Part shown: in pieces, positions 1 through 62,025 of the stretch
Position numbering within the stretch: position 1 is the first letter of the stretch
Layout of the letters: each line of letters opens with the position of its first letter
DNA from: a virus
Taxonomy: Duplodnaviria; Caudoviricetes
DNA length: 62,025 bases
Direction: 5' to 3' (one strand)
Virus record (IMG/VR): IMGVR_UViG_3300000101_000014
Coordinates: 1 to 62,025 of that record
Notes under the pieces: generated by a model
Database searches by the model: none
What the model was told of the DNA's origin: nothing
Seen by the model: only the letters and a program-made list of their open reading frames with translations
Position numbers and translations under genes: made by a program

Positions 1-257
1 GACTCACGTACCCACCTTGCAGACGGGTGATTGATATGACACGCCTTGTACAGGTACATGTTTAAGTCAGGGTCAGGGTGAAAGAACCTCTTGATACGAT
101 GACCCTTAGTGGTACGACCTTCCCACTCTGTGCCATCTACCATACGATGTGCCGTAGACATCAGCTGAGCGTATTCTATGATCATTTTTACGACATGCTT
201 GTCGCAGTGTTGTTCTGCACATCGGACAGGATCTGGATCTAGATAAAAGATATTCAC
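1..257 (-). CDS. Pyrimidine dimer DNA glycosylase / DenV-like protein (runs off left edge)
   Basis: Not in ORF track; GTG at 257 reads MNIFYLDPDPVRCAEQHCDKHVVKMIIEYAQLMSTAHR, the typical N-terminus of this phage family. Confidence 0.75.
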   Translation of the reverse strand, partial: MNIFYLDPDPVRCAEQHCDKHVVKMIIEYAQLMSTAHRMVDGTEWEGRTTKGHRIKRFFHPDPDLNMYLYKACHINHPSARWVRE

Positions 258-409
258 TTGAACTTGGACTCCAAATAGTTACCACCGTTTTTATCTATCC
301 ATGTCGCTGCATGGTAGACTTTAGATATGATATAATACACCATATCCCACAGAAAGGCAATAGGGTACAACACACAATACTTAAAGTATTTGTTTTTATT
401 CAACATCAT
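254..409 (-). CDS. Small hypothetical membrane protein
   Basis: MMLNKNKYFKYCVLYPIAFLW..., hydrophobic core; start trimmed to fit the upstream gene. Confidence 0.5.
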   Translation of the reverse strand: MMLNKNKYFKYCVLYPIAFLWDMVYYIISKVYHAATWIDKNGGNYLESKFK

Positions 410-878
410 CCCCCAGTTTTTTAAGTTGAACTCCACTTTTGAGAAGAAAGTCTTTACCCTTTCCTTTACCAGCATTGTATTCAATATCATAATAGACGGT
501 CTCGATTCCTGATTGGTATAACAATTTGGCACACTCGATACATGGCAAGTGTGTCGTGAATAGGGTTGCACCTTCACCAGACTCGGTAGACTTCGCAAGT
601 TTGGTGATTGCATTAGCTTCTGCGTGAAGAACCTCGGGTTTAGTTTTGTAATGCCCGTAGATGTCTTTGTCTCCATCGTGTACCTTAAAGGTCACGCCAT
701 CATTGGGTACCCAATCCTCACACTGATTATCCCAACCGGTCGGGGTTCCATTATACCCAATACTTATAATGCGATCATCCTTGACAATAACCGCACCAAC
801 TTGTGCTTTAGTTGCAGAACTAAGTTTCGCGGTAGAGTATGCGATATCCATATAGTAGTCAAGAAACTTATCCTTCAT
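396..878 (-). CDS. cd: dCMP deaminase
   Basis: HAEANAI and PCIEC Zn motifs, GYNGTP; start at MKDKFLD. Confidence 0.93.
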   Translation of the reverse strand: MKDKFLDYYMDIAYSTAKLSSATKAQVGAVIVKDDRIISIGYNGTPTGWDNQCEDWVPNDGVTFKVHDGDKDIYGHYKTKPEVLHAEANAITKLAKSTESGEGATLFTTHLPCIECAKLLYQSGIETVYYDIEYNAGKGKGKDFLLKSGVQLKKLGDDVE

Positions 879-1044
879 TAATGAACTCCAGATCAGCGAC
901 CGGATAAAGATACTCCCGCCCATTGGAATGACGGCACAGAACCCGATCAGGGTTGGTCTGTTCGATAACCTGATACACCGCTCGGAACTCATAACCGTAC
1001 GGTGAAGGGCCATAGACAAAGTCGCGAGCGTTAAATACCATCAT
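868..1044 (-). CDS. Small hypothetical protein
   Basis: Read manually: MMVFNARDFVYGPSPYGYEFRAVYQVIEQ...; fills gap with overlapping start/stop. Confidence 0.55.
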   Translation of the reverse strand: MMVFNARDFVYGPSPYGYEFRAVYQVIEQTNPDRVLCRHSNGREYLYPVADLEFINEG

Positions 1045-1304
1045 GCGACATTCAGATCCGGATGGTAAGCATACTGTTCATCACCGTAGATCGAGTTGAA
1101 AAGAACATCGACATCTTGGGCAGACAAAGTGTTGTCGCAGATGACCATGTCAGTGTCACCTTCCATCTGGAGAAACTCCATACGTGTCGTGAAGACATCA
1201 CGAGTACGGTTGTAGAAGTAAGTGAACGTCTGGTCAGTCTCGTTGCGCTTAAAGATCATGTTTTTCTTGAACATAAAAGTATTCCTATCGAAGGTGGAAA
1301 TCAT
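1041..1304 (-). CDS. Hypothetical protein
   Basis: ORF track, start trimmed to MISTFDR. Confidence 0.55.
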   Translation of the reverse strand: MISTFDRNTFMFKKNMIFKRNETDQTFTYFYNRTRDVFTTRMEFLQMEGDTDMVICDNTLSAQDVDVLFNSIYGDEQYAYHPDLNVA

Positions 1305-1503
1305 GGTTAGGGTTGTTCCAGAACTCTGAAACATCTGCGTAGAGAACGACACACTGGTCGTGCTGATAGTACTTACGCAGGTTATAAACGAAGTTGGAAA
1401 GAGTGGAACACCACTCTTGGGAAATCTCGTTCCCATAGTTCCAACGCTGATAGGCAGACTTGATGTAGGACATGGGTAACGGACTTGGTAACTTTTTATT
1501 CAT
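1285..1503 (-). CDS. Hypothetical protein
   Basis: ORF track; GGAGG-type SD upstream. Confidence 0.6.
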   Translation of the reverse strand: MNKKLPSPLPMSYIKSAYQRWNYGNEISQEWCSTLSNFVYNLRKYYQHDQCVVLYADVSEFWNNPNHDFHLR

Positions 1504-1646
1504 TACTTCACCTCCACTTGGTCAACCCAAGCAACATCACGCTCAAGATAAGTCATACGATAGTTAAGAGCATCGACCATAGTGTCGAACATCTTACAGT
1601 TAATTAACTGGTCATTAACAACGTTTCTCAATACATACTTAATCAT
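1503..1646 (-). CDS. Small early protein
   Basis: Read manually: MIKYVLRNVVNDQLINCKMF...; directly after early promoter cassette and GAGAGAG leader. Confidence 0.55.
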   Translation of the reverse strand: MIKYVLRNVVNDQLINCKMFDTMVDALNYRMTYLERDVAWVDQVEVK

Positions 1647-1710
1647 AACTTTCTCTCTCATCTCAATAGGGTACTATTATAACATTGTTTTCATAACAAA
1701 GTCAACTATA
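1647..1710 (-). promoter_or_regulatory. Early sigma70-like promoter cassette
   Basis: TTGACT(1705-1700)-N18-TATAAT(1681-1676) followed by AGTACCCTATTGAGATGAGAGAG leader. Confidence 0.8.
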
Positions 1711-1736
1711 AAGTTCGACTAATTTCAACTATCTGG

Positions 1737-2222
1737 TCACGCCGCCTTAGCAGCTTCCAACTCCGCAACGAACTCACTGTACGGAAGAACTGTGCCATCC
1801 ATCTTCTCGATGACGGTACACATGTCCGTCTGTTCGCCTTCTACCTGCACATAGGTAGAGATACGACCCTTGCAAGTAGACGAGTAGTCAATCTTAGTGG
1901 ACTGGACACACGAGAACCTATTGCCCTCGATCAACTCCATGTACACCGGAGATTCCCAATATTCACAGAAGTCCTCGATCTTGAAATCGCACTGGTCTAC
2001 CACAGTCTCGCCCACAACGTACTCCTCAGCGTACTCAGACTTGTGAGTCACACAGCCTTCTATGAGGCTATAGAACTCCTCTGACTGCGCCTGCTCGAGA
2101 TCCATCTCGCAGATGTAGGTGTTACCACCCTTCATCTTCCAGTACTGCGGGCATTCACCCTCGCCGTCCCAATCATGGGCGCCATAGTTTTCGCGGAACT
2201 GTGTGTGTAGAACTAATTTCAT
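1737..2222 (-). CDS. Hypothetical early protein
   Basis: ORF track; ENYGAHDWDG..CPQYWKMKGG motif seen in marine phage hypotheticals. Confidence 0.7.
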   Translation of the reverse strand: MKLVLHTQFRENYGAHDWDGEGECPQYWKMKGGNTYICEMDLEQAQSEEFYSLIEGCVTHKSEYAEEYVVGETVVDQCDFKIEDFCEYWESPVYMELIEGNRFSCVQSTKIDYSSTCKGRISTYVQVEGEQTDMCTVIEKMDGTVLPYSEFVAELEAAKAA

Positions 2223-2223
2223 A

Positions 2224-2571
2224 CTATGCTATCCTCTCAATACCAAAACCATTACGCAGACTGCGTGGCGGTTGACGTTTCTTTCTAGGTTTCCACCCCA
2301 AATATTCCATTGCTTGCATCGGGGAGGATTCTTCACTCAACTCGATATATTCTTCAACCGAAGTAGTCTTACAAAGGAAGTTGACCCACGACTTCCAAGG
2401 CTTAGAACCGTACTTGAATCGCGCAATGAAAGTTGGTTGTGGCTTACCGTGCCAAGATGGGTGACAATCAGGTCTCGCGACCTCCATGTTCACAGACTTA
2501 CTGTGACGCCCACGGTACATCAAGTACATACCGTCCCAAACAAACTGGTCTTTCTCAAATCGTGTTTTCAT
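2224..2571 (-). CDS. Hypothetical early protein
   Basis: ORF track; first gene after promoter cassette. Confidence 0.7.
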   Translation of the reverse strand: MKTRFEKDQFVWDGMYLMYRGRHSKSVNMEVARPDCHPSWHGKPQPTFIARFKYGSKPWKSWVNFLCKTTSVEEYIELSEESSPMQAMEYLGWKPRKKRQPPRSLRNGFGIERIA

Positions 2572-2645
2572 AACTTACTCTCTCATCTCAATAGGGTACT
2601 ATTATCTCATGTTTTGAGAACAAAGTCAACACTATTTTTAGACCA
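2572..2645 (-). promoter_or_regulatory. Early sigma70-like promoter cassette
   Basis: TTGACT(2629-2624)-N17-GATAAT(2606-2601), same leader as at 1647-1710. Confidence 0.8.
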
Positions 2646-2709
2646 ATTTGTTATAATAATCACACTTTTATGCACTTTAGTTTGGTCAAAACACACACTT
2701 TTATGCACG

Positions 2710-3252
2710 TTAGTCTTGACGGTAGAAGATATGAGATCCAATAGTCCCTACTTGTTGTAAGGATGGAGCCCAATATGGATTGACATAGGTAGTGTGGTAA
2801 TGGGTGGCACCCTCTGTGATACCACGGAACTTACCGACATGTAACATTCTGTAAGCAACATACACCGATTCTTCCCATGCATCTACTTCAGTTGCGGTAT
2901 CACCTTTCCCGTCACAATACCAACTGAACTGACAACGATTTCTTACTGGTACAAGAATGGTAGGATCTTTCCAAGAGGGTTTAGTCTCACCTTGATACAC
3001 CACGGAACAGACATCACTTGGATATCTGTCGTCACGTACGCGATTCAGAACTACATCGGCAACTGCATATTTACCTGCAAGGTTCTCTGACCTCGACTCA
3101 TGATAAACATTCATCGCCAAACAATGCAGGTCTTTTGATCGATATTCCAACGAACTATCCATCGTGATGCCATCATCAAAGGTGCTTGCATTGATCCCAT
3201 TGATGATCAATAACAGAAAGAATGCAGGTAACACTAGTTTGATTATATTCAT
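2710..3252 (-). CDS. SleB-like cell wall hydrolase (Hydrolase_2)
   Basis: CLAMNVYHESR, VADVVLNRV, CQFSWYCDG, GATHYH, IGSHIFY; N-terminal signal/anchor. Confidence 0.9.
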   Translation of the reverse strand: MNIIKLVLPAFFLLLIINGINASTFDDGITMDSSLEYRSKDLHCLAMNVYHESRSENLAGKYAVADVVLNRVRDDRYPSDVCSVVYQGETKPSWKDPTILVPVRNRCQFSWYCDGKGDTATEVDAWEESVYVAYRMLHVGKFRGITEGATHYHTTYVNPYWAPSLQQVGTIGSHIFYRQD

Positions 3253-3254
3253 AT

Positions 3255-3509
3255 CTACGCTTCTTTCGGAAACAAAGACAATTGAACAGGAGCGAAAGGA
3301 TCTGGGACAATAAGTGCCATCCCCTCCTCCTCTTCTACGTAATTCGAGACTTCTTCTACCGCATCTACATAATCTATGCGTTCACAAAGTTTACCAACTA
3401 TACGTTCTTGGTTCTCTATAGACGCATCGTTGGATAGATCTTCGAGTTGATCTAAACACCACTCGCCCATTTCACCTCGGGCATACCAAGGGGTTCCTGT
3501 TGTTCTCAT
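3255..3509 (-). CDS. Hypothetical protein
   Basis: ORF track, packed gene order. Confidence 0.6.
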   Translation of the reverse strand: MRTTGTPWYARGEMGEWCLDQLEDLSNDASIENQERIVGKLCERIDYVDAVEEVSNYVEEEEGMALIVPDPFAPVQLSLFPKEA

Positions 3510-3694
3510 ACTACCTCCATTACAATTCCAATTCTCTTTTCACGGTTGACCTCAATAGTCACCGTATCACCAACCCGCCGGCGTTCGCCTTCGGCATCAC
3601 AAAACACGTGGGTCTTTATTACCCGTTTACCATAGTAACGGTACTCAATCTTATACTCATTCCAGTTCCAGACTGGAAGTTTGAAAAAACTCAA
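3506..3694 (-). CDS. Hypothetical protein
   Basis: ORF track, 4-bp overlaps with neighbours. Confidence 0.5.
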   Translation of the reverse strand: MSFFKLPVWNWNEYKIEYRYYGKRVIKTHVFCDAEGERRRVGDTVTIEVNREKRIGIVMEVV

Positions 3695-4029
3695 GCTGCA
3701 ATCTCCTTTCCATAAACAGGATCTATTTCAAAACCGCACATCGCGACTTTATATTTTACATTACCCATCAACATCCGGTCACCCATTGAGGTAGACCGCA
3801 GACCGTACGTCACACCTTCGTGGACTGGCAGTTCTGCCATGACGGTCACATCTTCTGAATAGTCGGGATTAGGTTCAAAGTCATTACGACTCCACGAACC
3901 ACCAAGGTTCTGAGTACGATGGTATGCATACTCAAGGGCTTCATCACCCGTACGACTGCCGACTTCGACAAGGGCAACAACTCGGGGCGAATCTTCAAAC
4001 GCCGTGTGAATAACTGTTACAGTATTCAT
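3691..4029 (-). CDS. Hypothetical early protein
   Basis: ORF track; RSTSMGD motif (YodL-like), AGGAG SD. Confidence 0.65.
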   Translation of the reverse strand: MNTVTVIHTAFEDSPRVVALVEVGSRTGDEALEYAYHRTQNLGGSWSRNDFEPNPDYSEDVTVMAELPVHEGVTYGLRSTSMGDRMLMGNVKYKVAMCGFEIDPVYGKEIAA

Positions 4030-4337
4030 TATATTTCTCCTTTAATTAACTGAGACTCACGCAACTCGGCAACGATGTCACGAACATACTCGCGATCGAT
4101 GGAGTCACCTTCATAGGGGGTTGCACCTTTCATTTGTGAACGTGCAATACGGATTTCGGTCGCGAGTTTTACCTCATCGTACATGTATCCGTAGTCATAG
4201 ATACCACCGTGACCGTAGAACGACAAAACATATTCGATAAACGAATTGGTGTAGTAGCTGATGTCATACGGTAAGGTGGACATTTGTTCGCTGTCAGAAG
4301 CGCAGATTATTGGTTTGGAAGTCGCGGAAGCAGTCAT
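4029..4337 (-). CDS. Hypothetical early protein
   Basis: ORF track; GDSIDREYVRD motif; follows promoter cassette. Confidence 0.65.
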   Translation of the reverse strand: MTASATSKPIICASDSEQMSTLPYDISYYTNSFIEYVLSFYGHGGIYDYGYMYDEVKLATEIRIARSQMKGATPYEGDSIDREYVRDIVAELRESQLIKGEI

Positions 4338-4339
4338 AT

Positions 4340-4420
4340 ATTCTCTCTCTCATCATCAAATTACATAGTAATTATCTCATGTTTTGAGAACAAAAGCAAC
4401 ACTTTTTTTAGGTATTTTTA
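4340..4420 (-). promoter_or_regulatory. Early sigma70-like promoter cassette
   Basis: TTGCTT(4399-4394)-N17-GATAAT(4376-4371); 24 bp identical to the 2601-2624 copy. Confidence 0.75.
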
Positions 4421-4427
4421 GATATTT

Positions 4428-4598
4428 TTAGACTGTTTTGATCTCGATAATGGTATCTCTTATAACATCTTCGTATATACCATCATGGGTCAAAACGACA
4501 ATTCTTGCTGAAGTGGGGTTGTTGAGGTGAGCTGGCATAGTCCCTTTTATCTCTAGAACCATGCCTGTCTTCCAATGTTTGTAAGTTACTTTAACCAT
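4428..4598 (-). CDS. Small hypothetical protein
   Basis: Read manually: MVKVTYKHWKTGMVLEIKG...; TAATG overlap with pcyX stop. Confidence 0.55.
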   Translation of the reverse strand: MVKVTYKHWKTGMVLEIKGTMPAHLNNPTSARIVVLTHDGIYEDVIRDTIIEIKTV

Positions 4599-5251
4599 TA
4601 ATAAGGGAACTGTTTGTTTGTTTTGAAGTCAGTTAAGTAGTCTTCGGGAAAACCTAGGTTCAACATGACATTGAAACTATGGGGGTTCTGTAACTGGTTG
4701 TGACAGTACTTCTCTCGTGCCATACAGAACTCGTAATGTTCTGCATCATCCATGACTGAATACATAGGTATCTTTGATGCCTTGTCAAACCACCGTTCGA
4801 GGTTCTCTGAACCAAATGCACACAACTCTAGACACTCATCCTTTTCCTTGATATTACCCGCAGCAATCATGTTCTCAGAGAAGATCTCTTTTGCCCAGTC
4901 GGGAAGTGGTCGTGTCCGTGCCACCTGTTTACGTTCCATCTTCATGTCATTGAATCCTGTAGGAGACAGATCATGGAAACATCCTGTTACTTTCTTTTTA
5001 GAACAAACTACATCGAACCCATAGATGGGCATCGGAGTCTTTGACTTAGAGTATGCGTTGACGTGCATCATCCAGATACCGTGAGTATCTCTTTTGTCAA
5101 CAACACTTACATGACCCATATCTAGTACGCGACTCGACCAGAACCAGTTGTAGTGACCCAGATCTTCTCTGTGATCCACATTAGGACTGTCACAGTATAA
5201 TGTCATAGTACGTATCAGATCATCTTTGAGTTCTATAAAATCATTCCACAT
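4598..5251 (-). CDS. pcyX: Ferredoxin-dependent bilin reductase, PcyX/PcyA-like
   Basis: WMMH, PIYGFDVV, VTGCFHDLSP, RPLPDWAKEIFSENMIAAG, YCHNQLQNPH; directly downstream of heme oxygenase. Confidence 0.8.
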   Translation of the reverse strand: MWNDFIELKDDLIRTMTLYCDSPNVDHREDLGHYNWFWSSRVLDMGHVSVVDKRDTHGIWMMHVNAYSKSKTPMPIYGFDVVCSKKKVTGCFHDLSPTGFNDMKMERKQVARTRPLPDWAKEIFSENMIAAGNIKEKDECLELCAFGSENLERWFDKASKIPMYSVMDDAEHYEFCMAREKYCHNQLQNPHSFNVMLNLGFPEDYLTDFKTNKQFPY

Positions 5252-5753
5252 CTTCGAGTTCCTTTAACATTTCACCATGATATACAAAACCTTGGTAGAC
5301 TTGATCCCAATCAACCTTGAGTTTGCGTATAGATTTGATCGCAGTTGTACGGTCAGAGAAATGCCACATCCACTCCATCTCAGGGTTATTTTCGGAAATA
5401 ATCTGACCACCCATCAACATTGCCATGTAGTTCAAATAAACGTGAGAGTTCCACTTGTCTTTATCGTCTTCACAACCCACAATGTAGTTGATATATTTTG
5501 CGGTTCCTTGGGTCATAAGATCCCCATCGATCTTACCACCGAGTTCCCGTACACAGTCTGAGATCTTGTCGCACCGTGGTAGAGACGAATGTGGTAGATG
5601 TCGGAAGATGTTATGTTCCATTGCTTGAAAGATGAACCATTGGTTCACCATGTATGCAATACTTTGCGTGTCGGTCAGTTCACCCTTAAAGAGAGATTGG
5701 GAGAACGGCATCCTCTCGACTTCTTCGTGCACTTCTTTTATCTTCTCGTTCAT
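5241..5753 (-). CDS. hemO: Heme oxygenase
   Basis: Proximal His helix KEVHEEVE and distal HVYLNYMAMLMGGQII. Confidence 0.8.
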   Translation of the reverse strand: MNEKIKEVHEEVERMPFSQSLFKGELTDTQSIAYMVNQWFIFQAMEHNIFRHLPHSSLPRCDKISDCVRELGGKIDGDLMTQGTAKYINYIVGCEDDKDKWNSHVYLNYMAMLMGGQIISENNPEMEWMWHFSDRTTAIKSIRKLKVDWDQVYQGFVYHGEMLKELEDVE

Positions 5754-6420
5754 AGTAACTATCTATGGTCTCTTGTAATTTAGGATACCAATCATCACGG
5801 TGTTCAACGAAGACTTGTGGATCTCCCTCATCAACTGCAATAATAGTAACCAACTGAGTAATTGGCATACCCGTACGTTCTTCCCACATGATTGCATATG
5901 CAGTCTCTTGTTGGAAGTACTGTTTAATGTGTGCCTTCTGTTTAGTCTTACGTGAAGTCTTGAAGTCAATGATGGATAGTTTACCATCGAACTCTGCGAC
6001 ACAATCCACACGACCAGCGACTTTGAGGTGATCAGAGTACAGGGGTGCTTCTTGCAGGTAGACTTTACCAATACGAGTATCTAGTATATCTTTAACCTTG
6101 AGAAAGTCTGCATGGATATTAGGCATATAACCCTTGGTATACTTAGGGTCATTGTCGATATACTTCTCGATCAATTCATGAACTGCGGTACCACGTTGGG
6201 ATGCACGATAAGAGATCTTATTCGCTTCCTCTTCACCCACACGTTTGCGCCACATTGCGATACCCTTCTCAGAGAGTATAGACAACACTGTAGTAATGGA
6301 TGGGTAGTTACCGCCTTGTGGAAGGACATAACGTCTGCCATCCTCACTCTGGGTAGTGTCGAGGTCTTTATACCCCAGATCTACATCAACATGTTCGAAC
6401 ATTCTTGGTTCTCTATTCAT
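5686..6420 (-). CDS. PD-(D/E)xK exonuclease (T4-like phage Cas4-fold exonuclease)
   Basis: YPSITTVL, RGTAVHE, AGRVDC, IIDFKTS, QETAYA. Confidence 0.88.
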   Translation of the reverse strand: MNREPRMFEHVDVDLGYKDLDTTQSEDGRRYVLPQGGNYPSITTVLSILSEKGIAMWRKRVGEEEANKISYRASQRGTAVHELIEKYIDNDPKYTKGYMPNIHADFLKVKDILDTRIGKVYLQEAPLYSDHLKVAGRVDCVAEFDGKLSIIDFKTSRKTKQKAHIKQYFQQETAYAIMWEERTGMPITQLVTIIAVDEGDPQVFVEHRDDWYPKLQETIDSYYEREDKRSARRSREDAVLPISL

Positions 6421-6431
6421 AGTAAGTGTAC

Positions 6432-6460
6432 ATTATACAGGGTTAGGGAGATGTTGGCAA
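6432..6460 (-). promoter_or_regulatory. sigma70-like promoter
   Basis: TTGCCA-N17-TATAAT upstream of exonuclease. Confidence 0.65.
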
Positions 6461-6463
6461 GGA

Positions 6464-7147
6464 TTATATAAAGAAATCGTCTTGATCTATGGTAGTGTTG
6501 TATCTATACCCCAGACTCTTTAGATAGTTTGACTGTTCACTCTTCCCACCTTCCCAACTGCGTTCGATCTGTAGTAGGGGTTTACAACGTTTTAACGTCT
6601 CAGTCATACCATACAAGGGTTGCATGATGTACCCTTCTGTATCCATCTTGATGAAGTCAACGTCCTCAAACTCATATGAATCAATAGTTCTTGTGTTAAT
6701 AATGATCTGTTGAGTCTCGTCAAACTGTTCTTTTCTACGTGGATTCTTCCATCTAGATTCGATCAGTGTCTTGGTCTGGTGGTTCTCGATCACATTACTG
6801 CCGGGATTCTGTTTATTAACCCAGATGGTTGCAGTACCCTCGATGTCACTGATACCGACATTGTGGATCTCTATCTGATCGTTGTTCTTTGTGTTCTCTT
6901 CCAGACACTCAAACAATGCGGGGACTGGTTCGAACGAGACAACCTTCTTAAATTGACTTGCAAACTTGAGAGCAGAACCACCAACATGACCACCAAAGTC
7001 TATGGCGAAGTCACGTTTACGAGTGAGTTTCAGTACTGTCTCCCACTGGTTACGTTCTGCTGGGCCGGGAAAATATAGATTTTTCCATAATCTCGCATCC
7101 GTCTTTTGGTAATCCGGATAAGCGTAACCTTCCTTGTTAAAAATCAC
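6464..7147 (-). CDS. FkbM-family SAM methyltransferase
   Basis: AIDFGGHVG, SFEP, DFIKMDTEG. Confidence 0.85.
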   Translation of the reverse strand: MIFNKEGYAYPDYQKTDARLWKNLYFPGPAERNQWETVLKLTRKRDFAIDFGGHVGGSALKFASQFKKVVSFEPVPALFECLEENTKNNDQIEIHNVGISDIEGTATIWVNKQNPGSNVIENHQTKTLIESRWKNPRRKEQFDETQQIIINTRTIDSYEFEDVDFIKMDTEGYIMQPLYGMTETLKRCKPLLQIERSWEGGKSEQSNYLKSLGYRYNTTIDQDDFFI

Positions 7148-7803
7148 TTTGACATATCCGAAGGATCTTCACGTTCCTGTAGTTTACTCATCTTACCCTT
7201 GTACACCTCTACACGGACATTGTCAGGTTTAGGTATCTTCAGGTGATCGTGGTTGTGATGAAGAACAAACTCAGTATTAGGGAACTCGTTAAATAGATGC
7301 ATCCAGACGGGTCTCCAGTTACCTAACAAACGGTAGTTATTGTTATCACTACGATCACTCATCAACATTAGATCAGTGTAACTACGCATGTTGAAGTCGA
7401 AGATAGTATCGAATCCGTACATGTGAATAACATCTGCTTTATGTTTCTTCGCTGCGTAGTGGACTGCCATGTGACCACAGTTGAAATTGGTTGCGTTACC
7501 TGCATACTTGGGTACGTCAGTATAGAACTCTTTTACACGATGTGCATACTTGAGGTAGAACGTACTCCTCTCGTACATCCAGATCCTAGGTCTAGTACCC
7601 AATACCCACTCATACTGATCCAGTGCAAGTTCACCCTTGGTGAGTGCCTGCATCATCTTAAAGTCGACCATACATGTTGCGTAGACTTCACTAGGATCCA
7701 TTTCAAACGGAGGCATATTACAAAGAATCTTTATCCCATGACGGGGTTTCTCTTTGTAGTATTGTGCTTTATCACCATTACCGATTACATGACAAACTTT
7801 CAT
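7144..7803 (-). CDS. Putative glycan-modifying enzyme (sialyltransferase/Maf-like fold)
   Basis: CHVIGNG...HMYGFD pattern; context. Confidence 0.45.
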   Translation of the reverse strand: MKVCHVIGNGDKAQYYKEKPRHGIKILCNMPPFEMDPSEVYATCMVDFKMMQALTKGELALDQYEWVLGTRPRIWMYERSTFYLKYAHRVKEFYTDVPKYAGNATNFNCGHMAVHYAAKKHKADVIHMYGFDTIFDFNMRSYTDLMLMSDRSDNNNYRLLGNWRPVWMHLFNEFPNTEFVLHHNHDHLKIPKPDNVRVEVYKGKMSKLQEREDPSDMSK

Positions 7804-8471
7804 TTCCAGTATTCCTCAATCCAACTTTGTGGTTCATACGTTTTCATCGGAGTAGTAACCGATTCGTTCTGTGCTTGTATCACACTAGGTCTCCCGTGGA
7901 AACAGATTATCGATGTGTCTTCTAATCTGTCGGGATATACTTCATACTTATACGACTTTACTTTGTTAGGATACAGGTGTTGTAGTAGGTCACGTTTCTT
8001 TATGACAGAGTTTAACCACTCCCCATCTCCTCGAAATCTTTTGAGAACATCATCACCTGTAAAGAAGAACTCTGCACGTAACCAATCCATCGCAGCAGAT
8101 CTCCATGCCATCACACCCGACTGCATAACACCCTTGAGGTGTTGTTGATGTGAGTTTGCCACACCAAGATCTTCAATACCCATAAAGGTACCGTTGTAGT
8201 CCATCAACCAGTCTATCGATGATGTGATAATTGTGTCAAGATCTAGGTAAACAATACGACCACTAATCTTACCATCAAACAATTGAATCTTGTTCCACCA
8301 CCCTGTCATGCCGGGTTCTAGGATCTTGGTATCAACTCCATCAATTTTACGATCAGACAGACACACAAACTTATGTGGTCGAGTAGTGTTTCTTTCTACT
8401 GCACGTTTAAGTTTATGTACATACTCTTCAGAGAACTTGTCTCCCCACAACACACAACATACTGTAATCAT
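7800..8471 (-). CDS. Glycosyltransferase (GT-A)
   Basis: CVLWGDKF, GWWNKIQLF, YLDLD (DxD), ICFHGRP. Confidence 0.8.
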   Translation of the reverse strand: MITVCCVLWGDKFSEEYVHKLKRAVERNTTRPHKFVCLSDRKIDGVDTKILEPGMTGWWNKIQLFDGKISGRIVYLDLDTIITSSIDWLMDYNGTFMGIEDLGVANSHQQHLKGVMQSGVMAWRSAAMDWLRAEFFFTGDDVLKRFRGDGEWLNSVIKKRDLLQHLYPNKVKSYKYEVYPDRLEDTSIICFHGRPSVIQAQNESVTTPMKTYEPQSWIEEYWK

Positions 8472-9121
8472 AATAATTTATAGTCCTTGTTGTAACCATG
8501 TTTTGCAGAACATCCACCCTCATTTTGGATGGTACTGAAACTATCAACGGCAGCGACAGGCCACGGATAGTATTCTTCCAACCACGGGAACCATGCAGTA
8601 GTTAAGAACACGTCAGTAGGTGATGCGTGAGTCTTTGCGTGTTCAACGAGTGCCTTTGCACCCTTGGGGTTGATACGGTATGCATGGGCGCCTGGAAAGT
8701 ACTTCTTACTTGTCAACGGGTTTGTACCTAGTGTCGTAGGAGTATTATACTTCCCATAACTAGGTTGACCCAAAGAGATACAACCTTGGTAATTGATGAA
8801 CTCAGGTAGGTTACCGACACGAACTGCGTCATGTTCGAATACCTGAATCTCTTCGTTTTTGGCAATACAGTGTTTCCAGAGAGAGTAGTGAGACAGAAAC
8901 GCAGAGACACATCGGTCACGTCTAGAGATAAACTCTTCCTTGTCCATGTGTGAGAACCATCCCAGAGACATATTTTCTTTCTTTGCGATCTGCATAGGGT
9001 CATCTTCAGGAGTAACACCTGCGTACATTTCAACATTGTATTCTGGCATCGATTCAATACACCGTTCCGCAGCCTTCACTGACTCCGGTATATTCATGAC
9101 TGTAATCACATATGACTTCAT
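8468..9121 (-). CDS. GT25-like glycosyltransferase
   Basis: SYVITV, AFLSHYSLW, VFEHDA, GAHAYRI. Confidence 0.82.
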   Translation of the reverse strand: MKSYVITVMNIPESVKAAERCIESMPEYNVEMYAGVTPEDDPMQIAKKENMSLGWFSHMDKEEFISRRDRCVSAFLSHYSLWKHCIAKNEEIQVFEHDAVRVGNLPEFINYQGCISLGQPSYGKYNTPTTLGTNPLTSKKYFPGAHAYRINPKGAKALVEHAKTHASPTDVFLTTAWFPWLEEYYPWPVAAVDSFSTIQNEGGCSAKHGYNKDYKLL

Positions 9122-9867
9122 GACATCATCTCTTTAATAATACGCATATCACCTTTCTTCACACATCGTGTAATGGTAGAAGATCCATCATAACATCGGT
9201 ACTTGACCTTCTTGTTTTCTAACAGAACTTGATACCATCCAAACTCTGCTGCAAGTAACTCTTTCTTATTATGTAGTGAATCCACTAAATCCGCATCCCA
9301 TACATCTGCATGGTGTATAATGATACCGCCATCATAGACCATATAGGTATGACCACTATTATCATGGTCTCTGTAGTTGTTAAACATCTTTCGTTTACCT
9401 TCAGTTGTACCGAAGTTCATGAATGAAATAACACTACGTTTATTATAACACAACTTTGCGTAATATTCAAATGATTCTGTAGGAGAAATAATGGAGTCGT
9501 ATCGTGCCCGTACTATCACATCGTACCCGTCCCCGTACTTCTTCATCATACGATTATGATTGAGGATCTGTTTGGTCTGGTGAATGTGACGTTCGGTATT
9601 ATCGAACTTTAGTTTCTTCTGCCAGTTCCATGTGTTACGCATTGCGGGGTTATCATCATAGGGGTGGTAGTCGATCTCGTACTCATCGATCACCTCTACC
9701 GTACCACCCCAACTCTCTATTAATTCGCGTCTAGTATTCCAGTCATCTTTCCATATGGTAAGAAAAAGATCTGCGTCAGGAAACGCATCCTTGAGTAAAT
9801 CGATTGAGAGAGTGAGAGTGTCGTCATCCAACCGTAGTTGTCCACCGACAATGATTGCGGTCTTCAT
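9118..9867 (-). CDS. Putative glycosyltransferase-like protein
   Basis: MKTAIIVGGQLR and YDVIVRARYD motifs. Confidence 0.55.
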   Translation of the reverse strand: MKTAIIVGGQLRLDDDTLTLSIDLLKDAFPDADLFLTIWKDDWNTRRELIESWGGTVEVIDEYEIDYHPYDDNPAMRNTWNWQKKLKFDNTERHIHQTKQILNHNRMMKKYGDGYDVIVRARYDSIISPTESFEYYAKLCYNKRSVISFMNFGTTEGKRKMFNNYRDHDNSGHTYMVYDGGIIIHHADVWDADLVDSLHNKKELLAAEFGWYQVLLENKKVKYRCYDGSSTITRCVKKGDMRIIKEMMS

Positions 9868-10568
9868 GTTGTCGTAGTTGAAACGGTTCCTTGAACCCGA
9901 GTACAGTAAGTATGAACACACCCAAGACGGCGCGGTAGAAGTTGTCGACACATCAATGCGTCATTTGGCCATGCACCAAACTCTTTGACCAACTCGATCA
10001 TCATACGTGCAAGGGCAGGTTTGATGTAGTACGCAGAATGGCCAGGCAGTCCCTGTGGTACATCATCTGTATCAATTATTGGTACAGGACGAACACCTTC
10101 AACTGTCTGTAGAATGGTATGGTATGCTTCAGATCTACGTGTTGCACCCCGTGGATCGTTGAGAGAGATACCTTGATAACCGACATCATTCAACAACACC
10201 AAGTCTACCTTTCTGGTGAAGATTGCATCATGTTCCAGAATAATAATGGGGTGATTAACTTCTGCACAACGTTTCCAGAGTTTGTAGTGTGACAGAAAAC
10301 ATGCGATACGTTTCTTTCTGTCCACAGTCTTGTACGGGTGTTTACGCAACCCACTCTTTAGACAAAGTTGTGTTTTATCCCACGGGTAGTTCCATGTGAT
10401 ATCCTCTAGGATCATCTCATTGTCGACACGTTCCGGAGTGATTGCATCAAATGTTTCCACAACGAAATCATTACCCACTAAACCATTAGACAGTATAAGT
10501 TCAGAGGCGGCGTCTGTTGACTCTTTGTTGTCGGTCAGAGTGATGACGAATGCTTTTACTTTTTCCAT
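9864..10568 (-). CDS. GT25-like glycosyltransferase
   Basis: AFVITL, IACFLSHYKLW, ILEHDA, GHSAYYI; paralog of 8468-9121. Confidence 0.82.
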   Translation of the reverse strand: MEKVKAFVITLTDNKESTDAASELILSNGLVGNDFVVETFDAITPERVDNEMILEDITWNYPWDKTQLCLKSGLRKHPYKTVDRKKRIACFLSHYKLWKRCAEVNHPIIILEHDAIFTRKVDLVLLNDVGYQGISLNDPRGATRRSEAYHTILQTVEGVRPVPIIDTDDVPQGLPGHSAYYIKPALARMMIELVKEFGAWPNDALMCRQLLPRRLGCVHTYCTRVQGTVSTTTT

Positions 10569-11068
10569 GTGTTTTCTCTCGCATTTGACTTACCGAATTG
10601 ATAACCTTTCTGAGGTAGTCCCAAGAAATCTACCAAGATGTCAGGGGTGTCTCCACTAGTGATACTCATCTCTAGAAAGTTCTTAGAGTCTTTGAAGTAC
10701 TCTCTCACGTCATCATTGTGACGTTTGTAAGCATCATGGTACTTCTTACGATCCCACTGTGGTGCACCATAAACATCTGTACGTAAGTTCATAGTGTAAC
10801 TTCCATACGTCCTTTCCTTCTTACGTAAGAAGTAAGGTTCTACACTGTCAACCCAGTTCTCTCTAGTCAGATGCACAAACTTAGAGTCGGGTCTCATCTT
10901 ATGCAACTCCTTGTAGTATGGTATCACCGGAATGTCTGACGCACCGTCACCAACACCCATCATCAATTGATCTAATGTGGGATAGTGTATAACATTCTTT
11001 TGATAACGTTTCAGAAAGTCAGAGAATGTAGTAGTACCGGTTCGGGACATGCCAGTGCAATATATCAT
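10556..11068 (-). CDS. Sulfotransferase-family protein
   Basis: GMSRTGTTT PAPS-binding-like loop, SKFVHLTR. Confidence 0.72.
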   Translation of the reverse strand: MIYCTGMSRTGTTTFSDFLKRYQKNVIHYPTLDQLMMGVGDGASDIPVIPYYKELHKMRPDSKFVHLTRENWVDSVEPYFLRKKERTYGSYTMNLRTDVYGAPQWDRKKYHDAYKRHNDDVREYFKDSKNFLEMSITSGDTPDILVDFLGLPQKGYQFGKSNARENTWKK

Positions 11069-11914
11069 ACTATAGATGTTCCATTATTCATTGTAGGCCA
11101 ATCAGACTTGGGTTTGTTTGCAATCGTGTGGTGCCATGCATTTGACTGATTGTCTGCACCACGCATCTGTATGTGTACCATCTTAGTATACTTTGTACGT
11201 GGATCTACTGCGGTACGTACAAACGAATTACCATTGTCATAGGGACACCACGTGATGTATCTATTCCATTCGTTATCCAGTTCTACAAAGTCAATGTCCA
11301 TAGAACATGCCATTGCATGGAGATATCCTTGGTCTGTACCATACACCTTACCACGACAGGAAGGATCACTCTCGACCATCTCTACGTATGGTAGGAAAGG
11401 TTCAAACTGTTCACGACACTTACGCAACCCTGCGTTGGAGTATAACACGACACCAGAGTTATATACCTTGGGTCTACCATCTGGATCTAGAGGTATTTCA
11501 CAACCATATTTTTCAGTAACCAGACGTGACCATGTCAACTCCGTAACCTTGTTGCACTGTTTCTTTAGTTTAGGGTCGAATCGATATTGAGTCTGAAGAG
11601 GTTCTGTCGCCATTGCGAGTTCACCTGTAAACGTATCGAAAATGTTTTCATCACACTTGTCCAGAGGAAAGATATCCGTGTCCGCAAACATGACGTTGTC
11701 GTACTCAAGGAATGCATCGTCAAAGACTGGTTTGAAACACCCATAGTATGGTGTCACTCTACCCAGTCCAAACTTCTTACCAAAGTTCGCGTTTAGATCG
11801 AATATGTAATCTGCACCGATCCTCTCTGCATATGCCTTCATGCAGTCCGAACCGTATTGTGCAGATGGTCGGACGTTCACCGTCCCAGTATTGATAGATT
11901 AGATTTTTACTCAC
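11065..11914 (-). pseudogene. Glycosyltransferase with one-base frameshift near 11875-11880 (or assembly error)
   Basis: GTG at 11914 gives MSKNLIYQYWDG in one frame, body (VRPSAQYG...FADTDIF, YNSGVV, DQGYL) in another; span 850 bp = 3n+1. Confidence 0.6.
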
Positions 11915-12842
11915 CGTAATGTCTCCGGTACCATTGGACAAAGTTATTTACTCCTTCTTCAATAGAGGTCTTAGGTTTATACCCAATACTCTGTAACTTG
12001 GTTGTATCTGACGCAGTCGTCTTTGCATCTGCGGGGTGTTTAGGGCCATACTCAATGATTGCCTTCTTACCCAAAGAGTCTTCGATTGCGTCCACAAATC
12101 GTTGCAACTCTACTACTTCACCACGACCGATAGAGTACATATCACGAGGTGTCATATTATCGACTACACATTCTATACCCTGTACGATATCATCAACGTA
12201 TGTAAAGTCTCGTTGCATATCACCGTTGTTGAATAGAGTAATCGGTTTACCTGCAAGTATGTTCTTAGTGAAATCAAACAGTGCCATATCAGGTCGACCC
12301 CAAGGGCCATACACTGTGAAGAATCGTAGACCAACTGCATTAGGTATCTTAGAGATGTGGAACTGCGACTCAGTGATTGCCTTGGTATAACCATAGGGGT
12401 TGATCTGAGGATACAGGTGGTCTGGTTCTCCCCAAGGAAGTTCATTGCCATGCATAACACAGGATGTAGACGCATAGATAACGTTCTGTATGTCACTTGC
12501 TTCACAGGCATTGATAAGATTGAGAGTACCGTGACAGTTGGTGTCGATATATTCACCTGCATTACTCATAGAGTAACGTACACCTGCCATCGCGGCAAGG
12601 TGTATTACCATGTCAGGTTTGGTCTTACTGACATAATCGGTCAAGTCTAGTTTATCACGAAGATCTCCAACTCGGAATCCAACACCAGTTTCCCGTAGAC
12701 ATGCCACACGTTCTTTCTTCAAGAGAGGTTCGTAGTAATTGTTGAGGTTGTCGAAACCGAATACCTCATGACCCAATTCTTTTAACCTAAGTGCAGTATG
12801 CATACCAATGAAACCGGCGATACCGGTGATCATAATCTTCAT
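11907..12842 (-). CDS. NAD-dependent epimerase (UDP-glucuronate 4-epimerase-like)
   Basis: ITGIAGFIG, HLAAMAGVRYS, YGYTK, RFFTVYGPWGRPDMA, RDFTYVDD. Confidence 0.92.
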   Translation of the reverse strand: MKIMITGIAGFIGMHTALRLKELGHEVFGFDNLNNYYEPLLKKERVACLRETGVGFRVGDLRDKLDLTDYVSKTKPDMVIHLAAMAGVRYSMSNAGEYIDTNCHGTLNLINACEASDIQNVIYASTSCVMHGNELPWGEPDHLYPQINPYGYTKAITESQFHISKIPNAVGLRFFTVYGPWGRPDMALFDFTKNILAGKPITLFNNGDMQRDFTYVDDIVQGIECVVDNMTPRDMYSIGRGEVVELQRFVDAIEDSLGKKAIIEYGPKHPADAKTTASDTTKLQSIGYKPKTSIEEGVNNFVQWYRRHYGE

Positions 12843-13522
12843 TCAATTATTCCTTTTTGTACTAACTTTCTGTAGTTAAGTATCTTATCCTGTTTAGGGG
12901 ATGGTCTCCCCGGCGTGTTCTTCATTTTACGGCGAACATGGATTATATATCCTTCATCTACGTTTTCCTCAAACGATGATCTGTTCCACTTGTCGTCATC
13001 TAGGTACAATGAGGGATCTTCTTTTAGATCTGCACGTACTGCGAGACGGTGCATGATACCCTCGTCTTCGTAGTTGTTATGAAACTGTTTGATCTCATGT
13101 TCGTGGATCTGTTCACGGAGTTTGATTCTGATATCTTTCTCCAGCCGGTAGATTGAACCACCCCAGTATGGATATCGTTCGTCACCTAACAGAGGGAAAC
13201 GATTGACCAGTTTCTTTCTCAGGGATGGTTGGATACCATAGTGTCTACCAATACCAGTATCATCTGTAAAGATGTTCTTGGTCAAACCTTTACGAGTGAA
13301 CATGTCAATGTCCATCATAACCACGATGTCATAACTATCGAACCTACGATCCAGCATAACCATCTTCTGACAGGGCGCACTCAATCCCTCACGGAAAGCG
13401 TTACCTTGGACTAACTCATAGTCCGCACCACAGAACTCTGCATATTCTTTGATGGACTTCTGAGACTTCTTCTCTAACTCACCCATTGGGCCAGTCCAGT
13501 GTTGCAAGATTATATATTTCAT
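12839..13522 (-). CDS. Glycosyltransferase (GT-A)
   Basis: YAEFCGADY, MMDIDMF DxD. Confidence 0.7.
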   Translation of the reverse strand: MKYIILQHWTGPMGELEKKSQKSIKEYAEFCGADYELVQGNAFREGLSAPCQKMVMLDRRFDSYDIVVMMDIDMFTRKGLTKNIFTDDTGIGRHYGIQPSLRKKLVNRFPLLGDERYPYWGGSIYRLEKDIRIKLREQIHEHEIKQFHNNYEDEGIMHRLAVRADLKEDPSLYLDDDKWNRSSFEENVDEGYIIHVRRKMKNTPGRPSPKQDKILNYRKLVQKGIIE

Positions 13523-13896
13523 TATAACTCTACACCTCTCAATAATAATTCATGTTGCATACATGCTTTATGTGTGGGGTTCACGTTGAGTTTTAGTACT
13601 GCTTCAAGATGAGCAGTATCCATTTCAGCAATAGTTACATATTTAAGTGGCTGATCACCATCGATGCCATACGTTCCCCACTTTAAAACAGACGCTTGAA
13701 TAATATGCGGAGCGTCATCATAGAGACATAAGTCTTCTTCATCACCATGTGCACTACGCCGAACATAGGCTAACCCGCCATCAACCATGTATTCTTTACC
13801 ATTGGCATCAGTATGTGTCTTATAATCGTGACGATGCGTTGATTCTAAGATCGTTCCGTCAGGAGTTTGTATGGCATTTTTAATTAAACTCTTCAT
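13522..13896 (-). CDS. Hypothetical phage protein
   Basis: NAIQTPDG, ESTHRHDY, VDGGLAYVRR. Confidence 0.7.
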   Translation of the reverse strand: MKSLIKNAIQTPDGTILESTHRHDYKTHTDANGKEYMVDGGLAYVRRSAHGDEEDLCLYDDAPHIIQASVLKWGTYGIDGDQPLKYVTIAEMDTAHLEAVLKLNVNPTHKACMQHELLLRGVEL

Positions 13897-15254
13897 CGGG
13901 TTCTCTCACTTGATAAAAAATATTCTAGATCTTCTGGTGTACCCAGACCCCACATACCATTTGCGGTGTGAGTGCGTATCTCTTTACAGTCTGCGATTGC
14001 TTCATTGAACACAGGACACACATAGAACTCACCATTGACTCTTATGTCCTTTTCGATCATCTGTTCTGCATACTTTACAAAATCAGATCCGTGTTTCCAG
14101 TAGTAGTATCCCACCGTGGCATTGTCACTGATAGGGTTCTTCTCTGCAACCTCAGTCACAAAGTTATTTTCATCTATCTTCGCAAACGACCACTTGGGGT
14201 GTGTTGCTTTGAATGTTACTATACCACCGTCTGCAGCAGTCTCTTGCATCTCATACATGAACTGTGTAGGATTCCAGTCGACCCATTGGTCGCTGTTTGC
14301 AAAGAACAAAGGGGAATCATTGTCTATGTAATCCTTAGCGAGTAAGGCAGTACATGCAGCACCTTGTGTCATCTCATCTACTTCTACTATTATACAGTTT
14401 GGAGCGATCAATGGCAACATATTTTCGAGATGAAAACGTTCACGATGTTCTCTCTGTACAACAAAGATGAAGTTTGCGTCCAGTCCTAAGTTCTCTACCA
14501 CTACCTGTATCATGGGTTTACCATTGACATCGATCAAGGGTTTAGGAAAAGTGTACCCTGCTTGTTGAAAGCGAGAACCTGCACCCGCCATAGGTATTAA
14601 AACGTTGAGTTTTTCATCTTTCCATTTGTTATTCATAGGGTTCGCCAATCTCTGTAGTTTAGGTAGTATGTTTTCTTTTGTCACTTCGGTAGGGTTTGCA
14701 ACACGTATGCAAGATGCACCAGATCTCTTTGCCGCCAACAATCCAGGCGGGGAGTCTTCGATGATAACAGTCTCTTCGGGCAGAAATCCGTACATGGACA
14801 TTGCTGTCCAATACATCTCGGGGTGTGGTTTGGAGTTTTTAACGTGATTGTTTGACAGGACAATTTTGCAGTAGTCTAACAAACCTGTCTTCTCTAACGC
14901 AGAGTATACAGTTGGTTTTATTGAGTTAGAACACACACCGATAGTGTATCCTAGTTCAACAAGTTCTTGCATAAGTTCTATTGCAGAGTGGTTTACAGGT
15001 ACACCGTCCAGTTCTTTTACTGTAAGTTCCTGTTTATTTCGGAATATATCTTCGTGTAACTGGGAAGGTAGACCCTTTAGTTCGGTTAGTAATTCTAACT
15101 TCTCTAAGGTCTTTCTGCCATCATATATGTTTCGATGTTCTTCGGGGGTGATCGCATAGTCTTCACCGAGCGCATAGTTTAACGCTCTGTAGTGAATGTC
15201 TTTTGCGTCAATTAACACCCCGTCTAGATCGAAAAGGATTAGTTTTGTATTCAT
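13893..15254 (-). CDS. HAD phosphatase / sugar nucleotidyltransferase fusion
   Basis: N-term FDLDGVL, KPHPE, IEDS; C-term IPMAGAGSRF, PKPLI, GLGTPEDL. Confidence 0.9.
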   Translation of the reverse strand: MNTKLILFDLDGVLIDAKDIHYRALNYALGEDYAITPEEHRNIYDGRKTLEKLELLTELKGLPSQLHEDIFRNKQELTVKELDGVPVNHSAIELMQELVELGYTIGVCSNSIKPTVYSALEKTGLLDYCKIVLSNNHVKNSKPHPEMYWTAMSMYGFLPEETVIIEDSPPGLLAAKRSGASCIRVANPTEVTKENILPKLQRLANPMNNKWKDEKLNVLIPMAGAGSRFQQAGYTFPKPLIDVNGKPMIQVVVENLGLDANFIFVVQREHRERFHLENMLPLIAPNCIIVEVDEMTQGAACTALLAKDYIDNDSPLFFANSDQWVDWNPTQFMYEMQETAADGGIVTFKATHPKWSFAKIDENNFVTEVAEKNPISDNATVGYYYWKHGSDFVKYAEQMIEKDIRVNGEFYVCPVFNEAIADCKEIRTHTANGMWGLGTPEDLEYFLSSERTR

Positions 15255-15296
15255 AAGTATAATCTATAATCATCACGTCACTGTTATATAGATGCA

Positions 15297-15638
15297 TTAT
15301 AATCCGCAAGCTTCAGTAATCTTTTCTAATCCACCAACATATACCCAGTTCTCACCATTGTCGTTATGAGTAAACAATTGTGGTGTCAACCGCATATTTG
15401 GTATCTTTGCACGAGCCAGTTCATGTGACGGATCGATTTCAACTTGACCAACATAATCGGGGTCTTGAGTCTCCGCGATAGTCATCAGATCTTCTTGTTC
15501 TTCAAGAGTGAGGTTTTCAAGGTCAACCACTTCGATTGAATCATCTGATCCCGCAAGAAGATAGTTTTCTATCGATTCTTGCGCCCCGTTACAGTATACA
15601 CAATGACCTTCACCAACACGTATTAAGTAGTAGTTCAT
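15297..15638 (-). CDS. Glutaredoxin-like protein
   Basis: CVYC, TPQLF, YVGG. Confidence 0.65.
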   Translation of the reverse strand: MNYYLIRVGEGHCVYCNGAQESIENYLLAGSDDSIEVVDLENLTLEEQEDLMTIAETQDPDYVGQVEIDPSHELARAKIPNMRLTPQLFTHNDNGENWVYVGGLEKITEACGL

Positions 15639-16234
15639 GGGTAGTAACTCCTTATTGCTAAACCGGAATAAACTCCCTCACTACAATAGATTGTAGGTAG
15701 ATTGAGGTCGACACAGTAATACCCAGCTTCGTTAAACACATACTCCCATTCCTCTCGTGTCAATCTGAGTCGATGAGTGCGGTCTTTTCTGGAACATTCC
15801 AAAACATAATCTTCTCCCTCTTCTGCACAGATAGGCATTCGGAACACTATGGTTTCAGTCTCTAAAACATTAAGTAAGTCTAAGACCTGATCCATGTTCA
15901 TATGTTCCAATACATCTAATGCAAAGGTGAGACCATATTCTTTATCGGGGTCGATAGAGTTGCTTACGTCTAGTCCTTTCTCCCTACACTGACTTAACGC
16001 CCATTCACTGATATCAACACCACTCACATCCTCGTAACCTTCGTTTTCCATTGCTTCGATCACGAAACCGACTGCACAACCAAAGTCCAATACAGGGCCT
16101 TTGTTGAGTCCAATCTTCTTCAACAGATCGTTGATGTCTGCTGCGAGTCTTTTGTAACGATCTCCTCGTTGTAGGAAATCGATATAGTTCACTGTACTAT
16201 AATATGCTTCACCGAAATCTGAATCTTTCATCAT
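15635..16234 (-). CDS. Class I SAM methyltransferase
   Basis: VLDFGCAVG, GVDIS, DVLEH. Confidence 0.85.
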   Translation of the reverse strand: MMKDSDFGEAYYSTVNYIDFLQRGDRYKRLAADINDLLKKIGLNKGPVLDFGCAVGFVIEAMENEGYEDVSGVDISEWALSQCREKGLDVSNSIDPDKEYGLTFALDVLEHMNMDQVLDLLNVLETETIVFRMPICAEEGEDYVLECSRKDRTHRLRLTREEWEYVFNEAGYYCVDLNLPTIYCSEGVYSGLAIRSYYP

Positions 16235-17343
16235 GCAAAGTTCCTATCATCTTCACTCATCTGTTGTGCAACGGTGTGAAGAAGTTTGTTGTTGTTAAAA
16301 TAAAAACAGTTGGGACATGCTTCTTTCCAACCACCAGATCCTGCGCCTCTTATGTTATAGGGTACACCTGTTTTTGCGTATTGTATATTACAAGTATCCC
16401 ATATTTCTAACACATTGTCAATAGACCCAAGAGAAAAATCTAGGTCATATGTCCGTTTCTCAAGTACGTGACTCGTGCACACATACACCTGATAGTCTCC
16501 GCCATCGGGATGTGGCGCAATGTATGGACGTGTAAGACCCACATAACAACCATCAGCATACGGTGTTGCGTTATCCCAGATGTCCTTGATAAAGAACTTG
16601 TTATCCACATCAATCTGTTTAACAACCTCTTTCCACTGATTCTGTACTTCTACCTGTGCACCATCAATCAACGCATTACCTGCAAGACGACAGAACTTGA
16701 TCTCTGGATTGAGTTCAATCAACCTCGCAATCTTCTTGATCGACTCTACGGTCGTACCTGCGTAGGCTTTGTTGGTACGTGACAACGCATCAGGGACACC
16801 ATTAGTACCGTCATAGATGATGTACGATAGTCCTATCTTATCTTTTGGAAACGAACCAAAGTCATAGTCTTCTGGTTCACACTTCTCATCTAACTTGATT
16901 AGACTAACCCGTATCCACTTGAGGTGAGGATATACCTCTGGTCTGAGATGACGTTCTAACTTCTCTGTATTGGTAATGATACCTACATCGAATCCATACT
17001 TGGAGGCAAGGAGAACCACATCGTTGATGTTCTTCTTCGATACCTTGTCACGATACAACATGGGATTACCACCACCAGTAATCTCTATTGCCTTTGCACC
17101 TAACTTATGGAAGTCTTCAAACAACTTCTCGATCTTCTCAAACGGGATATAACTCTTGAGTGGACGAGCAGCAACAGAACAGAACGGACAATCACTATCA
17201 CAGATCTCGCACAAACATAGTTGTATGTTGATCGGTTTAAATGTGTCTTCGTACTGAATGGAGTACAATACATCTGTGTGTTGCAGATACTTGTCACCCC
17301 ATGTTGCGTACTTCTGGGTCTTCTCTTCATAACTTTGTGTCAT
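16231..17343 (-). CDS. Radical SAM enzyme (SPASM/twitch-like C-terminus)
   Basis: CDSDCPFC, ITGGGNP, C-terminal Cys residues. Confidence 0.85.
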   Translation of the reverse strand: MTQSYEEKTQKYATWGDKYLQHTDVLYSIQYEDTFKPINIQLCLCEICDSDCPFCSVAARPLKSYIPFEKIEKLFEDFHKLGAKAIEITGGGNPMLYRDKVSKKNINDVVLLASKYGFDVGIITNTEKLERHLRPEVYPHLKWIRVSLIKLDEKCEPEDYDFGSFPKDKIGLSYIIYDGTNGVPDALSRTNKAYAGTTVESIKKIARLIELNPEIKFCRLAGNALIDGAQVEVQNQWKEVVKQIDVDNKFFIKDIWDNATPYADGCYVGLTRPYIAPHPDGGDYQVYVCTSHVLEKRTYDLDFSLGSIDNVLEIWDTCNIQYAKTGVPYNIRGAGSGGWKEACPNCFYFNNNKLLHTVAQQMSEDDRNFA

Positions 17344-18131
17344 ATCATTTCCATGAGTGCAGCGACATTTTCCCCTCTATCCGGCAACAAATCTTTTAAA
17401 AAGAAGTGTACGAAACAACATGTCGCAATGTTTTCGTTCGCGGTAAATAACCCGTTCCATTTCTGATCCATATGTTTAGTAGGGATCTTATATTTCTTCA
17501 AGAAGAAGTTAAGTAGTGTTTGGTCAGTAGACCATTTCCATGGCCCTATGCCATTAACAAAGTCCATGAACTCATACCGTTGTATGAACTCTGTCGGTGT
17601 TTGGTTATTTAGGTAGGGACGGAACAGAGATGAGTTGATTAAGATCAAACCCATGTTAAAAAACTCGAACCCACGGTCATTTGGTTTGAAGTCTACCTTG
17701 TTACATTGCAATGTCGAGTATTGCATATGACTATAATTCTTGATTTTATCGACATATCTTTGTGATATGTTCATGTCGCGTTCACATACTGCACCGAACG
17801 CATGGTCTGTACCGAAGTCTTCAAAGATGTTTGGTGCGTCTTCGCGGATGAGGATATCAGCATCAACGATCGCGATCTGATCATACTCATTGAGGAAAGA
17901 GAATGCATTCTCCTTCTCGTAGATAGGTAGGAAACCGCCATGTTTCTTCCACGAGTCCTCTGATCTATTACTCATGAATGGATCTGGACGTATGTTCAAT
18001 ATAGGAGTTTGTTGTACCATATGGATGAATCCATACTTCTTACAGTACTGACTTACAGATTCAATGCAGTGCTGGTATAGTTCTGAGTTCTTCGCTTTGC
18101 CTAGACAAACTTGATATACTAATCTCTTCAC
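17340..18131 (-). CDS. Glycosyltransferase (GT8-like)
   Basis: VDADIL, FNMGL, DQTLLN, WNG, FVHF. Confidence 0.8.
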   Translation of the reverse strand: MKRLVYQVCLGKAKNSELYQHCIESVSQYCKKYGFIHMVQQTPILNIRPDPFMSNRSEDSWKKHGGFLPIYEKENAFSFLNEYDQIAIVDADILIREDAPNIFEDFGTDHAFGAVCERDMNISQRYVDKIKNYSHMQYSTLQCNKVDFKPNDRGFEFFNMGLILINSSLFRPYLNNQTPTEFIQRYEFMDFVNGIGPWKWSTDQTLLNFFLKKYKIPTKHMDQKWNGLFTANENIATCCFVHFFLKDLLPDRGENVAALMEMI

Positions 18132-18682
18132 TTTTTCTTATGCTCTATTGTTGTTCCTATAGATCTATTCTGTACTTGATAGACATGGTCAGTCTCAAAT
18201 ACCCCTTCTTTAGTACCGTACCCGTGGATTGTACCATCAGAGTTCCACGTAATCTTTTTGATTGACTTTACATCATTCACCATTCTGGTTGCGATGTCAG
18301 GTGTTAAGTAGTATGCAAGGCCAGGCAGTCGTATCTTGTTCTTACCCGTATGACCTAAACAGATCATACCGTGTTGATCCCATATACGATCAGGTATAGG
18401 TTTTACCAATAACGCATCATGTTCTATGATTATGATTGGTTTCTTTCTTGCCTTTGCCCATAACTCTACGTGACTATACCACACTGCTTTCTCGGTCGGT
18501 GTAAACTCTATTGTATCACGTTTCTTACCAAAATGCAAGTATCCTTTACTCTCCATTGTTTCTGGAGTGATTGCATTGAAGAACTTGAGGTTATATCCAT
18601 TCCATGACTCCTCTACTCTCCCACGATAATACATCGATTGCGGAGAAGAAGGCATTTGGATCATCCATACATCAGGCCTCAT
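18128..18682 (-). CDS. GT25-like glycosyltransferase
   Basis: FNAITP, WYSHVELW, IEHDA, AYYLTP. Confidence 0.72.
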   Translation of the reverse strand: MRPDVWMIQMPSSPQSMYYRGRVEESWNGYNLKFFNAITPETMESKGYLHFGKKRDTIEFTPTEKAVWYSHVELWAKARKKPIIIIEHDALLVKPIPDRIWDQHGMICLGHTGKNKIRLPGLAYYLTPDIATRMVNDVKSIKKITWNSDGTIHGYGTKEGVFETDHVYQVQNRSIGTTIEHKKK

Positions 18683-19652
18683 TCTGATAGTCACGCAGAT
18701 TGAACTCAGTGCCATGCATCTTCATAAGATCGCGTTCGTGGTTTGTGTACACTAGTACCTCTGGGTCGTCTATTAGAAAATCACACGACTTACAGAAATC
18801 AGGATAATCTCCGGAAGTGTGTTGATCTCGTAGTTTAGAATATTCCTCTCCAAAGAAGATGGACTTGATATCAGTTTCACTTGTGTGTCCTAGGACTGCT
18901 TCCTCATCTCTACCAAGTACTTGACAACACGGATGGACAGCACCCTTCTTGCCTTCCAATCCACCTGCACGGATTACAACATCTGGAGAGAAGGGTCTTC
19001 CACAAGTCTTCACTGCTCCTTTACGTACACCAGACTCAGAGATGTCAGTGACACCCGACCAGTTGTGCATCTTCCATATTTCTGTTTTGACATCGAGTTC
19101 GTCAACGATACGTTTGTAATGATCCAACTCAAAGTCTAGATTGTCGTTGTCTGTGATTAGATGATATGTAGACACAACGCACTCACTGTTCGTCTCTTTG
19201 ACATAATCCCGCATTTCTTTTACTTTGGCCCATGTGTTATCAAAGTTACCTGCAATACGGTTGTACATCCACTTGTCATATGCTTCGACATCATACCCAA
19301 TCCAAGAGAATCGATAGAAGTCAAGACCTGCATCTACGCAGTCACGCATGAACTGACCTTCCATACGATAACCATTCGAGAAGATAAATGCCTTCGCACC
19401 ATACTTCTTAACGATTTCGATGTACTTGGGTAGATTGCGATTGAGTGTTGCTTCACCGGAACCATCGAGATTAACAACACGTAGACCGTACTGTGCACAG
19501 TCTGCTACATTGTCCTCGAACTCTTGGAGCGACATCTTCTTGAGGAAGTCTTTGTGTCGTCCACCTGTTCGTACGTCTTGAGGGCACATAGAACATGAGT
19601 AGTTACAACCACCATTCACTTCAATCACTGCACGATCAATTTTAAAAGTCAT
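18672..19652 (-). CDS. Radical SAM / SPASM protein
   Basis: CNYSCSMC; CGRPF, HPCC, FCKSC. Confidence 0.88.
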   Translation of the reverse strand: MTFKIDRAVIEVNGGCNYSCSMCPQDVRTGGRHKDFLKKMSLQEFEDNVADCAQYGLRVVNLDGSGEATLNRNLPKYIEIVKKYGAKAFIFSNGYRMEGQFMRDCVDAGLDFYRFSWIGYDVEAYDKWMYNRIAGNFDNTWAKVKEMRDYVKETNSECVVSTYHLITDNDNLDFELDHYKRIVDELDVKTEIWKMHNWSGVTDISESGVRKGAVKTCGRPFSPDVVIRAGGLEGKKGAVHPCCQVLGRDEEAVLGHTSETDIKSIFFGEEYSKLRDQHTSGDYPDFCKSCDFLIDDPEVLVYTNHERDLMKMHGTEFNLRDYQNEA

Positions 19653-20490
19653 CTATTTTATCCATTAATTGTTTCTTATAACGTCTTGCACGACCCTCTA
19701 GATGTTTTTCGTTCTCGGGTAGTCTATATAGGTAATCCCAAAAACAGTTGTCAGGGTCGTGTGGTTTGCTGAAATGAACACCCTGCGGTGAATGTACCTT
19801 TGCAATACTACTACCACCCAATGTGATAACAGGTTTACAAAAGTTACGAGCAATGTACTGCCACATCCCATCATAGAAGATGCAGAACTTAGAAGTACTT
19901 ATATGGTATATTGCCTCACGTACGGGCGTACGATAGGATAACTCAACGAGTTCGTATCCCTTGAGTTCAAGAAACATGATGATCCTTTCCCACTCTTTCA
20001 CAGAGAAAGTCATCTTCCATTTCTTACCACCCGAAGGTATCTCTCGATTGAAGGTTGGTCTCCAGAACACTACTTTGTTTCGAGAACGTTGGAATAACTC
20101 TTTACGGAATAACCAGTGGTGGAAGGTGAGTACCTTCTGTTGATCTCGTTTGTGACCAAAACCTCGCCACCGTAGTTTCTTTATCTCCTCATCCGTTGAG
20201 TTGAAGATATGATTCACAGTAACGTTATGTGCGTTATGGTACATACCCTCAAGAATGTGAGTACGTTCAATGATGGTTTCTGGGTCTTCATAATGGTAGA
20301 CATAGTCCTCATCATGCTCCCAGAAAACATTCATTTTAATCGGATGGTCGTACATCTTAGACAATGCGTGAGCTGCATTGAGACCATACAATATATCCCC
20401 GACACCAATTGTACCGCGCCAGTCTATCTCGTAATCCTCGTTGACCCTTATGGGTTGACCAGAGATAGGTTCACGATACACTTCGTTCAT
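19642..20490 (-). CDS. Putative GT-B glycosyltransferase (GT9-like)
   Basis: GVGDIL, YDGMWQYIA; context. Confidence 0.5.
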   Translation of the reverse strand: MNEVYREPISGQPIRVNEDYEIDWRGTIGVGDILYGLNAAHALSKMYDHPIKMNVFWEHDEDYVYHYEDPETIIERTHILEGMYHNAHNVTVNHIFNSTDEEIKKLRWRGFGHKRDQQKVLTFHHWLFRKELFQRSRNKVVFWRPTFNREIPSGGKKWKMTFSVKEWERIIMFLELKGYELVELSYRTPVREAIYHISTSKFCIFYDGMWQYIARNFCKPVITLGGSSIAKVHSPQGVHFSKPHDPDNCFWDYLYRLPENEKHLEGRARRYKKQLMDKIDDF

Positions 20491-20492
20491 AA

Positions 20493-20642
20493 CTACTTCA
20501 CTCTTACAGTTCCATCATCCCATGTATCTGCAACTACTCGCCGTGGTTTATCATGTTTTACCGCGACATTCATATTCTGATACTGTTTCTTGTGACGATC
20601 TTTCTTCTTGTTTCGGGGGTCAAAGCGGGTGTACTTCGCCAT
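20493..20642 (-). CDS. Small basic hypothetical protein
   Basis: Read manually: MAKYTRFDPRNKKKDRHKK... Confidence 0.55.
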   Translation of the reverse strand: MAKYTRFDPRNKKKDRHKKQYQNMNVAVKHDKPRRVVADTWDDGTVRVK

Positions 20643-20652
20643 GATTGAATCG

Positions 20653-21099
20653 TTAAACCTCTTCTAAAGTTACCATTAACCGTTCAGCTCTGTTAGTGAC
20701 CTGACGATGCCAAAGACTGTCTCGACCTTCTACTCCAGCACGTTTCCAATCGTTCTCTGCAATAGCGGCATTAAAGTTCTTGAACTTACTCAAACGAGTA
20801 CGTCCCATGTTAAACATCATATTGACAAGTACACCTTGTACTCCGTCTGGTAACGAATCAAAGTCGCCCTGTCCGTATAAAGCATGACACTCGCTGATTG
20901 CTGTATTGAGGTCGTTGTCAAAACATTCTGCAACTCTTTCTTCACTGATTGGGGTTCCGACAGGTTGTCCATGCTCGGGATCTGATTCGAGGACGAGATG
21001 CCCGACACCAAAGGTTGGATACCCAAGATGGTCGTTATAGATTGCATATTCTACTCCTTCGTCTACTTTTAATGTTTCGAAAACTTCTTGCCTATTCAC
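20653..21099 (-). CDS. T4-type lysozyme (GH24)
   Basis: DEG..YNDHLGYPTFGVGHL (E-x8-D-x5-T triad), NMMFNMG, SLWHRQVTNRA. Confidence 0.92.
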   Translation of the reverse strand: MNRQEVFETLKVDEGVEYAIYNDHLGYPTFGVGHLVLESDPEHGQPVGTPISEERVAECFDNDLNTAISECHALYGQGDFDSLPDGVQGVLVNMMFNMGRTRLSKFKNFNAAIAENDWKRAGVEGRDSLWHRQVTNRAERLMVTLEEV

Positions 21100-21101
21100 T
21101 T

Positions 21102-21344
21102 CTAATCTCCTTGGTAAATTGATTGTAATAGATCTTCAAACTGTTCTACTTTCGCCAGTCGGTTTGGCCAGAGGATATAATCTTTCTCTGGGTTCTTCTT
21201 GAGGTTGTTTAACAGTGGGGTCACTGCATTGAACAACTTGTCCAAACGGTCTTGTGTATCAGACACAGCCTCGCGTTCGGTGGTGACGACTTCTAGTTCG
21301 TCCTCCGTTACCGCAGTAAATCCGAAGTCAAATATATCGGACAT
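21102..21344 (-). CDS. Conserved hypothetical protein
   Basis: FDFGFTAV..., PLLNNLKKNPEKDYILWPNR; AGGAG SD. Confidence 0.7.
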   Translation of the reverse strand: MSDIFDFGFTAVTEDELEVVTTEREAVSDTQDRLDKLFNAVTPLLNNLKKNPEKDYILWPNRLAKVEQFEDLLQSIYQGD

Positions 21345-21365
21345 TGCGTTTCTCCTTTAATTGGT

Positions 21366-22058
21366 TCATGCGATTCCCATGTGTTCCTTTGTCATTATAT
21401 AGTCTCTTACTAGACCACTACGGACTATATCTTCCCAACAGAAGTTGACCGTTTCGAAGTGTTTCATTTGTTCCAGTATCTCTAGGAACGTACTGATACC
21501 CTTCTTATCTTTATCTGTCTTGAAGTCTGACTGTCTGCCATCGCCACAAAAGATAACTTTGCAGTTGTTCCCTATACGTGTAATCACAGAATCTAGTTCA
21601 TGAAAGTTTAAGTTTTGCATCTCATCAACTAACACAATCGTGTCGTCAAATGTGATACCTCTTATATAAGATGTCGATTCAAACTCTATGTATTTATTAT
21701 GAACTAACTTCTCATATGCACGATCATCCTCAAAAAGATCCGCAGCCACTGCACGGTAAGGGCCTGTAAACGCCTGTAGTTTCTCTTCGATTGTGCCAGG
21801 CAAGAACCCCACCTCTCGGGTAGGTACTGCTGACCGGATTATGTGTAACGATTGGTATGGAGTACCCTTATCAAGGATCTCCACCAGTGCAAAGTACATT
21901 GCAAGGAATGTTTTACCTGTACCCGCAGTACCGACCAACGCAAGATTATTACCTGATTTGTATGCATCAAATGCCTCTTGTTGTCTGATTGTTACTGGTT
22001 CAATAGTACGTAAATGATCCATGCGTATGTTCATGGATTCAGAATGTTGTCTTTTCAA
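21366..22058 (-). CDS. phoH: PhoH-family ATPase
   Basis: GTAGTGKT, GFLPG, RGITF, DEMQN, GDGRQSD, DIVRSG. Confidence 0.93.
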   Translation of the reverse strand: MKRQHSESMNIRMDHLRTIEPVTIRQQEAFDAYKSGNNLALVGTAGTGKTFLAMYFALVEILDKGTPYQSLHIIRSAVPTREVGFLPGTIEEKLQAFTGPYRAVAADLFEDDRAYEKLVHNKYIEFESTSYIRGITFDDTIVLVDEMQNLNFHELDSVITRIGNNCKVIFCGDGRQSDFKTDKDKKGISTFLEILEQMKHFETVNFCWEDIVRSGLVRDYIMTKEHMGIA

Positions 22059-22237
22059 AGTCCGATGAGTCCCCATCCGTGGTTTGCGATTGCGTTTAGT
22101 ATGATGAACAAACATGTTGCCATGTGAGTCAACCACCATACCGTTCGTATTACTGCAACACTGTCTGCCTGTTTATCGGTGGATCCGACCTTCTCCCCTA
22201 GAGACTTGGCCCAGATTCTCCACAATTTTCTTCCCAT
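22055..22237 (-). CDS. Small membrane protein
   Basis: WRIWAKSLG...IRT + TM helix. Confidence 0.6.
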   Translation of the reverse strand: MGRKLWRIWAKSLGEKVGSTDKQADSVAVIRTVWWLTHMATCLFIILNAIANHGWGLIGL

Positions 22238-22404
22238 TACCACCCTCTGACAATGTTGAACATTATTAGATACGCACACAAAAGATTAGACAATACAATG
22301 AATGTCCTTATATAAGATATTAGGTTTTCGTTGCCAGGGTCATACCCATCTTCTTCATCAAACGAACCTAATGCGTGCTTCCAGATTTTCCACCAGTTAG
22401 TCAT
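22237..22404 (-). CDS. Small membrane protein (paralog of neighbour)
   Basis: WKIWKHALG...IRT + TM helix. Confidence 0.6.
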   Translation of the reverse strand: MTNWWKIWKHALGSFDEEDGYDPGNENLISYIRTFIVLSNLLCAYLIMFNIVRGW

Positions 22405-22636
22405 GGATACTGTTTTTGACGTACCTAGATTGGTTCGATTTGATTTGTTTGAGTTTGTCCTTCCAATCACCGCTGGTCTTACTGAGTACAGATCCTACTC
22501 CAGTAACCATTTTCGGTGCGGAATTGATTTGATTAGCCCATTCTCCGGACTCGACCATCTCGGTCATTTTTGATATGGAGATAATCATTTCCGTGACTTC
22601 CCCAGTCTTGATATTTTGCATGTCGTACGTTGGCAT
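22397..22636 (-). CDS. FmdB-like small protein
   Basis: MPTYD...TGE N-terminus. Confidence 0.6.
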   Translation of the reverse strand: MPTYDMQNIKTGEVTEMIISISKMTEMVESGEWANQINSAPKMVTGVGSVLSKTSGDWKDKLKQIKSNQSRYVKNSIHD

Positions 22637-22654
22637 AATATTGTTGTCCAGTAA

Positions 22655-22697
22655 GATGAAATGGGCCCCAATTAAGGAGCCCGTTCCAGATACTGGA
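22655..22697 (-). terminator. Tandem hairpins, possible terminator or processing site
   Basis: TCCAG-TAT-CTGGA then GGGCTCC-TTAATT-GGGGCCC, weak U-tract. Confidence 0.45.
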
Positions 22698-22871
22698 TCA
22701 CCCCCTTAGTCGAAGTTCAGCCTGATTGATTGCAGTCTCTAAAAACGTTTGACGTTTAGCGACTTTATACGCAATGTCTGCTTTGCCCTTCTTATTTAGT
22801 TTATGAATGTAATGTCCCAACTCTCGCGAGTCTTTCCTAAGTCTTTCTAGCTGATTAGTGTTTCCAACCAT
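22698..22871 (-). CDS. Small hypothetical protein
   Basis: Read manually: MVGNTNQLERLRKDSRELGHYIHK...; AGGAGAGAG SD. Confidence 0.6.
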   Translation of the reverse strand: MVGNTNQLERLRKDSRELGHYIHKLNKKGKADIAYKVAKRQTFLETAINQAELRLRG

Positions 22872-22902
22872 ACTCTCTCCTTACTTGAATTAATGGGGGA
22901 TG

Positions 22903-23340
22903 TTATTCATGAAGTAGATCTGGAAATGCCTCCGTTACCAGTTTTTTAGTGATGCCTTTCATAGGCGGTTGCTTGTTAATCATAGTGACGATCAATTCTG
23001 CATCGCGAGGATGTACTGTCTCAACCATATCAAGGAACAATTTTTCTCTTTTGACTGACGATAATCTCTCGGACTCCATAAGCCCTTTCACGAAGTATTT
23101 GAACTTCATGTGTTCTCTTAATAGGGTTGTAGGAGGAGATTCCTCGGACGAGGGATTATACGGTACCGTTCCAGTGGGTAGGTTCCACTGAATGACATTG
23201 TCAAAGGTACCTCGTAACACGTCTCTTAACGCATTACTCTGTTCTTTTTGTAGTATAGATACTTTATCTTTTCTACTTTTAGCTTTAGTTACTTTATCTA
23301 ACGTTTCGTACACTTGGTACTTGATAGCTGTTATTGCCAT
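22903..23340 (-). CDS. Conserved T4-like hypothetical protein
   Basis: WNLPTG.VPY, KREKLFLDMVETVHP. Confidence 0.7.
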   Translation of the reverse strand: MAITAIKYQVYETLDKVTKAKSRKDKVSILQKEQSNALRDVLRGTFDNVIQWNLPTGTVPYNPSSEESPPTTLLREHMKFKYFVKGLMESERLSSVKREKLFLDMVETVHPRDAELIVTMINKQPPMKGITKKLVTEAFPDLLHE

Positions 23341-23372
23341 AATCTTATTAATCCTAAAAGGTGTTGAAGCTC

Positions 23373-23401
23373 ATTATACAGTTATATAGTTGCCTTGTCA
23401 A
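23373..23401 (-). promoter_or_regulatory. Consensus sigma70 promoter
   Basis: TTGACA-N17-TATAAT. Confidence 0.75.
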
Positions 23402-23404
23402 GCA

Positions 23405-24079
23405 TTATCTTGTCTTGCGTTTCTTCTGTTGTTCTATCCACTTCTTCGCTTTCTTACCGACTGGTTTGTTAGTGAACTTAGTCGCGTCACGATACGCAGT
23501 CAGTGTCTCTTTCTGGTAGTTCTTACCCTCAGAGTTATCGACAACTAAGAAGTTAGGTTTACCGAACATACGTTGGAACTTACCAATGTTACGTTGTACT
23601 GCTTTCCAGTACTCAGTGACACCCTTCGCACCCAGAGTACGTGCTCGCATTGCGTCACGTTTGATTGCAGTGTCAAGGTCGGTGTTTACGAAAATCATTG
23701 CGACATCGTAACCCAGTGCTTTCACTTTCTTTGCCTGTTCTGCAATCTTGTCTGGATCCTTACCAGTACCATCTACCACAAGACCGAGTCGACCTTTTAG
23801 ATATATGGCTTCTTTCGTACCAGTGAGTCTCTTTGCCTTACCGCGAAGTTCTTGTCCCTTTGGTGAGAAGATGTTGTCTGGATTCATTTCCATACCAGCT
23901 TTCTTCATGGCATTTTCGAATGCATCATCAGAGTTAACAACTTTATAACCTAATGATTGTAATCCTGTCTTACCGACAATGAACGACTTACCAGACCCTG
24001 GCCCACCCGCGAGAAAGATTGCTTTGAATATTGCGGGGTCGTTGACACCCTCTTCGAGGAACTGATTGAAAGTTAACAC
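23405..24079 (-). CDS. P-loop kinase (AAA_33/zeta-like) with capsid-targeting-like N-terminus
   Basis: LAGGPGSGKS, VNSDD, VVDGTG; N-term MLTFNQFLEE. Confidence 0.75.
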   Translation of the reverse strand: MLTFNQFLEEGVNDPAIFKAIFLAGGPGSGKSFIVGKTGLQSLGYKVVNSDDAFENAMKKAGMEMNPDNIFSPKGQELRGKAKRLTGTKEAIYLKGRLGLVVDGTGKDPDKIAEQAKKVKALGYDVAMIFVNTDLDTAIKRDAMRARTLGAKGVTEYWKAVQRNIGKFQRMFGKPNFLVVDNSEGKNYQKETLTAYRDATKFTNKPVGKKAKKWIEQQKKRKTR

Positions 24080-24106
24080 TGATACACCCTTATTGTAGTA
24101 TGATAT

Positions 24107-24114
24107 TATTTATA
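24107..24114 (-). promoter_or_regulatory. T4-type late promoter
   Basis: TATAAATA upstream of 24079. Confidence 0.7.
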
Positions 24115-25897
24115 AAACTTCTGCACTGAAGTAACAAAGTTTTCCGTTGTTATATACAACTAATCCATCTAACGCAGTTTCTTCTAGTACTTGAAATGCT
24201 TCCTTTAATGTATTTAGTATTGGTTTACCCTTAACATTGAAGGATGTGTTGAGTAATACCCCGCCAGAGGCGCCCAGAAGGTCGTAGAGGAACGCATTTG
24301 ACTTTCTGGTAACTGACTGCACCCTTGCCGAACCATCTACATGTGTCACAGCTGCAAGTTGTTCTTTATACTCTTCACGCACTTTAACACTGAAGTTCAT
24401 ATATTCTAGGTTATCATATGACCCTGCATCAAAGTATATATGTGCGTCTTCCTGTCGTACCATAGGCGCAAACGGTCTGTAGGACTCTCTACGTTTGACT
24501 AGGTTGACCTTATCCTTCTTATCCGCACCCTTGGGGTCACAGATGATTGATCGATTACCTAACGCACGAGGGCCAACCTCTGCATTACCCTGCACCAGAC
24601 CAAGGATCTTGTCCTCCTTCAAAAGACCTACTAACTGGTCTATTGAGATGATTGCAGAACTAAACTTGTTTCGATAACTAAACATCTCATGCATGTCTGA
24701 TATTGGTAGACCTGCATAACGAATGTCCGCACCAATGAAATCTATTCTGTTATGTATTGACATATATGTACATATCATACCAAAGGGCAGTCCACTATCG
24801 GTGACATCTGGTGGTACGAATACCTCCAGACCCAACTCTTCCTGTATACGAGTATTGGTAAGGATGTTTAAGGCACAACCGCCAGAAAGAACCAGACGTT
24901 TGCCATTACGACAGATCTTATCCCACACCTCTGGTTCTTGTAAATATTGTAGAACGTTCTCTTCGTGTTGGTGTTGAATACCCGCAGCAATGTCACACTC
25001 TTCTTCCCATGTGGACTGAAAAGGACTGACAAACAAGTTATAATGATTAACCTCTTCTGGGGTTTCGTTCTGATTCTCAGCTATCCATTCTTTGCCGTCT
25101 ACATTTTTCTTACCGGTACGCATGACACCGTCTGACGCCATATCAGATGATGATAAGTTGTACACACTTCGATACCAGATCCATGCTGGGTTGACCATAT
25201 TGGTTGTTTCTTCATCTTCATTAATCAAACCTCTACCTAGGAATGCATGGTAACTATCACGATTTCCATACGCAGACATTCCCATGACTTTACCTGCCAT
25301 GTCTAGAGTTGAATCCGTCTTACTGACCATGTTTTGACAACCTAGTCCAGCGGCTAAGTTATAGTTGCGACCAAAGTAATATGGCCACGGTTGGGGTGCT
25401 TCGTCCCTATCGTAGTTACCGCATTTCATGGGCGTGAGAACCCAAGGTTGACAATCCCACATATGGGTGTGACCATCATCTCCACCTGCATCAAAGGTAA
25501 ACGCAGTACAGGACTTTCCTACCCAAGGGGACTGTGCATATGCACCCCACGCATGAGCGCGATGGTGGCGTTTGTGCCACTCGATCTTACGTACGTTGAA
25601 GATACTTTGGACGATTTCGGGGTCAAGTGAAAGATTGTCATCACCCCACTCATCCTCATGTCCAGCGAAGGAACCGATTATGAATGCATCATAGTCGTTC
25701 TTGATACCCAAGGTCTTTTCAGAGATCTCTAAAACAGTCTCTAGTATCTCTCTTTCTTCTTCTTTTCTTGCATGTCCCCTATAGTGTTTTATTCCTGTTA
25801 ACTTTTCAATCTCTATGACGTGAAATGTTTTTGTTTGGTCGTTGTACAAACATATTGAAGAATCGTGTCCCCAATAAGCAGCGGCCAAGTTAGCCAT
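24110..25897 (-). CDS. Carbamoyltransferase (NodU/CmcH family)
   Basis: HDSS, HHRAHA, DAGGD, GKVMGMSAYG, SGGCALN, GPRALGNRS, RPFAP, HVDGSAR, LNTSFN. Confidence 0.92.
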   Translation of the reverse strand: MANLAAAYWGHDSSICLYNDQTKTFHVIEIEKLTGIKHYRGHARKEEEREILETVLEISEKTLGIKNDYDAFIIGSFAGHEDEWGDDNLSLDPEIVQSIFNVRKIEWHKRHHRAHAWGAYAQSPWVGKSCTAFTFDAGGDDGHTHMWDCQPWVLTPMKCGNYDRDEAPQPWPYYFGRNYNLAAGLGCQNMVSKTDSTLDMAGKVMGMSAYGNRDSYHAFLGRGLINEDEETTNMVNPAWIWYRSVYNLSSSDMASDGVMRTGKKNVDGKEWIAENQNETPEEVNHYNLFVSPFQSTWEEECDIAAGIQHQHEENVLQYLQEPEVWDKICRNGKRLVLSGGCALNILTNTRIQEELGLEVFVPPDVTDSGLPFGMICTYMSIHNRIDFIGADIRYAGLPISDMHEMFSYRNKFSSAIISIDQLVGLLKEDKILGLVQGNAEVGPRALGNRSIICDPKGADKKDKVNLVKRRESYRPFAPMVRQEDAHIYFDAGSYDNLEYMNFSVKVREEYKEQLAAVTHVDGSARVQSVTRKSNAFLYDLLGASGGVLLNTSFNVKGKPILNTLKEAFQVLEETALDGLVVYNNGKLCYFSAEVL

Positions 25898-26339
25898 CAG
25901 GTTCTCCTAGATGTTTTGCATGGATTTTACATCCTATAAAGGAATTGTAATAATCATCACTCAACAAGACATCTTTCTCGAACTGAATCTTTGCTTCGTA
26001 ATAAGAACAATCTCCCTTCGTCTTACACAGACGTAGGATCTCTCGATGATATTTGTCGCCACCATGATGTTCTACTAGTGTCTTCAATGCATCATTACTA
26101 CCATAGTACTCACGCCAGTCAGACTGTTTGGTAACCTTACGTTTCCGTTTGGTTCCTTTGAGAGGGGGTAATCTGCGAGTAGACCAGAAGAACTTCTTCC
26201 CGATATATTTCTTACCATCAGGATCAGTGATACAATAGACAAACCCGACAAAGTCTTTTAGAAAGTCTTCATCGGGTTCAAAGGGCAGGTTTTCAAATAA
26301 CCAATTAATCTTCCCACTCCTCCTGAGAAGGTGTACCAC
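25890..26339 (-). CDS. GIY-YIG-like endonuclease (start uncertain)
   Basis: GFVYCIT...KYIGKK, YYGS, YEAKIQF, YYN. Confidence 0.7.
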   Translation of the reverse strand: MVHLLRRSGKINWLFENLPFEPDEDFLKDFVGFVYCITDPDGKKYIGKKFFWSTRRLPPLKGTKRKRKVTKQSDWREYYGSNDALKTLVEHHGGDKYHREILRLCKTKGDCSYYEAKIQFEKDVLLSDDYYNSFIGCKIHAKHLGEPDG

Positions 26340-26436
26340 ACATAGGACAGTGGGTAGGCTTCTCTTCGGAGTTTTTAACTATTAGTGTGGTGGAGGCATC
26401 ACAGACCCCACACACCATTTCGTATTCGTATTCCAT
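26305..26436 (-). CDS. Small Zn-ribbon protein
   Basis: Read manually: MEYEYEMVCGVC...HCPMCG. Confidence 0.6.
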   Translation of the reverse strand: MEYEYEMVCGVCDASTTLIVKNSEEKPTHCPMCGTPSQEEWED

Positions 26437-26446
26437 ATGTACATCC

Positions 26447-27409
26447 TCATGCGGTAGCGACCTCGTTCCAACCCCAGTCGCCTTCCATTCCGTTGACCGA
26501 GTATTCAGTCACCCTTTTCTCAAAGAAGTTGTCATGTGACGCACCGTTCAACACCCAATCCAACCAAGGTAATGGGTTATCCTTCTGACGGAACTTAGGT
26601 TTCAATCCCAACTGAAGTAAACGTCTGTCAGCGATATGACGAATGTACTTTCGTACTTCTTCTTTGGTGAGACCCTGAACGTCATTACCCTTAAATGCGA
26701 GTGCAATGAACTTATCCTCAAGATCTACTGCTTGTTTTGCCATAGTATATATCTTAGACTTTAACTCGTCATTTACGATACGTGGATGTTCGTCACAGAA
26801 CTCACGGAATAGTTTTGCATTACCTTGCACGTGAATAGTCTCATCGCGAATAGACCACTCAACAATTGTACCCATACCTTTCATCTTACCGAAACGTTGG
26901 AAGTTCAACAACATTACGAACGATGCAAACAATGACATACCCTCGTTAAATACTGACTGTGCAAGAGATAATGCCAGTCCAGTCTGAGTACTACTGTCTC
27001 CATCCTTCATGAAGTCGATCTTATCCGCCATCTCTTTGTACTCAAGAAACGCATGATACTCCTCATCTGCAAGACCCAGTGTATCATTCAACAATGCATA
27101 TGCACGTTGGTGTACACCCTCACGGTTCGCAAACGAAGATAACATGTTACGTACTTCATTATTCTTAAACTTAGGTATCAAGAGTTCATGATAATTCTCT
27201 CCTACCTGTACATCTGATTGGGTAAATAACCGAAGAACCTGAGTAACAAACTCTTTCTCTTCTTCTGTCAATTTAGTTTTCCAATCTTGAACGTCTTCAC
27301 TGAGTTCTGCTTCATCTTCTACCCAGTGTACCTCTTCGTGTTTCTTTGTCAGTTCAACTGCCCAAGGATACATGAAAGGTTTGTACGTTTTACTAAACTC
27401 TAGTAACAT
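26447..27409 (-). CDS. nrdB: Ribonucleotide reductase class Ia beta subunit
   Basis: EGVHQRAY, EGMSLFASF, RDETIH, NFFE. Confidence 0.95.
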   Translation of the reverse strand: MLLEFSKTYKPFMYPWAVELTKKHEEVHWVEDEAELSEDVQDWKTKLTEEEKEFVTQVLRLFTQSDVQVGENYHELLIPKFKNNEVRNMLSSFANREGVHQRAYALLNDTLGLADEEYHAFLEYKEMADKIDFMKDGDSSTQTGLALSLAQSVFNEGMSLFASFVMLLNFQRFGKMKGMGTIVEWSIRDETIHVQGNAKLFREFCDEHPRIVNDELKSKIYTMAKQAVDLEDKFIALAFKGNDVQGLTKEEVRKYIRHIADRRLLQLGLKPKFRQKDNPLPWLDWVLNGASHDNFFEKRVTEYSVNGMEGDWGWNEVATA

Positions 27410-27423
27410 CTATTCTGCCTCTA

Positions 27424-28164
27424 TTAATTGATTGTAGTTCCATAGGTATATCCGTATTCTTTTGGACTCCATATGAAGTCCGAACCGATTGTACGTTGAT
27501 ATTCGTAATCCAGATCTTCCAATAGACAGATTATATCCACACATTTTTTGGTTGATTCTGGATCATCGGCGTTTATTTCCGTAGTGATGACAGGACGCCA
27601 CCGTTTTATTGTTTCCACTGCACCCCTGAGTACTTCAAGTTCGAGACCCTCAACATCTATCTTGATGAAGTCAACGTTCTCAAACTCAAATGAGTCCAAC
27701 GCTCTAACCTGACATTTAAGGATTGTTTCGTACTTACCAAGACCAGCATAAATGTCTAAGTTTCTATAATGAGAAGAATGTCCTGTCCAGCTGGGGGTGA
27801 AGTAAATATCCACCTCACCCTCTTTTTCTCCTAATCCATAGGGGAAGACTTCAACGTTATTATTTTCAAAACGATTAACGTTTTCAATAAGACAATCTCT
27901 GACCGGTGATACGACCTCAAACGACTTAACTTCATCGTATCTCTCACTCATAAACTCACTCACAAAACCATAACATGCACCAACATCAATGGCAACCCTT
28001 TTCTTCGTTTCATTGCCCTTGAGGAATCTATTTAGTTTTCTAAGATAGTTACTGTCCCAACTGGATCTGCCGTAAACGAAGTCGAGTATAGATCCTGACT
28101 TTTCTTCATTCAGTATCGTCCATCCGCGTACTTTCTTTTTACCACCGAAGTAATTATCCTTCAC
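27424..28164 (-). CDS. FkbM-family SAM methyltransferase
   Basis: AIDVGACYG, DFIKIDVEGLE. Confidence 0.85.
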   Translation of the reverse strand: MKDNYFGGKKKVRGWTILNEEKSGSILDFVYGRSSWDSNYLRKLNRFLKGNETKKRVAIDVGACYGFVSEFMSERYDEVKSFEVVSPVRDCLIENVNRFENNNVEVFPYGLGEKEGEVDIYFTPSWTGHSSHYRNLDIYAGLGKYETILKCQVRALDSFEFENVDFIKIDVEGLELEVLRGAVETIKRWRPVITTEINADDPESTKKCVDIICLLEDLDYEYQRTIGSDFIWSPKEYGYTYGTTIN

Positions 28165-30139
28165 AAGCCCGGCACTCCTCTCCTTCTTCTGATTGAAGGG
28201 TACCTCCAGATAACCACTTCATTAAGTCATCATACCCACCTATGTACTCGCCTTCCACGTATATCTGTGGTACAGTCTTTACATCTCTACGTCCAGTGAT
28301 CTCTGCGGCAGTCTTACCTGCATCTTCGATATCAATGGCATCGTATGGAATACCTCTCAGTTTCAACTCTTCTTTTGCGAGTTGACAGAAAGGACAGTTC
28401 TTCTTGGTGTACACCAGAGTACGTCTGTCATCCTGTAGGGCAACACGTTCTACCTTCTCTGATACATTCTCTGCACGTGCCTTTGCTTCTGTACGTAGGT
28501 AGTATAGACCCTTGAGTCCTTCTCTCCACGCCTTTAGATGAACTTGGTTTACGTACGTCTTATCAGATCCTGAAGGGAAGAATACGTTAACAGACTGACC
28601 TTGACATATGAAAGGTTGTCGATCTGCTGCGTGGGTTATTACCCAGTTCTGATCGAGTTCTTGTGCAGTCTTGTAGATTGCTTTCTCACCTTCAGTGAGG
28701 AATGGTAAGTGTTGTACCGATCCTTTGTTGGTGATAATAGAAGTCCAGTTAGAGTTTGTGTCCTCTCCTTTAGTCTTCAACAGATCCACCAAGTATGCAT
28801 TCTTTACTAAGAACGAACCTGCACGTGTGCGGTGTGTGTATGCACATGCCTTCAGGGGTTCAATAGAGGGACTGGTAGAGAGGATTACTCCACTGGATGC
28901 ATTAGGTGCAATTGCTAACAGGTGAGAGTTTCTTCGACCAGATCCGATTCCGTCTGGATACTCACCTTTCTCCACTGCGAGTCTTTCAGTCTCTGCCACT
29001 GCTGCTTCGTTAATATGGTTGAACACAACGTGATTGATCTCTCTGGCTTTGTCTGATTCCCACGCCACCCCGTGTTTCTGTAGTAGACTGTGGAAACCCA
29101 TGGCACCAAGTCCAATAGATCTTTCTCTTTCAGCAGAGTATTTTGCACGTGCAATTGAGTCGGGTGCGTGTTCGATGAAATAGTCAAGGACATTATCAAG
29201 CATACGAACAAGGTCTTCGACAATCGTAGTGTCTTTCCACTCATCATAGTATTCCAAATTAAGAGACGACAAACAACATACCGCAGTGCGATCAGGGGAC
29301 GTGGGTAGATGGATCTCGTTACAGAGATTACTACCATTGATCTTTAATCCCAGATCTTTTAAAGGTTGGGGTAGGTACCTGTTTGCGGTGTCAATAAAGT
29401 TTAAGTAAGGTTCACCTGTACGGAATCGTGTCTCAAGGATACGTTCCCATAACTTACGTGCATCCACGGTATCCTTTACACTGGCATCCTTGGGGTCACG
29501 TAGATTGAACGGAAGACCCATCGTCACACACTCCATGAACTCATCGGTGATATTGATGGCGTTGTGTAGGTTGAGTGCCTTGCGTTGTACGTCACCCGTA
29601 GGTATACGCATGTTCAAGAACTCAATGATATCAGGATGAGACACATCCATATATGCAGCATAAGATCCCTTACGAGTCTTACCCTGACGATATGCAATCA
29701 TGTCAGCATCTACGGTGTGTAGGAATGGCATAGGGCCAGGCGCAACATCAGATACTGTACGTACGTCACTCCAGTGTCCACCGACACCACCACCGAACAC
29801 AGATAACCATCGTAGTTCTGCGGTATGATCAATTAACCCTTCTAGGGTGTCTGGAACATATGTTAGAAAACAAGATATGGGTAGACCTTTACTCTTACCC
29901 TTTCCGTTACCATTAGGCGCATTAGACAACACCGGTGACGCAAACATAAAGTACTTCTTAGATACATAATCATATAGACGTTGTGCGAGATCTTCATCTC
30001 CGCCTGACCATGCAATTGCTGCACGTCTATAACCTTCTTGGGGTGACTTCTCGTTATCGTTTAGGTAGAAGTCCTTTAGCATTCCCACTGCGTAATCTTG
30101 AAGGACGGAGTCGCGGGATTTATCAATCTTAACTGACAT
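28154..30139 (-). CDS. nrdA: Ribonucleotide reductase class Ia alpha subunit with glutaredoxin domain
   Basis: PISCF, SNLCNEI, APNASS, GLYYLRT; then CPFC...TVPQIY..IGGY; C-terminal CRAC. Confidence 0.95.
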   Translation of the reverse strand: MSVKIDKSRDSVLQDYAVGMLKDFYLNDNEKSPQEGYRRAAIAWSGGDEDLAQRLYDYVSKKYFMFASPVLSNAPNGNGKGKSKGLPISCFLTYVPDTLEGLIDHTAELRWLSVFGGGVGGHWSDVRTVSDVAPGPMPFLHTVDADMIAYRQGKTRKGSYAAYMDVSHPDIIEFLNMRIPTGDVQRKALNLHNAINITDEFMECVTMGLPFNLRDPKDASVKDTVDARKLWERILETRFRTGEPYLNFIDTANRYLPQPLKDLGLKINGSNLCNEIHLPTSPDRTAVCCLSSLNLEYYDEWKDTTIVEDLVRMLDNVLDYFIEHAPDSIARAKYSAERERSIGLGAMGFHSLLQKHGVAWESDKAREINHVVFNHINEAAVAETERLAVEKGEYPDGIGSGRRNSHLLAIAPNASSGVILSTSPSIEPLKACAYTHRTRAGSFLVKNAYLVDLLKTKGEDTNSNWTSIITNKGSVQHLPFLTEGEKAIYKTAQELDQNWVITHAADRQPFICQGQSVNVFFPSGSDKTYVNQVHLKAWREGLKGLYYLRTEAKARAENVSEKVERVALQDDRRTLVYTKKNCPFCQLAKEELKLRGIPYDAIDIEDAGKTAAEITGRRDVKTVPQIYVEGEYIGGYDDLMKWLSGGTLQSEEGEECRACEG

Positions 30140-30183
30140 AGGTTTGTCTCGGTGTAGTTGTAATAACGTTAATATGAAGGTAC

Positions 30184-30212
30184 AGTATACACTGTACTTA
30201 GTCTTTTGTCAA
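30184..30212 (-). promoter_or_regulatory. sigma70-like promoter for nrdA
   Basis: TTGACA-N17-TATACT. Confidence 0.7.
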
Positions 30213-30650
30213 CTGTTCCGAGGACAATTCTTCATTCTTTTCCAACCAATCTTCACTATCAGTATCTTCGTCTTCTTGTGTTGCTTTGCGATAATAGAGA
30301 ATGATTTCTTTTTGTTCGAGGATGTACCTACGAATCTCTTGTAGGTTGAACGCCATGTTCTCATAACCTTGTGGAGTCAATCCAAACAGGACGAACGATC
30401 CGGACTGTAACTTTTCAAGTTCAGCGATCTGTTCTTCCTTGTTCTTCTCCGTGATTACAAAGAAATGCACATCCTCTAGATTGATGGCCTGTGGAAGAGG
30501 CGGTTGGTAAATCTCTAAAGTTTTGTACTCTGTTACAGTCTTAATGACTGGTTCCGGAATAATGGGGGCAGTATTCCATGACGGTAGACCTGCACAACCT
30601 GTCATTAATACTAGTAGTGATACCGTAAGGATCTTAGTTAATGTCTGCAT
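30198..30650 (-). CDS. Outer-membrane lipoprotein, o-spanin-like
   Basis: Lipobox LMTGC, Pro-rich segment; follows i-spanin-like gene. Confidence 0.7.
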   Translation of the reverse strand: MQTLTKILTVSLLVLMTGCAGLPSWNTAPIIPEPVIKTVTEYKTLEIYQPPLPQAINLEDVHFFVITEKNKEEQIAELEKLQSGSFVLFGLTPQGYENMAFNLQEIRRYILEQKEIILYYRKATQEDEDTDSEDWLEKNEELSSEQLTKD

Positions 30651-31059
30651 TCTCAATCTCCTTACTGTCAGTTTCTATAGAACGAAATACTTGTGCGGTA
30701 CCTTTGTTTATACGGGGTTCAATCAGACCGGGCTTGACTCGTGCGAGTCGGGTCATGTCATGACGTTTGAAGATACCGAGGTACTCATCACGTTCTTTCT
30801 TGAGTTGGTTGGACTTCTCAGTCAACTCTCCTACTGCCTTGAGTTGATTCTGTAAGTTGTTTTCTGCTCGTTCTCTAGACTTCTTTTCAGTCTCCAGTGC
30901 TTGTTCCATCTGCATCTGGTTTGTTTTGAGAATAGCATTATTGGATTCTAACTGGGCGATTGCTTTCTCGGCTTTCCCGAGAGTCACTGTGTGGTATCCC
31001 CATCCTGCGCCCGCAAGTAGAATAATGAGGGGTAACATCTTTAACATTCCAAACATCAT
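30634..31059 (-). CDS. i-spanin-like protein
   Basis: N-terminal TM followed by long coiled coil. Confidence 0.7.
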   Translation of the reverse strand: MMFGMLKMLPLIILLAGAGWGYHTVTLGKAEKAIAQLESNNAILKTNQMQMEQALETEKKSRERAENNLQNQLKAVGELTEKSNQLKKERDEYLGIFKRHDMTRLARVKPGLIEPRINKGTAQVFRSIETDSKEIENADIN

Positions 31060-31310
31060 TTGACCTTTTTTATTTGATAATTAAATGGGTGTTGAGTATT
31101 CATTTCAAACGCCTCACCTGAACTTAGTACTCCCTTGAGACACTTTGAGTTAATCTTATCTATACGTTTAAAAGAGTACTCTGCCTTAGATGACTCATCC
31201 CGCCAGATAAAAACTTCCCACTCATTAGTAAAAAGTTTGACTATAGGACTAGCAATCGAATGTAAACTTGAGGAGACAATCCTCAATAATCCTTGCCATA
31301 TTTTCTTCAT
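31056..31310 (-). CDS. Hypothetical protein
   Basis: ORF track, start trimmed to MKKIWQG. Confidence 0.55.
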   Translation of the reverse strand: MKKIWQGLLRIVSSSLHSIASPIVKLFTNEWEVFIWRDESSKAEYSFKRIDKINSKCLKGVLSSGEAFEMNTQHPFNYQIKKVK

Positions 31311-31545
31311 TTTCTTCGCGTTCCTTATAATATTCATACATTTGTGTTCTATGATGAGGAGGTAACTGGTGGAACTCTATCCACTCCTCTGGTTTCATGA
31401 ACTTCTTTGCAGGGTAACTTACTTCAAGACCAATTTCAAAGTATGGTTGATCCGTGATCAGGTCAATCTTCTCTTCGAGGTTGCCAGATACAGCAACGCA
31501 CCCCGTCATTATCAGAGATAATATCAGGAGTGCGTACGTCTTCAC
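31249..31545 (-). CDS. Putative lipoprotein
   Basis: Lipobox IMTGC. Confidence 0.6.
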   Translation of the reverse strand: MKTYALLILSLIMTGCVAVSGNLEEKIDLITDQPYFEIGLEVSYPAKKFMKPEEWIEFHQLPPHHRTQMYEYYKEREENEENMARIIEDCLLKFTFDC

Positions 31546-31703
31546 TTGTTCCTACGAACCCTTTTCCCTGCAACTTCGATATAGTTACGGGTAAGTGGTT
31601 TAGTCTTACGTTTCTTCTTAGGCATCATGTCTGCTGTGTCATGAGGTATACCCGCATCTGCTGCGGTCATCGCATCTTCATACATCTGTTTAAAGGTTTT
31701 CAT
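31542..31703 (-). CDS. Small putative internal virion protein
   Basis: Read manually: MKTFKQMYEDA...; basic C-terminus; AAGGA SD. Confidence 0.6.
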   Translation of the reverse strand: MKTFKQMYEDAMTAADAGIPHDTADMMPKKKRKTKPLTRNYIEVAGKRVRRNK

Positions 31704-31707
31704 TTCC

Positions 31708-31854
31708 TTAAAACACCAAACACAACGCGATACCGATCAGTACACCAATACCTTTGTGTACCCACGTCATCTCGTATTCGGTCATGTTGTAGTGAGTCTG
31801 GAGACGCCATTGGCGATCTTCGTGCCACAATTTGATTTTCTTTAGAATGTTCAT
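31708..31854 (-). CDS. Small membrane protein
   Basis: MNILKKIKLW..., C-terminal TM. Confidence 0.55.
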   Translation of the reverse strand: MNILKKIKLWHEDRQWRLQTHYNMTEYEMTWVHKGIGVLIGIALCLVF

Positions 31855-32435
31855 CGGGTTATTTCTCCTAGAGTAATATACAATGAGTGTCCTGTATTTA
31901 TGTGTTCGACACAATAGATTCTGTGTCCTAGTACACTTCCTACAGGGAAACAACCATCTTTTACTCTTATTGTGTCGTTTCTTTTTGCGATTTCTGAACA
32001 CAACATGATGTCCAGTTTGTTTTCATTAAGACGATAGACACCTTGACCTAACTCTCCATCATCGTTAATATACCACTTAGAATCTTCTTCAAGTAATTCA
32101 AAATCCAAATCAGAGTTTGCAATGATTTTGTCAATAGACTTATCACTCATACCGTACGTTTCCTTGATCAGAAACAATGCAGCTGCATAGGATGCGAGTT
32201 TACTCCCACCGCCAGGCACTTTGTTCAGTAGACGTTTGACATTAAATACTAGTCTCATGAACGTACTGTATGCATCTTTCTCTTCTGTAGTCTTGATCTT
32301 CTTCGACTTATTCCGGACACCCTTATCATCGATCAAACCTAATTTGAACGCATCGGTATCTTCCCAAGGTGTTGTCAACATCTTGATGAATCGAAATGTG
32401 TAGTAGAGATCACCTGCTCTTGATGCTAGTGACAT
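31851..32435 (-). CDS. Conserved T4-like hypothetical protein
   Basis: YTFRFIKMLTTPW..TDAFKLGLID. Confidence 0.75.
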   Translation of the reverse strand: MSLASRAGDLYYTFRFIKMLTTPWEDTDAFKLGLIDDKGVRNKSKKIKTTEEKDAYSTFMRLVFNVKRLLNKVPGGGSKLASYAAALFLIKETYGMSDKSIDKIIANSDLDFELLEEDSKWYINDDGELGQGVYRLNENKLDIMLCSEIAKRNDTIRVKDGCFPVGSVLGHRIYCVEHINTGHSLYITLGEITR

Positions 32436-32806
32436 TATATTTTCCTCAGTTCTTCAACGATCCTAGGATCCATTGGGGTACTAGCATATTTAGTGTTTTC
32501 AATATGTCTAAGATAGATCAAAAAGGGTTTTATTATTGACCAGTCACTCTCACTAGGGATCTTGAACTCTAACATCCGAAGACCCGCATCCACTCCAAAG
32601 ACGTTGAAGATAACAATGAGGTGGTTGAGTAGGAGATTGACAGGGGGACTACCGTTATCATTGTAACGGGTAATGAGACGTTTAATGTATTTAAAACGTT
32701 TTAAATCTTCATAGAACTCTTCTGCATCCACACATCGTGGGCTGTAATAGTTCCGTATTGCGAATAACTCAAAGGTAGAGTCTTGTAGTTCATCAAACAA
32801 ATGCAT
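32435..32806 (-). CDS. Conserved T4-like hypothetical protein
   Basis: FAIRNY..P.C...EEFYEDLKRFKYIKRL, LLNHLIV. Confidence 0.75.
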   Translation of the reverse strand: MHLFDELQDSTFELFAIRNYYSPRCVDAEEFYEDLKRFKYIKRLITRYNDNGSPPVNLLLNHLIVIFNVFGVDAGLRMLEFKIPSESDWSIIKPFLIYLRHIENTKYASTPMDPRIVEELRKI

Positions 32807-32841
32807 ATAGTGGGTTCCGAATCTCAACTGTATGGTACTAT

Positions 32842-33165
32842 CTATACTGTAAAACTTTCCCCACAACCACACTCACCAGATTGGTTTGGATTAGAGAACT
32901 CGAAACCTTCATTGAGACCCCTTTTGACCCAATCTAATTTTGTACCATCAAGATACACCAGACTCTTGGAATCGATAACTACTTTAAACTGATCAAACTC
33001 TGAGACATTATCATCGTCTTCAATATTGTCCGCAAACTCTAGAACGTATGATAATCCCGAACAACCGGTAGTTTTGACTCCTAGACGTATGCCAATACCT
33101 CTAGAACGTCCCTGTAGTTGATCTACGACACGTTTCTCTGCGGTGGGGGTGAGAGTGACACTCAA
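32842..33165 (-). CDS. iscA: Fe-S cluster carrier IscA
   Basis: GCSGLSY and CGCGESF. Confidence 0.93.
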
Positions 33166-33575
33166 GTGAAGACACAGAGATCAATAAGTTCTGCGACAGC
33201 TCTTTTCTTTTTTATGTCTTTAACTGCGGCTTGAATGGCATCCTCAGCGAGTACTGAACAGTGAATCTTCACGGGCGGTAGTGCCAACTCTTCTGCGATC
33301 TGAGTGTTCTTGATTTGTGCGGCATCATCGACATGTTTACCTTTGACCCACTCAGTTAAGAGAGAACTGGATGCAATTGCTGAACCACAACCGTAAGTCT
33401 TGAACTTAGCATCCTGAATGATACCTTCTTTAGATACCTCGATTTGCAGACGCATAACGTCACCACAGGCAGGTGCACCGACCATACCAGTGCCGACATT
33501 TTCAGCAAACTCATCCATACGACCTACATTACGTGGATTCTCGTAGTGATCTATTACTTTCTCTGAGTATGCCAT
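33162..33575 (-). CDS. iscU: Fe-S cluster scaffold IscU
   Basis: [41 protein letters not shown]. Confidence 0.95.
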
Positions 33576-33763
33576 TAACTAAGTTTCCTTTGAATCCATT
33601 TGAATAGTGCGTAGATACTTAGACCGTAGAAGGCCAATACACTCATGGGTAATGCGATATAGATGAGTTCCCACGGAGACAAGAATAATATTTCCCATGT
33701 GAACTGTGCTACTGCTTCTGCGTCACCCAGTTCTGCAACATCATCGAACTCACATTCGTCCAT
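33575..33763 (-). CDS. Small membrane protein
   Basis: Single hydrophobic helix. Confidence 0.55.
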   Translation of the reverse strand: MDECEFDDVAELGDAEAVAQFTWEILFLSPWELIYIALPMSVLAFYGLSIYALFKWIQRKLS

Positions 33764-33767
33764 TGGT

Positions 33768-34226
33768 CTAATCCGCTAGTGGGTTATCGAGTACTTGTTG
33801 TATTTTCTTGGTGAGTCTGTCTTCGAGAGCTTCGATTTGTAGTCGAGTATCGTTTTGTAGGGACTCTCGTTTCGTGTCAAACTTCTCATTCGCACGGTCT
33901 ATCTGACCTTCCACCTTTTCATTCATGTCCCTTACAGTGGACGAGAATCGGTCTACACGTCTTTCCATGCGGTTAAAATCGTCTCTTAGGTCATTCTTGA
34001 TTGATCGAGAGTAGTCGATTGCCTCATCGAGTTTGACTTCGATCACTTCGTTACGTGCTTTGATATCACCTACGTCAATGTTCTGAACAATTTCTTTCAT
34101 GTCCATATAGTCTTTGTAGAACTCAAAACCAGCCCACGATGCTCCACCTAGTGTAGACAGTGCGGTAAATGCAATCGCCATCATACCACCCTGAAACTTT
34201 ATTCCGGCAATTTCTATTTCTGCCAT
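33768..34226 (-). CDS. Membrane-anchored coiled-coil protein
   Basis: N-terminal TM then heptad-rich region. Confidence 0.65.
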   Translation of the reverse strand: MAEIEIAGIKFQGGMMAIAFTALSTLGGASWAGFEFYKDYMDMKEIVQNIDVGDIKARNEVIEVKLDEAIDYSRSIKNDLRDDFNRMERRVDRFSSTVRDMNEKVEGQIDRANEKFDTKRESLQNDTRLQIEALEDRLTKKIQQVLDNPLAD

Positions 34227-34237
34227 TTTTGACCTTC

Positions 34238-34693
34238 CTAGTTATCGTCACTTTCTGCGAACTTGAGGTTTCTTAGATTATAGACCTCTTGTTCTAGTTT
34301 GCGAATCTCCAGTTCCCTTGCTTTCAACTCCAATTGATACAACTTATTACAATCTAACCTCTTCTTGGGCGCCCCAAGAGGAATGGTTATCTTTGCATAT
34401 ACACCAACGTCTCTCACGAATCCGTTGGGATCGTATCCGTCAGGGTCTACCCCAACGTTCTGTTGATTAAAGTTCTGTCCATATGGATCGTTTTGGTTTA
34501 ACACACCTACCACACCAAACTCAACATTAGTCGCAGAACCAATAGCCTGTGAACACTCAAATTGCCCTGCCCGAACTCTGTCGGACTGATAACTCTGTGA
34601 TGAACTAGGTAACGCCATATTGATTGAGTTTGATTGTGCCCAAACGGGTACACTAGTTATCATCAAAAGTATCATTACTAAAATACTTCTCAT
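34238..34693 (-). CDS. Secreted protein (beta-hairpin + coiled coil, Cys pair)
   Basis: Signal peptide ending VWA; two Cys. Confidence 0.65.
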   Translation of the reverse strand: MRSILVMILLMITSVPVWAQSNSINMALPSSSQSYQSDRVRAGQFECSQAIGSATNVEFGVVGVLNQNDPYGQNFNQQNVGVDPDGYDPNGFVRDVGVYAKITIPLGAPKKRLDCNKLYQLELKARELEIRKLEQEVYNLRNLKFAESDDN

Positions 34694-34700
34694 TTTATTC

Positions 34701-35117
34701 TCACTTTATCTTCGAACAGATTCTCGAATATAACATAGGTTTTGTTGATTTGTTCTGAAGGGGTCTAGACTTAGAACACACATAAACCACACGGTCTTTA
34801 TCTTTGGCCCTTATGTATATATCTATCTTCTTTTGCTTCTGAAATCCTATCTGAACTGTGTTTTTTGCGACACTATTAGTGGTAATCGCAAACGGAACGT
34901 CTGTCCAGTCTTCTTCGTGTACCGATAATTGGTAGTATAAGATATCGTTACGACTGTTGAACAGTCTCATCTCTGCCTTGTAAACCGCAGGGATATGAGA
35001 TAGTTTCAATTTGGGATAGGTAGGAGTCCACTCGTGGGCACTTGCGTACCCACTCGTGGTTGTAAACATTATTAAAACGAATGCACGTGTTAATCTATTC
35101 ATCATTATATCTCTCAT
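34701..35117 (-). CDS. Secreted Ig-fold / pilus chaperone-like protein
   Basis: Signal peptide ending ASA; beta-rich; VCS...ICS Cys pair. Confidence 0.5.
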   Translation of the reverse strand: MRDIMMNRLTRAFVLIMFTTTSGYASAHEWTPTYPKLKLSHIPAVYKAEMRLFNSRNDILYYQLSVHEEDWTDVPFAITTNSVAKNTVQIGFQKQKKIDIYIRAKDKDRVVYVCSKSRPLQNKSTKPMLYSRICSKIK

Positions 35118-35154
35118 TTAAACTCTAATATCGAAAAGTAATCCTTTACGTCTG

Positions 35155-35162
35155 TACTTATA
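35155..35162 (-). promoter_or_regulatory. Variant late promoter
   Basis: TATAAGTA in intergenic gap. Confidence 0.4.
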
Positions 35163-35196
35163 TCCGTATTTCAACATTAAAAAACGTGCACGATTC

Positions 35197-35700
35197 TTAC
35201 AGAGCAATGCACTCGGCAATCACAGCAGACTGGTATTGTCCGCCAGGATATGCACGACCTACGCCGTATATCGCCTCAGAATCAATCTTGAACCATGTAG
35301 ATCCAGCAACGGTGAGACTGATCTCAGTTACGTTGTTGTACTCTATCTTATCATTATCATAGGCACTCATTGTGCTGTCTGATACTTGATCTACGGAAAC
35401 GTCTCCTGTCCAGTATACAACGTCAGTTAGTGCGGGGCTCTCTGTGAATGTCTCAGGGTGGGTTATTACTGCTTTGTAATAACTTGCCTGAATCACATCA
35501 AATCGCACAACTGGTCGAACACCGCCATCAGCAGGATCAGTGCTCAGAGTACCGGGCGCAGGGTTACCAAACACCCCACCGATATCCTGAGTAACTACAC
35601 ACTTGCTTTCTACAGAACCGGAAACTGGTATCTGTGTGTTCGCGTATGCAGTATTACCTAAAACCATCAATAACAATAATACAAAAGTTTTCTTGAACAT
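35197..35700 (-). CDS. Secreted fimbrial/pilin-like protein
   Basis: Signal peptide AYA; IPVSGSVESKC N-term strand; PGGQYQSAVIAEC C-term strand. Confidence 0.55.
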   Translation of the reverse strand: MFKKTFVLLLLMVLGNTAYANTQIPVSGSVESKCVVTQDIGGVFGNPAPGTLSTDPADGGVRPVVRFDVIQASYYKAVITHPETFTESPALTDVVYWTGDVSVDQVSDSTMSAYDNDKIEYNNVTEISLTVAGSTWFKIDSEAIYGVGRAYPGGQYQSAVIAECIAL

Positions 35701-35719
35701 TACGTTCTCCCTTTTTTTA

Positions 35720-36601
35720 CTACTTCTTATTTGCATACTGTAAATCAATTAATTCTTGGTGCTTTAGATCTTGCGCCAAGCCAACTCTCAATCCCTTTCT
35801 ACTTCTGGGGAGTTTAGCATCCTTCAACACTACTGTGTCTTCGTATGTTCCCCCGTCTATAGAATATGTGTATCCAACTGGTATTCCTTTTAGTTGGACT
35901 AAACTATTGTGCAATGCAATCTGTTCAGCACTAAACTCGTTCTCTAATGAAATACCGAGAAGTTGTTCTAGTCTTGCATCAGACTCTTCTACACCCTCTG
36001 CAATCTTACGGCGTTCACGGCGATCCTCTTCTTCGTCCTGTGCTCGCATATTTGCCTTTCTATCTAACTCTGCCTGAATATAATCCTCGTCCAGTGGATC
36101 AGTTATCTCCATCGCCTCGTTAACGACTGCCATGGGATCTTTATAGCCCGGACATGTGGGGTTAGACTGTGGATCGAAACATGGATCAAACTGATATCCA
36201 TAAACGACTTCCGTGTCGACTACCGATCCTTCTCCTTCAACTTCTATAGATCCTCTACCCCAAAAATCAATTGGTATTAGAGGTACTGGAACTGACTTAG
36301 TGATTGAGTTTCCACCCACACCACTCCAGTCGTCCGTCTCTCGGAAGATGTATCCATCTCCTCGTGCGTTCTCGTTCTGCACGTGGACTAACATATCATC
36401 TTCTGTATTCTTAACCGTTGTATAACGATAGAATACATTATTGACCTGCAATCCTGCCTGTTGAGGTAGGATATTGGACATTACCCAGTTTAAAGCATCG
36501 TCACGTGCGGCGTTCCCCGTAATACCATATGTGGTATCAGAGTAACAAACCGAGCAATAACAAAGCAACCCCACCAACACCAGCAGCTGTCTTTTTACCA
36601 T
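35720..36601 (-). CDS. Secreted protein (beta domain, DPC..CPGY linker, acidic helical region)
   Basis: Signal peptide; ORF track. Confidence 0.65.
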   Translation of the reverse strand: MVKRQLLVLVGLLCYCSVCYSDTTYGITGNAARDDALNWVMSNILPQQAGLQVNNVFYRYTTVKNTEDDMLVHVQNENARGDGYIFRETDDWSGVGGNSITKSVPVPLIPIDFWGRGSIEVEGEGSVVDTEVVYGYQFDPCFDPQSNPTCPGYKDPMAVVNEAMEITDPLDEDYIQAELDRKANMRAQDEEEDRRERRKIAEGVEESDARLEQLLGISLENEFSAEQIALHNSLVQLKGIPVGYTYSIDGGTYEDTVVLKDAKLPRSRKGLRVGLAQDLKHQELIDLQYANKK

Positions 36602-37103
36602 TACTCATGCCCTCCTCGGCAACATCTTCGCCTTCTAATTCTGCGAGTTCCCACGCAGTCTTTGCGTCATTACCGATCTTACCGTCCTTTGGACAGGGAG
36701 TACCAGCATTCATCATAGCGTCAAAAACCCTACGATCGGTACACATGACCGATACGGCAGCCACTTTCATCCCCATGTCATAGAGAGTCTTAGCGTTCTT
36801 TAACCGTTCGCAATTGTCGTCCGTGATTTGTGTTCCGGTACTAATACCCAATATTTGAGTCTGTACCGCACCCGCAACACCGAATGTACATAGATCCGAG
36901 TTGGAGGTGTTAATCGTAGGTGTGATCGCTGAAGCTGGAGGCGATTTCAACGTAGTCGTGGACTCCGTCTTAGAACTAACCGTGCTATCAGTCGTACTAT
37001 CTGTGTAGATAATATCCAGCGGTGTTTCATCTTCGGTGTTATCCTGTGCAGATACACAAAGGGATAACACCATCAATGGGAGTATGACAATATATTTAAA
37101 CAT
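36537..37103 (-). CDS. Secreted Cys-containing protein with C-terminal membrane anchor
   Basis: Signal peptide VSA; Ser/Thr-rich linker; four Cys in mature part; GVGGVALLLLGLLL tail. Confidence 0.65.
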   Translation of the reverse strand: MFKYIVILPLMVLSLCVSAQDNTEDETPLDIIYTDSTTDSTVSSKTESTTTLKSPPASAITPTINTSNSDLCTFGVAGAVQTQILGISTGTQITDDNCERLKNAKTLYDMGMKVAAVSVMCTDRRVFDAMMNAGTPCPKDGKIGNDAKTAWELAELEGEDVAEEGMSNGKKTAAGVGGVALLLLGLLL

Positions 37104-37129
37104 AATTTAACCATCCTTTAAGTGACAAT

Positions 37130-37137
37130 AATTTATA
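37130..37137 (-). promoter_or_regulatory. Variant late promoter
   Basis: TATAAATT upstream of 37103. Confidence 0.45.
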
Positions 37138-37217
37138 CACCTCAGTATATATATGCAATTATCGTACCAATCTCTAATTTCTCAAATGTTACTATTTCCT
37201 AATCAAAACATTCAAAA

Positions 37218-37553
37218 TTACTTTTTACCACCTGCGTAGGCTTGTCCACCAAAGAACGCAGCGACAATTGCGGCAACTGATACAAAGTACGTTGCAGCCA
37301 TATCACCTAGTATCTTAGATGCACCATCCAGACCAATCAGATCTGCGATGACTACTGCGAAGGGGTATAGTAGAAGACCAAATAAGGCAAACCACGTCAT
37401 GCTTCTTTGTGCATCACGCATTGCGTCTTGATCTTCTAACTCTCTTCGCTTAAACTCAAGATGCATCTCAAGTTCTTCTTTCGAAATATGTCCATCACCA
37501 TTAGTATCAGCACCGTCAAGTATATCGGAGTCGATTGTCTTATGGTCAGCCAT
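37218..37553 (-). CDS. Holin-like membrane protein with EF-hand-like motif
   Basis: DTNGDGHISKEE, two TM helices. Confidence 0.55.
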   Translation of the reverse strand: MADHKTIDSDILDGADTNGDGHISKEELEMHLEFKRRELEDQDAMRDAQRSMTWFALFGLLLYPFAVVIADLIGLDGASKILGDMAATYFVSVAAIVAAFFGGQAYAGGKK

Positions 37554-37554
37554 A

Positions 37555-37848
37555 TCAGTCTTCCTTGAGTTCCTGTGGTGCAAATATTGCGGGAGACTCG
37601 TGCCAAGTCTGTTCCGCTTCCGTTAGTTCTCTTTCTGTCGCAGGTGCTTCATGCAATGTGCGAGGTGTAACCGGTCTCCAGTCAGGCTTTACTGCTTTCT
37701 TTTTCTTCGCCTTTACTGGTTTAGGGTTTCTTGCCTCGTGCCACTCTGCGATGAACGCAGGGGACAACTTCTGAGACTTGAGAAGTTCACCCGTAGTAGG
37801 ATGAACCCAACCAGTTAGAGTAGGTATTGAGTTCTTAGGTTCTGCCAT
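37555..37848 (-). CDS. Hypothetical protein
   Basis: GWVHPTTGELLKS motif. Confidence 0.65.
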   Translation of the reverse strand: MAEPKNSIPTLTGWVHPTTGELLKSQKLSPAFIAEWHEARNPKPVKAKKKKAVKPDWRPVTPRTLHEAPATERELTEAEQTWHESPAIFAPQELKED

Positions 37849-38846
37849 TACTTCGTTCCTCCTTTAACAATCTTCTTATCACCGTTAGACAACTTGTCAC
37901 TCGCACTACGAGGACTTGCAGGTTTGGTTACTTTACCTGCCTTTGATGCATCATCGTGACCTTCTTCTTCAGGTGTGATGTCTGCTTCTTCAGGACTACC
38001 TACACTGTTATCTTTTGCCATGTCCTGTGAACCCTTACCCTTGAACTTGTCAAGAGCACTCTCACCAGACTTCTTCTCACGCTTCTTCTCATCCAAAGCA
38101 ATCATGTCAGACAACATATCTGCGATTTGTTCTGCAAACAATTCCATCTCTTCAGGAGTGTAAGACTCTTTCTTACCTGCACTTGCCATCGCCTTTCTTG
38201 CGAGGTGACGTGCACGATTCTTATCCTTGACAACGTTTCCAAAACGATCCTTGGTTACTTCACTAGACTTCTTGTAAGGGCCATCGAAAGGAGGTTTCTT
38301 ACCTGCATGGATATGAGACTTCTCTTTAACAATTGTCAGATTTTCGACAGGTACGAGTTTCTCCACACCATGTTCAAACATTACTGTGTAGTGAGTAACG
38401 ATACCTGTACCGTCTTCTTGTTCTACCAGAGTATGTTCACCAGCGAGACACTCTCCAAAACCCCACTGTTCTGAAGTCACGTGAGTCGCACAATCGTGCT
38501 TCAACGCCTTCTTAGTGTTGTCTTGGTCAAGATCCTTCTCATCGATCTTCTTCTTGTCACCCTTCTGGGCACGAGAACAATCAGGTTCGTGATTCTCCAT
38601 AGAACCGCCACACTCTGGACACTTTTCCATCTTGTCCTTATCTTCGTTTGTGACCGCCTTAGAGATCGCCTTACGGCGTTTATGCAGATACTTGTCCGTA
38701 GAGTCAGTATCTCCGTCATTGTCGAGATCCTTATCTTTACGGTCGTCAAACTTCTTTTTAACCGCATCCTTATTGACTGGATCTAGGTTCTTCTCAGTTA
38801 CCTGTGACCAGAGATCTGCCATCTTGTTATACAATTCTTTGTTCAT
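37848..38846 (-). CDS. Modular putative internal virion protein
   Basis: DLDNDGDTDSTDKYLHKRRKAI, CPECGG, HDCATHV modules with Glu linkers. Confidence 0.6.
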   Translation of the reverse strand: MNKELYNKMADLWSQVTEKNLDPVNKDAVKKKFDDRKDKDLDNDGDTDSTDKYLHKRRKAISKAVTNEDKDKMEKCPECGGSMENHEPDCSRAQKGDKKKIDEKDLDQDNTKKALKHDCATHVTSEQWGFGECLAGEHTLVEQEDGTGIVTHYTVMFEHGVEKLVPVENLTIVKEKSHIHAGKKPPFDGPYKKSSEVTKDRFGNVVKDKNRARHLARKAMASAGKKESYTPEEMELFAEQIADMLSDMIALDEKKREKKSGESALDKFKGKGSQDMAKDNSVGSPEEADITPEEEGHDDASKAGKVTKPASPRSASDKLSNGDKKIVKGGTK

Positions 38847-38862
38847 TTTTTTTCTTCTCCGA

Positions 38863-39153
38863 TCAAGAAATAAATTGAGTTAGTGCGGCACCTATCACTG
38901 TAGCAACGATACCAATTAGTACCCATGCGAACTTTTGCATGATTGCAACTTTTTCCACGATAGTTGTCACGTGTTTTTCTATATTGTCTATCTTTCCAGA
39001 CAGACGATTCATTCGTTCGTGCTGCTCCGCACGTCTTGTTTCTAAATCTTCGATTTTTTCTTCCACCCTGGCAAGTTGAATTATCGATTCCGACATTTTG
39101 TCGATTTTATCTTCAATCCTCATCATTCTGATTTGTGCTGTTTCGTTAACCAT
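38863..39153 (-). CDS. Coiled-coil protein with C-terminal TM
   Basis: Heptad repeats + hydrophobic tail. Confidence 0.6.
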   Translation of the reverse strand: MVNETAQIRMMRIEDKIDKMSESIIQLARVEEKIEDLETRRAEQHERMNRLSGKIDNIEKHVTTIVEKVAIMQKFAWVLIGIVATVIGAALTQFIS

Positions 39154-39422
39154 TACCACGCCTTACACGACCAATATCGCGCCTTGTCTTTTGGGCCCGG
39201 ATTGTCGCAGTTATGACGTGCCCTGAATGATTTTCGACGGCCAGGAATATTCTTCTTGATCGTCATGTTTTTGTCACCAAAGTTGACTTTCTTTGCCTTA
39301 CCGTCACCATCTGGATCAACATAAACCTTGGACTTTTTTACATCTCCAGACATAGGTTTATTTAGAGGAACTTTCTTCCCCTGATATGTCGCTTCACTGC
39401 AATGTTGTTTAAACGATTTCAT
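39153..39422 (-). CDS. Small basic putative internal virion protein
   Basis: MKSFKQHCSE; KVNFGD, RRKSFRARHNC, ARYWSC. Confidence 0.7.
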   Translation of the reverse strand: MKSFKQHCSEATYQGKKVPLNKPMSGDVKKSKVYVDPDGDGKAKKVNFGDKNMTIKKNIPGRRKSFRARHNCDNPGPKDKARYWSCKAW

Positions 39423-39427
39423 GTCTC

Positions 39428-39435
39428 TATTTATA
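39428..39435 (-). promoter_or_regulatory. T4-type late promoter
   Basis: TATAAATA. Confidence 0.65.
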
Positions 39436-39453
39436 CCTTCTATGAATCCAGAC

Positions 39454-40893
39454 CTATTTTGAACCTTCGTTAGATCGACCGACTAACTGCCAACCATCTT
39501 TCTTCATTCGGTCAGCAGTCGCACCGTCAACCGTACGGGTGTAAGTCCCTTTCTTAACAGTGTACACCTCTGCACCTTCTTCAACTTCAACCGACTCCTT
39601 ACTTTTCTGATATGCCTTGTACTCTTTACGTCTTTCAGCATCTTTCTTCTTCTCGGCAGGAGTCATTTGAGATACTGCTTTACGTGCTTCTCTCATCTGA
39701 CTGAATGTCATATTTTCCTTGACAGACTCGTTCTTCCAACCACCACCAGCGGCTTTATACTGTTTAGCTGCCCATCCGTTTGCATATGCTGAGGGATATA
39801 CGTCAAACTTTGCCTTTGCCTGCGACTTAAACTTAGACCAGAGTGAGGGGTTCGTTGGTACACTCTTCTCATCGAGGTATTCTTCTTTCTGCAAGTCTTT
39901 CATCTTCTGCATAGAGACGGGTTGACCTGCCTTGGAGACGATACCGTTCATACCTTCCTTTCTCTTCTGAGCGAGGAACTTCTCTGCCTCACCCTGAGTT
40001 CGGAACTTAGTTTGTAAGATTGTCCCTCTCTTTGACTTTGCATAACTGACTACAAACTGTTCATTCATTACTGACTCTTTGATACCGTTTTTCTTTCTCC
40101 AACCCAAAACAGTTTCAGCATCATTGACTTCGTCTGCATACTTCCCCGCTTTCTTTCCGTTGGGGTTTGCTTTGACGGCAGCGGCTGCATCTTTCCTAAT
40201 GTACATCAATTGTGATTTTGGTAAGTTCCAGAATCTATCGTTTTCGATACGAGCGCCGTTCCTAGGTCGTCCATCACCCATTTTCCAATTGGTCTTTTCT
40301 TGCATTTCTACTGATTCCTTTTTATCTGTTTTTACCATAATGGGTTTGTTACCTGTGCCGGGTCTATCGACTTCAGGGTCTGCACGTCTCTTTCTACGTG
40401 CACTGGACGCACGGTCTTTCTTCTTCATACTATGTGCTTTGTCTCGGGGCATACACTTGGGTTTACCTTCGTCAGGTTCTCTTGCACAATCACCCTTAAT
40501 ATCTCCATCGGTACCTACACGAACCCAATCACCTTTCTTACCTTTACCAAACCACTTACGGAGATCTTCCATACGCAGTCTTGGTTCTCTTCTATTGTAG
40601 TGTTGCGTCACAATAGAGAGATTTGACTTGTCGTTGTTCATAGGATTGTTATCCTTATGATGAACGTCTTTCTCATCGGTTAGGTCTTTACGACCCCTCA
40701 ATGCACGGCGTGCCGCATTCCTTGCAGCACGTCTCTTAATTTGTTCGGGGTCGGAATGATAGTTGGCATACTCTTTGGCATAGTCCCTACCTTTGTGTTT
40801 CACAACCCCTTTCTTTGTATCTTTCTTACGGTCTCGCATCACTGCGGACTTGTTTGCCTTGTGGGCATTCTTTGCTACTGGATTATTTTTCAT
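39454..40893 (-). CDS. Multi-module basic polyprotein-like virion protein
   Basis: HNH-like, LRKWF, YPSAYAN modules separated by KES..E linkers. Confidence 0.65.
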   Translation of the reverse strand: MKNNPVAKNAHKANKSAVMRDRKKDTKKGVVKHKGRDYAKEYANYHSDPEQIKRRAARNAARRALRGRKDLTDEKDVHHKDNNPMNNDKSNLSIVTQHYNRREPRLRMEDLRKWFGKGKKGDWVRVGTDGDIKGDCAREPDEGKPKCMPRDKAHSMKKKDRASSARRKRRADPEVDRPGTGNKPIMVKTDKKESVEMQEKTNWKMGDGRPRNGARIENDRFWNLPKSQLMYIRKDAAAAVKANPNGKKAGKYADEVNDAETVLGWRKKNGIKESVMNEQFVVSYAKSKRGTILQTKFRTQGEAEKFLAQKRKEGMNGIVSKAGQPVSMQKMKDLQKEEYLDEKSVPTNPSLWSKFKSQAKAKFDVYPSAYANGWAAKQYKAAGGGWKNESVKENMTFSQMREARKAVSQMTPAEKKKDAERRKEYKAYQKSKESVEVEEGAEVYTVKKGTYTRTVDGATADRMKKDGWQLVGRSNEGSK

Positions 40894-41357
40894 TATGATT
40901 TTCTCTCGATATACCATACTGTACCGGACGAACTGGTGTCAGTACGTACGTTGTATTTACTACCTACTGCTTTCTTAACAAGTCGACCATACAATCTCTC
41001 CCTTCCCTGTAAACTTTTATCCGTCTTACTTGTGCCGGGTTTCTTGGCAGCCGACAGATTCATGTACTTGGGATTTTCTATTCTTACGAAATCTTTTAAC
41101 AACTTAAAAACAGTTGCCATGATCTTTAATGCATCACCTTCACCCGTCATTCCTTGGTCTTTCTCATTACGTACAAAGTTTATTTCCCAATCGAGTTCGT
41201 CATAGTCATCAATATGATCATTCGCTTCCATGTCTACATTAACCTTTCCACCATCGTCAAGGTTAAACGTAGAGCGATACTCCCATTTCCCTGTCTTCTT
41301 CAATGTTGCAGGGTAAGTCCTATCTAATGATTCGTCTAGTTCTCTAAACGTTATCAT
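40893..41357 (-). CDS. Putative internal virion protein
   Basis: MITFRELDE N-term; TGEGDALKIMATV, RERLY. Confidence 0.6.
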   Translation of the reverse strand: MITFRELDESLDRTYPATLKKTGKWEYRSTFNLDDGGKVNVDMEANDHIDDYDELDWEINFVRNEKDQGMTGEGDALKIMATVFKLLKDFVRIENPKYMNLSAAKKPGTSKTDKSLQGRERLYGRLVKKAVGSKYNVRTDTSSSGTVWYIERKS

Positions 41358-41360
41358 TTC

Positions 41361-41597
41361 TTATTCATCCTCATCACCTTTTGCGTCCCAAAAGGATTTA
41401 CTTAATTCACCTTTGCTTGTATCACCAGTTTCACCAACTCTACGAACTTTAACATACATTAGGTGAACACCGCCACTGGCTGAGGTAAATGTTCTAATTC
41501 CAGATGCCGTTGTTCCGTTTGCAGCAATGCAATCTGCTGCCGTGGCTGCATTATCATATTCCCAATCGGGGTTATTTGGAATTGCTACCCATGCCAT
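41361..41597 (-). CDS. Hypothetical protein
   Basis: ORF track; TAATG overlap. Confidence 0.6.
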   Translation of the reverse strand: MAWVAIPNNPDWEYDNAATAADCIAANGTTASGIRTFTSASGGVHLMYVKVRRVGETGDTSKGELSKSFWDAKGDEDE

Positions 41598-43339
41598 TAC
41601 TTTTGACTTCCTTTAATATCTTCGTTCGTCTTAGGTTGAGTCTTACGAGCGATCGCATTGGCACGTGCAATACGAGCGCGATCAAGGATACGATCGTGTT
41701 TCTTTGCATCCGTATCCTTCTCACGTGCGATCCTTTCACGTGCGCGATCAAGAGCATCTTCCTTGATCATTTGTTCCGCCATGGACGCAACTTTACCTAA
41801 CTCACGTGCATCAAAACCTGTGATGCCATATTTCCTCATGACCTGTTGTGCATGGTATGCTGCGCCATGTCTACCAGTCTTGTCCTTCTCCATCTCTTTC
41901 CGTACAAACTTTGCAATTTCTTTGTACTTTTTGGACTTGATTGTCTTCGCCAACCAGTGTTTGATCATTGATGGGGTAGACATTTCGTTGAGATCCTCGT
42001 ATGATTCAGGTAGGGTCGATTCATACTTTAACTCGGGATCAGGAGATTTGAATGCTTTCTTACGCATTATTGTTTTGTTAACAACTTCGAACTCACCGTT
42101 CTTCCAGTTGATCACTACAGGTAGGTTAAGGTCAGACTGCATGTCCTTGAGGATCGCTTCTTTGTTCGCGTTCTTCTTGATCTTTCTACCTTTGTTGTCT
42201 GCCATCTTCTTGAACAGACGTTGTAACTCTGCAACGGTGATTGCGGGTTTGTTTCTCTTATCATTCATACGATCTTTGAAGTGTCGAGTGAACTCGATAT
42301 CTACATCGAACTTATTGAGTAGACGATCTGCAAACTTCTCTAGATCGTTTAGTTCCTTCTGAGACACGTCTTCTTTGACTCCACGTCTCTTACGTAGTAG
42401 ATCTTGTGCACGGTTAATGCCAGGCGTCATCTTAACTGCCTTCTTAACTGCGGCGGGAGTACCTTCTTCGGGTTGTCTCTTGGTAGTTACCAATACACCC
42501 TTCTTGACAATCGGTGACTCTTCTACTAGTTCTACGTTCTCGATCCACTGACGGGATACACTACCCTCATCTAATGCAACGATAACATAGTTGGTACCTA
42601 GACGATGGATCTGTCCAGACTTACCACCTTTGATCTTTACGTTGTCACCCTCTACGAACAACTCACCCTCGATGTACTTCTCACGTGCCTCTGATACGGG
42701 TTCTAGACTTAATCTGTTCTTGAACTCTTTAGTCTCTTTGAGACCCATACCAGTACGCACATCATTGAACAACCTCTTTGCGTCACGGTTGGACATCGAT
42801 GTTGGTACACCCTGAGAGAACAACGTGAAGTCATTCTCTTTGGCATTCGCTCTCTGTTTGGAGGCAGACATACCTGTCAAACCTTCCGCATCAGGATCAC
42901 GATCACCAGACGAGATAATAGTAATCTTCTCGAAGTTATAGAATCCGTGACGACCCTTGACGTTGTTGTACTTCTTTAGGAGAGTTTCGAACTCTGTGAG
43001 ACGGTCTGCACCAACGACCATATTGATTTTGTTGAATCCTTCATTGTGCAACTTGACTGCAACATCAAAGACGGTACGAGAACCTTTGTCTGATATGATG
43101 CTCCGTGCATGTTTTGGAAACATTTTACGTACATGTTTAATCTTCTGGTCATAACTCAAAGGATTCTTTCTTGCATCCTGAGTCTGTGACAGGTAGATTT
43201 TGTAAGGGGATTTTCCTGACTTCGCGGACATGGTGTTCATTAACTTACCATGACCTGTCGTAGGAGGGTTCATTCGGCCATAAGTGAAGAATACTTCTCT
43301 TTCTTCTTCGACCAAATATTGTTTAAATGAGGGTAACAT
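41597..43339 (-). CDS. Cytidylyltransferase/NMNAT-like nucleotidyltransferase with appended modules
   Basis: GRMNPPTTGH (HIGH-like), KNPL, VVGADR, RDPD, MSASKQR. Confidence 0.82.
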   Translation of the reverse strand: MLPSFKQYLVEEEREVFFTYGRMNPPTTGHGKLMNTMSAKSGKSPYKIYLSQTQDARKNPLSYDQKIKHVRKMFPKHARSIISDKGSRTVFDVAVKLHNEGFNKINMVVGADRLTEFETLLKKYNNVKGRHGFYNFEKITIISSGDRDPDAEGLTGMSASKQRANAKENDFTLFSQGVPTSMSNRDAKRLFNDVRTGMGLKETKEFKNRLSLEPVSEAREKYIEGELFVEGDNVKIKGGKSGQIHRLGTNYVIVALDEGSVSRQWIENVELVEESPIVKKGVLVTTKRQPEEGTPAAVKKAVKMTPGINRAQDLLRKRRGVKEDVSQKELNDLEKFADRLLNKFDVDIEFTRHFKDRMNDKRNKPAITVAELQRLFKKMADNKGRKIKKNANKEAILKDMQSDLNLPVVINWKNGEFEVVNKTIMRKKAFKSPDPELKYESTLPESYEDLNEMSTPSMIKHWLAKTIKSKKYKEIAKFVRKEMEKDKTGRHGAAYHAQQVMRKYGITGFDARELGKVASMAEQMIKEDALDRARERIAREKDTDAKKHDRILDRARIARANAIARKTQPKTNEDIKGSQK

Positions 43340-43821
43340 TATGATTTTCTATCCTTATCACTTTGACGAACTGAAGGTAACAACTTACGTGCAATCGCAG
43401 TTACGCGAGAACCCATCTTCTTGACTCGTTTTTCAATTTCTCCACGGCGTTGAGGAGTGAGGTCACCACGACCGGCATCCTTACTGAACTTTTTGAATAG
43501 TTGATTACGTGCTTGTTTAGTCGCACGTTTCATGAGAGTGTCTTTGGTTGCAGACTTCTGCATTGCTCTCTTACGTGACATCTTGAGTCTAGACTTGTTG
43601 CGTTTCATCGCACGTGCAAGTGCACGTCTGCCTTGGAAACTCAAGACTTCGTTTTGTTCAGAGTCTTCCGCCCAGAAGGGATCTTTACTTTCCTCAGTAT
43701 CCTGTTTTTTACGCTTCTTAGCGTTCTTGGATATCTGACCGTCCATGCCCGGCGTATAGTCTACTGTCAAAAAATCTTTGAAATTAAGTGGTTTGGCCAC
43801 TTTGTCCTCCGTCTCTACCAT
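43339..43821 (-). CDS. Basic putative prohead-core/internal protein
   Basis: LNFKDFL, Arg/Lys-rich helices after QNE. Confidence 0.55.
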   Translation of the reverse strand: MVETEDKVAKPLNFKDFLTVDYTPGMDGQISKNAKKRKKQDTEESKDPFWAEDSEQNEVLSFQGRRALARAMKRNKSRLKMSRKRAMQKSATKDTLMKRATKQARNQLFKKFSKDAGRGDLTPQRRGEIEKRVKKMGSRVTAIARKLLPSVRQSDKDRKS

Positions 43822-43888
43822 TGGTTAAAAATATAAAGTGGGATAAGTCTAAGACAAATACCCCTTTCACTAACTGAGTTTGTAGTAT

Positions 43889-43896
43889 TATTTATA
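43889..43896 (-). promoter_or_regulatory. T4-type late promoter
   Basis: TATAAATA. Confidence 0.7.
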
Positions 43897-43913
43897 CAAC
43901 TTCTAATCTTGAA

Positions 43914-45293
43914 TCAATACAACTTTGCGAATGGGCCAAACAAATCTCCTTTTTTCTGTGCGAGATACCCCAAATCGGTTAGTGCATTGTTCATCTGATT
44001 CTGGTTTGTTATTGAAAATATTTCATTCAGTATATCGATCTGCATCAACTTACTTAACGCAACATCTGCTTTCCCCTTATCAAACACGATAGTCATATTA
44101 GCAACGAACTGATCTACAGTGTTAATCTCAAAGTCAACCTTTCTGGTGGCTTGGAGTTTTTTGAATCGTTGGGTATGCGTATCGATGTCATCCAGAAACT
44201 CTTGAGTGGTGGTTGGATAGTTTCTCCAACGTCTCCATCTCTGACTCTCCAGTCCTTGTCTCTGAAACAATGCGGATGCCATATCTAGTGGAACCTTACC
44301 GAGTCGTGCCGACTGTGCACTGATATCAGTTCCTTCTATCTTGAGGTTTGCCTTACCCGCTTCGTTTTGTCGGATCTGGAACTTGATCTCTTGTTTGGAG
44401 GATCCAATGAACACCAGAGAATCTGTTTTACGGAAGTTGTTTCCTTGGAGATTGAGGGTACAGTCTGCCTTTTGGAACCGGAAGAGATACTCGTCACCGT
44501 CAAACACATCCTGAGAGTCTAGGTTTACTAGTTCCCACTTCGCTTCCTTTCCGGACATCAACTTTAGGGAGATACCAACCACCTGTCTGCGTTTAAACAT
44601 CGCACGGAGGATTGTATTGAACTCCTGTAAGGATGTGCTGTTGTCTCGGATCTTAGAGTCTAATTCTCTCTTGACCCTTTCTAGATCAGACACTAACCAT
44701 ACGTCCGCAGGGTTCCATGTGTCCTTCTTGGAGATCTTATACAACTTCTGACAGGTCTCAGTGATGTAATCCATGAACCCACCGTCACGTGAGTAGTGAC
44801 TGTATGACGTTTGTCCCACCTCACGATAAGTTGTCAATTGTTGTTGAAAGATTGTATCTTCCCAAGTCTCGTTCATCTCAGGATAGATCTCTAGTAGTTG
44901 ATCGCGGTACAACTGGTAGAATTGTTTCTGGTTTTGGTAACCGTTGTTCTCAATACTCTTTTGTATTGCAAACAAAGATGCGTTCTCTTGCATCGCAGTG
45001 GTCTTTGCATTAGAACCACCACCACCGGTGAATTGACTCTTCTCTATCTCAGACCATTTGTAACCATTGAACAACGGTACAAACTGTGCGGATACTTTCA
45101 GAGTGGTTCCTATGGTTCCCTCATTCTTTTGTTTAACTGCTTGTAGAAACTCCTTGACAGTAGGAGACTCCACGATCACTTGATTCGATCGATCGGTCAT
45201 TAGGAGTGGTTTTCCATTTGCAATAATATCCGCAACCTTACCGATGTAAGGTTTCTCGAACGTTATATATTTTCCACCAGCTAGTCCAGCCAT
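43914..45293 (-). CDS. Putative PD-(D/E)xK endonuclease
   Basis: TAMQE, DTWNPADVW, VGISLK. Confidence 0.6.
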   Translation of the reverse strand: MAGLAGGKYITFEKPYIGKVADIIANGKPLLMTDRSNQVIVESPTVKEFLQAVKQKNEGTIGTTLKVSAQFVPLFNGYKWSEIEKSQFTGGGGSNAKTTAMQENASLFAIQKSIENNGYQNQKQFYQLYRDQLLEIYPEMNETWEDTIFQQQLTTYREVGQTSYSHYSRDGGFMDYITETCQKLYKISKKDTWNPADVWLVSDLERVKRELDSKIRDNSTSLQEFNTILRAMFKRRQVVGISLKLMSGKEAKWELVNLDSQDVFDGDEYLFRFQKADCTLNLQGNNFRKTDSLVFIGSSKQEIKFQIRQNEAGKANLKIEGTDISAQSARLGKVPLDMASALFQRQGLESQRWRRWRNYPTTTQEFLDDIDTHTQRFKKLQATRKVDFEINTVDQFVANMTIVFDKGKADVALSKLMQIDILNEIFSITNQNQMNNALTDLGYLAQKKGDLFGPFAKLY

Positions 45294-45317
45294 GCGTATT
45301 CCCTCTTTGGTAGTTAC

Positions 45318-45358
45318 TATTTATAAGGAATTGTACGCAAAAAAAAGGACGCTGTCAA
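45318..45358 (-). promoter_or_regulatory. Tandem sigma70 and late promoters
   Basis: TTGACA(45358-45353)-N17-TACAAT(45335-45330) and TATAAATA(45325-45318). Confidence 0.65.
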
Positions 45359-45364
45359 GCGTCC
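45339..45364 (-). terminator. Rho-independent terminator
   Basis: GGACGC-TTGACA-GCGTCC followed by T8. Confidence 0.85.
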
Positions 45365-45376
45365 GAAGAGAGAGAA

Positions 45377-45446
45377 TGGAGCGGAGAGTAGGAGTTTCAC
45401 CTACCTTCTTTGGGGGGAACCCATAGACCCAATAACTGGCCTCCGC
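45377..45446 (-). tRNA. Non-canonical tRNA-Gly(UCC)-like RNA
   Basis: 7-bp acceptor GCGGAGG/TCTCCGC, U discriminator, encoded CCA, T-arm GTAGG-TGAAACT-CCTAC, anticodon loop GTTCCCC, truncated D-arm. Confidence 0.65.
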
Positions 45447-45447
45447 A

Positions 45448-45981
45448 TTATTTGGTGGTTAACAATGTAACAAAGTTGGCATAGTCGTCACGTGCTTGAT
45501 CAGTACACAGATCATTCCAGACGTAACTTGCGTCCATAACTTCTAACAACTGTATCGCTTCAACCTTCCATGTTGACCAGAAATCCTTATCGTGTTCTCT
45601 GATACTAGGTGCGTTGTGCATCAAGTCACAGATCTTAACCATACGTAGTTCAGGGGGTGCAGAAGCCAACCTCGCACGATCCAATTCTTTACGTTTAGCG
45701 CGGTTACCGACAAACTCAGGAGGTTTAGTCAGGTACCATACGTACTCTGCAACCTTATCACCAAACTTTTGTTGGATCTCTTCTTGAGTAACATCGGTGT
45801 CTTCTACAGTGTCATGAAGATAGGCAGAGAACACCAAGTCAGGGGTGGGTTCCTTCATTGAAATGAAAACGTTTTCTGCAACTGCGAAACAATGTTCGAC
45901 ATAAGGTTCACCAGTGTACTTTCGCACTTGTCCTTCATGTGCATGAATGGTGAACATCTTAATCTCTTCTAAACTAACCAT
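45448..45981 (-). CDS. HD-domain (p)ppGpp hydrolase-like protein (Mesh1/SAH type)
   Basis: AHEGQVRKYTGEPYVEH, AYLHDTVEDT, VKICDLMHN. Confidence 0.85.
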   Translation of the reverse strand: MVSLEEIKMFTIHAHEGQVRKYTGEPYVEHCFAVAENVFISMKEPTPDLVFSAYLHDTVEDTDVTQEEIQQKFGDKVAEYVWYLTKPPEFVGNRAKRKELDRARLASAPPELRMVKICDLMHNAPSIREHDKDFWSTWKVEAIQLLEVMDASYVWNDLCTDQARDDYANFVTLLTTK

Positions 45982-46348
45982 AGATACTCCGTGAAAATAA
46001 CACCTGACCGTTTTCGTAACCTCGAACCGGTCGTCCGTTTTGGGTAATCACCGCAGTGAGATCCCGATTACTATTAACATTATAATCTAATTCGTAGTCC
46101 ATGGCAACAGCTGCCGCCTTATAATTGTTAAAGTTTTTAACATGAACAACACCATCGGAACGTTGGAAGTGCAACTGAAATCGTTTCAACTCCTCTTCCT
46201 CAGTTGCATACTGGTAGTAGTCAGTCGCGAGTTCAGAACAGAGATCGAGGGTGACACGTTTGACACGTCTCTCCCCAGTCTCGTCAAGGATATACCGGCG
46301 AACTTCTGCCGGTATTTGGTCGTAGGAGTTGTAAGTAACTTCTTCCAT
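45974..46348 (-). CDS. Hypothetical protein
   Basis: ORF track, start MEEVTY with GGAGG SD. Confidence 0.6.
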   Translation of the reverse strand: MEEVTYNSYDQIPAEVRRYILDETGERRVKRVTLDLCSELATDYYQYATEEEELKRFQLHFQRSDGVVHVKNFNNYKAAAVAMDYELDYNVNSNRDLTAVITQNGRPVRGYENGQVLFSRSIYG

Positions 46349-47313
46349 TATGCTACCTCCGCCATTTCTAGTGCGAGGTTCATCGCCTTGAGTTTCTTCG
46401 CTTGGTTTGAACCGAACCATGCAGACTGCATACGAGTGTCGTTTGAACGTCCCAACTCGTGGTCAGTCATGTAAGTTACAGCGTTCACTGCGTTCCACCA
46501 TGAACCCATCGCCATCTCTGCGCCAGGTTGTGTCTCCAGTACATCGAACGTACGTTGTGCAGAACGAGACAGGTCAATGTAATCCATAACCGACTTCTCT
46601 TTCGCAGGGAAGATTGCGTTGAAGTACTGAATCAGATCTTCTGCCTTAGTCTTCTTCTTTGCGAGGAATCGTGCAGCTTCTTTGTACTGGTCAAACTTCT
46701 CGTGGGCGATACCCAACTGATCTTTGACCAACTGTGGATCAAACGCACGGCGGTGGTTAAGTGCAACTTCGTTCTTTGCGTTCGCACTAAGTGACATAGT
46801 CAAAGTGTTGTTACACACTACACGGATCGGAGTGAACCGTACGTTGATTGACTTACCGTACTGGTGAGGGTTAGAGAACAGAAGGTAGGAATCTACCTGA
46901 TCTTCACCCAACACGTTGAACGACTCGTTAACCTTCGCAAGTGCCCATACCATCTGACCACCCTTCAAAGAACCCGCAGTGTGCATTTCCATGTCACCTG
47001 CAAGGCAGTACTCGTTGAAGAACTCAAACGCTTCGTGGTTCTGGACTGGATTCCAACCCTCACCCACAGACGGGGCAAGAACCTTGTTGTCAGTCGAACG
47101 AATCAACGCAGAAGTACCGGTGGCGATCAGATCGTCATCAGCAGGAGCTGCGTATGTTGGAACCTTTTTGACTTCCCAGTCACAACCTGCCTTCTCCATC
47201 ATTTGACGGGGAGACAGATCAGCAGGAACACGTTCACCTAGACCATGCCAAGGCACCTCACCAACGTATGCCATTTGCGCTTGACCGTTTACCATTTCAA
47301 TTTCATGACTCAT
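46348..47313 (-). CDS. DUF932 / LGT_TIGR03299-family protein
   Basis: PWHGLG, PVQN.EAFEFF, TAGSLKGG, TPIRVVCNNTL. Confidence 0.88.
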   Translation of the reverse strand: MSHEIEMVNGQAQMAYVGEVPWHGLGERVPADLSPRQMMEKAGCDWEVKKVPTYAAPADDDLIATGTSALIRSTDNKVLAPSVGEGWNPVQNHEAFEFFNEYCLAGDMEMHTAGSLKGGQMVWALAKVNESFNVLGEDQVDSYLLFSNPHQYGKSINVRFTPIRVVCNNTLTMSLSANAKNEVALNHRRAFDPQLVKDQLGIAHEKFDQYKEAARFLAKKKTKAEDLIQYFNAIFPAKEKSVMDYIDLSRSAQRTFDVLETQPGAEMAMGSWWNAVNAVTYMTDHELGRSNDTRMQSAWFGSNQAKKLKAMNLALEMAEVA

Positions 47314-47324
47314 AATTTTCTTCC

Positions 47325-47406
47325 TTTCTCTCAGTGTTTAATATGTGTATATTATACAACGTTTTCATAATAAAGGCAACAACTTTCTTAGAACATTTTG
47401 GAATAA
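47325..47406 (-). promoter_or_regulatory. Early promoter cassette with conserved upstream element
   Basis: TTGCCT-N17-TATAAT; upstream 23-mer identical to 54647-54669. Confidence 0.75.
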
Positions 47407-47409
47407 AAA

Positions 47410-47697
47410 TCAGGACGGTAATACCAAACCTGATACCACCTGACGATATTCTTTTGCGACCTCTGCCGCAGTCTTCACCACGAAAGGTACCGCAGACTTA
47501 TTGAACTTAACTCGTTTCGGATCTTTCTCACCACTCATACAAACCGCAGGCAAGAATGCGTACTGACCTTGCTGTTGTGCAGGCATCAACAAACGAGGGT
47601 CTTCTATAAGATATGAATCAGATGCCTCATCATGGAACTTACCTACAAACTCACCCGTGAGGGTACATACTGATACAATTTCACCTTTCTCGAACAT
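47410..47697 (-). CDS. Sm/SH3-like small protein
   Basis: TGEFVGK...IEDPRLL beta-rich pattern. Confidence 0.55.
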   Translation of the reverse strand: MFEKGEIVSVCTLTGEFVGKFHDEASDSYLIEDPRLLMPAQQQGQYAFLPAVCMSGEKDPKRVKFNKSAVPFVVKTAAEVAKEYRQVVSGLVLPS

Positions 47698-47730
47698 TAC
47701 AATTTCCTTTGAATTAAAACATTATATAGA

Positions 47731-48405
47731 CTATCTTTTCAGCAGTGCTCTACCTGCCTCAAAGAAGTCACGTTGTTCACGCATTTTCTCCATGCGATCC
47801 TTTGATGCAACCCACTTATCGAACGTCAGGGGTTGACGTGGTTCCCCACAGGCGAGTTTACGTCTCTTAAACTCTCGCTTGAGAACCTTCTTTTCTTTAG
47901 TACCCATGAAGGCACCGACCAACTCAAGAACACACTGACGGAAAGAACGTCCGTGATGCATGTTACCCAAACAGTGAGCCATCTCATGGAGTAGAATGTA
48001 TTTGTTCATACCAGTGATCTGGCACAACGTGATAGTACGCCCGTCAGTGAAACCTGAAAGGGACTTGTTACGACTGTTCATGCCAACAATACTTGGAGTC
48101 GCGTTGAAGATCTGACCCACGTCATTCTCGACAGAGTCTTGCCACAACTTAGACCACTTCTTTGTTTTGTAAACACGTTTCGCAAACTTGTTCGCTTCTT
48201 CTATAGACTCGAACTCAGGGATATTGCACTCAGTCATGAAACTGTGTTCAGAGGCATAAGTCTTTTTACGTTCAGAATCACGGTAGGAACGAGAGTCCCC
48301 ACCCTTGTTTTGATTCGCACGGTGCTTCACCAGATACGTATTGTACTTGTGTTCTAGTGAATCGTAAACGGGGTGTTTAAAGAAATTATAGTCCGGCATG
48401 GTCAC
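47731..48405 (-). CDS. HEXXH metallopeptidase-like protein
   Basis: LLHEMAH...HHGRSF. Confidence 0.72.
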   Translation of the reverse strand: MTMPDYNFFKHPVYDSLEHKYNTYLVKHRANQNKGGDSRSYRDSERKKTYASEHSFMTECNIPEFESIEEANKFAKRVYKTKKWSKLWQDSVENDVGQIFNATPSIVGMNSRNKSLSGFTDGRTITLCQITGMNKYILLHEMAHCLGNMHHGRSFRQCVLELVGAFMGTKEKKVLKREFKRRKLACGEPRQPLTFDKWVASKDRMEKMREQRDFFEAGRALLKR

Positions 48406-48589
48406 CTCCAGTCATTCCGACCCAAGCGTACGCAGGGTTTTTACAGAACATTCCGATCTCATCGAAACCTAGGATACAGAATCCTTCAGCAGGATCGGTA
48501 CCAACTTCGTACTCGACTAACTCATAACCGGTACGGAACTGGCGAACAGTGGTAATATCAACAGGGATCACTTCAAACTCTTCAATCAT
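48386..48589 (-). CDS. Hypothetical early protein
   Basis: First ORF after promoter cassette. Confidence 0.6.
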   Translation of the reverse strand: MIEEFEVIPVDITTVRQFRTGYELVEYEVGTDPAEGFCILGFDEIGMFCKNPAYAWVGMTGGDHAGL

Positions 48590-48650
48590 TAACTTACTCT
48601 CTCATCACAATAGGGTACTATTATCTCATATCTGGCGGCTAATGGCACGT
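48590..48650 (-). promoter_or_regulatory. Early promoter cassette
   Basis: GTGCCA-N17-GATAAT + AGTACCCTATTGTGATGAGAGAG leader. Confidence 0.7.
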
Positions 48651-48681
48651 TTTATTTTGAAAATAAACCGGTATTTTGTCA

Positions 48682-48849
48682 CTAATCTCGACCCAAATGA
48701 GGAAACCGGTCACGTGCCTCTTGCATGGATAAGACCTCCCAGTCCTCGATATCAGTGCGGAACATCTGAAGTCGACTCAACCATTCATATAGATTGGGCA
48801 ACATGTCAGATCGCATCACACGACCTCTGGCGTCTATTACGATACCCAT
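48682..48849 (-). CDS. Small hypothetical protein
   Basis: ORF track. Confidence 0.5.
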   Translation of the reverse strand: MGIVIDARGRVMRSDMLPNLYEWLSRLQMFRTDIEDWEVLSMQEARDRFPHLGRD

Positions 48850-49121
48850 TATGAGTACCTCACGTTCTTTTTCAAAGACCACTTCTCGATGACGGGGTTA
48901 CCGTATTCATCTTCGTCAGTCACAATGTAAGCAACGGTCTTTTTGACATTGGCATAACGGTAACCTTGATCACCGACAGAACCAACCCAGACCCTATGGG
49001 GGTAACAACACCAGTCTTCACACCCTTCTTTTCTGTCAGGATTCTCAGAGTATTCAAAGTAGTTACCCACTTCTTTCTCAGTGAAACATCCAACAGGATT
49101 CTTTGCATGAGTGTAGTACAT
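48849..49121 (-). CDS. Hypothetical protein
   Basis: ORF track; KKTVAYIVTDEDEYG motif. Confidence 0.65.
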   Translation of the reverse strand: MYYTHAKNPVGCFTEKEVGNYFEYSENPDRKEGCEDWCCYPHRVWVGSVGDQGYRYANVKKTVAYIVTDEDEYGNPVIEKWSLKKNVRYS

Positions 49122-49369
49122 TACACATTCTCCACAAAATGAATCCCGATTGGACTACCGTTCACAGAACGATGACCCGCAGGTTTGATGTCTTTCAACT
49201 TCCACCACGTCTTGGTGGTATCGTCTCCGACCCAACGGATACAAACCTCTTGGAGAGGGTAGTTGATTGAGAGGATTTTACCCTCTACAGTAGGATGCAT
49301 GGCACCCCAGTTTGCTTCAACCTCACGACCGAGGATCTCTTCACGACAGAAGTCTAGGATATCATACAT
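49121..49369 (-). CDS. Hypothetical protein
   Basis: ORF track; WGAMHP, GSPIGI. Confidence 0.6.
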   Translation of the reverse strand: MYDILDFCREEILGREVEANWGAMHPTVEGKILSINYPLQEVCIRWVGDDTTKTWWKLKDIKPAGHRSVNGSPIGIHFVENV

Positions 49370-49592
49370 TGATGTAGTCCTCCAGTTGAGGGCGGGCGAT
49401 AGGATTGTCACTAGTCTGCCAAACGAAGGCGTTGTAATCTCGAAACATTCTCATAAAGAAGTCATTCTCTTGGTACGCAGCTTGCAGAACTCTAGACTCA
49501 TCTTGACCTTTCGTATAGGCACGGTGGTCATCGGACATCATATATGTCCAGTCATGTTTCTGAAGAAGCTTGAAGAATTGTTCGTTGGTCAT
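49362..49592 (-). CDS. Hypothetical early protein
   Basis: HDWTYMMSDD motif. Confidence 0.65.
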   Translation of the reverse strand: MTNEQFFKLLQKHDWTYMMSDDHRAYTKGQDESRVLQAAYQENDFFMRMFRDYNAFVWQTSDNPIARPQLEDYINV

Positions 49593-49599
49593 AAAAAAA

Positions 49600-49685
49600 G
49601 TCTCTCTCATCATTGAATACAGGAGTATTATCTCACGTTTTCACAACAAAGTCAACACTATTTTTAGACTGTTTTGGAATAAAAA
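49600..49685 (-). promoter_or_regulatory. Early promoter cassette
   Basis: TTGACT-N17-GATAAT, GAGAGAG leader, related upstream element. Confidence 0.75.
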
Positions 49686-49709
49686 ACTCGATTCTTATAA
49701 CTTTTTGAT

Positions 49710-50093
49710 CTAAAACGCAACCCGCCAGGAGATACCGGTCTGGTGGTTTGAATAGACAATATAGGTTCTAAGTGCAATTCCTGCGGTCATAGAGGTGTTG
49801 AAATGATCTGGAATATCTTTACCTATCGTGTAATACGCTATCCCACTAACCACAACGTTTGCGAGAAGAAGGGTGTCCCTGTGAGGATTCTTACCGAATA
49901 ATGGATTCGCTTCAGAATAACAATCACAGGGATCAGATAAGGCACTCTTTGTTTGGGAGTAGTCTACATAGGACACTAGATTGTATCCTAGGAATAGAGC
50001 TTTCTCTTTATCAGTCCACTCGTTAAAGTGTCGAAACTCTGCACGTACATCAACACACCATAAACATGCAATGAGTGCCAATATTAACTTCAT
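49710..50093 (-). CDS. Secreted/membrane protein
   Basis: Signal peptide; D..QT, EANPLFG. Confidence 0.6.
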   Translation of the reverse strand: MKLILALIACLWCVDVRAEFRHFNEWTDKEKALFLGYNLVSYVDYSQTKSALSDPCDCYSEANPLFGKNPHRDTLLLANVVVSGIAYYTIGKDIPDHFNTSMTAGIALRTYIVYSNHQTGISWRVAF

Positions 50094-50530
50094 GAGATTT
50101 CGGGTGGTGTCATACCTAACTGTTCTGCCAATCGAGTTCGGTTCACTAGGTGATCTGACTCAATGTCTTCTTTGGACTGACCGAAGTATTTCACCGCGAT
50201 GTGTTTCTCAACCATCATGGTGTTTACACTTCTATAGGAATCGGTCTCTGCATCATACACGATGAACTCGCCTAGGATTCGACCGAACTTACCCTTACCA
50301 TCTTTCTTGGTTACTAGGGTAGACTTCTTGCCTAGCAGGGCTTTGAGATATTCTTTTGCAAACAAACCATACTTCTTCTCGACCTTGTCGCGGGTTCTAC
50401 TCTCCGGAGTATCGATACCATAGAGACGAACTCTCTCTTTACGTAACCAGACTCCAAACCCCAGATCGATATTCACGTCAACGGTGTCTCCATCAACGAC
50501 TTTAACTATTTCTACTTGGTACTCGTACAT
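50090..50530 (-). CDS. Staphylococcal nuclease-like protein
   Basis: VVDGDTV, RVRLYGIDTPE, GKFGRILG. Confidence 0.9.
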   Translation of the reverse strand: MYEYQVEIVKVVDGDTVDVNIDLGFGVWLRKERVRLYGIDTPESRTRDKVEKKYGLFAKEYLKALLGKKSTLVTKKDGKGKFGRILGEFIVYDAETDSYRSVNTMMVEKHIAVKYFGQSKEDIESDHLVNRTRLAEQLGMTPPEIS

Positions 50531-50560
50531 ACAACTATTCCTTAACAATACACATGAAAA

Positions 50561-50788
50561 CTACTGAACAGCAAGAACGTTGTCGATATCCTTTTTGTTG
50601 AACTTCCTAAACTTACGTCTAGTTGGAGACCAAGTCATTTTTGGTGCTTTAAACCAAATCACTTCAGTAGTGCCTCTGCGAATATATCCATATAGAGAAG
50701 TACCCCTAGTGATATAAGTGTGATTCGGATACTCACCGCCTTCCGTAATCTCTTCGCGCCACATGTATTTATATGGATCAGAAGTCAT
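50561..50788 (-). CDS. Hypothetical protein
   Basis: ORF track. Confidence 0.6.
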   Translation of the reverse strand: MTSDPYKYMWREEITEGGEYPNHTYITRGTSLYGYIRRGTTEVIWFKAPKMTWSPTRRKFRKFNKKDIDNVLAVQ

Positions 50789-50969
50789 AGATGCCTCTCT
50801 TGTACGTGCCAGGCACAGAATGATATGCAACTAACCGGTGAAGTTGATTGACAATTTCCATGTCGTGGTTGCCAGATTTTGAGGTTCCATCGAAATCGAT
50901 GATCAAATCCAACAAGATGTCTTTAGTCAGTTCTTCTTTTTGTTCAGGGGTCAAGATTAAAATACTCAT
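50778..50969 (-). CDS. Hypothetical protein
   Basis: ORF track. Confidence 0.5.
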   Translation of the reverse strand: MSILILTPEQKEELTKDILLDLIIDFDGTSKSGNHDMEIVNQLHRLVAYHSVPGTYKRGIYDF

Positions 50970-51256
50970 TACCATTCCTTCAATATAGTTACTGTTAACA
51001 TAAAACCGGATACAGCGTTCAACATAATCAACGCCCTGTCTCGCCAGATGACTGATACCCAAGTCCAGAGGATTATTCCCGCAAGACCGAACGTCAGGTC
51101 ATACATGCGGTAATCAACCCCCGCAGAACGCATGGCAAGGGACGTGAGGATCAATATCGATGCGACCCACTTCAGGTACCAGTCAAAGTTATCAGGGTAC
51201 CAGTTGCGATCCGGTTTGGTGCGACCTGCTGCACGAACCTCTGGATCACCTTTCAT
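50969..51256 (-). CDS. Small multi-pass membrane protein
   Basis: DWYLKWVAS..., WRDRALIMLN; three TM segments. Confidence 0.7.
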   Translation of the reverse strand: MKGDPEVRAAGRTKPDRNWYPDNFDWYLKWVASILILTSLAMRSAGVDYRMYDLTFGLAGIILWTWVSVIWRDRALIMLNAVSGFMLTVTILKEW

Positions 51257-51615
51257 TATGCATCTTCCTTAATGAAAATGCCATCTACCATCTTACCCTT
51301 ACGATCCTTGATGTCAGCATAAGCGACCTCAAGACAATGACTCATTGGTAGACCATTGCGTTTCGCAATATTGATCAACACAACCATTATATCACCAATG
51401 TCATCCGCAACGTCCTTACCCTTACATACGTTATCAGACAACTCACCGACCTCTTGGATCAACTTACAGACCTGATCCTTATCTGTGGCACCCTCAATAA
51501 GGTTCCGATCTTCGTGCCACTGTTCGACCCGATCGATCAAAGTTTCCATCGAGACAGAAGGTGTGGTCTCCCAACGGTCTAGTAGTGCTCTCTTACTAGG
51601 AGTCATTACTTCCAT
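51256..51615 (-). CDS. MazG-like NTP pyrophosphohydrolase
   Basis: KLIQEVGEL, DDIGD, AYADIKDRKG..VDGIFIKE. Confidence 0.85.
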   Translation of the reverse strand: MEVMTPSKRALLDRWETTPSVSMETLIDRVEQWHEDRNLIEGATDKDQVCKLIQEVGELSDNVCKGKDVADDIGDIMVVLINIAKRNGLPMSHCLEVAYADIKDRKGKMVDGIFIKEDA

Positions 51616-51628
51616 TACCAAATCATCT

Positions 51629-51835
51629 TCATTTAACTTCAAAGTGTTTCTCCAATACAAATAACTGATCTTCCCACTCGGCGATTTTTCCGAGTTCCTT
51701 TTGAACTGACTCCATGACATCGGGATGTTCTCCGATACCCGCAGGGTTAGTTAAGTAAACCTCTACGTTCATTTTGTGCAATTCGATTTGCCCCTCAGCA
51801 TTTAACTTTAAGGCGGCTAACATTTTTTCTCTCAT
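51629..51835 (-). CDS. Conserved T4-like hypothetical protein
   Basis: NVEVYLTNPAGIGEHPD. Confidence 0.75.
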   Translation of the reverse strand: MREKMLAALKLNAEGQIELHKMNVEVYLTNPAGIGEHPDVMESVQKELGKIAEWEDQLFVLEKHFEVK

Positions 51836-52152
51836 CTACTCATCCTTGATATTTCGGTTGCTTGTTCCTTGTTAATGATAGGCACAGCATTAGACTTGTG
51901 CATGGTTGAGATCCCCTTTACTAGGGTTCCCGTGTATTGCGGTCTTTCTTTTTTGGTTGTGTTAAAGGTTCCGGAATCGTGTGAGGGGTACTGTTTTGAT
52001 TCTGCCATTCGAAGATCTGCATACGTCTTTGTCGCTGATGGTTCGAACGGTTTAAACTCCGTTGCCTTGTATTTGCCACATACCACTCCTTTGGGTTTCT
52101 TACGTTTGATTTTACGACCGTGTTGGTCGTGGTTTAACGAAAAATAGTTCAC
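51832..52152 (-). CDS. Conserved T4-like hypothetical protein
   Basis: YTGTLVKGISTMHKSNAVP. Confidence 0.75.
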   Translation of the reverse strand: MNYFSLNHDQHGRKIKRKKPKGVVCGKYKATEFKPFEPSATKTYADLRMAESKQYPSHDSGTFNTTKKERPQYTGTLVKGISTMHKSNAVPIINKEQATEISRMSR

Positions 52153-52174
52153 AATAATACCTCACAATAGACCA

Positions 52175-52447
52175 TCAGTTTATCTTTTCTTCAATCGCAT
52201 GTCCACGCCTATGGTATTCTGCACAGACCTTCTCGAAAGTGCCCCATGTTCGTTCAAACTTGAGTTGGTACATCGCGTGGATACCTCCCATGAGATTCAT
52301 TATCTTATCAGCATGTTCACCTTTCATACCCGCAAAGAACTCATCATCACCAAAGTACTTGTATAACATATCGATATCATCAACAACTCCCCAACAATCC
52401 ATGAACTCTTGTTCGAGATTGAATATGTGCATATCTGATTTCTTCAT
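52175..52447 (-). CDS. Hypothetical protein
   Basis: FNLEQEFMDCW motif. Confidence 0.65.
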   Translation of the reverse strand: MKKSDMHIFNLEQEFMDCWGVVDDIDMLYKYFGDDEFFAGMKGEHADKIMNLMGGIHAMYQLKFERTWGTFEKVCAEYHRRGHAIEEKIN

Positions 52448-52605
52448 AACATTGCCATCATGTTGGTGAATAAAGAGTGAACAAGTATACCCGAGATCAC
52501 AAGTACCATTATAGGTGAAATCACTCCACATGTCAAGACTAAAATGAAAAAACATTTCTCACTGAAATCCTCTAAAGCCTTCCATGCATCGCGTAACGAT
52601 TTCAC
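52444..52605 (-). CDS. Small membrane protein
   Basis: GTGA overlap with upstream stop; hydrophobic. Confidence 0.4.
   Translation of the reverse strand: MKSLRDAWKALEDFSEKCFFILVLTCGVISPIMVLVISGILVHSLFTNMMAML
52508..52536 (-). promoter_or_regulatory. Consensus sigma70 promoter (intragenic)
   Basis: TTGACA-N17-TATAAT. Confidence 0.55.
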
Positions 52606-53081
52606 AGGTTCCACTCGATAGTCGGACGTTGACCACCCGAACCATTCCAATGGATTGTGCAACCGCACTCTTCGATGATAGGCAGGATCGCCTTCAGGTT
52701 CTTGACACCTTTCTTGTCACCATTGAAACAGAAGGTAGACTCACTCTGTTGTTCTGGAGTGTGACACAGGAAACCACCGACCGAAGAATCGTACTCTAAG
52801 TAGTTGTGGCACGTCTCAACGATCTCACCGGTGCCGTCACACTCCTCACAGTAAGTCCACTCATTATCTTCGTCTTCTATTTCACCCTCACCCAGACATG
52901 CATTACATGTCGAGTAGTCCTGTTCCACTTCACAGTCTTGAGAGTGATTGAACAGAACCTTTTCGAGATCCGCTTCATCCGGCACTTCCATCCACGCACA
53001 AGATTGGCAGCAAGGTAGATTCCACCCCACATACCAACCTTCTTCTGTCAGACGTTCTTGTAACTTACGGAATCCGTTCAT
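52602..53081 (-). CDS. Cys-rich protein with DnaJ-type zinc finger insertion
   Basis: CCQSC; CNACLGEG and CEECDGTG. Confidence 0.65.
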   Translation of the reverse strand: MNGFRKLQERLTEEGWYVGWNLPCCQSCAWMEVPDEADLEKVLFNHSQDCEVEQDYSTCNACLGEGEIEDEDNEWTYCEECDGTGEIVETCHNYLEYDSSVGGFLCHTPEQQSESTFCFNGDKKGVKNLKAILPIIEECGCTIHWNGSGGQRPTIEWNL

Positions 53082-53302
53082 ATCTCATACTCATATCTAA
53101 TTTGGTGGGCAATCTTACCGTCTTTAATAAGATCTAATGCAGGGTTCTCTTCGGAGTCGAAGAAGAACAGTTGCTTGTAGTCACCGAACTTCTCATCCGC
53201 GAGTTGAACGAGACGGTATTCCATCTCCTCGGGTGACCAGTTCTCTTCTAACAGTGTCACACTGATATCATCGGGGGTCGCACTCAAAACACATAGTCTC
53301 AT
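53078..53302 (-). CDS. Hypothetical protein
   Basis: ORF track. Confidence 0.55.
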   Translation of the reverse strand: MRLCVLSATPDDISVTLLEENWSPEEMEYRLVQLADEKFGDYKQLFFFDSEENPALDLIKDGKIAHQIRYEYEI

Positions 53303-53453
53303 CTTTCCATTTCCTCTTGGGATTTATCAAACTTACGTTGGTTATCTTTCATGATCTCCATAGCATAGAGAACTTTCCAACCACCTATAACAGTCACAAG
53401 GAACAAACCACTCAAAGTGACTAACTCAATAAAACTGATTAAAGTACTTAACA

Positions 53454-53888
53454 TTAGTTTTTAAACTCCGCTGAAAATGGGAAGCATGTCATAAAGAGCG
53501 CACTCTCCAAACCGTACGCTTCTTTCTCCCACGGTTGATTTTCATATTTATAGTTCTTGGCACTTTTGCCTTTCCACTGAAACTCTCCGGAGTCAGAACC
53601 CAACTGACCTCGAATATATTGACGAGCATGAACCATCTCGTGAGCGAGGGTACGCATCTGGTCAAGGAACGATATCTTGGAACCGTCAACCGGACAACGA
53701 ATGGCAATCTCGATGGATGCCTCCGTACGTTCTCCAGTGCAGTAACCAAGAGCATCCAGACCACGTTCAAACGAAACCTCGATGTGTGGTTTACGTAGTC
53801 TTCCCATGCCCAGTGCGTTGATCAAATTGAACATGTAGATTTCAACAACACGTCTATTACGACCACCCTCAATAAAAACATCCATCAT
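53454..53888 (-). CDS. HEXXH metallopeptidase-like protein
   Basis: LAHEMVHARQ, QPWEKEAY. Confidence 0.78.
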   Translation of the reverse strand: MMDVFIEGGRNRRVVEIYMFNLINALGMGRLRKPHIEVSFERGLDALGYCTGERTEASIEIAIRCPVDGSKISFLDQMRTLAHEMVHARQYIRGQLGSDSGEFQWKGKSAKNYKYENQPWEKEAYGLESALFMTCFPFSAEFKN

Positions 53889-54184
53889 GCAACAAACGCC
53901 TTTGGTGTAAAACGGGGATAAAGTCTGAAGTGACCCAACGCAGGGAGTGTCTGCATATATGTGATAGGATCCATCAACGACTTCGCGTCAAGAGCATCAT
54001 AGTACACCATAGAATCATTCTCCATCTCTAACCAGAAGAAGTCGTCATTGAAGAACGAGTTCTCAGAGATCTTATGAATCGGGACATTCAGGTTTTCAAT
54101 AACACGGACAGGAACCTTCAGGAATGACGCTGAAGGATCCGTGATGTAAGTGACTGCATTAGCAGGGTTATTTTCGAAACTCAT
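53885..54184 (-). CDS. Hypothetical protein
   Basis: ORF track; TDPSASFLKVP. Confidence 0.6.
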   Translation of the reverse strand: MSFENNPANAVTYITDPSASFLKVPVRVIENLNVPIHKISENSFFNDDFFWLEMENDSMVYYDALDAKSLMDPITYMQTLPALGHFRLYPRFTPKAFVA

Positions 54185-54185
54185 G

Positions 54186-54569
54186 TTATGCCTCCAACAC
54201 GTAAGGAGTGTGGTACTTACCAACGTTGATGTCAGTGTAGTGACTTCTGTGGAAGTAGTCAGTCATGCTGTCATCTTCACAGAAGAAGTCAGGGCCTTCC
54301 ATCGCAGCTTTCAGTTCAGTCAGGAACGCAACAACAGTAGGACAGTCATAGTTCTCACTGATCCAGTAAGGGTTGACTTGAACATACTCACGAGGGCCAT
54401 ACTCACTGACAGGCAAAGCACCGATCACATCTAACGCACCACTCTTAATGTTCACAACTAAAGTACTGTGGTGACGAATGGCAATAGTACCTTTCATCTT
54501 GTACTTCTTGAGGACTGCTTTGATCGCAGGGGCTAACTTCTTTTTGTCTTCTTGACTTACATACGCCAT
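54186..54569 (-). CDS. Hypothetical early protein
   Basis: MAYVSQE..., DDSMTDYF motif. Confidence 0.7.
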   Translation of the reverse strand: MAYVSQEDKKKLAPAIKAVLKKYKMKGTIAIRHHSTLVVNIKSGALDVIGALPVSEYGPREYVQVNPYWISENYDCPTVVAFLTELKAAMEGPDFFCEDDSMTDYFHRSHYTDINVGKYHTPYVLEA

Positions 54570-54669
54570 AACTTTCTTCTCTCTCTCATCACAATAGGGT
54601 ACTATTATCTCATGATTAGGGGCTGCCGTCAAGCGTTTTTATAACATTTCTTAGAACATTTTGGAATAA
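54570..54669 (-). promoter_or_regulatory. Early promoter cassette with conserved upstream element
   Basis: TTGACG-N17-GATAAT + AGTACCCTATTGTGATGAGAGAG leader. Confidence 0.8.
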
Positions 54670-54680
54670 GGGCAGCGTTT

Positions 54681-54935
54681 TTAAGGTCGATTGTGCCATG
54701 GTTCTTGTTGGTGTCCAGTCTTATTGACTCGATGATTGAACCACATACGGACGCAGTACTTACGTACGATACCCAGTATAAAGAACATTATGGTCATCAC
54801 GATAGAGATCGTGCCTGGCCCCCACCCTAGACCCATGAATATGGTCAATAGGATGAAGTTCAGACAGATGTTGATGGGTAGGGCGATAATGGTATCACCC
54901 ACAGCGAAGTTCATCGCTTCTTTATTGACTTTCAA
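54681..54935 (-). CDS. Small membrane protein
   Basis: Two TM helices, RKY.VR.WF tail. Confidence 0.65.
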   Translation of the reverse strand: MKVNKEAMNFAVGDTIIALPINICLNFILLTIFMGLGWGPGTISIVMTIMFFILGIVRKYCVRMWFNHRVNKTGHQQEPWHNRP

Positions 54936-55293
54936 GTTTTACCTTTTCGTCATGGATGTGGAGTTGGATCAGTGCATAGTGAAGCACCTTCATGAGATCT
55001 TTACGGTGATCATCATTACCACCTTTGTTTCCATAACGTTTTGCGTACTTGATTACGTTACCAAGACAGAAACCTGTACCCAGTCCCGCATCAATGATGA
55101 TGTCGGTTGCTTGATACTTGTCTGACGCATAGTGTTGACTATACGTGGAGTCAACGTAGTCTTTGAACTGTGTAATCAGTTCGTCTTCGTTGAACTTGTA
55201 TTCGAGATCTGTCTCGAAAAGAGGAGTTTGGACGGGTGCGTAGATAGAATCTACATCAGGTTCATCGCGGAGATCGTAACTTACATTGCTCAT
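54922..55293 (-). CDS. DUF3310-like protein
   Basis: HY, GFCLGNVIKYAKRYGNK, DLMKVLHY. Confidence 0.78.
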   Translation of the reverse strand: MSNVSYDLRDEPDVDSIYAPVQTPLFETDLEYKFNEDELITQFKDYVDSTYSQHYASDKYQATDIIIDAGLGTGFCLGNVIKYAKRYGNKGGNDDHRKDLMKVLHYALIQLHIHDEKVKLESQ

Positions 55294-55323
55294 AATAATT
55301 CCTAATTCAAATAATAAAGGGGT

Positions 55324-55352
55324 AGTATAACATGTTTTCAGAACGTTGGCAA
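55324..55352 (-). promoter_or_regulatory. sigma70-like promoter
   Basis: TTGCCA-N17-TATACT. Confidence 0.6.
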
Positions 55353-55361
55353 GCGTTTATT

Positions 55362-55853
55362 TCACTTTTTTTTGTACCAACTGGCACACGTCCAGCGGGT
55401 ACCTTTTGTTAGGGTGTTGACCCTGTGGTGGTAATGAATACCATCATAGAAGAAGATTCTGCCCTGTTTCGGGACGATGGTAGTACCATCCTGTAGTTGA
55501 GTCTCTCCCCCCTCAAACCCGTCATTTAGGTAAAGGACTGAGGTGTACATAGTGTGTTTACTTGCAACATCATTATGTAACCCCATTTTAGATCCTTCTG
55601 TCCATTTGTAGACCTGACACCACTGCATGATTGCCCCTGCGAGTTGGTTAGCGAGGATACTCTGTCGTAACCATATATCCTCTACCAACTCATGTTTCAT
55701 TGGCATATGTTCCTGATTAGGGTCACTAACAGGCACATAACTAAAGTTCAGTTTAGTGACAACTTCGGGGGCTTTCTTGTACAATCCGATCAAGGTTGCA
55801 CATTCCTCCGGTGTTATAAAGTTGTCTTCAACATAAAAGTTACAGGGTTTCAC
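55362..55853 (-). CDS. 2OG-Fe(II) oxygenase
   Basis: HND, LYLNDGFEGGE, HRV, GTRW. Confidence 0.88.
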   Translation of the reverse strand: MKPCNFYVEDNFITPEECATLIGLYKKAPEVVTKLNFSYVPVSDPNQEHMPMKHELVEDIWLRQSILANQLAGAIMQWCQVYKWTEGSKMGLHNDVASKHTMYTSVLYLNDGFEGGETQLQDGTTIVPKQGRIFFYDGIHYHHRVNTLTKGTRWTCASWYKKK

Positions 55854-56053
55854 TAATTTACCTTCGAAGTATTACCTTCAGTAGTTACGAAGAAGTCACC
55901 CTCTTCTGTTATTTCTAGAGAATCGGCATTGAATACACCCAACAATACACTAATCATATCTCTGAACCCTTCACGTCTACCAAAATATTTACCTGCAATA
56001 AATGATAGGAACATACAACCGGTCGCTAAAATGGTGTGCATATACATGTCCAT
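55853..56053 (-). CDS. Small membrane protein
   Basis: ORF track; AGGAG SD. Confidence 0.55.
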   Translation of the reverse strand: MDMYMHTILATGCMFLSFIAGKYFGRREGFRDMISVLLGVFNADSLEITEEGDFFVTTEGNTSKVN

Positions 56054-56064
56054 GTGACTACTCC

Positions 56065-57435
56065 TTACGAGAAATTGATCCGTTTAAGTTTCTCACCCTG
56101 ATCAGTGTCACCGATAGTTGGGGACGATATGATCTCCGGAGAGAGCGTCTGCTCGGAGTTATCTACATCGAATAGTCTCATCTTAGATCGATCGATACCT
56201 ACCACAAATCGTTTGTTGCGGTTAGGATCGTTGTATCGATTCTTCAATTGTTTCACCATAATCTGTCCCATCTGTTCTAGTTCTTCATTAGAGACTAAGG
56301 CGAACATCAAGTCTGCGGTAGCAGGTAGACCAAATGACTCTGAGGTATCCTCAAGGCCGGGATCTGAGTTTGCAAAACCGGATCTAGTGGTCTGAGTCGC
56401 AGACACGATCGGTACGTTGAACTCTACTGCAAGACCACGTAACTCTTCTGCGATTGCCTTGATGTATGTGTATGAGTTAATAGAACCACCCATCGCTTTC
56501 ATTCGAGAAGACGCACATATATTTAGGTAATCTATGAAGATGATTTCTGGAACAAACTTCTTCTTTAGACTCAATTCCTCAAGTAACGCACGGAAGTGAC
56601 TCGCGTGTGCCTGACCTGTGGGATATTCCTTGATGATCAATCTACCGTTGGTTCGTTTTCCAATGTCGGATACTCTGTCCTTGAACATAGTTTTAGACAT
56701 ATTTTCGATTTGGTCGATTGGGGTGTTGAGAAGGTTCGCGTCAATTCGTTCAGCGATACGTTCTTCTGACATTTCCATTGTAATGTAAAGAACGTCTCTT
56801 CCTTGTGACAGGGCCCCGGCGGCAACATGGCACATGAAGAGAGACTTACCGACACCAGTACCAGCAAGAGCAATGTTAAGAGTCTTGTTGGGTAACCCAC
56901 CCTTGGTGATGTTGTTGAAGTACTCAAGATCAAACGGGATACGTTCTTCTTGACGGTGGTAAAAATCGAATCGTTCATCTGCATTGTCCACATAGTCGTG
57001 ACCTACACTATTATCGAATGACACCCCCAATGCTTTCTGGAGAATGTCTGGTAGGGAGTTCTTAGTCAGAGTCTGATGTTTACCATCGATGATGGATATA
57101 GACTCCATGATTGCAAGGAACACAGCACGATCTTGACACCACTTCTCAGTAGTATCTAACAACCACTGAGGATCGTTGTCTTTCTTTTCAAAAAGACTTG
57201 GGATCATATCAACTGTTTCATTGTAACTGGCTTCGTTGATGCTGTCCGACTCTTCAATCTGTAGAGACAGTGCATCACGCGAAGGTAGTTTGTTGTACTT
57301 CGTCACGTACGCAATAATCTCAGCAAAGATGAGTTTAGTCACGCCTTCGAAGTATGGTTTTTTAAGGAAGGGAACGACCTTACGCATGTAAGAATCGTTC
57401 GTCAATAAGTTATTAAGTATCAGTTGTTCTTTCAT
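56065..57435 (-). CDS. 41: DnaB-like replicative helicase (T4 gp41)
   Basis: AGTGVGKS, IIKEYPT, DYLNIC, SATQTTR, SESFGLPATAD, QLKNRY. Confidence 0.95.
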   Translation of the reverse strand: MKEQLILNNLLTNDSYMRKVVPFLKKPYFEGVTKLIFAEIIAYVTKYNKLPSRDALSLQIEESDSINEASYNETVDMIPSLFEKKDNDPQWLLDTTEKWCQDRAVFLAIMESISIIDGKHQTLTKNSLPDILQKALGVSFDNSVGHDYVDNADERFDFYHRQEERIPFDLEYFNNITKGGLPNKTLNIALAGTGVGKSLFMCHVAAGALSQGRDVLYITMEMSEERIAERIDANLLNTPIDQIENMSKTMFKDRVSDIGKRTNGRLIIKEYPTGQAHASHFRALLEELSLKKKFVPEIIFIDYLNICASSRMKAMGGSINSYTYIKAIAEELRGLAVEFNVPIVSATQTTRSGFANSDPGLEDTSESFGLPATADLMFALVSNEELEQMGQIMVKQLKNRYNDPNRNKRFVVGIDRSKMRLFDVDNSEQTLSPEIISSPTIGDTDQGEKLKRINFS

Positions 57436-57721
57436 TTTCTAGTAAGGTTCCTTCATCAATTGCGTTCTCTAATACAGATTCAAGTATATCCCCCACGTAA
57501 CTGACGAGGTCTTCTCTCTCTTCTGTTAACGTTTCATCTGGTGTATATTGTATCACATAATTAAAGCGTAAGCAATCATTATCATCATCAAATCTGATAT
57601 TACCAAAACGAACCACAGTCTCAGCAAAATCGTCACGTAGGATGCGAACATCCCACGCTTGATCATTATCAGATCCCTCGGAAGGGATCAACTGGTAATC
57701 AATATCTTCGGTAACTTTCAA
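57413..57721 (-). CDS. Hypothetical protein (syntenic with T4 gp40)
   Basis: Between uvsX and 41. Confidence 0.6.
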   Translation of the reverse strand: MKVTEDIDYQLIPSEGSDNDQAWDVRILRDDFAETVVRFGNIRFDDDNDCLRFNYVIQYTPDETLTEEREDLVSYVGDILESVLENAIDEGTLLENERTTDT

Positions 57722-58764
57722 AACTCTTCCTCTAAGTCTAATGAAAGATTAGATGCCCCCACTATCGAGTACATCTGATTAACGAAGTCAATGAAGGTTT
57801 CATCTGCAAGCATTTCAGTCCAGAACTCAGGTGTCAGAGTATCTTTCTCTCGTACCTTAGTGCCTATAACTTCTCCAGTTGCACGATTGACCAATTGATA
57901 CCAACCATTACTAGGTTTAGTAACATACCCCCCAGCAAGAGCAATATCCAACAGACCGCTGTAACGCTCAATGCCACCATCCCAAGAAACTGAGATAGGA
58001 ATCTTCGACTTCTCTTTAACAAACCTAGACTTTTCCACATTGATGATAAAGTCATATCCGGTGACCTCCGTACCCTTCTTGTTCTGGCGACGACCAATGA
58101 TCCAGATATTGTCGGCAGAATAATAGATACCAGTACCACCACCTACGATATCTTTTGGAAACAAACCAATCTCTTTATAAGTGTGATTGATAGCAAGTAA
58201 TGGAATGTTCCTCATAGTCAAGTAGGGTGTCGACATACGGAACAGACCTTTGAGTGCTTTCGCACGGGACATATCCGCAACAGACTTCTCGTTGATCGCA
58301 TCTTCCAGTTCTTTCTTAGACGCAAGGTTACCGATTGAGTCGATCACAATGATCACCTTATCGTCCTTACCAATCTCTTCTAGTTGGTTGATCAGATCAA
58401 ACTTCAGTTCTTCAACATTGGTGATAGGCGTATGAAGTACACGACTAGTATCAATACCAAAGTTCTCGAAGTAAGATTGCGGGGAACCAAACTCAGAGTC
58501 ATAGAACAACATCATTGCTTCTGGATCTGAGTCAAGATAAGCAGACGCCATCTTCAAGGCAAACGATGTCTTGAAGTGTTTACTTGGCCCTGCGAGTACG
58601 GTAAGACCTGACGCGAGTCCACCATCTAATCTTCCAGACAGTGCGACATTCATCATTGGTACATCAATTCGCGTCAGTTCTTTTTCTTGGAAGAACTCTG
58701 ATTTATCGAGTACCGCAGTACCCGACACTTTGGAGTTCTTTTTGAGTTTTGCCATCAATGACAT
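57718..58764 (-). CDS. uvsX: UvsX RecA-like recombinase
   Basis: AGPSKHFKT, FYDSEFG, DSIGNLAS, INVEKSR. Confidence 0.95.
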   Translation of the reverse strand: MSLMAKLKKNSKVSGTAVLDKSEFFQEKELTRIDVPMMNVALSGRLDGGLASGLTVLAGPSKHFKTSFALKMASAYLDSDPEAMMLFYDSEFGSPQSYFENFGIDTSRVLHTPITNVEELKFDLINQLEEIGKDDKVIIVIDSIGNLASKKELEDAINEKSVADMSRAKALKGLFRMSTPYLTMRNIPLLAINHTYKEIGLFPKDIVGGGTGIYYSADNIWIIGRRQNKKGTEVTGYDFIINVEKSRFVKEKSKIPISVSWDGGIERYSGLLDIALAGGYVTKPSNGWYQLVNRATGEVIGTKVREKDTLTPEFWTEMLADETFIDFVNQMYSIVGASNLSLDLEEEF

Positions 58765-58779
58765 AATATAAAGTTCCTC

Positions 58780-59589
58780 TTATGATAAACAGTTTTCAAC
58801 AAGCGTTAACGTATCAGTTGCACCTGCGAAGATGCGAGCGTCATACTTTTCAGACTCGGTCACGAAGTTGGGAGTAACACCTTCACCTAGTGCACCTACT
58901 ACCATTCGGTTAACAATCATAGGGTTTGCGTTCTTCATGTCCATGATTGCTTCGTGTAGTTCATCGAAGTACTTCTGACGTACCATACGGTAACCAGATA
59001 CACCCAGACGGACATACACAACCTCAGCGACAGAACCAGTCTGCACCTGTTTGGCATTGAACCACGATGTGTTACGCAATACACCCATATGTTGTTCCAG
59101 ACCTTTGCCGCTACCACCCACAACCTGTAGGGATGACGTTATAACGTCTTGGACATTCTGAGAGTCTGTCATGTCAGGCATGTACACAATCTTAGCGTCA
59201 AACACTTTACGGGTCAGTGCCATCATGAGACGTTCGTATGTCTCAACATTGATCGTAGATCGAATACAGATACCTGCACCAGAGACACGAATCAACTTCT
59301 GTACAGAGGCAATAAAGTCTGCATCGTCCAATGTGTCATTCTTCTTGACATCAATCTCAGCGCACCAGAACACCACATTAGGTTTAGACTTAACAACATC
59401 ATCGATGTCGTCAACACTAGACGTGGTCACCTCAACACCTTTAGGGACGTTGAACGCACGTGCAGTTGCAGTCGTCAATACGTCATCCCCACCAATAACA
59501 GCAACCTTGAGGTCTTGACGTTCTTCAACCTCCGGTGCTGCGTTCACTTCATCACTGACGACTTCTGCGTCAATTACTTCTTCAGACAT
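58780..59589 (-). CDS. Degenerate UDP-glucose/GDP-mannose dehydrogenase-like protein
   Basis: KVAVIG, IRSTI, VYMPD, VVGG, AE helix; lacks GxGxxG and GGxC. Confidence 0.5.
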   Translation of the reverse strand: MSEEVIDAEVVSDEVNAAPEVEERQDLKVAVIGGDDVLTTATARAFNVPKGVEVTTSSVDDIDDVVKSKPNVVFWCAEIDVKKNDTLDDADFIASVQKLIRVSGAGICIRSTINVETYERLMMALTRKVFDAKIVYMPDMTDSQNVQDVITSSLQVVGGSGKGLEQHMGVLRNTSWFNAKQVQTGSVAEVVYVRLGVSGYRMVRQKYFDELHEAIMDMKNANPMIVNRMVVGALGEGVTPNFVTESEKYDARIFAGATDTLTLVENCLS

Positions 59590-59598
59590 ATTTGTCTC

Positions 59599-60522
59599 CT
59601 AGTTATTTCGATATGCATATTCTACTGCTCGATCCGCTTCAACTTCAAGTGGACGATTAGTATACCAATTTCCGGTGTCAATGTCAAGCTGTCGACATAA
59701 ATCCGCGATTTCTCTTGCGGTGATCGGATAACCACGGTTGATCGCGGTACCGGCAGTCGCGACCATGATTTGATACATCTTGTGATACCAACCTGTTTCT
59801 GAAATATACTGGTAATCTCTCGCCAGCATCTTCGGAAAGAAAGGACAATCATGATAACTTGTCCATGTAAACTCTGTGTTATTCATTGAGTTCTTACGGT
59901 GTGCAACCACCGCTTTCTGTAACTCATCTGGTAATCTATCTAGGAAGTTCTTACCTTCCTTCTCTTTGTACGGGTGTTTACCGATCAGATAATTTGCATC
60001 GATTGGTCGACCTTCGTTGCGCCATATAAAGTTGTATGCGTCCTCATACTTAGCGGGGACGTAATACATACGACTCAGATCCTTGGTCTGTTTATCTCCT
60101 ATCTCATTGAGTTCGGTGTTGAGTGCCCACCAGAACGACTTGAGTTGATCCGACTCTACCTCTTCACCCAGATTGAATACCAGTCGGAACTTGGGTTTCT
60201 CCTCACGAGAACTCGCTGTACTGTAACAGACAAAGTCCCAGTGTCCATAATCCCTGATCAACCTATCCTTCAACTCATCTGCGGGGATATCGATATCGTC
60301 CACATCTACTGCCGCCCACCCAGTCCAACACTCCACGTTCTTATTGCTACGTGTGGTATCAACCGTGTACTTGGCAGGACTGATCAGTGGCGCAGTCGCC
60401 TTAGTGTCAGGTTTGTCTGATAACATATACAACAGATACACGAACTCTTCCCATGTTTCAAATGACATGGTCTTGTTCGTTTTGTTATCATAACGATTAC
60501 GGAATAATGTTAGAGAGTACAT
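59599..60522 (-). CDS. AEP/PrimPol-like primase
   Basis: AVDVDD, YSTAS, KFRLVF, DLSRMYYVP. Confidence 0.65.
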   Translation of the reverse strand: MYSLTLFRNRYDNKTNKTMSFETWEEFVYLLYMLSDKPDTKATAPLISPAKYTVDTTRSNKNVECWTGWAAVDVDDIDIPADELKDRLIRDYGHWDFVCYSTASSREEKPKFRLVFNLGEEVESDQLKSFWWALNTELNEIGDKQTKDLSRMYYVPAKYEDAYNFIWRNEGRPIDANYLIGKHPYKEKEGKNFLDRLPDELQKAVVAHRKNSMNNTEFTWTSYHDCPFFPKMLARDYQYISETGWYHKMYQIMVATAGTAINRGYPITAREIADLCRQLDIDTGNWYTNRPLEVEADRAVEYAYRNN

Positions 60523-61091
60523 AACGCGATTTCATTCCTATACATTTGACCCTTCCATTCTTGGTCGTAGGGAAACACTTGGATCGGTTTATAATCAGTG
60601 TGTCTCAGTACGGTATGACGTACGGGTTTCTGATCCCAGTTATCAATCAGACATGCTTTGATACCTAGGTCTTGACACATAGTAGAGTCAAACTCCACTG
60701 CCCAAGGTTTATGATACCCGTCTATGAGAGCAAAGTCAAACCAATCCGTAAAGTTTTCTAACATATCGTTCTGTACGTACTGAGTCTTACCCTTGATATG
60801 ATGAAACCGACTACCATACACCTTGTTCATCTTTTCAATCTGTTCATAACGAAGTTTAGGATCAGGTACTTCATAACCTAGGTTTTCTTCAATAGGGCCG
60901 ATACAAACCAGATCCGCATCAGTATACGTCTCCAGTTGGTAGGTCGTAGAATGACCCCACAAGAAACCGATCTCCAATACCCGTTTGGGTTTGAAGTCTC
61001 GTTGTACGGTCTGAAATGCCTCCATGATTTGGTCTGTGGGTGGCATGTAACCCCACCCGTCAGTAGGCCAAATTAAGTGGTCTAGATTCAT
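60510..61091 (-). CDS. Class I SAM methyltransferase (Methyltransf_24-like)
   Basis: [19 protein letters not shown]. Confidence 0.78.
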
Positions 61092-62025
61092 ATCATAAAG
61101 TCCTCAAGGTTCACTCGTTCTTCCGCAGTCCATCCCAACGCATCTAAGATAGGCGTGAGTGGATCTAGGAATGTCTTGTCAAACATTATACCATAATCTA
61201 TCTTAGAATGCAAGTTTAGTTCCTTGGGTAGACCCATCGGGAAGGCGACCACGTTTTCTTTTATCTGGTTAGGAACCTTCAGATAGATAAACTTGATCTT
61301 CTCACCATCCTGAATGTGTTCGTACCTTTCAGTCAGGTCATTCTTCTGCAACGCTTTGTTGTACAGTAACGCACCTCGCACATGGATAGGTGTACCCTTC
61401 TTGTAGGTCGTATCCTTGTCTTGCCACTTAGTCAGATTAGATATCCCACGGGGGAACGCAACGTCCTCTGGATCAAACTTAGAGAAACTACGGCGGAAGT
61501 CTGCGATACGTTTCTGTGTCGCACCCTCATCACCGGTCACCATGAGACTGAACATCTTCTTCATCTCGTCTCGACACACAGACGGAGTCGATGACTTGAT
61601 CGCCTCGATACCCATCATCTTGAGTTTGGGTTCTGCGTACTGGACACCCTCGTTGTTGTGCACGTTCAGGATGTATCGTTTCTTCGCCATCCAGATACCA
61701 CGGTCTGCGATTACCTCACGTCCCATCTCCATGCGATTCTCATACGCACTGGTTTCGGTTGCGAGACCTGCATAGGCATTCGCAATAATCTTTTCGAAAT
61801 GTTCTGAACAGATCTTGTCAAGGAACTTCACTGGATCCTTGGGGTTGAACTTCTTGACCAGTTTGTCCATACCAATGTAGACCGAGTCAGTATCAATTGC
61901 GATTACATAATCTTCGTCAGTCTCCAAAAGATTGTTCATCTCATCATTACATGCCTTCTCTGCGAGTTTGATTGCACGTTGACCGGACATAGTAATGCCC
62001 TCTGCGATACGGTGGTCAAAGTATC
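61088..62025 (-). CDS. 43: Family B DNA polymerase (T4 gp43), C-terminal part
   Basis: [33 protein letters not shown]; frame continues past window edge. Confidence 0.95.

Follow-up and report, generated by a model that had tools for sequence, protein, structure and literature searches.

Chaperone-usher pili (type 1 Fim, P pili, class 5 CFA/I and archaic Csu) are built from small Sec-exported proteins and have an usher of about 800 aa and a two-domain PapD-type chaperone. Among phages, the two-component spanins (lambda Rz/Rz1, T4 PseT.3/PseT.2) pair an anchored coiled-coil protein with a lipoprotein, and XhlA/holin/endolysin cassettes and class II holins, with two transmembrane (TM) helices, are also known. 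Genes for the curli pore proteins CsgG and CsgF are found in pelagimyophages and in the Methylophilales phage Melnitz, and a role in lysis timing has been proposed for them (PMC9004378).

The carrier of the cassette described here is an uncultured marine T4-like phage, and the window, that is, the whole stretch of DNA analysed, comprises 62,025 nucleotides. The six genes of the operon (A to F) and the features around it are the following:

36537-37103, minus strand: A, signal-peptide protein of 188 aa
35720-36601, minus strand: B, signal-peptide protein of 293 aa
35197-35700, minus strand: C, signal-peptide protein of 167 aa
34701-35102, minus strand: D, signal-peptide protein of about 133 aa
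34238-34693, minus strand: E, signal-peptide protein of 151 aa
33768-34226, minus strand: F, membrane-anchored coiled coil of 152 aa
37131-37137, minus strand: TATAAAT, a T4 late-promoter-like heptamer read directly from the sequence, 27 nt upstream of the A start
37218-37583, minus strand: gEF, a frequent seventh neighbour of 121 aa with an N-terminal EF-hand loop and two TM helices
38863-39159, minus strand: upstream neighbour, an XhlA-like coiled coil with a C-terminal TM helix (phrog_1193 'hemolysin', 9.5e-7)
30198-31059, minus strand: canonical pair of two-component spanins, downstream of the operon by 2.7 kb
30634-31059, minus strand: i-spanin-like gene of that pair (phrog_739 'Rz-like spanin', 4.9e-9)
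30198-30656, minus strand: o-spanin lipoprotein of that pair, lipobox LMTGC (phrog_812 'Rz-like spanin', 4.8e-14)

The operon is a very common, previously undescribed cassette of proteins sent into the host envelope. The sequence-only reading had proposed a six-gene operon of exported proteins forming an undescribed system, and this description holds. All six ORFs are present, tightly packed and on the minus strand throughout; D probably starts at 35102, the ORF itself opening at 35117. Median spacings from A to F in relatives are -65, 3, -11, -4 and 3 nt, and pairwise dN/dS values against relatives of 0.05–0.31 indicate purifying selection on all six genes. The low dN/dS, the tight spacing and the retained A-F order together show that these are real genes and a real operon. 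Signal peptides, scored by a rule of thumb (a hydrophobic core and an AXA-like site), were recognised in 47/48 members of family A, 47/48 of B, 45/45 of C, 46/46 of D and 43/43 of E, which strongly indicates, at the level of sequence, that A-E are exported by the Sec pathway; the hydrophobic anchor of F equally strongly indicates a seat in the inner membrane. The mature window copies contain four Cys residues in A and two in each of B, C, D and E, and the periplasmic proteins are probably disulfide-bonded; Cys is absent from the window's F and gEF. Searches of Pfam, NCBIfam, PADLOC and PDB sequences matched none of A-E to a named family.

Late-like promoters had also been claimed, and this was borne out in part: one TATAAAT lies upstream of A, where we infer that it acts as a promoter, while all six exact TATAAATA sites of the window lie away from the operon, with none in or beside it. 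In 8/46 relatives the heptamer lies in the 120 nt that precede A, compared with 55/2350 random windows, and its presence suggests that the cassette is made late. Operon-mapping contigs from RNA-labelled libraries (X1, X2/X3, X4) span the F-E, D-C and C-B junctions, a weak sign of expression; carry-over of DNA could also produce such contigs.

A consists of a signal peptide, a Ser/Thr-rich stretch, a highly conserved four-Cys hairpin-helix core (residues ~55-152), an acidic linker and a hydrophobic C-terminal tail, with 52 invariant columns in the alignment; it matches PHROG 20531 (unknown function, 2e-16) and has at least 8000 metagenome matches, and among the 120 matches listed there was neither a Pfam domain nor a name beyond 'hypothetical protein'. 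In B, the signal peptide is followed by an eight-stranded jelly-roll (~24-138), a long acidic helix and a conserved C-terminal helix that closes with ..H..[ML]V..QY. Behind its signal peptide, E has a beta segment that is flanked by Cys and contains a variable loop, then a leucine-zipper-like C-terminal helix; it matches PHROG 37374 (2e-9). A Cys-hairpin-Cys-helix pattern shared by A and E had been noted previously; the likeness is visible in the alignments, but the hhalign match (86%) spans the signal peptide and N-terminal motif only. F carries a hydrophobic N-terminal anchor behind a net-negative N-terminus, and then a coiled coil of variable length (family members of 138-192 aa) that ends in an invariant ..LDNPL[AS][DN], with NPL in the last eight residues in 43/43 sequences. 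Homologues of F were found in HTVC115P, CRP-207 and CRP-810; the 'lysozyme' labels on the genes of the latter two have no Pfam or PHROG support and are unusable.

Co-conservation of the genes, which the sequence-only reading had named as a check, was confirmed: A-B-C-D-E-F occur in this order at 46/58 distinct related loci extending at least 3.6 kb past the start of A, nine others have A...F without C/D/E and three have A alone by HMM, although loci were retrieved using A, B or C as bait, so that these proportions are biased. Two older triads, A-B-F and C-D-E, are joined in the operon, each of them also being found without the other. A-B-F occurs by itself in SAR11 phages and roseobacter phages: A homologues are present in pelagiphage and roseophage genomes, and A with B-like and F-like genes but no C/D/E was found in HTVC115P, HTVC202P, Mosig, CRP-207, CRP-810 and six MAG-binned viral contigs, the F-like protein of HTVC202P and Mosig being recognised by eye only. 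C-D-E occurs by itself in Vibrio phages; the T5-like Vibrio phage pVp-1 carries homologues of these three genes alone, in the same order (HMM scores of 27.4, 25.5 and 43.1 bits), and E-like genes gave tblastn matches in 191 phage records, of which 182 are from Vibrio phages. Family C comprises 112 representative clusters in 1.84 billion, and the six distant full-length ones that were looked up are nameless. A survey of one genome per species (185,579 species) returned 24 matches, all of them MAG contigs of inconsistent taxa, which argues that the cassette is virus-specific. The carriers cover hosts of different classes.

What the cassette may do is suggested mainly by its neighbours. Around 71 distinct loci, the commonest families were gEF (33, counted when within 3 kb of the cassette), GH19 (16), a 126-aa membrane protein placed between gEF and the endolysin (16) and the XhlA-like protein (9). 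The GH19-like endolysin lay within 1.2 kb downstream of F at only 16/71 loci by our own probe, many of the loci being too short for a verdict. At one locus, L095, the order is A-B-C-D-E-F-gEF, GTA_holin_3TM (PF11351, 86.9 bits) and GH19 endolysin (PF00182, 37.9 bits). In pVp-1, a 'putative holin' gene and an M15 endolysin gene follow the end of C-D-E at a distance of 0.6 kb, and in Vibrio phage 1.205.O a peptidase M15 gene lies 2.3 kb downstream of the triad; in the other two of the four Vibrio phage contexts examined, pVco-14 and K478a, there is no annotated lysis gene within 3 kb, and in each of the four the triad comes after the gene of a large protein (>700 aa) with a probable structural role. 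In HTVC202P, A-B-F is located directly upstream of the large terminase subunit gene, a classical place for a lysis cassette. The gEF family has two TM helices in 19/19 members, a holin-like topology, and a DxDxDG loop in 17/19; the window's gEF matches Pfam EF-hand_5 at 9e-6 (25.3 bits, under the 25.9 cut-off). The XhlA-like gene belongs to a lysis-associated family, one relative being an XhlA Pfam match below the cut-off, and in the window this gene, the spanins and gEF all lie within 4 kb of the operon. On the other hand, no endolysin gene adjoins the cassette in the window and its closest relatives (PF00959 is ~13 kb off), and the window's operon is flanked by Fe-S assembly genes and genes of unknown function.

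Because parts of the cassette adjoin holin and endolysin genes in other phages, we consider A-F to be, with a probability of roughly 0.45, a phage-specific periplasmic envelope complex working with the lysis programme. The proposed lysis role derives from gene neighbourhood; no homology to a protein of known function supports it.

A competing idea is a pilus or surface apparatus, as proposed in the sequence-only reading, and its pilin part found some support. The conserved N-terminal extension of C (11-13 residues, h-x-h-x-G-x-V...C) is followed by an Ig-like beta-sandwich and a C-terminal P-G-G-x-Y-x-A...C. The pilin motifs pointed out before are indeed conserved: the alternating extension contains an invariant Gly and then an invariant Cys, and at the C-terminus there is a Gly at -14 in 45/45 sequences, P.G.Y.[AST] in 44/45 and a Cys within the last six residues in 45/45. 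The extension is disordered in the AF2 monomer model (pLDDT 86), and the best PDB matches in Foldseek are chaperone-usher pilins, namely CfaB, the PapG pilin domain, CsuA/B and FimG (probability 0.96-1.00), but these matches are weak (E values of 8e-4 to 1e-2, TM-scores of 0.35-0.51), and in the ranking by Z, where the fold comes out as a generic Ig-like sandwich, the best 50 matches include no pilin. The motif at the N-terminus of C can be aligned with its counterpart in the E. coli Fim pilins; however, the hhalign probability against FimA/I/F/G is 18% and the alignment is limited to the N-terminal 35 residues (signal peptide, extension and Cys). C has no Pfam match at E <= 1, and ten members of its family, including the six distant ones, matched no Pfam family at E <= 0.01 and neither Fimbrial nor SCPU, with nothing below E 0.05. 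Fimbrial (PF00419), SCPU (PF05229) and PapD_N (PF00345) are not matched in the window, and the Usher profile (PF00577), positive in the E. coli control, matches nothing at E <= 1 in the 62-kb record, which represents ~37% of a genome. There is also no usher-sized ORF in or beside the operon, in agreement with the earlier remark that a classical usher is missing. D, taken before as a chaperone domain, matches PHROG 25455 (unknown function, 7e-6), no PDB sequence and, in Pfam, only BsuPI (E 0.096); its mature part of ~110 aa has room for one domain at most, and the hhalign probability against E. coli FimC is 0.14%, i.e., no similarity. A classical chaperone-usher pilus was therefore ruled against, no usher, PapD, Fimbrial or SCPU family being detectable in the window, and the cassette most probably builds no such pilus. 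Since holin or endolysin genes stand beside both halves elsewhere and the A/F pair exists without C/D/E, an envelope or lysis-linked periplasmic complex fits better. An usher-less variant, in which the free N-terminal strand of C would provide donor-strand complementation so that C polymerises or is capped, with D as a one-domain chaperone and E as an anchor, giving a fibre in the periplasm or on the surface that would serve adhesion, mask receptors or capture siblings, would agree with the motifs of C and with the C-D-E order kept as far as T5-like Vibrio phages. It appears rather unlikely in view of the missing similarity of D to FimC, of the lack of any recognisable outer-membrane pore and of the A-F core pair that dispenses with C/D/E; the same scheme could also be the working mode of the C-D-E half within a lysis-linked complex. 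D is also the starting point for another reading, an auxiliary metabolic module for the handling of periplasmic metal (Cu or Fe). This beta-rich protein with two Cys residues has the mature N-terminus His-Glu-x-Thr-Pro-Thr-Tyr-Pro, the His being the first mature residue in 45/45 sequences, and searches for metalloproteins such as LPMOs make use of a His that immediately follows the signal peptide (PMC12537917, PMC10952591); IscU and IscA genes lie 200 nt downstream of the operon. However, the pVp-1 homologue lacks the N-terminal His, the alignment contains no second invariant His, the IscU/IscA neighbourhood is retained in the closest relatives only and no metal-binding family was matched, so that we give this reading hardly any credence.

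Two further readings stay closer to the lysis genes. F could be an i-spanin, with A or E standing in for the outer-membrane partner, and the pair would fuse or break the outer membrane in the last step of lysis. The layout of an i-spanin, an N-terminal TM helix and a periplasmic coiled coil, is seen in F at the level of architecture only, together with the conserved C-terminal peptide; the holin/endolysin neighbourhood would also suit, and no obvious Rz/Rz1 pair was seen by eye in L095 or in another locus, L102. Yet the window holds its separate canonical i-spanin and lipoprotein o-spanin, the A-E alignments show no conserved lipobox Cys at the signal-peptide cleavage sites, and F matches no spanin PHROG and does not resemble the window's Rz-like protein at the profile level, making replacement of the spanins highly improbable. 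With its canonical pair, the phage should be able to do without the cassette for the known outer-membrane step. The cassette could then have a regulatory or protective function, as a module for superinfection exclusion, receptor masking or lysis-inhibition sensing, whose periplasmic complex would block or sense incoming phage or shield receptors on debris, with a signal to the holin perhaps passing through gEF or F. Exclusion and antiholin genes also occur beside lysis genes, as do exported 'moron' genes, which, like exclusion genes, tend to adjoin lysis cassettes. All products of the cassette are periplasmic or membrane-located, and gEF combines a holin/antiholin-like two-TM topology with a Ca-binding loop. 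Nevertheless, the A core is 50-55% identical between a T4-like phage and SAR11 podophages, and the cassette crosses host classes, which is unusual for receptor-specific exclusion proteins; A-E match no PADLOC model, and the late-promoter-like signal fits poorly, T4 imm and sp being early genes. We regard this role, too, as doubtful.

If A-F form a lysis-linked envelope complex, the coiled coil of F would reach across the periplasm as a stalk whose length differs between lineages, with the invariant LDNPL peptide at its C-terminus offered to a partner. In the ancient core shared with F, A would contribute the disulfide-stapled hairpin-helix and B a glycan-binding-type jelly-roll with a polyacidic helix and a conserved C-terminal helix. 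C (Ig-like and pilin-like, its conserved N-terminal strand being free), D (small, beta-rich) and E (Cys-hairpin, leucine zipper) would make up an accessory sub-assembly, possibly working as a chaperone-subunit-anchor set; the contacts among all these proteins are putative. The complex, made late, would act on or in the envelope alongside holin, endolysin, spanin and gEF, and could help to dismantle the peptidoglycan/outer-membrane layer or set the timing of lysis. A more far-reaching version, distinctly unlikely at present, would be a multi-protein periplasmic machine common to very different tailed phages, in which an A-B-F stalk set is joined by C-D-E as an usher-less pilin, half-chaperone and anchor. 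If correct, this would add a further component to the lysis of Gram-negative hosts beside holin, endolysin and spanin, for example a donor-strand-assembled scaffold coupling the inner membrane, cell wall and outer membrane and controlling the time and place of envelope failure, with gEF as the Ca2+ sensor.

Compared with the known systems, the cassette resembles chaperone-usher pili in its small Sec-exported proteins, in the Ig-like sandwich of C, where a free, conserved, alternating extension at the N-terminus closes with a Cys and the C-terminal strand bears a Gly(-14)...Tyr motif, and in the small beta-rich protein D encoded next to C. It differs in having neither an usher nor a two-domain PapD-type chaperone, in that C falls outside the Fimbrial and SCPU families, in that the disulfide of C, judged from the Cys positions, would join the N- and C-terminal strands rather than strands A and B, and in being carried by lytic phages beside lysis genes. 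With the two-component spanins it shares the type II anchor, periplasmic coiled coil and conserved C-terminal peptide of F, the location in or near lysis cassettes and Cys residues in the periplasmic partners; however, it comprises six proteins instead of two and no lipoprotein partner, a separate canonical spanin pair is present in the same genome, and F has no spanin PHROG match. Like phage CsgG/CsgF (PMC9004378), it is an exported, envelope-located gene set of marine T4-like phages of streamlined hosts, and in Melnitz a homologue of gEF, gene 108, is found no more than 7 kb from genes annotated 'curlin associated repeat protein'; by Pfam, however, A-F are unrelated to curli proteins, and neither CsgG (PF03783) nor CsgF (PF10614) is matched at E <= 1 in the record. 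As regards class II holins, gEF differs in its N-terminal EF-hand loop, a literature search having returned no account of a holin so described. Like them it is a two-TM protein, its two ends probably both in the cytoplasm, and, as in XhlA/holin/endolysin cassettes, it sits between F and the holin/endolysin genes at many loci, with the XhlA-like protein as a recurrent neighbour.

The window derives from an uncultured T4-like marine myophage with genes for a UvsX-like recombinase, a DnaB-like helicase, ribonucleotide reductase and a carbamoyltransferase, and the record is a single 62-kb contig estimated to represent about 37% of the genome. Six ORFs, A to F, are arranged head to tail on the minus strand at 33768–37103:

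36537–37103, minus strand: A, 188 aa
35720–36601, minus strand: B, 293 aa
35197–35700, minus strand: C, 167 aa
34701–35102 (the ORF opens at 35117), minus strand: D, about 133 aa
34238–34693, minus strand: E, 151 aa
33768–34226, minus strand: F, 152 aa

A TATAAAT heptamer is located at 37131–37137, 27 nt from A on its upstream side. Exact TATAAATA sites occur six times across the window and none is found within or beside the operon; the late-like promoters proposed earlier are borne out only in part.

Immediately downstream of the operon (32842–33575, minus strand) are Fe-S assembly genes of the IscU-like (NifU-like) and IscA-like types, a neighbourhood shared by the closest relatives only; the IscU gene has a DNA identity of about 71–73% with genes in the records of Phage C48C1 and Acinetobacter phage MD-2021a. 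Auxiliary genes on the same strand, at 24110–25897, 28154–30139 and 41597–43339, encode a Nol-like carbamoyltransferase, the large subunit of a ribonucleotide reductase whose C-terminal part resembles thioredoxin, and a cytidyltransferase-like protein.

Searches of IMG/VR revealed 11 loci with C as the query and 70 with B, and 24 loci, every one on a MAG contig, came from scanning a single genome of each prokaryotic species with the A profile. Since the taxon labels of these contigs are inconsistent (Melainabacteria, Opitutales, Bifidobacterium, a methanogen and others), we read them as mis-binned viral contigs. The order A-B-C-D-E-F was present in 46 of the 58 distinct loci reaching at least 3.6 kb past the start of A; nine had A and F but lacked the C-D-E genes, and three had A alone, as detected by HMM, these proportions being biased by retrieval with A, B or C as bait. 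The block remains constant across lineages while the flanking genes differ, the median intergenic distances from A to F are −65, 3, −11, −4 and 3 nt, and every cassette gene has a dN/dS of 0.05–0.31 relative to its relatives. The cassette genes are real, under selection and move as a unit, in agreement with the operon described in the sequence-only reading. RNA-labelled metatranscriptome contigs from three runs (X1, X2 and X4; X3 is an apparent duplicate of X2) map onto the operon, most with at least 99% likeness, and some span gene junctions:

33583–34314: X1 record 1, spanning the F-E junction
34532–35571: X1 record 3, spanning the D-C junction
35059–36068: X2 record 11, spanning the C-B junction

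These contigs are a weak sign that the operon is transcribed, DNA possibly being present in the RNA-labelled libraries. Runs X5 to X7, whose word shares were small, were left aside.

A signal-peptide rule requiring a hydrophobic core and a small-x-small site was passed by 47/48, 47/48, 45/45, 46/46 and 43/43 members of families A to E, respectively. The mature A to E proteins of the window contain 4, 2, 2, 2 and 2 cysteines, and F and the neighbouring protein gEF contain none; we infer from this pattern that A to E may form disulfides in the periplasm. F combines a net-negative N-terminus, a single hydrophobic segment and a coiled coil of variable length (138 to 192 aa across the family), and ends in an invariant ..LDNPL[AS][DN] motif (NPL in 43/43 members). 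The hydrophobic tail at the C-terminus of A and the signal peptide of B are encoded by the same ~65 nt in different frames, the last 21 codons of A being the first 21 of B (36537–36601, minus strand), and this overlap is conserved across 40 loci (median −65 nt). The tail is missing in A-like genes without the overlap (the A...F-only locus L102, Mosig, HTVC202P and the CRP phages), and a membrane anchor is therefore no general property of the A family.

No meaningful match was found for A to E in Pfam, NCBIfam or PADLOC, nor for any of the six proteins in PDB-sequence profile searches, and the PHROG matches of A, D and E were confined to families of unknown function. The best PDB-sequence match among the six, F to ATP synthase subunit b (E 0.0013), was dismissed as coiled-coil noise, and the NCBIfam and PADLOC similarities of F, to ZorA and TraP for example, were coiled-coil matches below threshold. 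Models of A and B were absent from the ESM Atlas, where feature matches were the proteins' own unnamed viral clusters. A and E are alike in having a beta segment flanked by cysteines and followed by a helix, and hhalign of their N-terminal halves, signal peptide included, gave a probability of 86%; the shared Cys-beta-hairpin-Cys-helix pattern noticed earlier can be seen in the family alignments.

The predicted structure of C is a beta-sandwich (pLDDT 86) with disordered mature residues 1 to 11–13. Foldseek placed chaperone-usher pilins on top (CfaB, the PapG pilin domain, CsuA/B, FimG and CS17), with weak scores (E 8e-4 to 2e-2, TM 0.35–0.51), and a BFVD fold search returned unnamed viral proteins only. 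Invariant in the family are a Gly of the N-terminal extension followed by Cys, a Gly at −14, a Tyr two residues on, and a Cys near the C-terminus. The h-x-h-x-G-x-V...C stretch of the extension visibly resembles the N-terminal motif of E. coli FimA/I/F/G, to which hhalign assigned a probability of 18%, confined to this stretch. HMMER found 112 family members of C in 1.84 billion representatives; none of six distant full-length relatives looked up had a name, none of ten matches scanned had a Pfam family below E 0.05, and viral and metagenome contigs yielded no gene context for the distant relatives. Complex prediction with three copies of mature C gave a median of 0.41 against a mark of 0.42 (controls, 0.00–0.01), which tells neither in favour of self-assembly nor against it. 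D has two cysteines and no similarity to FimC.

Proteins similar to A are encoded by the cultured Pelagibacter podophages HTVC115P, HTVC202P, HTVC033P, HTVC023P and Baldr, the pelagimyophage Mosig and the Roseobacter phages CRP-207 and CRP-810; more distant ones were found in Achromobacter and Ralstonia phages. In HTVC115P, HTVC202P, Mosig, CRP-207, CRP-810 and MAG-binned contigs, whose neighbourhoods were read, two more genes come after the A-like one. One encodes a large exported protein of 187–713 aa, which in four cases (HTVC115P gp53 and loci L100, L102 and L107) has, as judged by eye, the B-like C-terminus ..H..[LMI][VI]..QY; the other encodes an F-like protein with the ..NPL end (HTVC202P gp26 and Mosig_200 being identified by eye rather than by HMM). 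C, D and E were absent from the A-B-F sets of these five phages and contigs. Against cultured phages, tblastn with C and D gave no matches; E matched 191 phage records, of which 182 belong to Vibrio phages. The consecutive genes 0077, 0078 and 0079 of pVp-1, a T5-like Vibrio phage, match, in that order, the C, D and E HMMs (27.4, 25.5 and 43.1 bits), the homologues being detected by family HMMs only, and A, B and F are not alongside. The C-D-E triad was HMM-tested in this one cultured phage and recognised from annotation layout in three more. The occurrence of A-B-F without C, D or E, and of C-D-E without A, B or F, marks the six-gene operon as a fusion of the two sets.

Both triads were found near lysis genes. 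The locus L095 has the order A-B-C-D-E-F-gEF, followed by GTA_holin_3TM (PF11351, 86.9 bits) and a GH19 endolysin (PF00182, 37.9 bits). When every ORF lying up to 3 kb from the cassette was clustered across 71 distinct loci, the most frequent neighbour families were:

gEF, 33/71 loci, the most frequent neighbour
GH19-like endolysin, 16/71 loci, within 1.2 kb downstream of F, at full cassettes and at L102
126-aa membrane protein between gEF and the endolysin, 16/71 loci, no Pfam hit
small basic protein, 11/71 loci
XhlA-like coiled-coil/TM protein, 9/71 loci

The 126-aa protein we infer to be a putative holin. In pVp-1 an annotated holin and an M15 endolysin lie 0.6 kb downstream of the triad end, and Vibrio phage 1.205.O has a peptidase M15 at a downstream distance of 2.3 kb; the annotations of pVco-14 and K478a show no lysis gene closer than 3 kb to the triad. 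In all four Vibrio phage types (L115 66–2651; the first CDS of L116, L117 and L118) the triad follows a protein of >700 aa, which lacks a signal peptide and is probably a tail fibre or other structural protein. In HTVC202P the large terminase subunit is directly downstream of the A-B-F set. In the window the lysis-type genes are scattered, as in T4:

37218–37583, minus strand: gEF
38863–39159, minus strand: XhlA-like gene
30198–31059, minus strand: canonical spanin pair, Rz-like i-spanin and lipoprotein (phrog_739, phrog_812, lipobox LMTGC)
near 20.7–21.1 kb: T4-type lysozyme

A second small lipoprotein gene (lipobox MTGC; 31249–31545, minus strand), just upstream of the spanins, is kept in seven close relatives. 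gEF carries a Ca-binding EF-hand loop at its N-terminus and has two TM helices in a holin- or antiholin-like topology, and is conserved at the DNA level with Melnitz gene 108, HTVC008M and roseophage CRP-207 gp72; the portion of the literature accessible to searching contained no published description of a calcium-binding holin-like protein. Near the gEF homologue, Melnitz genes 101–104 (L085 1–4352), annotated with a curlin-associated repeat, a FecR domain and adenylate/guanylate cyclase, are another envelope or signalling gene block in a related phage. A small basic protein of the window (39153–39422, minus strand; phrog_7595, motif ..SF.ARH...YW..K.W) is cassette-linked in HTVC202P, CRP-207 and CRP-810, and a 487-aa protein (39454–40917, minus strand) with the C-terminal ..PSAYANGWAAKQYK.. 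resembles CRP-207 gp70.

Roseophage GenBank records label F-like TM coiled-coil ..NPL proteins as 'putative lysozyme' or 'lysozyme' and an A-like protein as 'OmpA family protein':

L086 3292–3873: CRP-207 gp73
L088 5710–6132: CRP-810 gp51
L088 4324–5079: CRP-810 gp53

Pfam supported none of the three and PHROG neither of the F-like pair scanned, so the labels were not used; they look like annotation errors which could mislead context analyses.

The best-supported explanation, held tentatively with a probability of about 0.45, is that the cassette takes part in the late envelope and lysis programme, because each of the two triads has neighbourhood evidence of its own and several phage families are covered. 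The cassette cannot just be equated with a spanin, since its carrier has its own spanin pair and A to E include no lipoprotein; F itself has no profile relation to Rz-like proteins. The main rival, or a sub-hypothesis of the lysis-programme role, is that the C-D-E half works like a chaperone-subunit pair, which we regard as unlikely. The pilin hallmarks of C stand as sequence motifs and as weak top structural matches, with no pilin family at the sequence level. Neither an usher, as the sequence-only reading had already noted, nor a two-domain chaperone was found at that level in the 62-kb record, and because all three are lacking the cassette appears to lie outside the chaperone-usher family.

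We consider it similarly improbable that the cassette is an exclusion or lysis-inhibition sensing module. Periplasmic metal handling by D is a weak alternative: the invariant His (HE-x-TPTYP) is the first residue after the predicted cleavage site in 45/45 cassette D proteins, and a mature N-terminal His is the hallmark by which N-terminal-His metalloproteins are found, but the pVp-1 homologue lacks it. A curli identity was rejected, no CsgG or CsgF match being present in the window; the CsgG/CsgF curli genes that a published account describes in pelagimyophages and Melnitz (PMC9004378) are different genes from those of the cassette.

Full-text literature searches, whose scope did not extend to supplementary tables, found no published description of the cassette, and A to E belong to no named family, in keeping with the proposal of an uncharacterised system. 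An A-profile search of metagenome proteins gave at least 8000 matches, all candidates scored being matches, and among the 120 listed none had a Pfam domain or a name beyond 'hypothetical protein'. Given these numbers and the wide phage range (SAR11, Roseobacter and uncultured phages for A, Vibrio phages for C-D-E), the cassette is among the commoner unexplained gene sets of aquatic phages. Parts of it are carried by the cultured phages pVp-1, CRP-207, CRP-810, HTVC115P, HTVC202P and Mosig, and its role is therefore directly testable. If C and D act in the manner of a pilin and half a chaperone, the donor-strand principle would operate in lytic phages in an usher-less form. The textbook model of lysis has three steps, performed by holin, endolysin and spanin; if the cassette does act in lysis, this model would leave out a component in a large proportion of marine phages, and an unrecognised machine would help to determine when marine hosts lyse and how large the bursts are.

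Follow-up and report, generated by a model that had tools for sequence, protein, structure and literature searches.

The stretch of phage DNA analysed here (the window; 62,025 nt, IMG/VR record IMGVR_UViG_3300000101_000014) carries on its minus strand, at 45377-45446, a 70-nt element without a D arm that, as judged by comparison of homologous sequences, is a member of a real, conserved and hitherto undescribed family of tRNA-like RNAs. The element is very probably the gene for a small structured RNA that descended from tRNA-Gly(UCC), and it is just as probably transcribed at the 3' end of an operon made up of a DUF932 gene, a 148-aa ORF and a gene for a small alarmone hydrolase (SAH), immediately before the terminator. 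The initial annotation had recognised the tRNA-like character of this RNA, which stands; its descent from tRNA-Gly(UCC) had gone unnoticed there.

The SAH gene ends with a TAA stop codon at 45450-45448, a single T (45447, minus strand) follows, and the element runs from 45446 to 45377, so the close spacing that had been described between the stop codon and the RNA is accurate. The 5' strand of the acceptor stem, GCGGAGG (45440-45446), pairs over 7 bp with TCTCCGC (45381-45387), the last pair being G-T in the window and A-T in L012 and L088; the 3' strand, a discriminator T and an encoded CCA together occupy 45377-45387. The D arm is replaced by a 12-nt stretch (45428-45439) in which the minimum free energy (MFE) fold places only a 3-bp CCA/TGG hairpin. 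An anticodon-like hairpin (45407-45427) consists of 3 bp, an A-A mismatch and 4 bp, and carries the 5-nt loop TTCCC at 45415-45419, while the T arm (45388-45404; GTAGG-TGAAACT-CCTAC) has a 5-bp stem and a non-canonical 7-nt loop. The MFE fold of the whole is a cloverleaf-like three-way junction, with weak z-scores of -1.7 to -2.2. In the structure that this RNA very probably adopts, the acceptor stem stacks on the 5-bp T arm, and the anticodon-like hairpin is long, at 7-8 bp. The family model (CM R1) finds one match in the window, which is the element (70.8 bits, E 1.3e-14), and a pattern requiring a 7-bp acceptor stem, a T arm of 5 bp with a 7-nt loop, and NCCA also occurs once in the window, at the element; in 100 Markov-shuffled windows this pattern has a mean of 0.06, and 6 of the 100 contain at least one match. 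Without the CCA requirement the pattern is not unusual (7 observed, 5.1 expected). The single copy in the window is thus only suggestive, because the shape without CCA is near chance, and it is the homologues that settle the reality of the element.

The CM search of 100 sources returned 24 intact copies that score at least 70.8 bits, many of them from duplicate contigs, and these represent 13 distinct intact sequences from related marine phage contigs. Acceptor pairs 1-3 are common to all 13, and pairs 1-6 to 12 of them; the second copy in L008 has A4-T69 in place of G4-C69. The T discriminator, the encoded CCA and the 5-nt TTCCC loop closed by G-C are present in all 13 distinct members, and in the 12 aligned members both the ending CTCCGCTCCA and the loop with its closing pair (G-TTCCC-C) are invariant. 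This invariance of acceptor stem and loop holds even in the type found in the window, where the 5' strand of the element is non-coding. By contrast with these fixed positions, pairs elsewhere change in a compensatory manner: among the anticodon-like stem pairs we found G-C/A-T at one and G-C/G-T/A-T at another, and the second pair of the T arm is T-A, G-C, C-G or G-T depending on the member. Of 228 cells in the MAFFT alignment, 98.2% are paired; both partners have changed in four pairs, and covariation scores 0.226, compared with at most 0.080 when the partners are slid. The CM alignment shows such two-sided change in 12 of its 19 pairs, a number that none of 500 shuffles reached and that compares with four or fewer in slid versions. 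The compensatory changes, the 98% pairing and the invariant loop and acceptor in 13 sequences thus point to selection on the RNA itself, and the tRNA-like RNA proposed in the initial annotation may be regarded as genuine. The element is unchanged in L087 and L006 and differs by one base in L012 and L088. Element and terminator together are identical between the window and L087 at 108 of 108 positions, with flanking genes 82-94% identical; this may partly reflect recombination, since identity patterns are mosaic in these phages.

It is very improbable, given this evidence of selection, that the element is an att-like, tRNA-derived target of recombination or insertion, or a decaying tRNA pseudogene without function. 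Several observations would fit such an origin. The gene content 3' of the element and its terminator differs between relatives, and in L094 an inserted ORF of 244 aa separates a complete copy from a 5' remnant that is left at the SAH end. In L008, which has tandem copies, an insert of about 31 nt replaces the loop of the first copy, similar short inserts occur in the hairpin loops of L008 and L106, and L007 has a degenerate copy. Against this, we saw no integrase in the loci examined, and the genomes are of the T4-like lytic type (UvsX, helicase, polymerase, clamp). A bacterial attB partner was likewise not found: the family pattern gave 26 matches in 185,579 species genomes, which is about the chance expectation by a rough estimate, and all of them scored 17.3 bits or less with the family model, so that none is a member. 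Among viral contigs, exact patterns of the T arm and of the window-type core matched only two close relatives, and a scan with the terminator pattern added only the contig of L007.

Measured against canonical tRNAs, the element combines kept and lost features. The 7-bp acceptor stem, the discriminator base and the 3' CCA are kept in all members. A canonical D arm (a stem of 3-4 bp and a loop with GG) is absent from the window element and from its relatives, which have 10-11 unpaired bases in its place, and the folds and pair counts agree with a D-arm-less tRNA in which a replacement loop is combined with retained acceptor, anticodon and T arms. The conserved T-loop sequence (TTCRANN type) is lacking in the family, whose T loops read TGAAACT, TGCAATG, GTAGGTG, GTTGGTG, GTGAGTG and GGCGGTT. 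In decoding tRNAs the anticodon loop has 7 nt and includes U33 and, at position 37, a purine; both a C at 37 and a G-C pair at 32-38 are very rare among them. The TTCCC loop is instead 5 nt long and closed by G-C, every MFE fold of the family members closes it to this length, and if the closing pair opens, position 37 is a C. ARAGORN reported no tRNA at the element in seven settings, including relaxed and metazoan-mitochondrial (-mt, -mtx) ones. Its tmRNA mode also gave nothing there, and the element, at only 70 nt, does not qualify as the tRNA-like part of a tmRNA with a tag reading frame. Rfam gave no tRNA match to the element at E<=10 and none at the gathering score, and its tRNA model RF00005 had 0 matches in the whole record.

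The descent from tRNA-Gly(UCC) can be read from one relative (L007/L090), which at the same site and before the same terminator has a tRNA-Gly(TCC) called by both ARAGORN and Rfam (45.1 bits). Its T loop in L090 is TTCGAAA, and in L007 it lies beside the degenerate element copy, which overlaps the SAH gene. The bacterial glycine identity set consists of G1-C72, C2-G71, U73, C35 and C36 (PMC9976931, in part). The element contains this set, which is invariant in the 12 aligned members, and charging with glycine is accordingly a prediction of its sequence. A reduced but genuine decoding tRNA-Gly(UCC), in which the loop would open to 7 nt with U33 and the anticodon UCC and the glycylated RNA would read GGA and GGG for the phage in the manner of D-arm-less mitochondrial tRNAs, is therefore an alternative that has to be taken seriously, although we consider it unlikely. 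It would account for the invariance of the identity set and of the central TCC, and for the G and C flanking the loop, which never vary while the outer pairs covary, as loop positions should. It also agrees with the shared site of the element and the called tRNA-Gly(TCC), with the tandem copies in L008, which resemble tRNA arrays, and with an RNA-library contig that places the element beside a tRNA-like sequence; the near-canonical tRNA-Gly that replaces the element in L007 is just as compatible with ordinary tRNA function. However, this reading has to contend with the failure of ARAGORN (bacterial, relaxed and mitochondrial) and of the Rfam tRNA model to call the element, with the lack of a D arm, with T loops that vary between members, with the rarity of the required C37 and G-C 32-38, with the 5-nt loop of every MFE fold and with the insert that takes the place of the loop in the first L008 copy. 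Codon usage points the same way: in the 72 ORFs of the window, GGA and GGG make up just 30% of the Gly codons and GGT 62%, which gives no support for codon compensation. Given a loop of 5 nt, or of 7 nt with C37, the loss of the D arm and the variation among T loops, the element is probably not a normal decoder.

The gene upstream of the element (45448-45981, minus strand; 177 aa) has a single RelA/SpoT-type HD domain. It matches HD_4 (PF13328) in Pfam with 44.3 bits (cut-off 27.2, gathering score passed), phrog_990 in PHROGs at 1e-35 and, partially, TIGR00691 in NCBIfam, and the PDB chains that it matches are those of MESH1, a small alarmone hydrolase and Rel/SpoT hydrolase domains. H30, H56-D57, E60-D61, D119 and N123 are invariant among 34 SAH homologues, and these metal-binding and catalytic motifs (H, HD, ED, D, N) align with those of Lmo0812 and of Rel hydrolases. 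Because the profile and structure matches are confined to residues 4-141 and a synthetase domain is absent, the product is by its sequence a single-domain RSH hydrolase (SAH), whose candidate substrates are (p)ppGpp, (p)ppApp and the 3'-pyrophosphate of tRNA, in agreement with the Mesh1/SAH-like HD hydrolase of the initial annotation. With blastn, 45300-46000 had no counterpart among isolated phages. On the other side of the element, 45339-45376 (minus strand) comprises a 12-nt spacer and an intrinsic terminator with a 7-bp stem (45364-45347) and eight T, as had also been noted previously; this segment is identical in L087, L012 and L088 (38/38) and nearly so in L090 (36/38), and an intrinsic terminator directly follows the element in all 11 SAH-linked loci examined. 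A sigma-70-like promoter (TTGACA, 17-nt spacer, TACAAT; 11/12) overlaps the terminator region, and a TATAAATA box at 45318-45325 (minus strand), which we take to be the T4 late-promoter consensus, precedes the next gene (ORF 43914-45293) and is also found after the terminator in relatives. The 148-aa ORF had no match in Pfam, PHROGs or NCBIfam, and the ESM Atlas gave no lead for it or for the 459-aa neighbour. An Rfam STAXI match inside a neighbouring ORF was rejected as chance (24 bits, gathering score 40.5).

The linkage of element and hydrolase gene was examined in 122 non-duplicate SAH loci. In 16 of them the element starts between -24 and +1, counted from where the SAH stop codon ends: in 14 it overlaps the end of the ORF by 24 nt, its 5' strand encoding the last seven codons and the stop of the SAH C-terminus, and in two its start lies 1 nt beyond the stop. 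No element is present in 104 of the 122. In a quick tree, the element-bearing SAH genes all fall in one clade (SH-aLRT 98) with one loss, in L010, so the linkage had one origin and offers no recurrent or independent evidence. The adjacency reported in the initial annotation is consequently old, tight and even overlapping within that clade, but its recurrence across independent lineages was not borne out: besides the 104 loci, all six isolated phages with SAH (SSU5 and five others), which belong to other lineages, have neither a tRNA nor a family element within 1.5 kb of the gene, and the element also occurs without SAH. In L171 it is flanked by the clamp and clamp-loader genes, and the 7.4 kb there contain no SAH.

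These arrangements bear on a rather improbable alternative, in which the element acts in cis in the 3'-UTR of the SAH operon, setting the 3' end of the mRNA through RNase P cleavage or exonuclease protection, or coupling SAH translation to folding. The overlap with or closeness to the SAH stop codon, the position directly before the terminator in 11 of 11 SAH-linked loci, and the L094 and L171 copies, which start 6-7 nt beyond the stop of the preceding ORF, all agree with such a role, as does the RNA-library contig X18, which runs uninterrupted from the SAH 3' end through the element (45364-45646). Nevertheless, a hairpin for processing or stability needs neither invariant glycine identity positions nor a TTCCC loop, and cleavage by RNase P at the 5' end would cut off the overlapping SAH stop codon, which looks costly. 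The tandem copies in L008 and the occurrence in unrelated surroundings, in L171 as well as in RNA contigs, are also difficult to reconcile with it: X16 and X17, from two libraries, correspond to the window over 45377-45447 only; their flanks differ, and one flank resembles the beginning of a further tRNA. The RNA-library runs are assembled contigs, blind to processing, ends and level, in which DNA may contaminate and lack of cover is uninformative.

As normal decoding is unlikely, the element would act in trans as a surrogate of tRNA-Gly, and the tandem copies, the SAH-free copy in L171 and the other flanks of X16 and X17 argue for action in trans. Our best explanation, which we put forward tentatively, is therefore a trans-acting tRNA-Gly surrogate that possibly cooperates with SAH against toxins of the acceptor end. 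RNase P and 3' trimming would free a CCA-ended RNA of 66-70 nt, and proteins that read tRNA-Gly could recognise it, as the glycine identity set is exactly what stays invariant. Host factors that sense or attack the acceptor end of tRNA may then find an additional or sacrificial substrate in this RNA, while the co-transcribed SAH would strip 3'-pyrophosphate marks, degrade alarmones, or do both. We infer processing, glycylation, toxin binding and the cooperation with SAH from these features. A more specialised form of this idea, which we regard as doubtful, is a dedicated non-decoding 'mini tRNA-Gly', with the glycine acceptor helix, U73, CCA and a UCC loop for GlyRS, that would be a sacrificial or competing substrate for host immunity directed at tRNA 3' ends, SAH from the same transcript regenerating both this RNA and host tRNAs. 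Its candidate attackers are pyrophosphorylation by toxSAS, nucleases that cleave the tail, and acetylation of Gly-tRNA.

Known toxins show what such recognition may involve. The toxSAS FaRel2 picks tRNA-Gly and tRNA-Thr through G1-C72, C2-G71, G4-C69 and Pu5-Py68, and the mark left by toxSAS is removed from tRNA by PaSpo, the SAH of Salmonella phage SSU5 (both PMC11559606, in part). The GNAT toxin TacT depends on U73 and G71 (cited in PMC9976931, in part). All four FaRel2 determinants and both TacT determinants are present in the window element, so the acceptor pairs of the tRNA-like RNA match what FaRel2 reads in tRNA-Gly. The source of FaRel2 is a Firmicute, not a marine host, and any descendant of tRNA-Gly would match its determinants. 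The initial annotation had proposed that the RNA soaks up tRNA-targeting toxins or RelA, but a pure sponge for acceptor-end toxins or RelA leaves the invariant TTCCC loop unexplained, and this loop suggests charging or anticodon-related recognition rather than an acceptor-end decoy alone.

The family is a conserved, covarying RNA that standard tRNA finders and Rfam miss, having kept the glycine identity positions and lost the D arm and canonical loops. Phage tRNA-like genes are thus under-counted by current annotation, and this family can overlap protein-coding sequence. If the RNA is charged or recognised as tRNA-Gly, it would be a natural minimal tRNA for studying the needs of GlyRS, RNase P, EF-Tu and tRNA-targeting toxins, and the long-standing fusion of SAH and element offers a cheap test of whether tRNA ends, besides alarmones, are targets of phage SAHs. 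Should the 'mini tRNA-Gly' reading hold, the locus would encode a counter-defence pair of RNA and enzyme and the first functional D-arm-less tRNA-like RNA in a bacterial system.

The known systems closest to the locus share only some of its features. Like the tRNA-Gly targets of FaRel2 and TacT, the element carries both sets of determinants, which are common to any tRNA-Gly; we know of no toxin of either type in the marine host. Phage SAHs in general have been described (PMC7229694, in part), and the window hydrolase resembles PaSpo in being a single-domain RSH of predicted activity, 37.4% identical over residues 1-149 to the sole matching gene of SSU5; unlike in the window locus, neither a tRNA nor a member of the family lies within 1.5 kb of the SSU5 SAH gene. 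Phage tRNAs include T4-like tRNA-Gly(UCC) and tRNAs that escape tRNA-targeting defences (PMC10264068 and PMC11555353, in part). The element likewise is encoded by a T4-like phage, derives from tRNA-Gly(UCC) and has an acceptor stem, T arm, discriminator and CCA, but it differs from them in the missing D arm, the 5-nt loop closed by G-C, the non-canonical T loops, its invisibility to ARAGORN and Rfam, and the overlap with a protein-coding 3' end in most members. Mitochondrial tRNAs may also lack the D arm, as in mammalian mt-tRNA-Ser(AGY) and the 'armless' tRNAs of nematodes and mites, and the element resembles these in its 10-12 nt single-stranded D replacement, extended anticodon stem and non-canonical T loop. 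They have a 7-nt anticodon loop and co-evolved mitochondrial factors, whereas the element has a 5-nt loop (or a 7-nt loop with G-C closing), a bacterial host and no call in the mitochondrial modes of ARAGORN. Plant-virus tRNA-like structures (TLS) and mascRNA-type modules are tRNA-like folds at the 3' end of longer transcripts. The element is similar in being a CCA-ended fold at a transcript 3' end and a plausible, predicted substrate of RNase P, the CCA-adding enzyme or an aminoacyl-tRNA synthetase; unlike the plant-virus TLS, it belongs to a bacterial DNA phage, its acceptor is an ordinary helix and not a pseudoknot, and it also occurs in tandem and in mRNA-independent copies.

The window, a 62-kb IMG/VR virus record with an estimated completeness of 37%, comes from a T4-like phage whose genes include a UvsX-like recombinase, a DnaB-like helicase, a DNA polymerase and a ribonucleotide reductase, and the gene neighbouring that of the small alarmone hydrolase (SAH) is 32-36% identical to hypothetical proteins of marine cyanomyoviruses. 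The SAH gene (45448-45981, minus strand) encodes a single-domain RelA/SpoT-type HD hydrolase of 177 aa, as judged from domain matches and motifs: it scores 44.3 bits against Pfam HD_4 (cut-off 27.2), reaches 1e-35 against phrog_990, matches the solved structures of MESH1, small alarmone hydrolases and Rel/SpoT hydrolase domains, and carries H, HD, ED, D and N motifs that are invariant across 34 homologues. Residues 1-149 are 37.4% identical to the sole matching gene in Salmonella phage SSU5. The operon is flanked by a DUF932/TIGR03299 protein (46348-47313, minus strand), and a 580-aa protein with an N-terminal cytidylyltransferase-like domain lies at 41597-43339 (minus strand). A weak Rfam STAXI match (44921-45079, minus strand; 24 bits against a gathering score of 40.5) falls within the 459-aa ORF and is probably due to chance.

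The SAH stop codon TAA (45450-45448, minus strand) is followed by one T and then by a 70-nt tRNA-like element (45446-45377, minus strand), defined by sequence and fold, with the acceptor stem GCGGAGG/TCTCCGC, the T arm GTAGG-TGAAACT-CCTAC, a discriminator T and an encoded CCA. An intrinsic terminator begins 12 nt further on (stem 45364-45347 plus eight T, minus strand); embedded in its hairpin is a sigma-70-like promoter (45330-45358, minus strand; TTGACA, 17 nt spacer, TACAAT; 11/12 matches), and a TATAAATA box (45318-45325, minus strand) follows the terminator ahead of the 459-aa ORF. ARAGORN called no tRNA at 45377-45446 under seven settings, and an Rfam search of the element at E<=10 gave no tRNA match. 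The pattern of acceptor stem, T arm and NCCA was found once in the window; shuffled windows averaged 0.06 (at least one in 6 of 100 shuffles). It is common when the CCA requirement is dropped (7 observed, 5.1 expected). Without its homologues, the window site is only suggestive; it is the homologues that settle the reality of the element, which the window copy by itself could not do.

SAH loci were gathered by protein alignment from viral contigs and from metagenome contigs, 80 each, and the same pattern of acceptor stem, T arm and NCCA was scanned over their 713,576 bases. The matches were ARAGORN tRNAs, apart from one unrelated match and 20 family copies of 66-70 nt at the SAH 3' end. A covariance model built on 12 distinct sequences found 24 intact copies in 100 sources (70.8-94.4 bits), many of them the same contig in two collections, and a single match in the window; it also matched a tandem pair in contig L008, a degenerate copy plus a tRNA-Gly in L007 and L091, and a metagenome copy interrupted by N and missing its middle part (L089:3036-3074). 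All members share a 7-bp acceptor stem, 10-12 unpaired bases in place of the D arm, a 7-8-bp hairpin with a 5-nt loop, 1-2 linker bases, a 5-6-bp T arm and NCCA. The initial annotation had placed a tRNA-like RNA 1 nt past the stop of an SAH-like gene and ahead of a terminator, and the coordinates, the fold and the homologue family bear this out.

Pairing was counted on a MAFFT alignment of 12 distinct rows and on a model-fitted alignment of 18 distinct rows, the latter taking in two canonical tRNA-Gly sequences and being biased towards the model. Paired cells made up 98.2% of 228 in the former and 97.8% in the latter. With MAFFT, 4 of 19 pairs changed on both sides, a count reached by 84 of 500 shuffles and thus not decisive, and at most 1 did so when partners were slid; the model-fitted counts were 12 of 19, no shuffle in 500, and at most 4. 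The covariation score was 0.226 with MAFFT (at most 0.080 when slid; reached by 0/500 shuffles) and 0.364 in the model-fitted alignment. For example, 3 members have G-C and 9 have A-T at the third pair of the hairpin, and the second pair of the T stem takes the forms G-C, C-G, G-T and T-A. Acceptor pairs 1-6, the discriminator T, the CCA and the TTCCC loop with its closing G-C are invariant in all 12 members, the 5' acceptor strand of the window type remaining GCGGAG though non-coding. The T loops vary and none is canonical (TGAAACT, TGCAATG, GTAGGTG, GTTGGTG, GTGAGTG, GGCGGTT). In the tandem copies of L008 (3014-3112 and 3117-3186), the first has an insert of about 31 nt in place of the TTCCC loop, and the second is divergent, with A-T at acceptor pair 4, and keeps the TTCCC loop, T discriminator and CCA.

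Bearing on the origin of the family is the relative L007 (the same contig as L090, with L091 alike), whose SAH is 68% identical to that of the window and which shares its gene order (224-aa ORF, 95-aa ORF, DUF932, 148-aa ORF, SAH, terminator, 459-aa ORF). Here, a degenerate family copy (30.3 bits) overlaps the SAH end and has the acceptor helix and T arm, without hairpin, T discriminator or CCA, and a 72-nt tRNA-Gly(TCC), called by ARAGORN and scoring 45.1 bits with Rfam, lies 36 nt past the SAH stop and ahead of the same terminator. This tRNA-Gly is itself unusual: the D stem has 3 bp, the D loop lacks GG, and the anticodon loop, TGTCCAA, closes to 5 nt on folding. The fixed positions of the family match the glycine identity set of bacteria (G1-C72, C2-G71, U73, C35, C36) given in PMC9976931. 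We conclude that this is a conserved family of structured RNA genes that descends from tRNA-Gly(UCC) and lacks the D arm. An att-like site or a pseudogene is the last of our readings and a very improbable one.

Linkage was counted over 122 non-duplicate SAH loci, each with at least 120 nt downstream. In 14, the element starts 24 nt ahead of the end of the SAH stop codon, so that GCG GAG TTG ATA GAC GGA CTG TGA is both the element start and the code for the SAH C-terminus AELIDGL plus stop; two are of the window type, starting 1 nt past the stop; one carries tRNA-Gly instead; and in L094 the element lies 736 nt downstream, beyond an inserted 244-aa ORF. That ORF (617-1351) has no Pfam or NCBIfam match, the complete copy follows at 1357-1422, and the SAH end retains a 5' remnant, which looks like an insertion event at a tRNA-like site. 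A quick ML tree of 109 distinct SAH proteins places all 18 that go with an element in a single 20-member clade (SH-aLRT 98), and therefore the linkage arose once; L007 and L010 complete the clade, the latter having lost the element. With SAH identities down to 53-57%, the linkage is old and stable. The order DUF932, 148-aa ORF and SAH is kept well outside this clade. Co-occurrence across independent lineages, as a two-part module of SAH and tRNA mimic would call for, is not supported, the linkage being confined to one clade of marine-phage loci: 104 of the 122 loci have none, and six isolated phages of other lineages (Rhizobium B1VFA, Escherichia PJ16, Stenotrophomonas DLP_6, Salmonella SSU5, Acidovorax ACP17, Vibrio pVa-21) have no tRNA or family match within 1.5 kb of the SAH gene. 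A same-strand downstream tRNA is found within 19 of the 122 loci, and in some loci of other SAH clades a canonical tRNA starts 0-130 nt past the SAH stop: tRNA-Pro at +5 (L085:2507-2583), tRNA-Tyr immediately past the stop (L134) and tRNA-Arg at about +125 (L026:3111-3187, L037:3144-3220). One viral contig, L082, has a permuted tmRNA-like gene according to ARAGORN (1746-2110), which lies upstream of the SAH homologue.

The element also occurs away from the SAH. A family-pattern scan of viral contigs gave six contigs, with an adjacent SAH in five; in the sixth, L171 (7.4 kb), no SAH was detectable over the whole contig, and the copy (3164-3229, minus strand), identical to that of L094, sits within a T4-like replication module, flanked on one side by a sliding-clamp-like gene and a 65-aa ORF and on the other by a clamp-loader-like gene. 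Contigs from two metatranscriptomic libraries (X16, depth 12.5, and X17) match only 45377-45447, with four differences and flanks unlike the window, the 3' flank resembling the start of another tRNA; two differences are at hairpin positions 37 and 38, and one of these two converts the A-A mismatch to A-T. A third RNA-library contig (X18) covers 45364-45646 with the SAH 3' end and element contiguous, DNA carry-over being possible; such assembled contigs are silent on RNA ends and levels. Among 185,579 prokaryote species (one genome each), the pattern scan found no member, its 26 matches all scoring at most 17.3 bits.

Downstream, relatives repeat the layout of promoter within terminator hairpin and then TATAAATA box. 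Between the window and its relative L087, the element, spacer and terminator are identical at 108/108 positions, against 93.8% for the SAH gene, 82.5% for the 148-aa ORF region and 86.4% for the 459-aa ORF; this is supportive and not decisive, because identity is mosaic along these phages, and the promoter overlap or the nearby box may account for the high terminator conservation. Between element and terminator, several relatives (L098, L146, L094, L008, L106) share a further conserved segment of about 50 nt that could form a hairpin; its insert in L106 has a core resembling the insert of the first L008 element, and may be a small mobile hairpin.

The family is absent from Rfam, missed by tRNA finders and co-transcribed with a phage SAH. 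Full-text literature searches gave no report of a D-arm-less tRNA-like RNA in a phage, or of fusion between the SAH gene of a phage and a tRNA-like element.

As to function, structure, context, codon and toxin-literature points together give our ranking. Normal decoding looks unlikely given the 5-nt loop (a 7-nt one would bring C37 and a G32-C38 pair), the missing D arm, the variable T loops and the insert that replaces one L008 loop; both C37 and such a pair are rare in decoding tRNAs. In 72 window ORFs, GGA and GGG together account for 30% of the glycine codons, and this usage makes no strong case for a codon supply role. A reduced decoding tRNA is our second reading, which we regard as rather improbable. 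A purely cis-acting 3'-UTR element, ranked third and more doubtful still, is opposed by the occurrence of copies in tandem, away from any SAH and in a setting like a tRNA array, for which reason we favour action in trans. The element would likely be released as a small CCA-ended RNA, and GlyRS or other tRNA-Gly readers would likely take it for tRNA-Gly. Our first-ranked reading, held tentatively, is that it may serve as a surrogate for tRNA-Gly in the conflict in which the SAH also acts. According to PMC11559606, the toxSAS FaRel2 picks tRNA-Gly and tRNA-Thr via G1-C72, C2-G71, G4-C69 and Pu5-Py68, and its tRNA mark is removed by the SAH of phage SSU5; the determinants of TacT, according to PMC9976931, are U73 and G71. 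Although common to any tRNA-Gly, these FaRel2 and TacT determinants are all present in the window element.
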